A stretch of DNA of 64,000 nt, from assembly GCA_002269645.1 (NCBI GenBank), contig NIVC01000773.1, forward strand, positions 124,001-188,000, written 5' to 3'. This DNA is from Macrostomum lignano. Taxonomy: Eukaryota. This document shows, piece after piece, positions 1-64,000 of this stretch. The notes beneath the pieces were generated by a model that worked only from the letters and a program-made list of their open reading frames with translations, did not search any database and had not been told where the DNA came from. Every line of letters begins with the position of its first letter. Positions within the stretch are counted from its first letter, which is position 1. The translations under genes and the position numbers were made by a program.

Positions 1-1735
1 CGGAGAGATGCTAGACCTATCCAGATCGAGAACTAGCCGATATTCAGCCTTCCCAGGAGAGTCATATGAAACGTCGGATACAGTGAAGACGACCGAAAGC
101 AGCGAGTACATGTCGTTCGGATCTCGAACGGAGACGGCTCCTGTCGGTGTTCAGGGCATTGTATCGGGAGCTACTGGGTCACGCGCCGTTAACATCGGCG
201 GATCGGACGGAGAGATGCTAGACTTATCCGGATCGAGAACTAGCCGATATTCGGCCTTCCCAGGAGAGTCGTATGGAACGTCGGATACAGTGACGACGAC
301 CGAAAGCAGCGAGTACAAGTCGTTCGGATCTCGAACGGAGACGGCTCCTGTCGGTGTTCAGGGCATTGTATCGGAAGCTACTGGGTCACGCGCCGTTAAC
401 ATCGGCGGATCGGACGGAGAGATTCTAAACTTATTCGGATCGAGAACTAGCCGATATTCAGCCTTCCCAGGAGAGTCGTATGGAATATCGGATACAGTGA
501 AGACGACCGAAAGCAGCGATTACATGTCGTTCGGATCTCGAACGGAGACGGCTCCTGTCGGTGTTCAGGGCATTGTATCGGAAGCTACTGGGTCACGCGC
601 CGTTAACATCGGCGGATCGGACGGAGAGATGCTAGACTTATCCGGATCGAGAACTAGCCGATATTCGGTCTTCCCAGGAGAGTCGTATGGAACGTCGGAT
701 ACAGTGAAGACGACCGAAAGCAGCGAGTACAAGTCGTTCGGATCTCGAACGGAGACGGCTCCTGTCGGTGTTCAGGGCATTGTATCGGAAGCTACTGGGT
801 CACGCGCCGTTAACATCGGCGGATCGGACGGAGAGATTCTAAACGTATTCGGATCGAGAACTAGCCGATATTCAGCCTTCCCAGGAGAGTCGTATGGAAT
901 ATCGGATACAGTGAAGACGACCGAAAGCAGCGAGTACATGTCGTTCGGATCTCGAACGGAGACGGCTCCTGTCGGTGTTCAGGGCATTGTATCGGGAGCT
1001 ACTGGGTCACGCGCCGTTAACATCGGCGGATCGGACGGAGAGATGCTAGACTTATTCGGATCGAGAACTAGCCGATATTCAGCCTTCCCAGGAGAGTCGT
1101 ATGGAACGTCGGATACAGTGAAGACGACCGAAAGCAACGAGTACAAGTCGTTCGGATCTCGAACGGAGACGGCTCCTGTCGGTGTTCAGGGCATTGTATC
1201 GGAAGCTACTGGGTCACGCGCCGTTAACATCGGCGGATCGGATGGAGAGATGCTAGACCTATCCGGATCGAGAACTAGCCAATATTCGGCCTTCCCAGGA
1301 GAGTCGTATGGAACGTCGGATACAGTGAAGACGACCGAAAGCAGCGAGTACAAGTCGTTCGGATCTCGAACGGAGACGGCTCCTGTCGGTGTTCAGGGCA
1401 TTGTATCGGAAGCTACTGGGTCACGCGCCGTTAACATCGGCGGATCGGACGGAGAGATGCTAGACTTATCCGGATCGAGAACTAGCCGATATTCGGCCTT
1501 CCCAGGAGAGTCGTATGGAACGTCGGATACAGTGAAGACGACCGAAAGCAGCGAGTACAAGTCGTTCGGATCTCGAACGGAGACGGCTCCTGTCGGTGTT
1601 CAGGGCATTGTATCGGAAGCTACTGGGTCACGCGCCGTTAACATCGGAGGATCGGATGGAGAGATGCTAGACCTATCCGGATCGAGAACTAGCCGATATT
1701 CAGCCTTCCCAGGAGAGTCGTTTGGAACATCAGGT
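1..1735 (+). repeat. 207-bp coding tandem repeat, ~8.4 copies
   Basis: Direct periodicity in both DNA and protein. Confidence 0.95.
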
Positions 1736-1819
1736 GCCGTCACCCACTTCAGTGAAAGTGACAGTGCTAGTCCTCTATTCTCATTCACGGGTGGCCGCAT
1801 GCGAAATATTGTAGACTAG
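8..1819 (+). CDS. 3' exon (partial, open at window start) of a Ser/Gly/Thr-rich protein with ~8.4 tandem 69-aa repeats; paralogue of the last exon of the plakin gene at 21913-22900
   Basis: 603-aa ORF. ATGCTAGAC recurs at 8 and 215 (207-bp period). Unit MLDLSGSRTSRYSAFPGESYGTSDTVKTTESSEYKSFGSRTETAPVGVQGIVSEATGSRAVNIGGSDGE. All variants are substitutions with no indels. A unique tail ends in TAG at 1819. Confidence 0.75.
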   Translation: MLDLSRSRTSRYSAFPGESYETSDTVKTTESSEYMSFGSRTETAPVGVQGIVSGATGSRAVNIGGSDGEMLDLSGSRTSRYSAFPGESYGTSDTVTTTESSEYKSFGSRTETAPVGVQGIVSEATGSRAVNIGGSDGEILNLFGSRTSRYSAFPGESYGISDTVKTTESSDYMSFGSRTETAPVGVQGIVSEATGSRAVNIGGSDGEMLDLSGSRTSRYSVFPGESYGTSDTVKTTESSEYKSFGSRTETAPVGVQGIVSEATGSRAVNIGGSDGEILNVFGSRTSRYSAFPGESYGISDTVKTTESSEYMSFGSRTETAPVGVQGIVSGATGSRAVNIGGSDGEMLDLFGSRTSRYSAFPGESYGTSDTVKTTESNEYKSFGSRTETAPVGVQGIVSEATGSRAVNIGGSDGEMLDLSGSRTSQYSAFPGESYGTSDTVKTTESSEYKSFGSRTETAPVGVQGIVSEATGSRAVNIGGSDGEMLDLSGSRTSRYSAFPGESYGTSDTVKTTESSEYKSFGSRTETAPVGVQGIVSEATGSRAVNIGGSDGEMLDLSGSRTSRYSAFPGESFGTSGAVTHFSESDSASPLFSFTGGRMRNIVD

Positions 1820-4050
1820 ATTTCTTTACCTGAGCTGGGAATTCTCAGGTAGGAAAGAAGCTGAGCGAAAAGTTAAAGAATTTTGGAACCTGCGCTCACT
1901 AACGTAAATTGTTTGGAGGAAATGGCTTTTTAGCTTTTTAGTACTTTTTTTGTAACAGTTGTATTACCTTTTTCATATCGCCCTTCATATTTTAGCGGAA
2001 AAACGTGGCGTTGTTTTAATTTCCCCAGCGAATTCTTTACTAGCGAAAGTGTCTCCAAATTAACCATAGTGTTTGTATGGAATGTGTTTTAATTTTCCCT
2101 TGGAAGTTTTTAGCCGTTGTTATTGTTGGTTTATTGAGTCCTACTGGTAGGCCTTAAGCAAATTTTCAATCACAATACCGTAGAAACATAACAATTAGAT
2201 GGTTCACTCTGGAGCATTTTTGCTCTACATCTCAGGCTGGAATTGAAAAAGCAGAGAAGTTGCCAAAACTTCAGTTAGTGAGCTTTAGTGAGCAGTATAT
2301 TGTATTGTCCAAGTCAATATCGTACTTGCAGATAGGAAAAGTATTAATGGCTGCTACTGAATCTGTGGTGAGTGGACTATCTAGTGTTTAAACTACTCGT
2401 AGTACCTTTATCCTTATCCAAATTTGAAATTAATTTGTGTTAATACATGAATTGCACGTCGCGTGTTATATTTTATGCTTAGAAAAGTAACCCCACACCA
2501 AGACCATTTTTTCCATCTAACAACATCAATATTTATTTTTTTAGCGCCTTAGTGGAGTTTCCAATAAAAATATATACTTTACTCTCTCGATGACTAGGTT
2601 GACTAGATGCTTTACGCTACATTAACACAGCATTGATTGATTCCGCACCGCTCACCACTCAAGTACTCGTAGAAGTAAAAAGCTCATTAGCGAATTAAGG
2701 AATTTTCCTGTTCCTAGCAGCAGCAAATTTTACTTGAGCCATCTCTGGCTTGCGTTATATCATGATAGAACATTCACAACGATATGATTATGTGCCGTCG
2801 TGCCGAGATCTCCCACAAAAAAGACCGAAGACTTCGTGACCTATGCCGCTGAGAAAACTTCACAACAAGCGATTTTTCCCGCACCCTTGCAGCAAGAACC
2901 CATGTTCTATCTAACTATCTATCTATTGTATATACGCTAGTATAAACGTCTGTATTAACGTTTGAAGTTTGAGAAGACCCACTCGTACTCTCATCTGAAG
3001 TTAAACTAGAAAAATCAGGAGGACTGTCGCAGCCGTCACGAAAAAAAGTACTAAACCGATATTTCCACTGTGGACTGGCCTTCGTCAGGGCTGCCAGCAT
3101 ATTCAACAAAATGCAATGAAAACATATGGTCATTGAGGACTAAAAATATGCATTGAGAGTTAATTTATACCCGGTAAAGTTGTGGTGACCCCGTCGCACG
3201 CTGCTCCATTGCTCACTCTATTGATAAAGATTTAATCAATGCCATCAGTGAGGCTAGGCAGTTTAGAGGGCAGAGAATGTCCTTTAGAGAGCGTGTTCGA
3301 GTGTACGCAGCAGCAGTTGCCCTTGTATATGGTTTCAGACAACAGCGCGAATTTCGTGTACAATGTTTGTAGACCTGGGGACAGTGCTATGAAGCTCGGA
3401 TTAGGAGTCAAGTGTCTCCTAACTCTTGATGCAGCAGCGCGTGCTAAGAAGAAGGAGCAAAGTCTGGGAGTTAGAAGTGAATGAGGCCATGTTAGGGGTG
3501 AACTTAAAAAAGTGAGCGTATTATAAAACTAGGACTAAATATTCCACTCCTAACTGCTAAGCCAAGCGTTCAAGAGCCAAGATCAATCAAGAATAAGTCG
3601 TAGAGCATAAGAGACTGCACAAGACTGCAAATCAACTTAGACTTGATTTAGATTGCGTAACCATATTGTTAATTGCTATGACTTCTTCTCTAGAGGAAGA
3701 CAGTAAGACAAGATCAACAATGGTGGATTGTATATAGTAGGTAACCTCGTGAAATAATGGCCAAACGCGAGTGCGCTAACGCACAGCGATGGTTCAATGA
3801 AAAATTTTTTAGCGGTCATTTCAGCCTATTTGAGTTTCGCGCGGCCATTGTTTCAGGCTAGCGAGGGCGGCCATTATTCAGCCCAACTGAAGGGACAGCT
3901 GGGTTGATTTGACCATAGACTATAAGAAACAGTATAGACTTGAACCAAGTGGTGTTTGGAACTTTGCATAAATGATCAAGAATTCAGACTTTAGTTGAAG
4001 TTTGGTCCCTAAAGCTTTCTGCTTTTTAACAGTTATTTTTATTTTTTATT

Positions 4051-4269
4051 ATGGTGCTTATTACCTGGTCCAATCTTCCATTGGACAGCCTAAACGAAGT
4101 GAGTAGCAATGAATTAGAGTTTCTTTCTGAGATAAGTTTAAACGAGCATCAAAATGACACCGGCTTGAGCGAGTTCATCAGCTGGATTGAAAATCCTGCG
4201 GCTGAGTCTGCAGACCTGCCCGAGCTGCCTATCGACGAAGATGCAATCTGCTCAATATTGCCCTTGTAG
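4051..4269 (+). mobile_element. 5'-terminal fragment of a Crypton-like tyrosine recombinase ORF
   Basis: MVLITWSNLPLDSLNEVSSNELEFLSEI...LPELP aligns with the N-terminus of the 31232-32341 ORF (MPLINWKNLPVDSLDGVSSTELDFLSEL...LPEL). CCATAGAC motif upstream at 3913-3920. Confidence 0.7.
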
Positions 4270-4298
4270 TACCTCAGTAGTACCTCAGGTACTGCTTC

Positions 4299-4969
4299 TG
4301 TCGTGCAGGCAGTTGTCGTGCAGGCAGTTGTGCAGTCAGTTGTCGTGCAGGCAGTTGTCGTGTTGTCGTGCAGGCAGTTGTCGTGCAGTCAGTTATCGTG
4401 CAGGCAGTTATCGTGCAGGCAGTTGTCGTGCAGGCAGTTGTCGTGTTGTCGTGCAGGCAGTTGTCGTGCAGGCAGTTGTCGTGCAGGCAGTTGTCGTGTT
4501 GTCGTGCAGGCAGTTGTCGTGTTGTCGTGCAGGCAGTTGTCGTGTTGTCGTGCAGGCAGTTGTCGTGTTGTCGTGCAGGCAGTTGTCGTGTTGTCGTGCA
4601 GGCAGTTGTCGTGTTGTCGTGCAGGCAGTTGTCGTGTTGTCGTGCAGGCAGTTGTCGTGTTGTCGTGCAGGCAGTTGTCGTGCAGGCAGTTGTCGTGTTG
4701 TCGTGCAGGAAGTTGTCGTGTTGTCGTGCAGGCAGTTGTCGTGCAGGCAGTTGTCGTGTTGTCGTGCAGGCAGTTGTCGTGTTGTCGTGCAGGCAGTTGT
4801 CGTGTTGTCGTGCAGGCAGTTGTCGTGCAGGCAGTTGTCGTGCAGGCAGTTGTCGTGTTGTCGTGCAGGCAGTTGTCGTGCAGGCAGTTGTCGTGCAGAC
4901 AGTTGTCGTGCAGGCAGTTGTCGTGCAGGCAGTTGTCGTGCAGGCAGTTGTCGTGCAGACAGTTGTCGT
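4299..4969. repeat. Compound minisatellite of 15-bp (GTTGTCGTGCAGGCA) and 8-bp (GTTGTCGT) units
   Basis: Visible periodicity; all three + frames are open only because the units contain no stops. Confidence 0.95.
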
Positions 4970-5790
4970 AGAAGTAGAACTATCTAAATTTGGGGGATCT
5001 GGAACGAGGTTGCTCTGAAAAAAACTTCCGCCCCCCCCCCCGAAGACAGGTGGCCTAATCTAAGGAAAAATCCTCCTGACTACACATTAGCATACCCGTG
5101 TCCGTCCCAAAAATTTAAATGAGAGAGAGAGAGAGAGAAGGCTGTGACAAAAAATAAATGGGTAAGCTTCACAAACGTCCTCCAGCACAATTTCTGGCAA
5201 AATTGCGCAGGTCTTGCACGGCAGCAAGGCACAAGAAGGGTTAGGAAGCGGGTGGTGACTGGTTCTGTGCAAAGTTCGAGGCATTTTGTCTCCTTCTTTC
5301 TTCCTTACTTTTTGCTAGCATAACAATAGCTTATAGCTAAAAACCTAAAGAACTGTGGAGTGTGGAGGCAGGACAAGGTTAGGTTGTGAGCTCTGAGTTG
5401 CCGCACCGAACTCCGCTCGCACCAGCAAAATCTTAGACGGCTGAGACTGCTAGACGTTCTATCGTTCAGAGGAGACCAGCCGCCAGAGGAGACACAAGTC
5501 TGGCAGCTTGGGGGGGGGGGGGTGGCAGAGGAGACTTCCAGTCCGCTTTGTCTGAGTCGGGTTTGGTTCAGTGCAGCCCGCGCCATTGTGCGTAGCTTCT
5601 GTCTCGCCTAGCCATACACTTTTAAGGCTGCATGCGTAACAAGAAGCTTCTAGAAGCAGCTCTTCGGCTGTCTGCCGAGTTTCTCTCTGGTTTGGACTGA
5701 GCAGTTAACACCTAAACTTCTTGTCGGTCACTCGGTACATTCGAAACTCGACTGGCTGCTCAGCTTGCTGTTTATTCGTGCTGAAAACGG

Positions 5791-6066
<276 letters not shown>

Positions 6067-7060
6067 ATTTTAGCTATGAAATATTTTCATAAAGTTTTAA
6101 TTTTTGTGGCCACAAGATAGATAGATGTAACGCCTCGGGCAACCTTTTGTTGGAGTTTTTCATCTTCTTATTTTTTGCCCCGGCATTGATATTAGACTGC
6201 TTTCAGAAGAGGTGCAATAGAATCTCTTCTCTTTTGAGCTCGTGTACTCGTAGCAGCTCGCTGTGGCCCAGCGCGCGTGAATCTCAGACTGAGGTTGCCG
6301 GCGGGGACAGGCTTGGAAAAGGATTGTAACAGGTGGTATGTCTGGATTTTATGGAGTATTACCGAGCACGGTTGAGGGACAATGGACAGAAACTCTGGCT
6401 GTGGCGAACGTATAAATACAGACGGCGATCTAATTTAGCAAATTTTCTAAGGCGCCTGAAAGAGAATTTTTTTCTATTCGATTCTAGCATCAAAGACAAG
6501 CACTAGGTCTACTGAGATAAAATTATCCAATAGGGTTGTTCTGATACATTATTTTGCTATTTTGGTTTATCTATCAAAGAAACTAAGAAACTCCATCAGG
6601 TTGCCAATTAGGTAAGTCCTGGCTGCACACAGTTGTTTGAGCCTGAGAAAGACTTATTTCTCGGTACATGAAGAGCAACTCCATCATGAAATCTGTCCAA
6701 ACTCACCCTCAATATGCTAGTTCAATCGAAGTCTCCTGCTGTGTATTTATAATGGCCCTCTCTCTTTAAATGAATCTCGTACTCCAGTAAGAGTTGAGTA
6801 GCTTGGGGAATGCCAAGTTTTTGGGCTTTAGAACAGAAATTTCACTTGGAGCCAAAATGAGAACATCGATGGACTGTCTCGGCTTTTCCGTTGGACTGGT
6901 CTGGCAAGTTGCCGATTGCTTCAGGCTCCGCTCCAGAGCCCTCAGTTGACATCTCCTCTATTGGCTTTTGAGGCTCCTGGAGTAAACTTTTGGATAGTGC
7001 TTCTTTTGTTTCAGCCAATGATGTTTGTGTCAATAGGGGACACCAACTATTCATCCGCAG

Positions 7061-10000
7061 GTGAATTCGGTCAAGATGTCGTTCATGCTGGCGGCGCATC
7101 AGCAGGAGGTTGAGAAATGGCTGCAGGACAACCGAGATGACGTGGAGTCAGCCGCCATCGGCTGCACTCACCAGGCGCTGCTGTTTCAGCAAACCAAGCA
7201 GGCGGTCCTGCTGGAGGAGATCCAAGCGCTTGAGAGCAGGCTGGACGAGTCCAACAAGTCAGCGGCAGCGTCCCTCACCAAGCTGAAGGCAATGGAGAGT
7301 CAGATTGGCGTAAACCAGCAGGCGCTGACTTACCTTCGACAGGTGACGTCGCTTGAGACGGCATTCGTGTCCACGGGTCAGAAAGTGATGGAGAAGGCAC
7401 TGCAGATGTCCAAAGTTACTGACGGAGTCGTTCTGGAAGCCAAGAAGGTGAGAAAAGAGCCTTCATTTTATTGACAGTACATAAACGAGTCAAGGACAAC
7501 TAAAGCAACGTCTATACAGGACGCTGCACTCGAAATCTATGGAAAATGTTTTGAAGGCCACTTTTTGCCGAAAAATACACTACGGAGATAGGAAGTTTTA
7601 ATTTTTTAAGCTTCAGCTTCAGCTTCGTTCAGAAAATTAGAATTTATGTTATTTTTCATTCTGGTACAACTGCTCATGTCCTGTGCCTAAAAATCATAAA
7701 AATGGCACGGCTCGGCTCATTGGTTTTATTAATCTATTTTGGCATTCTTAGCTGACTGTGTAACAATATGTGTATCAGGGGTGATAAAATAGATTCATGT
7801 ACGACTCGTAACCAAAGATTCGATAACATAGAATCGTAATTTCCTAAAACTTCCTAAAACTCTTCCTAAAATCCTAAAACTTCCTATCTTCGTAGTGTAT
7901 TTTTTGACGAAAAGTGGCCTTCAAAACATTATCCATAGATTTCGAGTGTTGCGTCCTTCTACTCTAGTAGTCCTTTGAACGAGTATGCTTGAGCAATGAG
8001 CAGCTATTAAATTTGAACCCAACACATATCAATAAGACATAAGTAGTTTTTACCGGCGACATTTCACATCGTGCCAGACAAAAACTTTATATAGTAAATT
8101 AAAATGCAATTTTTTTGTTTGAAGTTGGAGTTAGAAGAGCGTAAAATCTGGAATTGAGTGTAATAGTGTAAGCAGCAAGAAGCTGAACTTTTAGGTGTAT
8201 ATGCATCAAACCTCGAAAATATTTCCTCCCAGGAGCTGTCGGCCGAGGTCCACGGCACCTGGTGCTGGGTGAGCCAGCTGGCCGACCTGAACCGGCTCCA
8301 CACCCGCAACGCCGCGGACTACCAGGCCTTCCATCACAGCGCCTACGAGCTCAACGCCATGCTGAACAGCCGAGCCAGCAGCAGCAGCGCCGCCATTGCC
8401 GCCATTCCCGCCAACGGGATGCTGGGCTCCATCAAGCGCATAAACACCGTGCTCACTGTAAGTAACCTCTTGTCAGTTTCAATATGGGCTTGAAATACTC
8501 AAATCGCACACTTCAAAAGTAAAAGCCTCCTCGAACCTCTGCAGGACAACTTGGCCCAGTTCAACCGGCTGTGGCAGCTGTCAGTCGACCTGATGCAGCG
8601 CAGCCGAGCTGTGGTGCCGCTGCACCTGCGTTTCAGCACTGACGCCATCCCGTTCGCGGGCAAGAACGTGTTCAAGTTCGATGACGGCGAGGTAAGTGCC
8701 AACTGTATTGCAGAGTGAATTGCATATTTGATAGCGCGCTCGCCCCATCATATTCGGACACCTGCGAGTGGAAGTTGCGCCTGAAAACCTCTGCACACTA
8801 AACTGGCTACCTTACGAGTAGCGAGGAGAGAAAATTAATTATGAAATTTAGAATACCGATAAATGGCGATAATAAATATGAGTGTCTTAGAATGTGTGTA
8901 CGGTTGTGACCCTGAATTTTAAGGGACCGGACTATGTTTGCTGGTGTAGTCCTGGCTTGTCTGTAGGGACTGGTCCTATTGCTATCTTATTCTTCTGCCT
9001 CTCTGACGATGGCACCAAGCGTCTATACTTCTAATCAACTAAATAAGTCGAAGGTTCGGTAACTTTCTCTCGATCTTCAACCCTCAACGCGGATGTTTAT
9101 TTCTATTCCTGATGGTTGCAATTTCAATAGATAATGAGCATGCAAATGTTGGAAGCAATTTAGTGGAAAGAAAAAGGGCTACTTATCTATACTGGTGTAC
9201 CTCGATCTTGACGTCTCTAGATGGTCTCTTTGTTAGATCGGGATGGAGTCTCGGCTCGATTCAGATGAAGTTGTTTCCTTGACGGTTTTTTTTAGTCTTT
9301 TAGTGACGTTGGATGAGAACTCTGGATGGAGGGCGGAGTAGGAGTAGAGGAGTAGCTGGAGCAAAAGGAGGAGCAAGAGAAGGCGGGAAAAAGGAGGCGG
9401 GAGCTTTATTTTCACTGAACGCTAGTATTAGTAGTATATATATGATTTCTATAACGCCATATATATATGGTGTTGGCTTCCCGCAATAGGATCTTTATTG
9501 CCGCAGAAGCATGCGCTGTACTTTCCAGATAGAAAAACTTTCAAGGTTCGCATTAGACTCAAAAATAGCATTGGGCATAACATGTATAAATTAAGATCAC
9601 TGCACTAGTTTTTCTCCTATACATTAAAATCCAGGCCTTCTGAGCTGCGCATTTGCCAGTATTTAACTAAACATTTACACAAAAACTACTACCGTACCGT
9701 ACCGACCTCTCCCCCCACAGACGGTCCTGGAGCCGGGAGAGCAGGTGACTGTCATCGACAACTCTCAGTCCTACAGGTGGACGGTGAGGCGCTCGGACGG
9801 AAGCGAGGTCGAAGTGCCCAGCACCTGCATCTGGCTGCCGCCGGCCGATCCGCAGGCAGTGGAGCTCGCTATCGGGTTTGTGGGGCTTTTGACAGAACTG
9901 GCATTTATCTCATTGTCTTTTTTATTTTGTCAAAGCCTCATGTTTATTTATTTATGAAAGTGGCTTATATAGTAAAAGATAAACATCACAAGTGACGATA

Positions 10001-13000
10001 AGGAAAAACATCTCTGCACATTTTGCCACTCCCTGGCTCTTTGGGAATCGAATTTCTTCCGTTTACAGGCTGAGAAGAAAGCTTCTGAACACCTGGTCTC
10101 AGGTTCTGAACCAACTGCGTCAATGGAGTGCCGAGTTCTTTGATTCCTATCTGAGCCGCATGATCCACAACCCAGTGGTGAGTAATATTACACTTTTTAT
10201 ACCTACGTGTAAAGTTTGCGGCCTCTTTTCATCGTTTTTTGAATACCAAAACACAGGTAGATGTTGTTATCGGAATAAATCGTTTTTAAAGTTTAATTCT
10301 CAGCCAAATAGTTGAACTTCCTTCATCAGATGATCAGCTCAAAAATCAAAGACGGATCTCTCGCGTTCTTCGAGAGGTTGCGCCTGTCCAGCCGCACCTT
10401 CTTGGGCGTCAACGATCAGCAGGCAGAGCGCATTGACAGGTCCATTGGCAAGGTGGTTGACAGGATTACAATAACCGGTGCGTGTTGGATAAATTTGCTG
10501 GGTTTTGCTTTAAACATTGCAGCCAGTTCAGTTTAGACTTCTGTGATAGAGCTATATTTTTCGGGACTAGAATCTGACAACATTTCAAATTGATATTGTT
10601 TGTTTTAATTCACCAAAGCAGACATGCAGACCTTTGATACGATTTTTTAGATGGCCCGATGGACTCTTTAGTTGAGAGCGAGCTAGTCGTCCTGCAGACG
10701 TGCCTGATGAAGCTGGAAGAGCACCTGAACCAGTGGCGCCATTGCTCAAGAGAAGCTCTCGAAGCCGAAAATCAGGAGCGAAGTCAGACTGACCTATCTA
10801 AGGAATCCTCGGAGGTCCTGGCACGCATTGAACTGCTTTCGTAAGTCTAATGGACTCAAAAAAATTTTTCATGTATTTTAAACCTAAAAAAATATTAGGT
10901 ACTCAGGATTTTTATTTAGGAATAGAAAAATGTCGACCAAGGTATGGCATGACTCGTCAGTTGTGTTGTATACCAATGGATGAAGCAATAGAAAGGATCG
11001 CTGATCTGAAAGCGAGTCTATGGCCAATACAGGGCCAGCACCCTGGGCTGACCAACAATGGAATCGCAGAATATTTTGCTGAGCTTGGTGTCCCAAAATC
11101 AACCATTTATGGAATTCTGGATCGCTACTCAGCAACTGGAGAAGATTCTGTGCTACGCAAGGAGGGGTCAGGACGACCAGCTACCAAGGTCACTGCCACT
11201 TTGATGGAGAAGATGTCAAATGATGCCAGGACGGGTCTGTCCCAGCGCGAAATTGCAAGCAAATATGACATCAGCCAGCCGTGCGTCAACGAGATTCTCA
11301 AGAAGCAGGGACTGAGTGCATACAAGAAAGAAAAAGTGCCATTTGTGTCGTTGGAGCAGAAAGAGCGCCAGCGTGTGAAGATTGACAGGCTCTACCGTGC
11401 TGTGCTGGCAGGAGATGACGGCGGACTGGACATTGTCATGGACGATGAATCGTACTTGTCTCTGTCATCCTATGTCATCCCTGGTAACAGGTTCTATTAT
11501 GCAACAGCTCGAGGTGATGCACCTGATGAGGTCTGGTGTTCAAATTTGAGGCCAAAGTCTTGGTCTGGCTGCTGGCCATCAGCAAGAAGGGCATGTCCAA
11601 GGTCTTCTTTTGCGACGGCAGCTCAATGAACAAAGAGATCTACATAAGAGAGTGCATTCACAAGCGTCTATTGCCATTTATTAAGGAGCAGCATGCTGAC
11701 CGCAACTACCTGTTCTGGCCTGACCTGGTGAGCTGTCACTATGCTCGTGACGTCATTGACACATTTGAAGAGGAAGGTGTCAATTTTGTCAGCAAGGAGC
11801 TCAATCCTCCCAATGTACCACAGCTGCGACCAATTGAAAACTTCTGGGGGATGTTGAAGCTGGGGGGTGTCACAATTGGACGGCGGACAGTCTGGAACAG
11901 CTGGAAAATCGCATTCGCTACTGCCTCCGCCAGGTGGATCTGCACTGTGTACAGGAGATGATGACCAATGTCAAGTCCGGGATTCACCGAGCTCGGGCTA
12001 ATGGTGTCGGAGCCGTTTGGCAATGAGCCAGACAATCCCTTATATACTGAACTAAATCCAAGTTAAAAGACACGCGTTCAATTTGTTAATGTTGTCTTAC
12101 TAAAACAAATAAAAATGTCCAAATTTTTACCAATCACCCAGTACTTCCTAAAAGTTGGGATATTCCCCTCATGGATTTCATTGGCTGCTGGAATTTAACA
12201 ATAGACCCCCCTAAGTTCTTACTGGCTGAAGCTTGTACGCGAGGGAAATTCCAAAGTCACGATTAACGTTAGACATTAATAACTGCTTTTTTCCTCTGGG
12301 CCACGACGGCTTAAGGGATTTAGAACAAGAGAAAAAGTTATCTACGAGTAGTATGTTAGTGTTACAGCCTAGCATGCGCGTTAATCGTGAATTCCCCGCA
12401 TACAAGCTTCAGCCATTAAGAACTTAGGGGGACTATTATTCAATTCCGGCAGCCAATGAAATTAATTGGGGGGGAAATCCCAATTTTCAGGAAGTCTTGG
12501 CCATAGACTCGCTTTCAGATGAGCGATTCTTTCTATTCCTTCATCCATGGTTGTACCCCCCCCCGGGCTGCGTAGCTGGGAGACACCCAGGTCCCGCCTA
12601 TTCCTGTCCCTAACGCTGCAAGAGTTCACAGCGGCCTCGAGCTGGCGAAAGTTCACCGGCCCGACCTCTGGGTGCTGCGAGAGTTCACAGTAAAACTTCC
12701 GGCTGGCAAAAGTTCGCTTGTCGGCCCCTGAACACTGCGAGAGTTCACAGTATAGCTCGATCCCCGCGCGGCACCCCGGAAGGAAATGAGACTCACACCT
12801 GCAGTTCGATCCAGCTCCAACAACATGCGGTATACCCCGAACTGAACGTTACGTGTGTGTATTGATATTAACTGCACTGCCGTCAGCGGGACAAGGGGGG
12901 GGGCGGGACGGGGCGGGGGGCGCGCATTAAATAGCAAGGCAAAAGGGGGAGGAGGGTAAACAGACAGACAATAAGCAAGTACAAACCACCCTGCGGCCAG

Positions 13001-16000
13001 CCAATCACAAGCCGCCAGCCGGGGGAGGGGTGGAGCAAATTGAGCCGGCCCGCACACGAGACCGGGGGCCTGGGCAGGCCGAGGCCAGACTAGGGAGAGA
13101 CTTAAGCCCCCAAACCCCAGCCCGACCGGCCGGCACAACCCAGCGCGATGGGGGGAGAGAAAGAGAGAGAGAGAGAAAAGGGCCGGGAGGGTGAAGCCCT
13201 CGCAGACGCAGCACGGCACAACAGTTATTGGCTTTTAACTGGTTTATCAAGCATAAAGCAATGCTTTCTGGAGAATTTCTTAGTCGTAAGGTCCAGTTAG
13301 TTTCATTGATACGACAGAACTTAATTACATAAATAGCTCGAGCACTAATCATAAATTATTTTGCAATGGTTATTGGAGGACTACTTTCATAAGAACCCCC
13401 ACAGCAACCCCAATTCAACAGGTATGCATACCGAAAATGCATAAAAATACTTCTAGAAAATCAAAGATTCTTTCGTGAAAGTCATCACTGTACTTTAAAA
13501 GAATAGAGGAAACAGAGCCAAATTCTGCCCTACTATGAAATAGAAGCCCGCAAACAAACCTAAACGTGGCATGAATTTGTTGAACTTGCAGACAGCTGCA
13601 AAAGGAGTCACAGTCTCAGTTCCGTGACCTGCAGCGAAGCATTTCTAATTGGAGGCTTCAAGATGTGGCGTCGAAGTTCCAAGTCACCAAGGTAATTAAT
13701 ATTTAAACTGCATGCTGTAGCTTCATTGGCTTTATTCAAGTCAGCTAATCGGTATGTTTTACTTCGATCCCACAGATTTCGCGACAGCCGCTGTTCTACG
13801 ACAAATCATCGCTTTCCGTAATGGACAGCGTCACAAGAGCGTCGGGGAAATCGGAAGAGAGACAGACAGCAGAGTGGCGGCTGATTGGAACAATCCAAGG
13901 GAGAGCAGAAGGAAACTCAGCGGTGAATGTGACAGCAAGCGGTTGTCACGCATCTACAAATCAATATCACATTGGATTCAAATCTGCAGAAGAAGTAACA
14001 AGCTCGAGAGCTGCCGTATACAGGTCTGAAGAGAGACCAAAATCAGAAAGTAAAAAGATTCAAGTAGTTTCTAGCGGCTGTCATAAAGAAATTTTGCCAA
14101 GTAAAGAGCCAGACACTTCGTCGCAGGACTTCCAAGCGTTGGTGCTGAAGTACGTTGAGCAGCACAAGTCGGAATTCTTCGCCATATTTGCTACATGGAG
14201 CGATTTTCAAACAGAAATTCGTCGCTACGTACGCGAGCATGCTTGGGAGTTTTCTGATATCTTCTCCTGGAGCGGGTTCAGCGACCAAGTTCGAAAGCAC
14301 GTTTTGGAGCACAAAGAGGAATTCATTGCGCTGCTTGGCCTAAACAAAGAAGTGAACGTAGAGCGACGCATTACACTTGAAAGGCCACCAGTGCAAGTGT
14401 CGCAAACTCAGTGCTGGAGAGAGATCAAAAAAAGTGAATCTGCTGTCAGTTTTGAACAAAGACAACAAAAACCTGCAATTTCAGTCACAGAAGCCTACAG
14501 AGAACAAGCCGATAAGAAGACTGAACTGAAGAGTGCAGGATGCTTCATAGAAAAAGTCTTCGTCAGTGCCAAAGTTCAGAAAACAACCCCAGAGCTAATA
14601 ATATTTTCTCACGGGGCATTCAAAGAACGCACATTTTCTACCGCAAGCATCAAAGTCGAAAACAAGTCGAACACAACCGGAAGTGGGTGCTACTCAGAGT
14701 GGCAATTATCGGAAAAATCGGTTTACTTCAAAGAGACTATAAAACAAAATGTAACTTCCTGCCATTCCGAAACACAGTATCAGGACTCTCGAGCCAAATT
14801 CGATATTTCAAGTCCAAAAATAAGCGCAAGCGGCTGTTTCAAGCAAATCACGCTCGAGCCGGCTTCCGTGACGTGCGATTGGAGGCCGAAATATGACAAC
14901 TCCGGCTGCTACTACGAGACAAGTACCAAGCCAGTAGCGCAAAGTTCATCTCACCGGCGCCAACGCTTACTGCAAGCGGCTGTTTCAAGCAAATCACGCT
15001 CGAGCCGGCTTCCGTGACGTGCGATTGGAAGCCGAAATATGACAACTCCGGCTGCTACTACGAGACAAGTTACCAAGCCAGTAGCGCAAAGTTCATCTTA
15101 CCGGCGCCAACGCTTACTGCAAGCGGCTGTTTCAAGCAAATCACGCTCGAGCCGGCTTCCGTGACGTGCGATTGGAGCCGAAATATGACAACTCCGGCTG
15201 CTACTACGAGACAAGTTACCAAGCCAGTAGCGCAAAGTTCATCTTACCGGCGCCAACGCTTACTGCAAGCGGCTGTTTCAAGCAAATCACGCTCGAGCCG
15301 GCTTCCGTGACGTGCGATTGGAGGCCGAAATATGACAACTCCGGCTGCTACTACGAGACAAGTTACCAAGCCAGTAGCGCAAAGTTCATCTTACCGGCGC
15401 CAACGCTTACCGCAAGCGGCTGTTTCAAGCAAATCACGCTCGAGCCGGCTTCCGTGACGTGCGATTGGAGGCCGAAATATGACAACTCCGGCTGCTACTA
15501 CGAGACAAGTTACCAAGCCAGTAGCGCAAAGTTCATCTTACCGGCGCCAACGCTTACTGCAAGCGGCTGTTTCAAGCAAATCACGCTCGAGCCGGCTTCC
15601 GTGACGTGCGATTGGAGGCCGAAATATGACAACTCCGGCTGCTACTACGAGACAAGTTACCAAGCCAGTAGCGCAAAGTTCATCTTACCGGCGCCAACGC
15701 TTACTGCAAGCGGCTGTTTCAAGCAAATCACGCTCGAGCCGGCTTCCGTGACGTGCGATTGGAGGCCGAAATATGACAACTCCGGCTGCTACTACGAGAC
15801 AAGTTACCAAGCCAGTAGCGCAAAGTTCATCTTACCGGCGCCAACGCTTACTGCAAGCGGCTGTTTCAAGCAAATCACGCTCGAGCCGGCTTCCGTGACG
15901 TGCGATTGGAGGCCGAAATATGACAACTCCGGCTGCTACTACGAGACAAGTTACCAAGCCAGTAGCGCAAAGTTCATCTTACCGGCGCCAACGCTTACCG

Positions 16001-19000
16001 CAAGCGGCTGTTTCAAGCAAATCACGCTCGAGCCGGCTTCCGTGACGTGCGATTGGAGGCCGAAATATGACAACTCCGGCTGCTACTACGAGACAAGTTA
16101 CCAAGCCAGTAGCGCAAAGTTCATCTTACCGGCGCCAACGCTTACGCAAGCGGCTGTTTCAAGCAAATCACGCTCGAGCCGGCTTCCGTGACGTGCGATT
16201 GGAGGCCGAAATATGACAACTCCGGCTGCTACTACGAGACAAGTTACCAAGCCAGTAGCGCAAAGTTCATCTTACCGGCGCCAACGCTTACCGCAAGCGG
16301 CTGTTTCAAGCAAATCACGCTCGAGCCGGCTTCCGTGACGTGCGATTGGAGGCCGAAATATGACAACTCCGGCTGCTACTACGAGACAAGTTACCAAGCC
16401 AGTAGCGCAAAGTTCATCTTACCGGCGCCAACGCTTACTGCAAGCGGCTGTTTCAAGCAAATCACGCTCGAGCCGGCTTCCGTGACGTGCGATTGGAGGC
16501 CGAAATATGACAACTCCGGCTGCTACTACGAGACAAGTTACCAAGCCAGTAGCGCAAAGTTCATCTTACCGGCGCCAACGCTTACTGCAAGCGGCTGTTT
16601 CAAGCAAATCACGCTCGAGCCGGCTTCCGTGACGTGCGATTGGAGCCGAAATATGACAACTCCGGCTGCTACTACGAGACAAGTTACCAAGCCAGTAGCG
16701 CAAAGTTCATCTTACCGGCGCCAACGCTTACTGCAAGCGGCTGTTTCAAGCAAATCACGCTCGAGCCGGCTTCCGTGACGTGCGATTGGAGGCCGAAATA
16801 TGACAACTCCGGCTGCTACTACGAGACAAGTTACCAAGCCAGTAGCGCAAAGTTCATCTTACCGGCGCCAACGCTTACCGCAAGCGGCTGTTTCAAGCAA
16901 ATCACGCTCGAGCCGGCTTCCGTGACGTGCGATTGGAGGCCGAAATATGACAACTCCGGCTGCTACTACGAGACAAGTTACCAAGCCAGTAGCGCAAAGT
17001 TCATCTTACCGGCGCCAACGCTTACGCAAGCGGCTGTTTCAAGCAAATCACGCTCGAGCCGGCTTCCGTGACGTGCGATTGGAGGCCGAAATATGACAAC
17101 TCCGGCTGCTACTACGAGACAAGTTACCAAGCCAGTAGCGCAAAGTTCATCTTACCGGCGCCAACGCTTACCGCAAGCGGCTGTTTCAAGCAAATCACGC
17201 TCGAGCCGGCTTCCGTGACGTGCGATTGGAGGCCGAAATATGACAACTCCGGCTGCTACTACGAGACAAGTTACCAAGCCAGTAGCGCAAAGTTCATCTT
17301 ACCGGCGCCAACGCTTACCGCAAGCGGCTGTTTCAAGCAAATCACGCTCGAGCCGGCTTCCGTGACGTGCGATTGGAGGCCGAAATATGACAACTCCGGC
17401 TGCTACTACGAGACAAGTTACCAAGCCAGTAGCGCAAAGTTCATCTTACCGGCGCCAACGCTTACTGCAAGCGGCTGTTTCAAGCAAATCACGCTCGAGC
17501 CGGCTTCCGTGACGTGCGATTGGAGGCCGAAATATGACAACTCCGGCTGCTACTACGAGACAAGTTACCAAGCCAGTAGCGCAAAGTTCATCTTACCGGC
17601 GCCAACGCTTACCGCAAGCGGCTGTTTCAAGCAAATCACGCTCGAGCCGGCTTCCGTGACGTGCGATTGGAGGCCGAAATATGACAACTCCGGCTGCTAC
17701 TACGAGACAAGTTACCAAGCCAGTAGCGCAAAGTTCATCTTACCGGCGCCAACGCTTACCGCAAGCGGCTGTTTCAAGCAAATCACGCTCGAGCCGGCTT
17801 CCGTGACGTGCGATTGGAGGCCGAAATATGACAACTCCGGCTGCTACTACGAGACAAGTTACCAAGCCAGTAGCGCAAAGTTCATCTTACCGGCGCCAAC
17901 GCTTACTGCAAGCGGCTGTTTCAAGCAAATCACGCTCGAGCCGGCTTCCGTGACGTGCGATTGGAGGCCGAAATATGACAACTCCGGCTGCTACTACGAG
18001 ACAAGTTACCAAGCCAGTAGCGCAAAGTTCATCTTACCGGCGCCAACGCTTACTGCAAGCGGCTGTTTCAAGCAAATCACGCTCGAGCCGGCTTCCGTGA
18101 CGTGCGATTGGAGGCCGAAATATGACAACTCCGGCTGCTACTACGAGACAAGTTACCAAGCCAGTAGCGCAAAGTTCATCTTACCGGCGCCAACGCTTAC
18201 CGCAAGCGGCTGTTTCAAGCAAATCACGCTCGAGCCGGCTTCCGTGACGTGCGATTGGAGGCCGAAATATGACAACTCCGGCTGCTACTACGAGACAAGT
18301 TACCAAGCCAGTAGCGCAAAGTTCATCTTACCGGCGCCAACGCTTACCGCAAGCGGCTGTTTCAAGCAAATCACGCTCGAGCCGGCTTCCGTGACGTGCG
18401 ATTGGAGGCCGAAATATGACAACTCCGGCTGCTACTACGAGACAAGTTACCAAGCCAGTAGCGCAAAGTTCATCTTACCGGCGCCAACGCTTACTGCAAG
18501 CGGCTGTTTCAAGCAAATCACGCTCGAGCCGGCTTCCGTGACGTGCGATTGGAGGCCGAAATATGACAACTCCGGCTGCTACTACGAGACAAGTTACCAA
18601 GCCAGTAGCGCAAAGTTCATCTTACCGGCGCCAACGCTTACTGCAAGCGGCTGTTTCAAGCAAATCACGCTCGAGCCGGCTTCCGTGACGTGCGATTGGA
18701 GGCCGAAATATGACAACTCCGGCTGCTACTACGAGACAAGTTACCAAGCCAGTAGCGCAAAGTTCATCTTACCGGCGCCAACGCTTACTGCAAGCGGCTG
18801 TTTCAAGCAAATCACGCTCGAGCCGGCTTCCGTGACGTGCGATTGGAGGCCGAAATATGACAACTCCGGCTGCTACTACGAGACAAGTTACCAAGCCAGT
18901 AGCGCAAAGTTCATCTTACCGGCGCCAACGCTTACCGCAAGCGGCTGTTTCAAGCAAATCACGCTCGAGCCGGCTTCCGTGACGTGCGATTGGAGGCCGA

Positions 19001-22000
19001 AATATGACAACTCCGGCTGCTACTACGAGACAAGTTACCAAGCCAGTAGCGCAAAGTTCATCTTACCGGCGCCAACGCTTACTGCAAGCGGCTGTTTCAA
19101 GCAAATCACGCTCGAGCCGGCTTCCGTGACGTGCGATTGGAGGCCGAAATATGACAACTCCGGCTGCTACTACGAGACAAGTTACCAAGCCAGTAGCGCA
19201 AAGTTCATCTTACCGGCGCCAACGCTTACCGCAAGCGGCTGTTTCAAGCAAATCACGCTCGAGCCGGCTTCCGTGACGTGCGATTGGAGGCCGAAATATG
19301 ACAACTCCGGCTGCTACTACGAGACAAGTTACCAAGCCAGTAGCGCAAAGTTCATCTTACCGGCGCCAACGCTTACCGCAAGCGGCTGTTTCAAGCAAAT
19401 CACGCTCGAGCCGGCTTCCGTGACGTGCGATTGGAGGCCGAAATATGACAACTCCGGCTGCTACTACGAGACAAGTTACCAAGCCAGTAGCGCAAAGTTC
19501 ATCTTACCGGCGCCAACGCTTACTGCAAGCGGCTGTTTCAAGCAAATCACGCTCGAGCCGGCTTCCGTGACGTGCGATTGGAGGCCGAAATATGACAACT
19601 CCGGCTGCTACTACGAGACAAGTTACCAAGCCAGTAGCGCAAAGTTCATCTTACCGGCGCCAACGCTTACCGCAAGCGGCTGTTTCAAGCAAATCACGCT
19701 CGAGCCGGCTTCCGTGACGTGCGATTGGAGGCCGAAATATGACAACTCCGGCTGCTACTACGAGACAAGTTACCAAGCCAGTAGCGCAAAGTTCATCTTA
19801 CCGGCGCCAACGCTTACCGCAAGCGGCTGTTTCAAGCAAATCACGCTCGAGCCGGCTTCCGTGACGTGCGATTGGAGGCCGAAATATGACAACTCCGGCT
19901 GCTACTACGAGACAAGTTACCAAGCCAGTAGCGCAAAGTTCATCTTACCGGCGCCAACGCTTACCGCAAGCGGCTGTTTCAAGCAAATCACGCTCGAGCC
20001 GGCTTCCGTGACGTGCGATTGGAGGCCGAAATATGACAACTCCGGCTGCTACTACGAGACAAGTTACCAAGCCAGTAGCGCAAAGTTCATCTTACCGGCG
20101 CCAACGCTTACTGCAAGCGGCTGTTTCAAGCAAATCACGCTCGAGCCGGCTTCCGTGACGTGCGATTGGAGGCCGAAATATGACAACTCCGGCTGCTACT
20201 ACGAGACAAGTTACCAAGCCAGTAGCGCAAAGTTCATCTTACCGGCGCCAACGCTTACTGCAAGCGGCTGTTTCAAGCAAATCACGCTCGAGCCGGCTTC
20301 CGTGACGTGCGATTGGAGGCCGAAATATGACAACTCCGGCTGCTACTACGAGACAAGTTACCAAGCCAGTAGCGCAAAGTTCATCTTACCGGCGCCAACG
20401 CTTACCGCAAGCGGCTGTTTCAAGCAAATCACGCTCGAGCCGGCTTCCGTGACGTGCGATTGGAGGCCGAAATATGACAACTCCGGCTGCTACTACGAGA
20501 CAAGTTACCAAGCCAGTAGCGCAAAGTTCATCTTACCGGCGCCAACGCTTACCGCAAGCGGCTGTTTCAAGCAAATCACGCTCGAGCCGGCTTCCGTGAC
20601 GTGCGATTGGAGGCCGAAATATGACAACTCCGGCTGCTACTACGAGACAAGTTACCAAGCCAGTAGCGCAAAGTTCATCTTACCGGCGCCAACGCTTACC
20701 GCAAGCGGCTGTTTCAAGCAAATCACGCTCGAGCCGGCTTCCGTGACGTGCGATTGGAGGCCGAAATATGACAACTCCGGCTGCTACTACGAGACAAGTT
20801 ACCAAGCCAGTAGCGCAAAGTTCATCTTACCGGCGCCAACGCTTACTGCAAGCGGCTGTTTCAAGCAAATCACGCTCGAGCCGGCTTCCGTGACGTGCGA
20901 TTGGAGGCCGAAATATGACAACTCCGGCTGCTACTACGAGACAAGTTACCAAGCCAGTAGCGCAAAGTTCATCTTACCGGCGCCAACGCTTACTGCAAGC
21001 GGCTGTTTCAAGCAAATCACGCTCGAGCCGGCTTCCGTGACGTGCGATTGGAGGCCGAAATATGACAACTCCGGCTGCTACTACGAGACAAGTTACCAAG
21101 CCAGTAGCGCAAAGTTCATCTTACCGGCGCCAACGCTTACCGCAAGCGGCTGTTTCAAGCAAATCACGCTCGAGCCGGCTTCCGTGACGTGCGATTGGAG
21201 GCCGAAATATGACAACTCCGGCTGCTACTACGAGACAAGTTACCAAGCCAGTAGCGCAAAGTTCATCTTACCGGCGCCAACGCTTACCGCAAGCGGCTGT
21301 TTCAAGCAATCATCTTACCAAAACTCTGCTGCTATATTTGTGCCAAAAGTCGATGTAACTGCGTCGGGCTGCCTTAAAGAGCTTTCATTTGATAATTCGT
21401 CGGTGACAGCGACCGCAAATGTGACAGTCGCTGCCTCTGGATTCTTTAGTGAGTCCTCTTTCTCATCTTCGGTCGTCAAATTTACTGATGTTTCAACAAA
21501 AGTTTCTGCTTCTGGTTGCTTCCATGAAGAATCCTCTAAGTCTGAGATGGCTTCAAGTGGATGTTTCAAGGAAATTCAGAGGAGCACATCGTCTGCAAGA
21601 TTTCTCTTCCAACTGCCAACTACGGCATCCGGAACGTTCAACGAGCGAGTCGCTGTTGAAGAGTTAAAAATAAGCACACCGCCTTCTATGCCAGTCATAC
21701 GAAGCATGCCAATCGTTGATTCGGGCTGCGAGTTCGTTGGATCGACTGCTGAACTCATTTCAGAAAGTCGCGCTGACGAAAGACAAGTTCAGCAGCAGCA
21801 CAGTAGCAGCATGTAAGTTTCGTGTATGATGAGTTCCTATTGAATACTTAAATTCTAAGTTTCTTTTTCGTTTCCGAACGTTCCTCACAACACGCGAGAT
21901 TTTGCATTTTAGATATGCACTAAGCGTCGGTCAGAGCAGTTCTGCCAGTAGGGCGACCAGGACCTCCGAGGCACAGACTGATTTGGACTACAAGTCCGCA

Positions 22001-22900
22001 TTGTGGAACATGTTTGTATTGAAGAACGGTCGCGTTGACATCAACCTCTCCTTCATAGTTTCGTATTTCGGAGTCGAATCTTTCGCTCGCGAGTACATGC
22101 TACTTCGCGAATTTCGAAACGTTGCAACGCAAGTTGGTGAAGGAGGGGAAGTCGGATTCGCGACGGCGTCACCCAGAAGCGTCAATCTCGTTCAGAGCAG
22201 GTCGTTTGAGTCGCAGTCGAGTGCTTCTCGTGTCTATGGATCTGGTGTTGTCAACATTGGTGGATCTAGCGGTGGGATGTTAGACCTTTCTAATACAAAC
22301 ACCAGCAGGATCTCGACTATCCAGAGACAGTCATCCGGAACATCTGGAGTCGTGAGGACTAATGGAAGCAACGAGTTTACGTCATTTGGCTCACGAACAG
22401 AATCGGTTCCTGGTGATATCCAGGGAGTTGCATCTGGAGATACTAGATCAAGTGTAGTCAGCATTGGCGGATCAGACGGAGAAATGTTGGACCTGTCCAG
22501 TTCGTTCGCCACCAGGCTTCCATCAGTCCAGAGACAAATAGAATTTAATAATTTTTCTGGTGCACATGCCGATGTTTCCGACCTGTCCGGTGTGATCAGT
22601 TCTGCAAGCGGTACGTCTGCTATTCAGCGGCAGTCGTCAGGCCGTTCAGGTGAAAGGATCGTGACGCAGAGCAGCGGCAGCGGCATCGTCAATATGTCTG
22701 AGACGGTCAGCTCCGGTTCGCGAGGCTTCGCAGTGTCTGGGGACGGCCTGTCCAGCGTTTACCGATCGGTCTCTGGAATCGACGGCTCTGATGGCAGTGT
22801 GCAGGCAGCCCTGGCCTCCATGGTGAGCGTAGGCGAAAGTAACAGCGGCATTACTCGACTCTCCACCCTGGAGGGTCGCATGCTGAACCTGTCCGACTAG
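7061..22900 (+). CDS. Giant (~3,500 aa) plakin-family protein: spectrin-repeat/SH3 plakin domain + Cys-containing 49-aa repeat block + Ser/Gly-rich tail
   Basis: Exons 7061-7447, 8233-8457, 8545-8691, 9721-9875, 10069-10177, 10330-10477, 10651-10840, 13592-13691, 13776-21812, 21913-22900. All junctions are GT-AG and phase-compatible. Plakin signatures: WCWVSQLADLNRLHTRNAADYQAF and SRAVVPLHLR...TVLEPGEQVTVIDNSQSYRWTVRRSDGSEVEVPSTCIWLPPADPQAVE (plakin SH3). The big exon has five -1 frameshifts; adding 5 nt gives 8042 = 3n+2, matching the phase-2 intron 21813-21912. The start is uncertain (ATG 7076 or an upstream exon). Confidence 0.8.
7517..7958. mobile_element. MITE with ~80-bp terminal inverted repeats, in a plakin intron
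   Basis: CAGGACGCTGCACTCGAAATCTATGGAAAATGTTTTGAAGGCCAC...GATAGGAAGTTTTA at 7517-7598 is the reverse complement (few mismatches) of 7875-7958. Confidence 0.8.
11040..12143 (+). mobile_element. 5'-truncated, frameshifted IS630-Tc1-mariner transposase of the DD37E type
   Basis: HTH region, IVMDDESY, FWPDLVSCH...PPNVPQLRPIENFW with 37 residues between the second D and E. Split across ORFs 10850-11629 and 11536-11961. Probable right end ...CCAATCACCCAGTA at 12143. Confidence 0.9.
12200..12437. mobile_element. Small MITE-like foldback element
   Basis: AATAGACCCCCCTAAGTTCTTACTGGCTGAAGCTTGTACGCG at left mirrors ...GCATACAAGCTTCAGCCATTAAGAACTTAGGGGGACTATT at right. Confidence 0.75.
14826..21310 (+). 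repeat. 147-bp coding tandem repeat, 44 copies (ASGCFKQITLEPASVTCDWRPKYDNSGCYYETSYQASSAKFILPAPTLT)
   Basis: Unit counted at 147 nt; ~6.5 kb span; lies inside the spliced exon 13776-21812. Confidence 0.97.
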
Positions 22901-24299
22901 ACACCTGTGCTGGAGACGTGGGCCCGTTTTTTAATGGACTGAAACAATGATGAACCCGTTCGTACAGTAGTTGCTTCTTACCCTTCTAACCTACGCTAGC
23001 TAGTAGAAGTAGATTATTCCGAAAGTTCTATAACTTATTAGATTCAACTTATTTGATCCGCTAATGATTTTTACCGGGGTTCCGAGTGCTCAATACCTGA
23101 TAGTGTGCATCACAGCGCGGAAATGAATTCGATATTTATTTCCGAGGTCTACGAGGTCTCGTAAAAACGAGTTTCTTGAGGCCATCTTGTGATTCAACAG
23201 CTGAGAAGCAGCGCTTCGCTTATAATGTTGTTTCGGCCGTTTGAACAAAAGTAATTGAAGGTGTAAAGTTAAGAAACTATTTTTAATTTTAAAAGGGTTT
23301 TATGTCAAAGGGAAAAATGACTTGCATTCTTGAATTTACGAAATCTAAGCTTTGCTCAAACGGCTCACCGCCCATCTGAAGTTACTCCGTAAAAAATCGT
23401 CTGCATGAAGCTGCGCTTCTATGGCGACCTGGCCATGATCAATTAGATATTTTTTCTGTCATTCAGAAACAGTAGAATTCTAACACACCATATTTATTAC
23501 TCACTATACTGAGTAGCTTACCCATCTAATAAGAGTTTACATTTCTAAATTTCTAAAATTATTAACACTTACCCATTAGGGCAAATTTTGTTTTAACTAC
23601 AAAGTACCTGTATATTTTTAAAAAGGCACTATAAAGTATCTTTTTTTATAGACGAAATACACTGCAGATTTTCCTATAACAGCTATTTTCCCTCACTAGT
23701 AATAAAAAATTATTGATAATAAAGAAAATAAGAATTTTATGGTTGCTTTTTTGCATATTGTGAAAGCAATCTTAGCTAATAGATTGAAATTTTTTAGTTA
23801 AAAACAATGTAGATAATGCATTGAAACCAGCGGACCAGCTTGATTGATTTAATGGTCTGTTGCTGGTGGGCATAGCTGCAAATATAGGTTTAACGCCACA
23901 GTAATAATCTATTGAGCATAAAAGGTAACTAATCAATAATTATAAGTTTTAGCGGTAATTAATTGGGCGACTTAAAAATCAGTCTAAATTCAAACATTTC
24001 CGTTCGTGCCGGAGGACTACTTTAATTAATACGACAGACTGGCAAAGTTGGTTCAAAGTTGAGATTCCGCCTTCAAAGTGACTTTCAGGCTTATCAACGA
24101 ACTGCTATCAACAGAAGCCGGTGCTGCTGTGCTTACTATCTATAAGTCGAAAGCCGGCCAATTTATGCTGACAGATTTTGCGCAATGACCAGTTCGTGTG
24201 GCGCTTATCGGCGCTGGAATTTGACTGCGATATATAATTAGCCAAGTGCTGAGTGAATCCAGTATTCTTGGCAAACTCTTTTTTTGCTTCTCAGTCCTC

Positions 24300-26872
24300 A
24301 TGTCGTCGCTGTCAAAGAAGAGCGCCTACAATAGCCCGGGCGAGAGGGAGCGGCACCGAAGAGAACTGTCTTCTCTGCTAGACATTGCTGGCGTGGAATA
24401 CCGGTTCGTGCTGTTTCGCGGCGTTCCCGTGTGCCCTTTTCCCGGAGTAAAGAGGCGCGTGCAGGTAACCGAATGTTTTTCAGATTGATGCCAACATGCC
24501 GCGTCGTCTGCCCCCAGTCTAGTGAAAATGGCGTGTCGTGTACCGTATTTTACTTATAGGACACATTTTATCATAGACAGGATGGATGTACACAACCTGG
24601 CGCACTTTAAGCGACATTGTCACACAACCGGCGAGAGGCATTGCTGCCCATTCCGCCGACTCCCCTGAGCAGGCACACAAGCGCGCGGATACGTACGCAG
24701 TCATACGCACAGGCACACACTCACATAGGATTGTACATCGGCCCTAACTTTATTTATCGTTAGGCATGTACACTTCACTGTGCATTGGGGGTTGGCTTTC
24801 AAGGGCGTTAACTGCACGAGCAGAGCCAAGCCGAGATTCCAATTTAGTCCCAAATTAAGAGTTTTAGGCCTAAGATTTTAGGCCTAAGATTTTAGGCCTA
24901 AAATGAACATGCAATGACAGCGTGATTCTGATAGCTATTGTGCCTAAATGTAGGAGATGCAGATATCCATCAGACTCACAGGTTTGGAGTGAGGCTCTTG
25001 GGTTTTGGGTGAGACTCTTAGGTTTGCAGTTATTGATTTTTCAGTAAGACTCATAGCTTTGCAAATTTTGTTAAAAGTCAAAACTGACCTTGACTTTGTA
25101 GTGCATATTCTTTTTGATTAAACAACTTTGCAGACCTACTGGGATAGCTTCCGGCCGAGACAGTCAGATGTGTGGGTGTGCGCATTCGTCAAGTCCGGCA
25201 CACACTGGGTGAACGAGATAGCTCACATGCTGCTCAGGGTAAGCACCAGGTCCGCGTGTCGTGTGAATTTTACTGGGTAAAAGTGTCCTTCTTTTTTAGC
25301 TGTCCATGTCTGATGCTCCTCTGAACTGAACTCACTATTCAGGGCAGCACGGAGGCACCCAAAGCCAAGGAGGAGTTCATGCTGGAGCGAGTCGACTGCG
25401 AAGTGCTGCAGAATCTGCCCAGCCCGAGGCTGATGAACACCCACCTGCACTTCAGCCAGCTACCCGAGCAGATCCTCTCCGCCAGGAAAGGAAAGATCAT
25501 CTTCGTCACCAGAGACGTCCGCGATGTGGCGGTTTCGTTGTTTCACCACCAGCGAACCCGAGCTGCTGACAACCTGACTCGATACGACACCACCTGGCAG
25601 GCCCATCTCGACACATTCTGCAAGGGACTTTCGCAAAACGGTTCCTGGTTTGATTACATCAAGGTTTGCCATTACTGTTTGGTAGCGCACGAATGCTTAA
25701 AGTCACATTCGTGCGTTGTAGGACCGGTTTCTGAGTTCGTTTCCTTCGCTTGGCATGACTGCATGACTTTCTGTTGAAATGACCTATGACGCACGTTTGG
25801 GACTCTCACTACTGTGTCTCTGTTTATGATTTCTTGTACCAGTATTAGAGCCAAATAACTGAGTCAACTGACTTTTCCTGATGATACAATCACAAGGGTC
25901 TTTCTAGTGTGGAGACATTTCCGTTGAACATTACGGTCCTGCTTCCTAATGGCTGAGACTGAGGTTCAGCATTTCCTTGGTTGGTAATGCATTAAAAACT
26001 GGATAGAAACTTCATAGCCGAAAAAATAGATCACTACAGTGTGACACCAGGTTTCACCGAAAGGAAAGTAAGCATTGCTTTTAGTTAAGTTGCCGACACC
26101 AACATCAACTCTCAAATTTGAAGGGTTGGCACGAAGGATGTCTCAAACAACAGCCAGACAATGTGCTGCACCTCACTTACGAAGGCATGCTGGCCGACCA
26201 TCGAGGAGCCATCGACAGTTTGGCCAGCTTCCTCCTGACCCCGGAGCAGCGCTGCCGGCTCGACGAGGCCTTCATGAAACGGGTGCAACAGCTCACCGAG
26301 TTTGAGCACATGCGCCAAGCTCACTCTGGCAAGACGGCAATAGAGATCTATCGGAATGGGAAGGTGGTTAACATGTCTAATCCTAGCTTATATAGGATTT
26401 TAAGAAATTCAAAGTTGAGTCGAAATTCGGAAAACATCTAAAACTCCATCATCTCTAGATTTATTGACCCGTCTTCCTTCATCTCTAGATTCCTTGACAC
26501 CGTCTACCATCATCTCTAGATTCCTTGACACCGTCTCCCATCATCTCTAGACTCCTTGACACCGTCTCCCATCATCTCTAGATTCCTTGACACCGTCTCC
26601 CATCACCTCTAGACTGCTTGACAGCATGAATCCTTGGCGAAAGCAATCAAATTGTGCTACAAATTTTCTCAAATAAATTTCGAGTATCTTCTCTACCGAA
26701 TTTCCCGTCAAAGTTTAAGAAAGTTCGAATAAATATTTTTTAGACCGGCAGCTGGCGAGGCCAGTTCTCCGAGCTGGACTTGTTCGACCTTCGCGCCAGG
26801 CTGTTCGACCCGCTCAGCCCCGAGGACCAGAGCCTGTTTCTGCGCTACTCAAGCATGACCAGCTGGGCCTGA
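24300..26872 (+). CDS. Cytosolic sulfotransferase (Sulfotransfer_1 family), 5 exons, ~319 aa
   Basis: Exons 24300-24464, 25134-25238, 25343-25663, 26124-26363, 26744-26872, all phase 0 GT-AG. Motifs DVWVCAFVKSGTHW (5'-PSB loop), SPRLMNTHL, IIFVTRDVRDVAVSLF (3'-PB), LHLTYEGM, RNGKTGSWRGQF. Confidence 0.9.
26449..26625. repeat. 31-bp minisatellite (CATCATCTCTAGATTCCTTGACACCGTCTCC), ~5 copies, in sulfotransferase intron 4
   Basis: Direct inspection. Confidence 0.9.
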
Positions 26873-28037
26873 GGGATTTCTCTCGTTTGCGAATGATTTT
26901 CGCAACTCACTACTAAGCAGTAATTATTGGTACCTCAGTGTGTTGTGCTGCTTCTTACAATACTATGGCTAACAATAACTCCGTCGTCATTTTATTTGAG
27001 TAAAATCTGCCCGGTAGTTTTGTTAATTCTTGTTGAAAAGTTAATAAAATTTTTAATTCAAAAAGTCAAAAAGTTAAAAACACAATTTTAATGCATTGTG
27101 CAGCAGTACTAAGAAACTCGAAGCAGAATGGAAAATAGTGCACTGACTGTTGCTATAGCAACGTCAATTTCTAAGTAGAATCAACTTTATTGAAATCTGA
27201 GCATTCCAGATGTGCAACTTCATGCCAGAGGTTGTGAAGCCAATTCTTGTTCTTCAAATTGTCTTGTTCAATATACCAATGAGCAAGGAAATTTCCTATC
27301 AACAAATCTAACAGGCTCAGCCTTGTGTAACAGCGGTACTGACCCTACTTGGCAGCGTGCCAACTACAGAGTAATTTCAAAAGCAACAACATGGAGCACT
27401 GGCGCTATGGACAACAAAAGTAAAAGGACTGCATCACAAGTTGTTCTATTCTAGTTGAGTTTTGATAAAAAATGATTGAAAACCTGCGAAATACGAGTAT
27501 AAAGCGTGTGTTGATGGAGACAGTTGATGGGAGCATTGCTTGACCTGCCTGTCTTCGGTAGTGTTTCTAGAATATCATATGGATAGCCCATCGAGAAAAC
27601 GCCTGCTTGCCTTTTGCTGAGGGGAATTGCTGAGATGCCAATGCTCAAGAGGCTTTGATTCCAAGTCTCACAGGAGATGCTGATATCTTAGGCTAGATAG
27701 CTGGCCTTCAGGGCTGATTTTTTTGCCTTAAACATCATTTTTTTCTCGGGATACTAACCATAGCGACTGTGCAAGGTCAAAAGTTACATCACAACGAAGA
27801 AATCCCTAATCAACTATTGCATTTGCAGCGAGAACCGGTCCTCCTGTGATTTGCGAGAGAGTGCAGAATCCTTCGACTTGAGCTGTTCACGGGTGCGAGA
27901 CCTAATAAAAACAAGTCCAACTCACAACAAAAACAATGTTTTGCTTTGTCAATCAATCAATAGCCCTGTGGTCTGCCAGGGTAGAAAAAATACAGCCGTC
28001 AAACACGCATCTCGGGTAGAGAAAAAACTCGCAGTTG

Positions 28038-41875
<13,838 letters not shown>

Positions 41876-43048
41876 TCCGCCTGCATCTGCCACAAGAGGT
41901 TGGCAAATCTGCGAAATAACCAACTTATTATATAGAAGGTTGCCGTCCGCGCTAGAGTGGCTCCACTTTTCCAGCCTCGGAGAAAAAAGCGTTTATATAT
42001 GACCAGTTCAAACTGAAAATTACAGACTGAGAACTGCTGAGAAGCAATTTGGAGGCCCGAGCTCATTCTTTTTATCCCTCTACTCCCCTCTGCTGCTCCT
42101 GGGGAATGAGCGAAATTCGAAACTGGAAAGCTGCGATGTCGCGAGTTTCCTTTCGTCTTCTTTTGTTCGACTAAAAAGGGGCACCGCGACTTCTCTCAGC
42201 CTTCCTGAGTTCACCGGACACCGCCGCAGGTGCATGCTCGGTCACGCGCCTTTGACTGTCTGTCCTCTCATTAGTTTCTGCCCTGCAGGTCCAGTGGCGC
42301 CTCACTGCCGCGGCTCCTCTTTGACAGACTTTTTATCAAGCAGAAAATCGTACGGCTATTGCAGTTTTCGACACCCAATTTCTATAGAAATCTTTCCTGT
42401 CTTTTGCGCCACGCTTTCCGTTTGAGGCGAGATAAACAGGACCGGTCCAGAGACCCGTGATTAGCATGCTTACTGTTATTTTCTTCTCTGATGCGGCAAA
42501 CTGCCGATCCACACTTTGCTGTTCTCACTTCTCCCCTATCCCCCGTCTCCCCCTCTTATCTACCCTCTCCTCCATCTTCGAACTCTGCAATCAAGTGGCC
42601 ATTTAATGCTAATTTAAAGATAATTCAATAAAATCTTTAAATTAATTCCCTTTTTCCTTGGGTTAATGTGAAATGCAGTGGTTCGCGCCCATCAGAGGTC
42701 TTCCAGCGTGGCACTTTGGCAATTCCCTTCCACTCTGGAGGCAAGAGCTAGGCTATTTTTAGCTCAAGCGACGAAGCCCGCCCGGCAGCGGTCTGAAAGA
42801 TCTATTTTTAGCAACAGAGCATTACCCAAGCTTTAAGAAAGTCTTCCACGCTGGCAATATTGCAAAAGCTCACGGCGGCATGGCGGGTTACGCGTTGGAG
42901 GAAACTGTGCTGGAGGAGTAGGCCAACCCCAGAGAGCACGAACAGCATAAATAGGACCAGCCTCCCAAGTTTGAAGGGAGCAAGAACAAGCCGCCAAAGC
43001 TAACAAGCCTTTTAAGCCTTTAAGCAGTAAAAACTACAATTCGAAGTT

Positions 43049-43606
43049 ATGGGCGTCTGGCTGTCAAAACTGCTGGAGAATTTCGCCGACGGCCCGCCGG
43101 CCCGGGTGCTGATGCTGGGCCTGGACGCGGCAGGCAAGACCACCATCCTGTACAAGGTGAAGCTCAACGAGACGGTCACCACAATTCCCACAATCGGCTT
43201 CAACGTTGAAGAGGTCAGGCCCTGCAAAGGCGTCAGCTTCACTGTCTGGGACGTCGGCGGCCAGGAACGGATCCGCGCCCTGTGGCGGCACTACTACCAG
43301 AACTCTGAAGGCCTGCTGTTCATCGTCGACTCCGCCGATCGCGAGAGATTCGCCGAGGCCCGCCAGGAGCTCCTGGGCGTGCTGGAGGCGGACGAGATGC
43401 GCCGAGTCCCTGTGGTGGTGGTCGCCAACAAGCAGGACCTGCCGCATGCCGTCAGCGTGTCGGAGCTGGCCGGAGCTCTGGGGCTACACAAGCTGACTGG
43501 CCGGCAGTGGCACATCCAGGGCGCCACGGCCACGACAGGCGACGGCATCTACGAATCCATGCATGAGCTCAGCCGGCTGGTCAAGGAGTTCCGGCGAACT
43601 CGCTGA
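43049..43606 (+). CDS. ARF: ADP-ribosylation factor (ARF) family small GTPase, intronless, 185 aa
   Basis: MG myristoylation start, [43 protein letters not shown]. Confidence 0.95.
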
Positions 43607-43888
43607 TTTGTATAATTGCATAGTGAACCTGCATAATAACTATATTATATTGCCTATTAACCAGGATTAATAATACCCGCCCTCTGTACAATGCCTCATT
43701 TTTAATGAACAAAAAATAAATCTATATAATTCGTAAAAATGATCAAATTTATGATTAATTAACGAAGCAATTGTAGTCGGGCATCATAGTTTAAGGGTCT
43801 GAGGTCGATTTGCCTTAACGCTACTGTTAGTAGTTTACGGAAATGTTAGTAAGATGTTTAGCCTGGAGTGGAGGTAATTAAGATTAGT

Positions 43889-43958
43889 GGTTAGCGGAAT
43901 GGGCGACCCTCGCCTCCCCGCTGTGTCTACGTACCACCCTGCAGCTAAGTCAAGTAAG
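43889..43958 (+). mobile_element. Short 3'-end fragment of the LINE family also seen at 60180-60624
   Basis: GGTTAGCGGAATGGGCG...CGCCTCC...CCCTGCAGCTAAGTCAAGTAAG matches 60550-60624. Confidence 0.6.
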
Positions 43959-43977
43959 AGCTGTAAACATGGAGTCT

Positions 43978-44307
43978 GATAATAATAATAATAATAATAT
44001 TCATAATAATAATAATTGATTTCACTCGCCCTAATGGCCAGATGTGCAACCGACAGCTCAGCCGCAGCTATTGCGCGGCGCATCTGAAGGCTGCGTACGG
44101 CTGTTCAGTCCAAGGACTGGGGGGTCGCCACACACAGCCTCAATTACCCCAGCTAATTCTGGCACCCATTTTACAGCTGAGTGAACTGAAGCAATGCAGG
44201 GTTCAGTGTCTCTTGCTCAAGGACACAAATTGTTCCGAGTGGGGTCGAGAATCGAACCCCCGACCTTTAAGTCGTGAATCCGACGCTCTGACCACTAGAC
44301 TACAACC
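43978..44307 (-). mobile_element. tRNA-derived SINE with CORE-like central domain and (TTA)n tail
   Basis: Minus strand: A box TAGTCTAGTGGTC, B box GGTTCGATTC, then GTGTCCTTGAGCAAGAGACACTGAACC...CAGCTGTAAAATGGG, ending in ATT repeats. Confidence 0.8.
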
Positions 44308-44769
44308 TAGTCTAGCAAATATTTAACTTAATAATAATTAACAAGACATTTTGGAACCTGTGTACGAACTCTTTCACACCATACAAAGATGGTTTTCAGA
44401 ATCTGCTTGTATTCCTTATCTTACGTTCCGCATAGCAACTAATGTATATTTAACTGTTTTCAAATACTAGATCGATTAATCACATATTACATGAAGCAAA
44501 TAGAAATACAGCGAGTGTACATAATCATAATTACAAAAGTACATTAGTATAATAAATATGCTCAAAGTCTCATAATTTATATAGTACTTTTTTCGTGTAT
44601 TTTTCATTAAGTGAAAGACTCACGGTGGGTTGGATTTTTCAAAGCAAGAATGAATTTAATGCGCGGAGAATCACACAAATCATTCGCGATTATCAAACTC
44701 TATGAATGAAATCGAATCAAATATATTCATTTTTGTGATGAGCAAAAATATTACAGATGGCAACTTCTC

Positions 44770-45845
44770 TAATACTGCAGATTTTAGACGGTAGATTTTG
44801 ATGATGGCAGATTTTAGACAGTAGATTTTGATGATGGCAGATTTTAGACAGTAGATTTTGATGATGGCAGATTTTAGACAGTAGATTTTGATGATGGCAG
44901 ATTTTAGACAGTAGATTTTGATGGCAGATTTTAGACAGTAGATTTTGATGGCAGATTTTAGACAGTAGATTTTGTTGATGGCAGATTTTAGACGGTAGAT
45001 TTTGATGATGGCAGATTTTAGACGGTAGATTTTGATGATGGCAGATTTTAGACGGTAGATTTTGATGATGGCAGATTTTAGACGGTAGATTTTGATGATG
45101 GCAGATTTTAGACGGTAGATTTTGATGATGGCAGATTTTAGACGGTAGATTTTGTTGATGGCAGATTTTAGACAGTAGATTTTGATGATGGCAGATTTTA
45201 GACGGTAGATTTTGATGATGGCAGATTTTAGACAGTAGATTTTGATGATGGCAGATTTTAGACAGTAGATTTTGTTGATGGCAGATTTTAGACAGTAGAT
45301 TTTGATGATGGCAGATTTTAGACAGTAGATTTTGACGATGGCAGATTTTAGCCAGTAGATTTTGTTGATGGCAGATTTTAGACAGTAGATTTTGTTGATG
45401 GCAGATTTTAGACAGTAGATTTTGTTGATGGCAGATTTTAGACGGTAGATTTTGATGGCAGATTTTAGCCCTTAGATTTTGTTGATGGCAGATTTTAGAC
45501 AGTAGATTTTGATGATGGCAGATTTTAGACGGTAGATTTTGATGATGGCAGATTTTAGACAGTAGATTTTGATGGCAGATTTTAGCCCTTAGATTTTGTT
45601 GATGGCAGATTTTAGACAGTAGATTTTGATGATGGCAGATTTTAGACAGTAGATTTTGTTGATGGCAGATTTTAGACAGTAGATTTTGATGATGGCAGAT
45701 TTTAGACGGTAGATTTTGATGATGGCAGATTTTAGACGGTAGATTTTGATGATGGCAGATTTTAGACAGTAGATTTTGACGATGGCAGATTTTAGACGGT
45801 AGATTTTGTTGATGGCAGATTTTAGACGGTAGATTTTGATGATGA
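44770..45845. repeat. 30-bp (27-bp variants) minisatellite GATGGCAGATTTTAGACRGTAGATTTTGAT, ~36 copies
   Basis: Direct inspection. Confidence 0.95.
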
Positions 45846-46254
45846 AAGATATTCATAACAAATTTAGATGGCCAAGTCGAGGTCAGACTTAACAGCAAAA
45901 TGAATGGCCCTGACGACAGAAAGCAAGTCGCAAAATTGACAGAAACAAGAAAAAATCCGGTGAGTCATGGAGACCCAGACCAACAAGCAACACAAGAACA
46001 ATGTCAAGAACTCAGGGGGGAATCCGATGAATGAAAAATAAATGTTCGAATTCATGTTCAAACAAAACTGATACAAATTGCGCGTGCAGATTAAAAAACA
46101 AGCCCATTTTATGCGAAACCTGTAGACAGAAGACAGGTGTGAACATAAATTTTTGAGCACTGTTGACCAAGCCTTGACATTAGGAAGGATTAGCAAAGAA
46201 TCCCGAGGATTAGGGATAATTTATGGGTAATTCATTTAATTAAAAGGATTAGCG

Positions 46255-46885
46255 AATAGTCCAGGAGATTAGCAAGGATTAGCGGTTAATCCTAAAGATT
46301 AGCAAGAATTAGCGGTTAATCCCAGAGAATAGGGAGGATTAGCGGTTAATCCTGGGGATTAGGGAGGATTAGCGGTTAATCCTGGGGATTAGGGAGGATT
46401 AGCGGTTAATCCTGCAGATTAGGGAGGATTAGCGGTTAATCCTGGGGATTAGGGAGGATTAGCGGTTAATCCTGGGGATTAGGGAGGATTAGCGGTTAAT
46501 CCTGGGGATTAGGGAGGATTAGCGGTTAATCCTGGGGATTAGGGAGGATTAGCGGTTAATCCTGGGGATTAAGGAGGATTAGCGGTTAATCCTGGGGATT
46601 AGGGAGGATTAGCGGTTAATCCTGGGGATTAAGGAGGATTAGCGGTTAATCCTGGGGATTAGGGAGGATTAGCGGTTAATCCTGGGGATTAAGGAGGATT
46701 AGCGGTTAATCTTGGGGATTAGGGAGGATTAGCGGTTAATCCTGGGGATTAGGGAGGATTAGCGGTTAATCCTGGGGATTAGGGAGGATTAGCGGTTAAT
46801 CCTAGAGACAAGGAAGGTTTCGTGCGTAGTCCTGGACATAAGGGGGGATTAGCGGTTAATCCTGGGGACTAGGGAGGATTAGCAA
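46255..46885. repeat. 30-bp minisatellite GGATTAGCGGTTAATCCTGGGGATTAGGGA, ~20 copies
   Basis: Direct inspection. Confidence 0.95.
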
Positions 46886-46991
46886 ATAAAACCTGGTTTT
46901 CAAGGTGGACTAGCAACTCAGCAAAGAGATCTGAGAATGCTAAGAGAATGATAAAAATCGATGCGACAGGGCTAGCCAGACGAGGCGAACA

Positions 46992-47508
46992 TCAAAGGAA
47001 CACGTATTCGTCAGTAGACAGAGTGGCGTAGCCATCGCTGTGAAAGCTGATCTGGTGCACCCGCAGCAGGGACTCCTCCAGCTCAGTGTAGGACTCGTGC
47101 TCCCGCTGGCTGGCGTCTGTACCGATGGAGAACAGCGGCAGGGCGGTGGCCGCTGCCGAGTAGGATCCACTGGCGCTGGCCGCCGCTGCTCGATCCTGCG
47201 GGCTGGCCGCGCAGACGTCAACGCGCCGAAGGAAGCTGTCGGCTTCGGGCCAGGAGCGCAGCAGGAAGCCCAGGGCGCAGCTGGGGTCCAGCTCGGGCAG
47301 GCGCACCAGCCTTGGTCGGGCTCGGTAGTGCAGGCCGGGGCCCGCGCTGGCCGGCTCGCACACGTGCGGGTCCAGGTATAGCAGCCGGTCGCCTTGGTAA
47401 CCGAATATGTAAACAGAGTGGCGGGGCCGGCCGCCCAGCATGCCGACGCAGGCCTCGTCGCCTAGGAGAACCTGGCCGTTAAAAGAATGGAATGTTGAGA
47501 GAAGCGGC

Positions 47509-47549
<41 letters not shown>

Positions 47550-47622
47550 GCCTGCCTGTCTGTCTGTCTGTCTGTCTGTGTGTCTGTCTGTCTATCTGTC
47601 TGTCTGTCTCTCTGCCTGCCTA

Positions 47623-47653
<31 letters not shown>

Positions 47654-47840
47654 GCGTGCCTGCCTGTCTGTCTGTCTGTCTGTCTCTCTGCCTGCCTGCC
47701 TGTCTGTCTGTCTGTCTGTCTCTCTGCCTGCCTGCCTGTCTGTCTGTCTGTCTCTCTGCCTGCCTGCCTGCCTGTCTGTCTGTCTGTCTCTCTGCCTACC
47801 TGTCTGTCTGTCTGTCTGTCTGTCTCTCTGCCTGCCTGCC

Positions 47841-47873
<33 letters not shown>

Positions 47874-50800
47874 GCCTGCTCGCCTGCCTGTCTGTTTGTC
47901 TGTCTCTCTGCCTGCCTGCCTGTCTGTCTGTCTGTCTGTCTGTCTCTCTGCCTACCTGTCTGTCTGTCTGTCTGTCTGTCTGTCTGCCTCTGCCTGTCTG
48001 TCCGTCTGCCTCTGTCTATCTGTCTGTCTGTCTCTCTGTCTGTCTCTGTTTGTCTGTCTGTCTGTCTGTCTGACTGACTGTCTGTGCCTGCCTGTCTGCG
48101 TCTGTCTGTCTGTCTGTCTCTGTTTGTCTGTCTGTATGTCTGACTGACTGTCTGTGCCTGCCTGTCTGCCTCTGTCTATCTGTATCTAAGCCCCATGTCA
48201 GTCGGGCCGCCTCCTCACCTGCAGCGCGGCCAGGTACATGGGGTTGGCCTGGCGGGCCCCGCCCAGCCAGAGCGGCAGCAGCAGCAGCACGGCCCGATTG
48301 TCACGGAACGCGTTGGGTCGCAGCATCTCGGCCAGCTGGTCCCGGTTGATGCAGGACTGCCGGGCCACCAGCACGCTCAGCGTGGCCAGCATCGGCTCGT
48401 AGGACGCCTCCTTGATGCAGAGGGTGTTGCATCGGCTTATTTCATTTCGACTCGAATGCTGATACCCTCCTCAATACTGCGTCTGCAAACCTGAATCTAG
48501 TCGAGCCTCTCTATTGGATTAAGTCCCCGAATGGATATAAAAAATTCTCGCTTTGCGGCATTAGACTTTCAGTATTAGGGATCAGAATCCCATGAAAGGG
48601 GACCAGAATCTAATGTAAGGGGATCAGAATCCCATATAAGAGAATCAAATCAAAATCTCATGAAAGGGATTAGAATCCCAAGAGAGGGGATCAGAATTCC
48701 ATGAAAAGAGGATCAGAAAGCCAGGAAAAAGGATCAGAATCCCATCAAAGGGGATCCGAATCCCATCAAAGGGGATCAGAAGCCCAGCATAGGTGATCAG
48801 AATCCCATTAAAGGGGATCAGAATCCCATCAAAGGGGATCAGAATCCCATTAAAGGGGATCAGAATCCCATCAAAGGGGATCAGAATCCCATCAAAGGGG
48901 ATCAGAATCCCATCAAAGGGGATTAGAATCCCACCAAAGGTGATCAGAATCCCATCAAAGGGGATTAGAATCCCATCAAAGGGGATCAGAATCCCATCAA
49001 AGGGGATTAGAATCCCATCAAAGGGGATCAGAATCTCATGAAAGGGGATTAGAATCCCATCAAAGGGGATTAGAATCCCATTAAAGGGGATCAGAATCCC
49101 ATTAAAGGGGATCAGAATCCCATCAAAGGGGATCAGAATCCCTTGAAAGGGATCAGAATCCCATGAAAGGGATCAGAATCCCATGAAAGGGATCAGAATC
49201 CCATGAAAGGGGATCAGAATCCCATCCTAGGTAATCAGTAATTCGAGTCGCACCTGCACAGCCTGTCGAACAGCCTCGGCAGCGGTGGCGGGCCCGATGA
49301 ACCGGCCGGGGGAGCACCGCTAGCGCACTGGAGCAGCCGACGCAGCGACAACTGGCCGGTGCTTTCGTTGAACAAATTCAACAGCTGGCCAACCAGCTGC
49401 TGACCGGCAGGCTGCTGCCTCTGCCGCTGCTCCTGCTGCACTCGCCAGCCTCTGCCGAGATGAAGCATCTGCAGCGCGTTGCCAAGCAGCATCTGAGCGC
49501 AACGGTACATGCAGCCCCAGCCGGCGTCTGTGCTGAACTGCCGGCGGCCGATGACTTCTCTGGCGCCACTGCCGCTCTTGGCCATGTTCGACTGCTGGGG
49601 CGACAGCACGATTGGCTCGAAATTCTTCCTGTGATGTTAATATGCGCAGTTATATAATACTTGAAGTTGTATATTACTGACAGTAGAGCAAGAGAGTTTT
49701 CAAGATAAAAATTCACAGCGCGATTTTTAAATTTTTTAAACAGGGCGATTTCTAAAAACTCTCGGGGCGATTCCTAAAAACTCTCGGGGCGATTCTTAAA
49801 ATCTTTCGGGGCGATTCTGAAAAACTCTCAGGGAGATTCTTAAAATCTTTCAGGGCGATTCTGAAAAACTCTCAGGGCGATTTTTAAATCTTTCGGGGCG
49901 ATTCTGAAAAACTCTCAGGGCGATTTTTAAATCTTTCGGGGCGATTCTGAAAATCTTTCAGGGCGATTCTGAAACACTCAGGGCGATTTTTTAAATCTTT
50001 CAGGGCGATTCTGAAAAATCTCAAGGCGATTCTGAAAAACTCTCAGGGCGATGCTTAAAAACTCTTTTGGCAATTTCTTTAAACTATTAAAAAGATTGTT
50101 TTAAACCTTCAGAAAATACAGAAATATTTTCAGGGGATGTGTGATGCACGGGAGCGAAGCATTTTAAAAAACCTGCGATTCCGAAGGGGGAATTCTCACC
50201 TGTAGCAGGCAAAAAACCGCGAGCCCATATCGGAGGCGAGCTGCTTGGTCTGGTCTGGCTGGTTCGTATCATAGAAAGCGCCCAGGCAGCAAACCGGCTG
50301 AGACTTGGACAATCTGAGACCTGTGCTCAAATTCAACGAGTACCGAAACGAGTTCCACAGGTCTGACACCGTGTCTTTGAGTTGTTGCTGCTGCTGTTGC
50401 TGACGCCGCGGCTGCTGCAACGACTCGGCGCACGAAGAGGAACGGCGCAACGACTGAACTGGCGCGCTCGTAGGCGAAGAAGAGATGTTGAAGTTCGAAG
50501 CTGATGGGGCGGCATCCCAGCCTCCGCAATTGCTTCCACCTCTTTCGCCTTTGGAGTCGAACTCGTAAACGTCGTAGCCGTTGCGACTGCGATCGACCTG
50601 CACGAAGGTGCCGCCGTCCGGTAGGTGGCGCTGCTGCCGATGCAGCTGCACTGAGGCTGCGGCCTCGCTAGGAGGCTCAAACCCGTTAAAGGTTGCCTGG
50701 AGAATACAATTGGGATGGGATGTAAATCACAGGTATGGGACTGGGATTCACAGGTATGGTACTGGGAATCACAGGTATGGGACTGGGATTCACAGGTATG

Positions 50801-51177
50801 GGACTGGGATTCACAGGTATGGGACTGGGAATCACAGGTATGGGACTGGCAATCACAGGTATGGGACTGGGAATCACAGGAATGGGACTAGGAATCACAG
50901 GTATGGGACTGGCAATCACAGGTATTGGACTGGCAATCACAGGTATGGGACTGGCAATCACAGGTATGGGACTGGCAATCACAGGTATGGGACTGGCAAT
51001 CACAGGTATGGGACTGGGAATTACAGTTATAGGACTGGGAATCATAGGTATAGGACCGAGATTCACAGGTATAGATGGGACTTAGATTCGCTAATCTGGG
51101 ACTCGAAGCTACTCGAAGATTAACGAGACAATATCCTTTTTAAACTTACGACCACAGATGCTTAACATGCTCATCAT
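46992..51177 (-). CDS. ATG4: Cysteine protease ATG4 (peptidase C54), 5 exons, ~508 aa
   Basis: Exons 51177-51150 (tentative), 50650-50200, 49628-49254, 48410-48219 (5' edge tentative), 47471-46992. Motifs [20 protein letters not shown] (catalytic C), [16 protein letters not shown] (D/H), C-terminal LIR-like DEYVFL. +1 nt is needed in the run at 49308-49312 to give PGRFIGP. Confidence 0.9.
47508..48185. repeat. (TCTG)n / CCTG microsatellite, ATG4 intron
   Basis: Direct inspection. Confidence 0.96.
48578..49227. repeat. 21-bp minisatellite GGGGATCAGAATCCCATCAAA, ATG4 intron
   Basis: Direct inspection. Confidence 0.94.
49745..50060. repeat. ~21-22-bp minisatellite GGGCGATTCTGAAAAACTCTCA, ATG4 intron
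   Basis: Direct inspection. Confidence 0.88.
50718..51070. repeat. 21-bp minisatellite GGGACTGGSAATCACAGGTAT, ATG4 intron
   Basis: Direct inspection. Confidence 0.92.
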
Positions 51178-51356
51178 TAGTTCAAGCAAGGAGTTTACAA
51201 AGAAGCCAAAGCATAAGTCAAGAATTGCAATTTTTCTTAATCCAACGATTTTATTATCGGCTAATCAGCAGGCTCGCTCTAATAGGCCAAGCTTAAATCC
51301 TTAGCAACCTGATGGGCACCAGTCAGTCCGGCAATCCGAAAATCGAGTCAATCAAT

Positions 51357-51928
51357 TCAATCGTCAGCCTCGGTCACGGTGGTCTTCTCGCTAACGTAGA
51401 CGCCATCAAGGAATTTTCGGATGTCCTTGTTCTTCACGCAGCAGCACTGCTGGATTAGAGCGGCAGCGTGGCTGACGGCCTCGACATCATTGCCTTCAAG
51501 CTGGATCTCGTCCTTGACGCCAGTCTGGGACACGGTGACACCGCGCAGCATGTTCACCGTCCGATTGTTCTTCTCGCCGAGGAAGTTGCGAATCTCGATG
51601 GAGTCGCCGGCCTTGCTGATCACCATGTTGATGGGGAAGTGGGCGTACACGGACTTCATCTTGTAGCGGAAGCCGTAAGTGACGCCCTTGATCATGTTGC
51701 GCACGTGGTGATGACGGTGCGCACCGCGGCCAGCTCCTTGTGCACGCCGAACCACTTCTCCACGGTCAGTGTGCGCCCGTTCGGAGACACTTTGATGTCG
51801 AGCGACAGGTGGCGGAAAGAGCGGGACAGAGCGCCTCGCTTGCCCTTGACGCGAACCATGCGCGAGTTCGCGGTCACTGTGACACCCTCAGGGATCTTCA
51901 GGCTGAGCGAGGATTTTATCACCTTCAT
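51357..51928 (-). CDS. RPL9: 60S ribosomal protein L9 (uL6), uninterrupted CDS with one apparent -1 frameshift
   Basis: MKVIKSS...IPEGVTV...VKGKRGAL...VEKWFG...LAAVRTV + [27 protein letters not shown]...IRNFLGEK...[14 protein letters not shown]. One extra C near 51707 joins the frames (190 aa). Confidence 0.95.
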
Positions 51929-51974
51929 GATGACTGCTGCGGATGTAACATGAGGATGCTGAGTGAGGCTGTGT

Positions 51975-52992
51975 TATTCATACACACAAGGAACAGACCT
52001 CAAAACTCGTGAATATTGGCCATAAAAATGGTCTCTTACACAAGGAACAGACCTCAAAACTCATGTGAATATTGGCCTTAAAAATGGTCTCTTACACAAG
52101 GAACAGACCTCAAAACTCATGTGAATATTGGCCTTAAAAATGGTCTCTTACACAAGGAACAGACCTCAAAACTCATGTGAATATTGGCCTTAAAAATGGT
52201 CTCTTACACAAGGAACAGACGTCAAAACTCGTGAATATTGGCCATAAAAATGGTCTCTTACACAAGGAACAGACCTCAAAACTCATGTGAATATTGGCCA
52301 TAAAAATGGTCTCTTACACAAGGAACAGACCTCAAAACTCATGTGAATATTGGCCTTAAAAATGGTCTCTTACACAAGGAACAGACCTCAAAACTCATGT
52401 GAATATTGGCCATAAAAATGGTCTCTTACACAAGGAACAGACCTCAAAACTCATGTGAATATTGGCCTTAAAAATGGTCTCTTACACAAGGAACAGACCT
52501 CAAAACTCATGTGAATATTGGCCATAAAAATGGTCTCTTACACAAGGAACAGACCTCAAAACTCATGTGAATATTGGCCTTAAAAATGGTCTCTTACACA
52601 AGGAACAGACCTCAAAACTCATGTGAATATTGGCCATAAAAATGGTCTCTTACACAAGGAACAGACCTCAAAACTCATGTGAATATTGGCCTTAAAATAG
52701 TCTCTTACACAAGGAACAGACCTCAAAACTCGTGAATATTGGCCATAAAAATGGTCTCTTACACAAGGAACAGACCTCAAAACTCGTGAATATTGGCCTT
52801 AAAAATAGTCTCTTACACAAGGAACAGACCTCAAAACTCGTGAATATTGGCCATAAAGATGGTCTCTTACACAAGGAACAGACCTCAAAACTCGTGAATA
52901 TTGGCCTTAAAAATGGTCTCTTACACAAGGAACAGACCTCAAAACTCATGTGAATATTGGCCTTAAAAATGGTCTCTTACACAAGGAACAGA
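51975..52992. repeat. 56-bp (54-bp variant) satellite, ~18 copies
   Basis: CACAAGG recurs at 52039 and 52095; unit CACAAGGAACAGACCTCAAAACTCATGTGAATATTGGCCWTAAAAATGGTCTCTTA. Confidence 0.96.
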
Positions 52993-55309
52993 CCCTTATC
53001 CTTGACTAGGATTGATTATGAATATTAATCATAAATAATCACTATTTGAGCTAAGGCTATTAGTCAAATATGTCATGCCTATTTTGAATTTTTTGAATGC
53101 ATTTAGTTGAGCAAACGTTTTTAAAGAAAAAACTATGAGAAATAATTGAAGGATCTAATAAGGACAGTTTTTAATTTTAGCTACATACAGTGTTTTTGCT
53201 ACATCTTATATAGTATTTTATAGTATTTAAATATATTTTTTGAAATAGGCTATAAAAACATAAATGTTAATAAACCAAATTACAAACTAGGCTATCAATA
53301 TTATAAAATCCCTATTACTAAATGGCCATTAACCAAACCAAACATATTCCCTTTGTTATAGTATATTTGTAACTAGAGGCAAAGCAACTTGTCATCAAAA
53401 TGACTATTTGCCCAGGTGAAATTCATCCCAAAAATAAATGACATGTTCTGCATAAAAAGTAAAAAATTAAAAGTGCATGTGAATAAAAAACATGAAAATA
53501 AATTGGCACTGAAGGAGCTTTAGTAATTTAATATTAGTGCTAATATTACTATTGCTACATTTAATTCCAAAAATATATCATGTACTTTTCTGGCAAAAAT
53601 CCACTATTTTGTGCACGTCCTTTCTTGGTCAACATTTTTGTTTTACATGCTTGATGTATGAAATATATACTAGACTATTTGTCATTAAAATGTCTATTAT
53701 CAAAACAAAATGACTTGTTACTAAAACAACCAAAACCTATTTTGGGAATCCTATATAATTGCTAAGATAGAATTTTTGTGTGGTGATTTTAGATCAGAAA
53801 CTTGTGCAGAATTTTTTTATTCTAAAATGCATAAGTTTTTTATAGTATGACAATAAAGGACCTTTTTGGAAAGCCAATTGCCTCTTATTTGCAAAAAATT
53901 GTTTTATATGTCACAAGTAAAATATAAACCTTTTCAAATAAGTCATGCTAATTTCCAGTTTTTATTACATTAGATTATAATAAACAGTCTCACAGGCCCA
54001 GCATGAGGCATAACTGTTGGCCATGCACTGCGCACAACTTCCATGGTAGCCAAAAAATGTTCTTGTGTGGCCAGTGTATCCACGAGACTATGGTCAACAA
54101 TATGTATATAAGTATGCAAGTTTTTTGGTATAAGACCAAGATAGCCATATACCAAGATGGCTATAGCATCGAATCTCTATTATATCTAGTCTGTCTCTAC
54201 TATTTATTTGGAATATAATAGCTATTTTTGCAATAATTAGCCAAATATGTCTAATCAATTATATTTATAAAATATTAGTATAATATTAGATATATTATCT
54301 ATATTACAAAAACTTTAATGTTTTCAATGTTTGTCCCAATTTATTTCTTATCCTTACCTTAGGAATGTAGTACAAGTTTTTTTTAATAAACTACATGTAG
54401 CGTCTCTTTGCAATATACCTCAGCAGTCCCTTGTAAGCCTTGATATGTCAGTAATTCCCCCCACAAGCCTTAACATATCAACTTCCCCCTTGACATCTTA
54501 GCAATGCCTCCCATAAACCTTTAAATCTGAAGAATCCCCTGTCAACCTTGAAACCCCTTAAACCCAAAACCCAAACCTGACCTAAACCTAACTTTAATCC
54601 AACTCTAAAGCCTTAAAATTTCAGAAATTCTTCTTCCTTAAGCCTTGACATTTTCCCTCTAACATAATAATTCTAACATAACATAACAATTCCCTCTAAG
54701 CCTTGACATCATAGCAATTTGCAAATGAATCTTTCAACATTGACATGTCACTTCTTTTATGTCTACGTAGTGCTCCTTTTCTTTTTTACATGACTCTTCT
54801 TCTATCAGCACCCCCCATGTCGAGCCAACAAAGAATGTAATACAAAATTTGAGTATACTATATGTAGCTTCTGACTTTTACTTTGACATCTTAGAAATCC
54901 CCCCGTAATCATTTATATCTCAGTTATTCTCCGTGAGCCTTGACATACATGCGCAACAGTCAGCCAAGTCGGCCGATCCGGCCAACCAAGGAAGTTGCAA
55001 AAATGCCCACCTAAAAAACACAAAGTAGTAGTACTAAGTAGCTGACGAGGCATTTTGGCTTTTTAAGACAGTCATAGTTACTCCTGCCGTTTACCCAAAG
55101 TTGCGTTAATTTTGCTTTCAGGTTTTTTACATGTAAGTCACATTTTTGGCCAAAAACTATGTCGCATTTTTGTTAAAACTAAGTCGCACAGCCGATCAAA
55201 TTTTGGAGGTTGTGCATGTATGAGCCTTGATATCTTAGTATTCTCCCCAAGAGCCACAGTACAGTTTTATGCGACACTTCATTCAATTTTGATATGACAC
55301 TTCTTTTGA

Positions 55310-56185
55310 TTTTTACATAATATTTCTTTCATGTTTGACATTATGCTTCTTTTATTATTCTATGATGATGCTTCACTGATTTTTTACATAATGCTTCTAT
55401 GATTTTTTATATGACGCTTCTATGATTATTTACATGACACTTCTATGATTTTTATATGATACTTCACTGATTTTTTACACAATGCTTCTATGCTTTTTTA
55501 TATGACACTTCTATGATAGTTTACATGATGCTCTTATAATTTTACATGACGCTTCTATGATTGTTTACATGATGCTTCTATGATTCTTTACATGACACTT
55601 CCATGATTTTTTACATGATGCTTCCATGATTCTTTATATGATGCTTCCATGATTTTTTACATAATGCTTCTATGATTGTTTACATGATGCTTCACTGATT
55701 TTTTACATGATGCTTCTATGCTTTTTATATGATGCTTCTATGATTGTTTACATGATGCGTCTATAATTTTACATGACACTTCTATGATTGTTTGTATGAC
55801 GCTTCTATGATTCATTATATGACACTTCTATGATTGTTTACATGATGCTTTTATGATTCTTTACATAATGCTTCTATGATTCTTTATATGACACTTCCAT
55901 GATTTTTTATATGATGCTTCTATGATTTTTATATGATGTTATATAATTTTTACTTGATGCTTCTATGCTTTTTTCACAACATTTTTATGGTTCTTTATGA
56001 TGCTTCTATAATTTTTACATGACACTTCTATGCTTTTTTCATGATGCTTCTATGATTGTTTACATGATGCTTCTATGATTCTTTATATAATGCTTTTATG
56101 ATTGTTTACATGACACTTCTATGATTCTTTACATGATGTTTCTATAATTTTACATGACATTTCTATGATTTTTTTACATGATGCC
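55310..56185. repeat. Degenerate ~21-23-bp AT-rich minisatellite (CATGATGCTTCTATGATTTTTA)
   Basis: Direct inspection. Confidence 0.88.
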
Positions 56186-57340
56186 TTTAGTCCTTTATTA
56201 GTCCTTTATTAAAAGCTTTCAATAAAAAAAATTTCACTACCAAGATTTGAAGCTAGGTTATTGTATTTGCAGTCTAGTCTGTTCACATCTAGACTAAGGC
56301 TAGCTCTTATTGAATTTATAAATGAAATTGTAGCACTTATATAATTCAACACTCACTTACGAAGCAGATATGACATAATCAATTTTTTAGGCAAGTCAGT
56401 AATAGTCTCAATTTAAGTTGACAATATGGTTACATAATCTAAATCAAGTCTAGCGTTATATGCTTTTTCACTACATTTTCAACATTAATGCAATTCAATT
56501 CAGTGTCAAAATTTAGCTAATATACCATAGTCCAGAAGTTGGCCTTTAGACCAGAATTTTCTGGCGTATTTTTGCTCTCGCTGACAATCTTGGTGTACAC
56601 TTAGCGTATAGAATTTTCAGGTTCAATATAAAGTGTACACATTTGGCATACAAAAAATAGCCAAGTTCAAGGCTAATGTAATTATATAGTTAAATATCAA
56701 CCAACATTAAAGGCTCTTTAAAAATATTTGGAAACTAAAATAGAAAATATAAATGCAATCACAAGAAAATCAAAATTAAAACAAAGAATATCAGTTTTTA
56801 GCAAAAATAGCTGTTTTAAAGTTTAGTAAAGTTTTGAGTTCCTAAAAATATATATTTGTTAAAAATGGCATATAAACAATTTTAGTCTCGGTGTAAAAAT
56901 TTTATTTTATTTTACATCAACATAAAATTTAAAAAACATGAATTTTCATTCTAGCATACGCCTACCATGATCTGGACTATGGCTAATATACAATCACATA
57001 GACAATAAATAAAAAGCCTATTGTGATGCAATCTATTTCAGAATTAGAATTCAACCAGTCCATTTTTTGCATTCTTACAATGCATTTCAAATCAAAAGTA
57101 CTGCTTGACCTTTGCAAAAAAGCATGTTTATTGAATATTTAATCCCTTTAGCATTGAGGATTTATTAGCCAAGACATATGTATTGTCACGGGAAAATTTC
57201 TAATTAAACAGTGCAAGTATCATGAAAATTGGTTAAGCCATTTTTTCTCTAATCTATCATATAGATAGATACCTACTGACAAACCATTATATATATATGT
57301 ATTATATATATATTATATATATGTATATAATATATTTTTT

Positions 57341-58015
57341 GGCAATCTTCAAGTTTCATTCGTTAAATTATTTTTTCAATGATTTCTGAACTATCTTGCT
57401 CTGAGATGATTGTTTTTGAGCTCTCCAGTGTACCCAGCCTTTTCCTAGCTGAGAAAGTAGCAGCTTTGTTAATATTAACCTCTAACGTACCATAAAGCCG
57501 GAAATATACAGCCGGAAATATGAAGCTGGACATGGCTTAAGGTGACTCCTTTTGACCCCTTTTGGATGGACACCTGCGCATGGCAGTTGGTGCAAGCCCA
57601 AGTGTAGCCGTCAGTAAAGTGGTCACCTTGATGGAGCTGCAGCCAAAGTTGAGTGGCCGGACAATTGGCACACACTTGCTGGTTGGCAATTAGATGGTAT
57701 ATTTGGCCATCCAATTCATGGTATCCCTTGTTGTTGCCGTAATCACAGCCAGTTCCCGCATTGTCAAGGTGATGTCGCACAAAGCTGCAGCTGGTTGCAA
57801 TAAAAGTGGGTGCTACTGGTCATCCTGCCATAGTGTATTAGTCTTATAGTGTATTAGCTGAGCACTTGTCTATTAACTGCTTATGATATTACTCCATGCT
57901 AGGAAAGCTAGGAAAGGGCTGGGTACACTGGAGAGCTCAAAAATAATCATCTCAGAGCAAGATAGTTCAGAAATCATTGAAAAAATAATTTAACGAATGA
58001 AACTTGAAGATTGCC
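57341..58015 (-). mobile_element. Non-autonomous Merlin (IS1016-like) DNA transposon
   Basis: 110-bp TIRs (57341-57450, 57906-58015; 2 mismatches) starting GGCAATC; 8-bp TSD TATTTTTT on both sides; internal CANC...DGYTWACTNC..VSIQKGS resembles the Merlin N-terminal Zn ribbon. Confidence 0.88.
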
Positions 58016-59450
58016 TATTTTTTATATACATTAGATTTTGGCGAAAATGCAATCAAAATTGGTGACAAATTGCTTGCTCTAGAGCATTATGGACATTCAT
58101 TCATTCAAGCATACAAATATTAGAGATTTAGTATATTTAGATAGATTCTGGATCTGCAGAATAGCATAGGCCTAGCGATAGCAATACCTATTGCTATCTA
58201 TTGCCAATTACCTATTGCCAATACCCCAAATAAACATTGTAAAAAAGTAATACTAATATGAGTAGGTTGAATTGCTGTTATTTACTTTCCTTGCTATTGC
58301 TAGGCCTTGAAATTCGGGCCTTGAAAATTGATTGATAGCTTATATATATATAGAATAGGCCTAGCTAGAAACTATTCAGTGTTGCCCACTGGATTTAAAA
58401 TCTTTAAAAATTATGGGAAGATATGGGAAGATAAATAATTAAAATTAGCTATGGATAATGGATAGGCCTATGGATAAGGATAGACTACTAGAGCAGATCT
58501 GGATCGCCAGACAATGCTTCAATAGACCAGGGCCAGGCTAGGGTAGGGTAAGTAAATCATTTTTATTTTATGGTGAAAAGTTGTATAATCTACAGATAAA
58601 ACTAAAAGTGTCAATGAATAGGTCTGTGTAGTGTCACTCAATCTGGTTTATTTTAGATTTTCTCTTGGCTTAAATCAAATGCAAACCATGGTACCAAAAG
58701 TATTAAACTTATAGCCGGCCGCTCGAGCGCTCATCTGCTGTGTGGGGCGGACTAAACCAAACAAATAAAACTGTTAAAAAACTAAAAAGTAAGCTAAATT
58801 AAATAATAAACGTAAAACATATGTACATATTTGTATTTACGTACGATCAGTTTGGTCTGGAAAAAGGGTCACGATATAGTAGCTTTTAATAACATTTGTT
58901 TTAATGTTTAAAGTCGTTTAGCCTGCGTATTCAATTTGTGTCAAAGTCAGTCAAGCTCTTGCAGCGAAATTGCGTGGGTACATACAACATATACATATCT
59001 ATATTGTTTATAATTTTTTACTGATCTCAACGAAGAATTGATGACTGCTGGCCTTCTGGCAGAGAATTCACAATATGTAATGTACATTGTGCATTCACAG
59101 AGGCGTCCTAAAATATGCGAGCACCACATATTTCTGTGCAAAAATTGGTGTGCATTTATTTCAGAAAACAGTACCACATGTACATTACATTTAAAAGATT
59201 TTCAGCACTTTTCAGGGGCGTCGGAACCGCGCTCGGGGGGCACTAGCCCCCCCCTTTTAGCATGATCCTGCGTGTGCCCCTTTTTGAATTTTAAACAAGT
59301 GTTGGGGTTTTGGGCTTTGGCTTTTTTAGTCTTGGGAACTAAGGGTACAAGCTGGAGCGAGAGAGCACCGTTGCTATCCACACCCTTAGAGATCAATGTA
59401 CCCTCGTACATGTAATATTAAAATATTTTGTGGGCTTAGTGCTTTTAGTG

Positions 59451-59911
59451 CAGGGGTCGACAAACTTTTTGCCTCAATGGTCAGATTAAGAATCTAGTGC
59501 ATGACTGTGGGCCAGAGGAGAAGGAATAGAAAAGAGAAATAGGAGAAGCGATGGAATAAAGGAGAAGAGATAGTAGACGAAAGGAGAGATGAAATAGGAT
59601 CGAGGAGAGACGAAATAGAAGAGGAGAGATGAAATAGGAGAGAGAGAGGAGGGAAGAGAGAAGAAAATGGAGAGGAAAAGGGAGCTATGAGAGAAGAGGA
59701 GAAAGGTGAGGAGATGAGAGGAGAGGAGAGAGGAGAGGAGCGGAGAGAGGTGAGGAGATGAGAAGAGAGAGGTGAGACAAGAGAGCTGAGAAGAGACACA
59801 AACATCGAGCGGGTCGGATTGCTGTTGTGAAGATTCAAAGGATCCGAAGCCGGATAGAGAGGCTTTGCGGGCGCCGCATGTCGCCGGCGGGTCGGAGTTT
59901 GCCGACCCCTG
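59451..59911. mobile_element. Non-autonomous hAT element
   Basis: TIRs CAGGGGTCGACAAAC / GTTTGCCGACCCCTG; 8-bp TSD TTTTAGTG at 59443-59450 and 59912-59919. Confidence 0.9.
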
Positions 59912-60179
59912 TTTTAGTGTTAAGCCCTTTTATTTTACTCTGATCGACATTCCGAATCCGGAAAATTAACTAGTTGGTCTTGCCCTTGCAATTTTCATTC
60001 ATTTGGGGTACTTACTAAATAAATTAAGTTTGAATCAGTTTGAATCAGTTGAAAATTCGAACATTTTCAGACTTTGGCTACTTCCAACACAGAATCGAAT
60101 ATTGGCCTGGTTGTCATAATGTCACCGCATAATATACATATATTACATATACATAATATACGCCCTGCTTGGACTCAAC

Positions 60180-60624
60180 CGCGGGGACATCAGGGCGGTT
60201 ACCATGGCCCTCTCGGGTCATGGCTGCTTTGCCAGGCATCGTTACCTCCAGGAGAAAATCCGCAGTGAGGAATGCCCTTTCTGCCTCTCCGGTGTCGAGA
60301 ATGCGGAGCACTTCATCTGTGAATGCCCCGCCTTTACTCAGGACAGGCTCACCTACCTCGGCCCAAACCCGGACCTCTCCGACGTTTTCAGGCCCGAGAA
60401 TCTCTGCCAGCTCGTCCGCTACCTAAGGGCTACCGGGCGAGCGACAATCCACCTCCTGGACTCTCCGGAGGGGGACCGCGCTGCGGACGCCGGCGCCACC
60501 GGAACTCCCTGCGCGACACCGCAGCACTAGCTGCCCGTGGTCGCCAGGGGTTAGCGAAATGGGCGGCAACGCCTCCTCGCTGTTTCCGGACGCACGGAGC
60601 CCCCTGCAGCTAAGTCAGTAAGTC
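60180..60624 (+). mobile_element. 3' end of a non-LTR retrotransposon (C-terminal CCHC zinc knuckle + 3' UTR)
   Basis: LSGHGCFARH...ECPFCLSGVENAEHFICECPAF; ends CCCTGCAGCTAAGTCAGTAAGT. Confidence 0.85.
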
Positions 60625-61176
60625 ATACATAATATACATAACAGCAAGAGTTAGGGTGCCCTAGATTACAAAAACGTATGGGCAATGTGCCCTCCCACCA
60701 ATAGCCCCCCCCCCCACTTTGTATGTTCCGACACCGCTGGCACTTTTACATGTAAGAAAATTACGATGTTACATGTACATCATCGTGTTTGCAAAATATA
60801 CATTAGAAGTAAATAACGAATTGGGTTTATTAATGACTACAGTTAAATTTAAAAGTTATCAAAACTTAGAATGTCACTCTATATTTACTAAAAAAATTTC
60901 CCACAAAACTGCAAGTTTAAACACATCCCATTCAGGCATCCGGGTTCATGCGCACTCGTAGATTAAGTTCGTTCATCGCAAAGTACCTTTGTTTATACTA
61001 TAATCATAATGATTTATACAAAGACTTTAAAAAAATAAACTCGAAACCGAATCGGACTCTAATGCTACGGGTACTTGAACTGGACCGCTTGATCGCCATT
61101 TTTAGGCAGATGCATCGCATAGTCGTAGAAAGTACGTAAATGGATGTAGTTTATAACAAAAATTTGCCACCCGCGT

Positions 61177-62691
61177 TCATTCCTCCCGCAATTTGAACAT
61201 CAGTTTGTGCTCAGCCGGCGCTTTAACGGTGCCTGGCGTGCCTTCGAGAATTTCCGCCATTTTTGACGCTTCATCGTCGGGAAGCTCGATGCGAAATCGC
61301 TGAATGATGACTATGGCGAAGATGAAGAGTTCCATGCGAGCCAGGCTCTCGCCAAGGCAGGAGCGTTTGCCGATAGAGAACGGAATGACGCGTTCCGATG
61401 GCGCGAACTTGCCATTCGCGTCAATAAAGCGCTCAATGCGGAACTTTTCAGGCTCAGGAAATACTTCCGGGTCAGAGTGCAGCGCCTCAATGTTCGGCAT
61501 GACATTGCAGTTCTTCGGCACCAGATAACCGAATAGTTCGGTGTCCTCAATCGCTCGGTGCGCAACGCCGCCCGGTATGAGCGTATAAACTCGCTGCGAT
61601 TCCAACAAGAAGGCCTCGATCAGGGGCAGCCGAGACCGGTCCGACATGGTTGGCGGCCGGCCTCCCAGACAGTCTCGCACGTGCTTGAACAGCCGATCCT
61701 GCATCTGCTGATCCTTGGCGAGATGCAGCGCAGCCCATCGCAGACTATTCGAGGTAGTGTCCGTGCCGGCCATGAACAGGTCCGCAATGCTGACCTGGAG
61801 CTTCTTGTCGCCGTAGAACTCGGCAGCCTCGGAAGGATCGCGCTGCTCAATGCGGTTTCGCTCTGCCAGGTAAGCCTCAATGTAGTCCGCCGGCTCGTCG
61901 CTCAGGTTGTAAGCGGACCTTTTCTTCTCAATCTCATCCTGACAAAAGGTGAACATTTCGTCAAAAAGTTTGACGCTCTTCTTGACAGCTTCCATGCTCA
62001 TGAGGAAGTTCGGCGCGAGACTGGTGAGCAGAGGTACCAGCACACTCGATCGCAGGGTTGGATGGGACACCCCCTGCTGCGTTATCTTATTGATGAGGGC
62101 CAGCTTCTCATCGAAGGTTGGATCTTCTGTTGCTAAGCGTCTGCCAAATACCAGCATGCAAATGACGTTCGACACGGCCTTGCCGAACGGGTTTCCCGTG
62201 CTGACCGGCTGTCCCCGCGTCTCCTCGAGCGCCACCGCCAGCTCGAGCGCCTCTTTGACGATGCTGTCCTCGGACCCAATCTTGCCGAAGCCGCAGTCCC
62301 GCAGCACCTGCAGGCTGAATCTGCGATGCCGTTTCCAGCTGGGCCCGTCAGTCATGACCAGGCCGCTGTTTCCCATGACCCGAGTGGAGAAAATGTGCCT
62401 AGGCCGTCCGGAGAACAAGGCCCCCTGCGTGACGAATGCTTCTTTCACTGCTTCGTAGGTGTTGAGAAAGACGACCTGGCGACCATTCAACTGGAAACTG
62501 CACACCGCTCCGTACCGCTGCTTGGCCTGGCGCAGCCAGTTGCGCAATGGAAACTTCATGAATGGGAAGCTGCCGAGAACCGGCACCACGGGCGGGCCCG
62601 GCGGCAGGCGGCGCTGCCCACTCATGTAGCTGATTAACCAGCCAACTGCCAGCACGGCTAGCAGGCCAACTGTAATGCTGAGTAAATCCAT
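61177..62691 (-). CDS. Cytochrome P450, CYP2 clan, intronless, 504 aa
   Basis: N-terminal TM anchor, LPPGPPVVP, WKRHRRF, AGTDTTSNSLRW, ESQR, FRIERF, PFSIGKRSCLGESLARMELF. Confidence 0.95.
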   Translation of the reverse strand: MDLLSITVGLLAVLAVGWLISYMSGQRRLPPGPPVVPVLGSFPFMKFPLRNWLRQAKQRYGAVCSFQLNGRQVVFLNTYEAVKEAFVTQGALFSGRPRHIFSTRVMGNSGLVMTDGPSWKRHRRFSLQVLRDCGFGKIGSEDSIVKEALELAVALEETRGQPVSTGNPFGKAVSNVICMLVFGRRLATEDPTFDEKLALINKITQQGVSHPTLRSSVLVPLLTSLAPNFLMSMEAVKKSVKLFDEMFTFCQDEIEKKRSAYNLSDEPADYIEAYLAERNRIEQRDPSEAAEFYGDKKLQVSIADLFMAGTDTTSNSLRWAALHLAKDQQMQDRLFKHVRDCLGGRPPTMSDRSRLPLIEAFLLESQRVYTLIPGGVAHRAIEDTELFGYLVPKNCNVMPNIEALHSDPEVFPEPEKFRIERFIDANGKFAPSERVIPFSIGKRSCLGESLARMELFIFAIVIIQRFRIELPDDEASKMAEILEGTPGTVKAPAEHKLMFKLREE

Positions 62692-64000
62692 GCTTTGGTT
62701 TTGGATCAAACTGCAGAACTGTCCTTTCCTGTCCTGCTTGCGCCGTCTTATTAAAAACTTTTTCTCCTTATCTACAACCTCTCCAGTTTTCGAGACCAGT
62801 CTGGCTCTGTATGCAGCAACTCTACACCCAAGTACTCTCGGTTTGCATGAACTGTGAAACTGTACTGTGGTACAATGGCAGCATTTGGAGTTTGGAGTCG
62901 CTGAGAGGGTTCTTGCAAAGCCCCCACCTCTACCTCCCGCCTGCCCTTGAAATGTAGTAACAAGGCAAAGACAGTACTCGTACTTGTGTGCTATAAAATT
63001 ATTGAGTACGTTCAGGGTGACTGGGTGCTATAAATGAGCAGGTGAGATTGCATTCTGTTAATCAGTTTCTTTAACATTTCTCATTTAGATTTTAACGAAT
63101 GCACGACTCATGAAACTAATTATATACTCAAATATCTTCTGTATATACTTCAGTAGTAACAAATAAGTGCCTATGAGAACACGTCAGTACTTTAATAGGA
63201 AATAATTAGTCACATCGGTTCACATCGGTTCACATCGGTGAAATGACTTGCTTTCTTACAGTTACTTTTCGCTATTTGCCCCTCGAGTTCGAATAGATTG
63301 GCTTACTCGTACTTTTCTGGTCGCTATGTGGCTAGAAAGAAAAGTCCCACAAAATCCATATACTAAAAAAACTTGAGATTTGATACTCTCAAAACGAGGT
63401 TATTCAGCACTTTAGAGGTAAGGTATTGAGGTAAAATTTTGAACCTGACGGACCTTAGGGATCTCTAGAAGAAGATCTTACATTCAAAGATGCGATCTGA
63501 AAATTGAAAAGTATATTTAAACCCAATTTACTATTTGAAGTACAATAATTTCTGTATTCCTGCTGTCAATAAACTTCCTTAGAAGAAGTCCGGTGCGTGA
63601 TGCAGCGGTCTCAATGCAGAGGCTGTTGCATATTGCAGCATGAATGCAGCTGCGCAGCTTCCGACAGGAAGTGACCCAACTGTGACCAGGTTCTGTAGGA
63701 TTAATTTCCCGCATGAAGGCAGGAAATGAAAAAAACTCTTTAACTTCAGTCCTCTTTCTCACCTTTGCTTATAATATCAAATCTATCGGAAGCTGATCGT
63801 GACTCTGGGATGCGCAAGCTCCCATTGAGCCGGATATTGTTTGGCAGATGAGGAAGAGCGCCACTTCTCCGCCCTCTTCCGCTTCCTGCCTGCCTCAACT
63901 GTGGCCTCTCTGCCCCGGCATCCAATCTGAATGCCGCTCACAGGGAATAAATTCATAGCAATCGGCAGCTGCCAAGCCTGCGCTTCACCGGTGTGGAAAT

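Follow-up and report, generated by a model that had tools for sequence, protein, structure and literature searches.

Near-identical in-frame copies and coding minisatellites are familiar from the terminal plakin-repeat copies of epiplakin, from involucrin and from the mucin VNTRs. Among plakins, the extreme C-terminus of desmoplakin carries a GSR-rich element that governs binding to filaments under the control of phosphorylation (PMC3807649), and the GAR-GSR region of MACF1 binds microtubules (PMC5979291). A literature search returned no paper on the plakins of Macrostomum. Here we analyse a 64,000-nucleotide stretch of the Macrostomum lignano genome (hereafter the window), which opens in the middle of a 207-bp tandem array. 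We are confident that this array forms the coding 3' terminus of a plakin-like gene (gene 1), and that a second gene about 5 kb downstream (gene 2) is its diverged paralogue. Both genes are absent from the NCBI annotation of the Mlig_3_7 assembly, as protein searches gave no self-hits. Annotation here is confined to a single-exon CYP2-like gene on the minus strand, towards the far end of the window (61177–62748).

Because the window opens inside the array (Table 1), the 8.3 copies measured by Tandem Repeats Finder, close to the roughly 8.4 homogeneous copies counted in the earlier note, are a minimum. Its properties are those of a coding tandem repeat, or in-frame minisatellite: the period of 207 bp (3 × 69) is divisible by three, translation from base 2 meets no stops across the array while each of the other five frames contains 9–31, and the open frame runs out into a unique C-terminus of 25 aa (..GAVTHFSESDSASPLFSFTGGRMRNIVD) with a TAG stop at 1817–1819. 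The terminal stretch of the gene 1 tail is still related to the unit (z = 18 in a shuffle test). The copies differ at 2–11 nt per 207, and units 2 and 4, like units 3 and 5, are nearly identical; this similarity of alternate units suggests that a two-unit block was duplicated within the array. The copies carry 20 distinct variants (14 N : 6 S, against a neutral expectation of 2.9:1). With 96–99% nucleotide identity and a near-neutral N:S ratio, the copies as assembled show themselves to be young or homogenised. Judged from its sequence, the array is the genuine coding 3' end of a predicted plakin-like cytoskeletal linker gene.

Table 1. Features of the two genes in the window and of the UniProt model A0A1I8HNL6 (P0126). 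Window position x corresponds to position x + 124000 of contig NIVC01000773.1 (Mlig_3_7, GCA_002269645.1).
Feature	Position	Strand	Details and basis
Gene 1, 207-bp tandem array	1..1728	+	8.3 copies, matches 96%, indels 0% (Tandem Repeats Finder)
Gene 1, eight full 69-aa units, frame from base 2	2-1657	+	GEMLDLSGSRTSRYSAFPGESYGTSDTVKTTESSEYKSFGSRTETAPVGVQGIVSEATGSRAVNIGGSD (translation)
Gene 1, ninth (terminal) unit	1658..1819	+	first 28 codons unit-like, then divergence to the stop
Gene 2, plakin-domain exons	7061..13691	+	tblastn, splice model, Pfam, plectin and desmoplakin matches
Gene 2, exons, 5' part	<=7061-7447, 8233-8457, 8545-8691, 9721-9875	+	
Gene 2, exons, middle	10069-10177, 10330-10477, 10651-10840, 13592-13691	+	
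Gene 2, SH3_10 domain	8545-8691 + 9721-9875	+	Pfam
Gene 2, large exon	13776..21812	+	one 83-aa helical repeat, then the 147-bp array
Gene 2, single 83-aa helical repeat	14094-14357	+	
Gene 2, 147-bp array	14825-21309	+	44 copies, 99% alike, encoding 49-aa Cys-containing repeats
Gene 2, intron	21813-21912	+	100 bp, GTAAGT..AG, in frame
Gene 2, last exon	21913..22900	+	tail with the common module (sequence reading)
Gene 2, 17-aa end-of-unit fragment	22220..22270	+	SASRVYGSGVVNIGGSS (hmmsearch; ungapped codon alignment)
Gene 2, single full 69-aa unit	22271..22477	+	hmmsearch 58 bits, hmm positions 1-69
Gene 2, degenerate copy after the full unit	22478..22696	+	starts GEMLDLSS; z 5.0-5.9, 0/1000 shuffles
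Gene 2, C-terminus with marginal remnant of a last unit	22697..22900	+	..LEGRMLNLSD; TAG stop 22898-22900
P0126, diverged post-plakin/rod fragment	residues 1-297		first 15 residues identical to P0002 and P0003, not P0001
P0126, plakin domain	residues 298-751		SH3_10 at 526-590 (40.1 bits)
P0126, eight repeats	residues 843-1511		about 83 aa each
P0126, matches to the 69-aa unit	residues 1505-2310		twelve matches (11.7 copies); window consensus identical; the model then ends

The exons of gene 2 were modelled by homology (tblastn of P0001 and of A0A1I8HNL6, labelled P0126), using canonical in-frame GT-AG introns. P0001, P0002 and P0003 denote three M. lignano 'SH3_10 domain-containing' protein fragments, which are the nearest database proteins to gene 2. 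The model begins at or before 7061. An ATG at 2347 followed by GTGAGT was considered as the first exon of gene 2; it found no support, and we do not claim it. The spliced model matches all 65 positions (1–65) of the Pfam SH3_10 profile (PF17902) at 41.2 bits, with a cut-off of 22.8, and phmmer against PDB sequences recovered plectin (3pe0, E = 4.2e-8) and desmoplakin (3r6n, E = 7e-8); in both cases a single alignment, about 186 aa long, covers the helices flanking the SH3 on both sides. The SH3 is embedded between spectrin repeats homologous to SR4–SR5 of solved plakin domains, and by these predicted domains gene 2 is a plakin-like gene; it is the presence of the plakin domain that assigns the protein to the plakin family. 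An AlphaFold2 model of P0001, built from a three-sequence alignment at low confidence (mean pLDDT 41.5), shows long helices, four short strands and then further helices, and Foldseek matched it to no PDB structure with E ≤ 0.001. With the N-termini incomplete, Pfam searches of the gene 1 tail, of the gene 2 exons and of P0126 yielded no hit to a plakin repeat, CH, EF-hand or GAR domain. In the available sequence, the predicted Macrostomum proteins appear to be without any canonical filament-binding module and to carry lineage-specific repeats instead. Periplakin is likewise not known to have plakin repeat domains.

Outside the array, the 69-aa unit has a single tblastn match in the whole window (22214–22696, same strand, E = 6e-26), and it falls in the tail of gene 2. 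The Smith–Waterman score of the match was 263, compared with 57 ± 9 for 500 composition-preserving shuffles, while the gene 1 unit scored 174 against the gene 2 unit, compared with 34.6 ± 6.7 (z = 20.8). Because these scores lie far above those of composition-preserving shuffles, the similarity is not an effect of Ser/Gly composition. The alignment of the unit with the last plakin exon, which the earlier note had reported, thus withstands the shuffled Ser/Gly-rich control (match at 22220–22516, z about 21; none of 1000 shuffles reached 174), and reading of the sequence confirmed the remark that the two MLDL ATGs of gene 2 (22277 and 22484) lie 207 bp apart. The same note put the unit at about 1.5 copies in gene 2. 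That figure holds for the clear part, an end-of-unit fragment followed by one full unit with 54% amino acid identity to the gene 1 unit; it leaves out a degenerate copy (22478–22696), which holds a second TSAIQRQSSG sub-repeat, and a marginal remnant (22697–22897). The remnant resembles the gene 2 unit at z = 2.8 (9 of 1000 shuffles score as high), and its similarity to the gene 1 unit was not significant in the shuffle test. A C-terminal motif common to the two genes, GRMxNxxD, reached a z of 1.6, which is not significant, and was discarded as evidence.

The substitutions that separate the two tails have the pattern expected of coding sequence. In an ungapped alignment of 99 codons the tails share 62% of nucleotides and 56% of amino acids, with 26, 31 and 56 differences at codon positions 1, 2 and 3, respectively; pN is 0.26 and pS 0.72, which puts dS at saturation and dN/dS at about 0.12. 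The concentration of differences at third positions, with pN below pS, implies that both copies are coding, and the saturation of synonymous sites implies that the gene duplication is old. Comparison of the 3' UTRs and downstream sequences of the two genes showed no similarity, which is compatible with an old duplication. The sequence comparison thus shows a predicted tail module under purifying selection since the genes duplicated. That two adjacent genes on the same strand have a C-terminal module in common, as had been proposed, is borne out by the significant homology together with the coding substitution pattern over the 99 codons.

Database searches with the tail itself returned little. 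A HMMER profile of the 69-aa unit had no relative among 1.84 billion representative proteins; its matches to a bacterial repeat protein (P0004, E = 8e-5) were partial, 26 aa long, and were dismissed as spurious. A word-indexed protein search with the gene 1 tail gave no match, and neither the unit profile nor the 83-aa repeats matched any PDB sequence. P0126 escaped the searches with the gene 1 tail and unit because the representative of its cluster is the shorter P0001. P0126 is a 2314-aa M. lignano 'SH3_10 domain-containing protein' and the longer member of P0001's 90% cluster. Its tail is 93–94% identical to the translation of window positions 2–1741 over 580 aa, and it has the same 69-aa consensus as gene 1; the fragments A0A1I8GR27 and A0A1I8G4J8 are grouped with it. 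One of its units is a variant with a 4-aa deletion. Since this single model joins a plakin domain, 83-aa repeats and 69-aa units, with the last 83-aa repeat passing into the first partial 69-aa unit without a break, the array in the window can be read as the tail of a plakin-like paralogue, which gives an indirect answer to the earlier note's proposal to look for plakin SH3 exons before base 1. Gene 1 is probably the A0A1I8HNL6 gene itself or a near-identical copy of it, an identification that we include in the reading we hold with confidence.

P0126 must be used with some care. Unlike the window, it is an automatic, uncharacterised model from the ML2 assembly, truncated at its C-terminus and chimeric at its N-terminus. 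The ML2 and Mlig_3_7 assemblies draw on one set of PacBio reads (PMC5730564), and because of these common reads P0126 and the window are not independent confirmation of one another. Since the N-terminus is visibly chimeric, the join of rod and array in P0126 could also be an artefact. The odd N-terminus may have arisen when the predictor fused the gene with a third paralogue, of the P0002/P0003 kind, situated immediately upstream, in which case the tandem family would comprise at least three genes.

With P0126 standing in for gene 1, homology between the two genes would extend along their whole length. On the same strand, 5.2 kb separate the 3' end of gene 1 from the first recognised exon of gene 2, which lies downstream. 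Identity between the paralogues is 77–94% in the best-conserved plakin exons, 33–55% in the rod and 54–56% in the tail unit. Their repeat contents differ: the gene 1 type has eight 83-aa repeats, no 49-aa repeat that we could see and at least 8.3 (window) or at least 11.7 (P0126) copies of the 69-aa unit, whereas gene 2 has one 83-aa repeat, 44 copies of the 49-aa repeat and about 1.5 clear copies of the 69-aa unit. These comparisons support gene 2 as a diverged paralogue of gene 1, the predicted duplicates having diverged by repeat expansion. The earlier suggestion of plakin-like genes that diversify by independent expansions accordingly gains support from the SH3_10 domain of gene 2, the architecture of P0126 and the differing repeat counts.

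Two other explanations would separate the array from a plakin gene. In one, P0126 fuses a plakin-like gene with a separate gene of 69-aa repeats, so that the array gene would not be a plakin and the module would be a shuffled exon. The 297 N-terminal residues of P0126, drawn from the post-plakin region of another paralogue, indicate that the predictor merged neighbours, and the link from the plakin exons of P0126 to base 1 of the window rests on this model. We nonetheless regard such a fusion as very unlikely, since gene 2 independently has a plakin domain, an 83-aa repeat and a unit-bearing tail, in this order and at a single locus, with canonical, in-frame introns, and since the passage from rod to array in P0126 is unbroken. 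In the other, the array is a non-coding minisatellite whose frame is open by accident. Minisatellites are plentiful here, with dozens detected in the window by Tandem Repeats Finder and 15% of the M. lignano genome consisting of simple or tandem repeats (PMC5730564); a 69-codon unit would be open in some frame with a chance of roughly 20%, and the N:S ratio among the copies is close to neutral. An accidental frame would, however, have to account for the homology of the unit to the last exon of gene 2, marked by an excess of third-position differences and a pN well below pS, for a period that is a multiple of three, for a frame that closes with a unique C-terminus and for a UniProt model that reads the array as CDS, and we consider it improbable in the extreme.

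Two further explanations leave the array in a plakin-like gene and bear on its history and its copy number. The array, whose unit stays in frame, probably grew by unequal crossing-over or by replication slippage; an old array subject to gene conversion would look no different. The array could then be ancient and homogenised by concerted evolution, with copies lost or degraded in gene 2 and no recent expansion in gene 1. The degenerate and marginal copies in the gene 2 tail imply that the ancestor already had several units, and the variants common to non-adjacent units fit conversion as well as they fit block duplication. Nothing decisive speaks against this history, as recent expansion gives the same present-day pattern; the adjacent genes 1 and 2 did not, however, homogenise each other, as their saturated dS attests. 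We treat an ancient, homogenised array as a possibility to be kept in mind, though an unlikely one. Less likely still is that the number and homogeneity of the copies are in part an artefact of assembling noisy PacBio reads over a repeat. The frame of the 147-bp array of gene 2 is interrupted by five deletions of 1 bp (at 14924, 15177, 16145, 16645 and 17025), all within GG, CC or TT runs; the number of units is at least 11.7 in P0126, including the variant with the 4-aa deletion, against at least 8.3 in the window; and the M. lignano assembly is redundant and the genome highly duplicated (PMC5730564). Against this, the 207-bp array is free of indels, its substitutions are structured rather than random, and it was recovered by two different assemblers.

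On the reading that we favour, in which the array is the coding 3' end of plakin-like gene 1, the protein would run from a plakin domain of spectrin repeats with an inserted SH3, through eight 83-aa helical repeats and at least 8–12 near-identical, Ser-, Gly- and Thr-rich units of 69 aa, to a short unique end. Gene 2 would have retained the plakin domain and the tail module and amplified a 49-aa unit instead, to 44 copies. The gene 1 tail would form an intrinsically disordered and probably phospho-regulated C-terminal extension, with a role akin to that of the Gly-Ser-Arg-rich tails of desmoplakin, plectin and MACF1 in tuning the attachment to cytoskeletal filaments, and the number of units would set the length and reach of the tail or its valency. 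This function is our best guess from the position and composition of the tail. A more ambitious proposal is that Macrostomum has a lineage-specific tandem family of three or more cytolinkers, which kept only the plakin domain and took up new repeats in place of the canonical filament-binding modules, the 69-aa unit being a new multivalent, phospho-regulated module that binds filaments or junctions. We offer it as speculation that is rather unlikely to hold as a whole. If true, variable copy number of the 69-aa unit would tune mechanical coupling, for instance in the epidermis or the adhesive organs; RNAi and transgenesis exist for M. lignano, and the function of the tail is therefore testable.

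The locus illustrates how cytolinkers can diversify, with tandem duplicates that retain the plakin domain and the tail module and amplify different in-frame units, 83-aa and 69-aa in one copy and 49-aa in the other. Because neither the representative proteins nor the PDB hold a detectable relative of the unit, the tail module would be restricted to this taxon, although the scaffold that bears it is ancient. Such expansions are unsurprising in kind in a genome this rich in tandem repeats (15%) and duplications (PMC5730564). Within the plakin family we see the locus as a lineage-specific variant of modest interest and as a fairly ordinary case of duplicates diverging by repeat expansion. Since both genes are unannotated in Mlig_3_7 and one has its frame broken by probable assembly errors, re-annotation is needed.

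Set beside the GSR elements of desmoplakin, plectin and MACF1, the gene 1 tail is alike in lying at the extreme C-terminus of a plakin, in being Gly/Ser-rich and in being predicted as unstructured. Ser, Thr and Gly make up 45% of the 69-aa unit, and AlphaFold2, run on the single sequence, gave a mean pLDDT of 35.9 and no secondary structure; the Uversky charge-hydropathy measure placed the unit marginally on the 'folded' side. The GSR tripeptide itself occurs three times per gene 1 unit, versus 0.11 expected (P<5e-5). In the gene 2 tail it occurs twice, versus 0.5 expected (P = 0.09), so the enrichment is not common to both genes, and gene 2 conserves a single GSR (FGSRTE). The unit differs from the known elements in its length of 69 aa, in being acidic (net charge −3) rather than basic and in having no sequence homology to them. 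The likeness we describe is a resemblance of position and composition, and not membership.

Gene 2 has the SR4–SR5 spectrin repeats of plectin and desmoplakin with the inserted SH3, and the locus also resembles plakins in the very large 3' exon that encodes the rod and in the non-globular tail at the extreme C-terminus. It departs from them in a rod made of lineage-specific 83-aa or 49-aa repeats rather than coiled coil or spectrin repeats, and the sequence similarity between vertebrate plakins and the Macrostomum proteins is very low. With epiplakin, involucrin and the mucin VNTRs, the locus shares the recent tandem amplification of a unit that fills a whole number of codons, its place in a terminal exon and a copy number that differs between paralogues. 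The sequence of the unit is unrelated to theirs, and here two adjacent paralogues have amplified different units.

In the diverged plakin-like paralogue (gene 2), the 147-bp array is highly homogeneous, and its consensus is matched exactly by 20 of the 38 full units. Five units are 146 bp long, owing to 1-bp deletions, each of which produces a −1 frameshift, so the open reading frame of gene 2 is broken five times. These deletions, which fall in short runs of a single base, are probably long-read consensus errors, while pseudogenisation may alternatively account for the broken frame. Gene 2 also harbors, within an intron, a Tc1/mariner-like transposase remnant, divided between two frames, that matches HTH_23, HTH_28 and HTH_Tnp_Tc3_2, with a weak match to DDE_3.

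The 83-aa helical repeat occurs once in gene 2, versus at least eight copies in the gene-1-type protein. By eye, three sub-repeats of ~27 aa are apparent inside the gene 2 copy. A search for relatives of the repeat in Pfam and the PDB found none.

Only 5.2 kb (window 1820-7060) separate the stop codon of the upstream plakin-like gene (gene 1) from the first recognised exon of gene 2, whose 5′ end is undefined. Because the two genes lie on the same strand, and because trans-splicing and operons have been discussed in the literature on M. lignano, their co-transcription is conceivable. The tandem family may also extend further. Residues 1-297 of the gene-1-type automatic model A0A1I8HNL6, which lie outside the window, are a fragment of the post-plakin/rod region of another paralogue, and the initial 15 residues are identical to those of two M. 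lignano SH3_10 domain-containing protein fragments (P0002 and P0003). Such an N-terminus points to another plakin-like gene, the third, lying immediately upstream in the same orientation and fused into the model by the gene predictor.

Features of gene 2 and of the rest of the window
Feature	Window position	Strand	Detail
83-aa helical repeat, one copy, gene 2	14094-14357		EF..LV.KYVE...EF..IF..WS.F
147-bp array, x44, gene 2	14825-21309		copies 99% identical
1-bp deletions in array	~14924, 15177, 16145, 16645, 17025		GG, CC or TT runs
2.7-kb intron, gene 2	10841-13591		contains transposase remnant
Transposase-remnant ORFs	10850-11629, 11536-11961	+	two frames
Exon-sized ORF	25379-25777	+	Sulfotransfer_1, E 7e-19
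Exon-sized ORF	46995-47591	−	Peptidase_C54/Atg4, E 1e-17
Exon-sized ORF	51360-51887	−	Ribosomal_L6, RPL9-like protein, E 5e-15
CYP2-like P450 gene	61177-62748	−	single exon; sole annotated gene traced in this contig part
Minisatellite, 44 bp x20	37073-37964
Minisatellite, 30 bp x36	44777-45844
Minisatellite, 56 bp x18	51984-52994
(CTGT)n	47508-48183

Between 24000 and 60000, the window holds non-coding minisatellites and microsatellites at exceptional density. None of the three exon-sized ORFs with Pfam matches is present as a called gene in the retrieved portion of the record. The CYP2-like gene has an 89% identical M. lignano paralogue on a different contig (BOX15_Mlig029877g1), consistent with the known genome duplication of this species.

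Follow-up and report, generated by a model that had tools for sequence, protein, structure and literature searches.

A ten-exon Macrostomum lignano gene joins a short plakin domain to a giant exon of lineage-restricted repeats

To our knowledge, all described plakins and spectraplakins combine α-helical rods with plakin repeats. A full-length plakin domain comprises six to nine spectrin repeats and spans ~900 aa. Among invertebrates, plakin-domain genes with a single giant repeat exon have been described (PMC2173965). We analyzed a 64,000-nt stretch of Macrostomum lignano contig NIVC01000773.1 (the window), in which positions 7076–22900 are a real 10-exon protein-coding gene that is mis-annotated in the public model. 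All exons lie on the + strand, the boundaries of the nine introns are GT/AG in 9/9, and the reading frame is unbroken across all of them.

The 482 aa that precede the giant exon have room for ~four spectrin repeats and form a short plakin domain of ~four spectrin-like repeats with an embedded SH3. The initial annotation had proposed an N-terminal plakin domain, and profile searches bear this out: Pfam SH3_10 matches the spliced N-terminus with E = 1.1e-10 (41.9 bits vs. a gathering cut-off of 22.8), and a PDB profile search retrieves desmoplakin (3r6n, 5e-13, query residues 103–321) and plectin (3pe0, 1e-12), with alignments that span the spectrin-SH3-spectrin core. Exon 1 (7076–7447), located by tblastn of P0001, encodes the first spectrin-like repeat; the Pfam Spectrin match to this region is weak (E = 0.011, 16.7 bits, below the cut-off of 29.9). 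Translation was originally placed at GTG 7061; the likely start is instead ATG 7076, the position, just before the first spectrin-like repeat, at which three paralogues also begin. Exons 2 (8233–8457) and 3 (8545–8691) encode a spectrin repeat with the first half of the SH3 insert (8617–8691), aligned to plectin 3pe0 and desmoplakin 3r6n, and exon 4 (9721–9875) supplies the second half of the plakin-type SH3, recognized by SH3_10 on this exon alone (E = 1.3e-9). Distal spectrin-like repeats follow in exons 5 (10069–10177), 6 (10330–10477), and 7 (10651–10840), which are 100% tblastn matches to P0001. Exon 8 (13592–13691) closes the conserved N-terminal region and ends in NWRLQDVASKFQVTK, a motif common to all paralogues. 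Intron 7 (10841–13591, +) has a Tc1/mariner-like transposase remnant inside it, at ~10832–11958, which lies in two frames and matches Pfam HTH_23, HTH_28, HTH_Tnp_Tc3_2, and DDE_3.

No CH, plakin-repeat, EF-hand, or GAR domain was detected by Pfam in any part of the protein, nor a plakin-repeat match in the paralogues, and the same holds for the features of spectraplakins (a CH actin-binding domain, a spectrin-repeat rod, and EF-hand plus GAR). The gene had been described as devoid of a canonical plakin C-terminal module, a signal peptide, and an actin-binding domain; this description stands. An upstream actin-binding exon was sought in 1790–7075 and rejected: only satellite-derived open stretches are found there, and the paralogues share the start Met.

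The acceptor of exon 9 lies at 13776, and its last base, 21812, is followed by a GTAAGT donor. The initial annotation had recognized an 8-kb exon here; its bounds are confirmed, its intact frame is not, as the frame is interrupted by five frameshifts. The pre-array part (13776–14824, +) encodes 350 aa, in which four SGC units, all degenerate, and a single Trp/Phe-rich helical unit (~80 aa) are recognizable. The tandem array itself (14825–21309, +) consists of 44 units of 147 bp (Tandem Repeats Finder: period 147, 44.1 copies, 99% matches), and both the 147-bp period and the 49-aa unit with 3 Cys (consensus ASGCFKQITLEPASVTCDWRPKYDNSGCYYETSYQASSAKFILPAPTLT) had been identified correctly. Each unit is made of two SGC[FY] half-units, the spacing from one SGC motif to the next being 24 or 25 residues, and the array contains 132 Cys in total. 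Its sole frequent polymorphism, ACC/ACT, is synonymous, and there are two singleton substitutions in the whole array. The 3′ end of the exon (21288–21812, +) carries seven degenerate 24/25-aa SG[CFT][FLE] units, then the donor AT/GTAAGT, and is corroborated by protein P0002 from the independent ML2 assembly. Exon 10 (21913–22900, +) encodes the Ser/Gly-rich tail that had been noted before (S 21.5%, G 12.1%), remains in frame to ...GRMLNLSD and a TAG stop, and includes 2–3 degenerate copies of a family 69-aa GEMLDLS/GSR unit; in P0002 the splice into exon 10 and the tail are the same as here. Altogether, the gene has ~100 copies of a 24/25-aa family unit with the pattern T-x-S-G-[C/V]-[F/Y]-x-E..., 88 of which result from recent amplification as 44 near-identical 49-aa double units.

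The array frame is broken by five 1-bp deletions, all within the first 2.2 kb (the first 15 of 44 units): TT→T at 14923/4, GG→G at 15176/7 and 16644/5, and CC→C at 16144/5 and 17024/5. The sequence as assembled falls into six separate open stretches, and 16993–21813 is a single open run of 1607 aa. The previously reported ~2,150-aa repeat block exists if the five sites are repaired and does not exist in the sequence as assembled. The repaired product has ~3,490 aa and 148 Cys, ordered as plakin domain, Trp/Phe helical unit, ~100 family-specific 24/25-aa units, and a Ser/Gly/Arg-rich tail. The public gene model is cut short by the first deletion and chimeric, being fused to the upstream paralogue; its 895-aa product comprises the plakin domain and 1.6 repeat units, and 15018–22900 carries no feature in the NCBI annotation.

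The gene is a member of a tandem cluster and has at least one unlinked family copy. The 3′ end of the upstream tandem paralogue, a separate gene, occupies positions 1–1790 (+) of the window and consists of 207-bp (69-aa) tail repeats that end in ...GRMRNIVD and a stop. The unlinked paralogue Mlig024865 (NIVC01000090.1) has a 38% identical N-terminus and ~195 homologous 24-aa SGCF units, two of which align in register with one 49-aa unit (BLASTP 1e-18). Because homologous units are present in this unlinked, 38%-identical paralogue, the repeat is, on sequence comparison, ancestral within the family. Mlig024865 and two upstream genes of the same contig resemble the gene in N-terminal architecture, start position, exon-8 motif, and possession of a giant repeat exon; the two upstream genes share with it, in addition, the helical and 69-aa tail units. 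They differ in the module that is amplified: ~10 helical 83-aa units and 17 tail units in the upstream gene, single 24-aa units in Mlig024865, and here a 49-aa double unit that has two additional Cys. Codon comparison with the upstream paralogue yields dN/dS = 0.32 over 646 codons, and by this measure the N-terminal half is under purifying selection. The published annotation of a sister paralogue names envoplakin as the best human match. Dataset S3 of PMC6410801, an amputated-tail proteome, lists TETAPVGVQGIVSEATGSR, AVNIGGSDGEMLDLSGSR, and AVNIGGSDGEILNLFGSR, three peptides from the tail repeats of the upstream paralogue, and thus the family is translated. The term “new class” used in the initial annotation was an overstatement: this is a lineage-restricted family, of which at least four M. 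lignano genes are already databased as truncated hypothetical proteins.

The novelty claimed for the repeat itself is upheld, with no known family found in Pfam, by PDB sequence search, by Foldseek against the PDB, or by HMMER. Among 1.84 billion representative proteins searched exhaustively with HMMER, we accept only M. lignano paralogues as repeat homologues, word-indexed protein searches for homologues returned M. lignano proteins only, and the repeat had no significant match in the PDB sequence search; no orthologue outside M. lignano was found in the protein searches. Pfam matches of the repeat to Astrovir_pp_1 and DUF5972 are spurious and repeat-inflated, as no single stretch passes alone. 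The bacterial repeat proteins returned by the exhaustive search (P0003 and P0005–P0012) were rejected as homologues: P0005, P0007–P0009, P0011, and P0012 contain Ig/cadherin-like surface repeats, P0006 and P0010 are bacterial repeat proteins of other, unrelated kinds, and P0003 has only the word VTC[D/E]WR in common, with another unit length and a gapped pairwise alignment at E = 7e-6. Literature searches found no paper linking Macrostomum or flatworms to plakin, plectin, or the gene identifiers, and the identifiers are absent from the supplements of M. lignano papers.

AlphaFold2 predicts an all-β fold for the units of the paralogue (pLDDT 86.6, pTM 0.85, 5/5 models above 71) and for those of this gene, here in one of five models at pLDDT 73, the other four being poor. 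The hydrophobic moment of the repeat peaks at 160–180 degrees and is depleted at 100 degrees. A β-solenoid had been guessed at the outset; the stacked β-structure of the models speaks for it, and the tendency of AlphaFold2 to over-predict β-solenoids for perfect repeats (PMC11795689) speaks against reading the models literally. Foldseek found no significant structural neighbor in the PDB, and the non-significant matches are nearly all β-helices or solenoids. β-solenoid and functional-amyloid proteins (curli CsgA, FapC, bactofilin, β-helix enzymes, and tailspikes), which dominate these lists, are similar in their 24-residue repeat with two strands per unit as predicted here; they lack sequence homology to it, with E ≥0.01 and TM-scores mostly of 0.1–0.4. 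As a group, these proteins are bacterial or viral and mostly extracellular.

The reading that we favor, with reservations, as the best overall explanation is that of a 10-exon gene encoding a ~3,490-aa cytoplasmic plakin with a β-rich rod and a tail, in which the deletions are errors. An open array frame by itself is little evidence of coding, because 59% of shuffled 147-bp units have at least one open frame; tandem repeats make up 15% of the genome, and the window contains more than 25 other arrays. The array might then be a non-coding minisatellite that came to lie inside the gene by chance, is spliced out or lies beyond an earlier polyadenylation site, and is open by accident. We regard this as very improbable, since on either side of the array degenerate units with its motif and in its frame occur within long unique stop-free stretches, for which the chance expectation is 1e-7 (the 350-aa pre-array part), 3e-4, and 3e-7, and the unit is homologous at the protein level to the repeat of a paralogue with a 38% identical N-terminus. 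Furthermore, five of the six frames of the consensus unit are closed, including all on the minus strand, and the one open frame links the canonical acceptor at 13776 to the canonical donor at 21812, from which it runs on in phase into the last exon. Frame constraint, protein conservation, and linkage to exons, which a non-coding minisatellite lacks, are thus all observed. No transcript or peptide of this gene, or of any SGC repeat, was found among the supplement entries listed for PMC6410801, a result of little weight. If the repeat is translated, FILPAPTLTASGCFK, YDNSGCYYETSYQASSAK, and QITLEPASVTCDWRPK are the peptides expected in proteomes of tissues that express the mRNA.

The five frame breaks present in the sequence as given raise the different question of whether the locus is a decaying pseudogene, or has the 895-aa protein of the public model as its sole product, with the other 6 kb of the array being untranslated satellite. 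The breaks are concentrated at the 5′ end of the array rather than evenly spread, and confinement of five to 15 of 44 units has a probability of (15/44)^5 ~ 0.005 if errors are uniform and random, which counts against assembly error. Two deletion types occur twice each, as spread by unequal crossing-over would produce, the furthest-upstream paralogue (L001 4100–7000) is also frameshifted, in a less repetitive region, and the genome is a recent polyploid in which redundant copies could make gene loss tolerable. Nevertheless, we consider real frameshifts unlikely, and the deletions are most likely unpolished PacBio errors: all five fall in two-base runs and outnumber the two singleton substitutions, an excess opposite to that in a normal mutation spectrum, with no insertion and no stop-creating substitution. 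The M. lignano assembly was produced with Canu from PacBio reads and polished with short reads by Pilon (PMC5730564), a procedure that cannot resolve identical units, and the array of the paralogue in the same assembly has the same bias toward deletions among its off-frame spacings (28/169). Decay is also difficult to reconcile with a 3′ part in which 29 distal units, the degenerate units beyond them, the splice junction, and a tail of 329 codons are all intact, or with the independent ML2 model P0002, which runs through the last units and the tail. Finally, the stop at 15015 lies upstream of an intron, so that the mRNA would be a target of nonsense-mediated decay.

The product of this gene belongs to the plakin family and is probably a cytoplasmic structural linker. 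By analogy with plakin domains of other animals, its plakin domain may dock the protein, presumed to be cytoplasmic, at a membrane junction or plaque. The repeats would form a long, stiff, β-rich rod (~40 nm if each half-unit corresponds to one 0.48-nm β-solenoid coil) where canonical plakins have a rod of coiled coil or spectrin repeats; the tail may contact filaments, as suggested by other animals' plakins, or neighboring molecules. Expansion of a different repeat module in each paralogue could tune the mechanical part across the family. A more specific proposal, which we put forward as speculative, is a hitherto undescribed kind of cytolinker in the Macrostomum flatworm lineage, in which the plakin domain is joined to a giant cytoplasmic β-solenoid rod (~40 nm; at least 90 nm in Mlig024865) in place of the α-helical rods that known plakins and spectrins all have; the family would build or anchor intracellular structures in the tail that bear load or are hardened, for example the stylet or the skeleton of anchor cells. 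The initial annotation had envisaged disulfide or metal cross-linking through the Cys residues, in which case the protein would be a scleroprotein that hardens an intracellular structure (copulatory stylet, anchor-cell skeleton, or sperm bristles). Its Cys content fits this idea, as does the presence of paralogue protein in amputated tails, which hold the stylet and the adhesive organs. In free-living flatworms, hard parts are reportedly formed intracellularly. The need of anchor cells for a dedicated skeleton of intermediate filaments (PMC4016567) is a further point in favor of the idea. We nonetheless find cross-linking improbable. Among 17 representative units, 5 have Val at the position of the motif Cys, and Phe or Thr occurs there in others; in the other paralogue, Cys occurs once every 24 aa; the His/Cys spacing typical of metal sites is absent, and the cytoplasm is reducing. 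The tail proteome, moreover, is not tissue-specific, and its peptides come from a paralogue without SGC repeats. Alignment of the half-units rules out Cys as the defining feature of the unit; because Cys is freely exchanged for Val and Gly alone is invariant, the motif Cys seems to serve as a small side chain in the interior and not as a reactive group.

If the linker reading is correct, the plakin domain is a portable anchor, kept while the rod was swapped for a β-type repeat, and the protein would be a rare animal case of a giant intracellular β-repeat structural protein. The hypothesis lends itself to direct testing, since transgenesis and RNAi are established in M. lignano and its adhesive organs and epidermis have been studied in depth. 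The locus also illustrates how arrays of identical repeats break gene models, here by truncation at an indel, fusion to a paralogue, and loss of ~2,600 codons from the annotation.

Among known systems, desmoplakin, envoplakin, periplakin, and epithelial BPAG1 resemble the gene in having an N-terminal plakin domain with an SH3 between spectrin repeats and no CH domain. As here, plakins without an actin-binding domain continue into a long central module and a tail containing Gly, Ser, and Arg, the likeness of the tails being compositional only. The M. lignano protein departs from them in that its plakin domain spans only ~480 aa (~four repeats) and is ~25% identical, in that Pfam detects no coiled-coil rod or plakin-repeat domain in it, and in its center, a 24/25-aa repeat of predicted β-type known from M. 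lignano only. The plakin-repeat isoform of Drosophila Shot and C. elegans VAB-10A likewise use one very large exon with a long run of repeats. Those exons, however, encode canonical plakin repeats, and the rest of the genes supplies modules that are not found here (CH domains, a spectrin rod, EF-hands, and GAR); each such gene is one giant multi-isoform locus, whereas the M. lignano family consists of several small paralogous genes. S100-fused-type proteins of the vertebrate epidermal differentiation complex, such as filaggrin and trichohyalin, are clustered tandem paralogues whose conserved N-terminal domain is encoded by small exons. They offer an analogy in their giant exon of fast-evolving tandem repeats, which differ between paralogues as they do here; their N-terminal domain is unrelated, they belong to a different phylum, and the epidermal-barrier role is theirs.

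Using the public protein BOX15_Mlig010347g1 as a guide and checking each boundary, we modelled the plakin-domain gene as ten exons with AG/GT at all boundaries: 7076–7447, 8233–8457, 8545–8691, 9721–9875, 10069–10177, 10330–10477, 10651–10840, 13592–13691, the giant exon 9 (13776–21812) and exon 10 (21913–22900), which ends in TAG. The model begins at 7076, not at the 7061 given by the initial annotation, with a start Met shared by three paralogues. Exons 9 and 10 are free of stops after five bases are put back, and the repaired product has 3,491 aa and 148 Cys. The public annotation is wrong twice. BOX15_Mlig010347g1 (895 aa) is a chimera covering positions 10001–33123 of L001, the database locus overlapping the window start (window −8106 to 15017): its first exons belong to an upstream paralogue (L001 10001–11400), the rest to the main gene after a ~14 kb jump. 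It terminates at the first frameshift, an indel, of the 147-bp array, and 15018–22900, about 2,600 codons, is without annotation in its record. A separate 501-aa model from the older ML2 assembly spans the last 1.3 array units, the degenerate units and the tail, and its splice junction before the tail is identical to ours.

Intron 7 holds a Tc1/mariner-like transposase remnant (10832–11958; sense orientation, two frames, HTH and DDE_3 matches), and two further Tc1-like open frames form a pair at 32889–33771. The neighbouring genes look ordinary: a sulfotransferase (25379–25777; Pfam support on the product) and, named by eye from translation, an ARF-like small GTPase (43049–43606), an ATG4-like protease fragment (46992–47441, minus strand), a ribosomal protein L9-like exon (51357–51755, minus strand) and a cytochrome P450 (61177–62709, minus strand).

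In assembly Mlig_3_7 (NIVC01000773.1, positions 124001–188000; L001 matches window 1–25017 at 100%), the array occupies 14825–21309, with 44.1 copies and 99% matches in Tandem Repeats Finder. The 44 aligned units display only one common polymorphism, a synonymous C/T at the first unit position, which is the third base of a Thr codon, together with two singleton substitutions and five single-base deletions. One of the six frames of the consensus unit is open; it translates as ASGCFKQITLEPASVTCDWRPKYDNSGCYYETSYQASSAKFILPAPTLT, the 49-aa unit with three Cys and SGC motifs 24/25 residues apart that had been described from the outset. Because 59% of shuffled units also have an open frame, that of the array is by itself no proof of coding. 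The unique flanks lack stops at chance probabilities so low (1e-7, 3e-4 and 3e-7) that they count as coding evidence. The deletions, at 14923/4 (TT to T), 15176/7 (GG to G), 16144/5 (CC to C), 16644/5 (GG to G) and 17024/5 (CC to C), split the assembled frame into six pieces. The repeat block of ~2,150 aa in one 8-kb exon proposed in the initial annotation is recovered at 2,156 aa after repair, but the assembled frame is broken by these five frameshifts, which had been overlooked. Elsewhere, 4299–6066 and 24800–59800 are very dense in other arrays, more than 25 micro- and minisatellites, many of which generate long spurious open frames; examples are (CTAT)69 at 5791–6066, 44 bp ×20 at 37073–37964, 30 bp ×36 at 44777–45844, (CTGT)168 at 47508–48183 and 56 bp ×18 at 51984–52994.

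The five deletions are probably assembly errors rather than real disablement. They are accompanied by zero insertions and two singleton substitutions, all five lie in two-base runs, and all sequence downstream of them is still intact. Canu produced the M. lignano assembly from PacBio data, and Pilon polishing used short reads (PMC5730564), which find no unique placement among identical units. The array of Mlig024865, an unlinked paralogue, has the same deletion bias: 28 of its 169 spacings are off-frame, mostly through 1-bp deletions (14 spacings of 71 bp vs 4 of 73 bp). These features all speak against a gene disabled by real deletions, which we regard as the less probable explanation, yet some observations favor it: every deletion falls within the first 15 of 44 units (14825–17025), two deletion types are each seen twice, and the furthest-upstream paralogue is likewise frameshifted. 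This placement fits neither assembly errors scattered uniformly at random nor simple decay.

The spliced 482-aa N-terminus matches Pfam SH3_10 at 41.9 bits (cut-off 22.8). With a three-sequence N-terminal profile, the sequences of the desmoplakin and plectin plakin-domain crystal structures are matched at 5e-13 and 1e-12, respectively, across the spectrin-SH3-spectrin core, in agreement with the plakin domain of the initial annotation. Pfam detected no CH, plakin-repeat, EF-hand or GAR domain in the main-gene protein, so that the canonical plakin C-terminal modules are indeed unrecognisable. An N-terminal actin-binding domain also appears to be missing, as noted initially, given the absence of CH, the shared start Met and the presence of satellite only between the upstream gene's stop (~1790) and 7076. 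Inspection revealed no hydrophobic leader, consistent with the reported lack of a signal peptide.

At least three paralogues lie in tandem on the contig. In the upstream paralogue (L001 9980–19925; its end is at window 1790), an unbroken open frame of 2,089 aa encodes a plakin domain together with about ten helical units of 83 aa and seventeen GEMLDLS/GSR tail units of 69 aa; the tail array consists of seventeen 207-bp repeats, with its 3' end in window 1–1790. In the main gene, a single helical unit is combined with the SGC block and with two to three tail units; dN/dS between the two genes is 0.32 (dS 0.62; 646 codons). A third paralogue further upstream (L001 4100–7000) shares the exon-8 motif and has helical repeats, plus a single SGC-like unit and a single tail unit. 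Its giant exon falls into several frames, reflecting either a pseudogene or further assembly indels. The helical unit (~83 aa; in 13776–14824 and L001 13656–16300) comprises three ~27-aa sub-repeats, EF..IF..W..F..QVR.YV, and attracts spurious Pfam matches (VQ, Mrr_cat, others); a spurious 'Restriction endonuclease' label recurs in the accessible part of a published proteomics table.

Mlig024865 (locus L002, NIVC01000090.1) shares 38% identity with the main gene over 465 aa of its plakin domain; it also has degenerate SG[V/C][F/Y]RE units, and its 72-bp array (L002 20187–34197) holds ~195 copies encoding a 24-aa SGCF unit, TGSGCFRETSYNESRVRFKEEIAV. This array extends to within ~250 bp of the locus end and the next called gene (33299 onward) runs off the locus, placing the 3' end of Mlig024865 outside the sequence covered. 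In register, the 49-aa unit can be aligned to a pair of the 24-aa units at 33% identity with one gap (E=1e-18), so the repeat is older than the split of the two genes, and the 49-aa unit represents a double unit amplified recently.

Exhaustive HMMER searches with the repeat returned relatives only in M. lignano, plus spurious bacterial repeat proteins. A 939-aa bacterial repeat protein from a metagenome, with 53-aa units containing VTCEWR, scored E=9e-20 when the array was searched against the database but only 7e-6 pairwise, with gaps and a different period; we judged this likeness to be chance similarity inflated by repetition. Run with no alignment supplied, AlphaFold2 folded five main-gene units as all-beta in a single run of five (pLDDT 73; 31–36 in the others) and eleven Mlig024865 units consistently so (pLDDT 86.6, pTM 0.85; five models at 71–87, two strands per unit). 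The hydrophobic moment of the units shows enrichment at 160–180 degrees, with z of 2 to 3.7, and depletion at 100 degrees, with z near −3; the signal is weaker in degenerate units. The repeat is thus likely beta-rich. Foldseek hits in the PDB are nearly all beta-helices, solenoids and functional amyloids for both models, at best E=0.013 (main gene) and 0.096 (Mlig024865). The all-beta models accord with the beta-solenoid envisaged in the initial annotation, and we hypothesize that the repeat may form a solenoid rod.

Gly is the sole invariant residue among 17 representative half-units, and Val replaces the motif Cys in five of them. This free exchange argues that the motif Cys would be a small buried residue, and against the disulfide or metal cross-linking once suggested for the repeat; this argument does not account for the two additional Cys in the 49-aa unit.

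No paper found mentions the main gene or its relatives. In the accessible part of Dataset S3 of Wunderer et al. 2019 (PMC6410801), a mass spectrometry analysis of amputated tails, entry RNA1310_1399.1_2 (1,621 aa; best human match envoplakin, 9e-8) is represented by three peptides, TETAPVGVQGIVSEATGSR, AVNIGGSDGEMLDLSGSR and AVNIGGSDGEILNLFGSR. These tryptic peptides correspond exactly to the tail repeats of the upstream paralogue (window 1–1790), indicating that the family is translated, repeats included; the Dataset S3 matches listed contain no main-gene peptides. Presence of a sister protein in the tail proteome would fit a possible role in anchor cells, epidermis or copulatory apparatus. 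Anchor cells rely on a special intermediate-filament skeleton (PMC4016567).

The best-supported reading is that the main gene encodes a lineage-restricted structural protein with a plakin domain. Judging from other plakins, the N-terminus may dock at a junction or plaque, and its center would be a long beta-type repeat module replacing the helical rod. The initial observations were largely right, save for the frameshifts and start coordinate, and their interpretation is partly supported: the protein is a novel variant among plakins, not demonstrably a new class, and belongs to an uncharacterised gene family of M. lignano.
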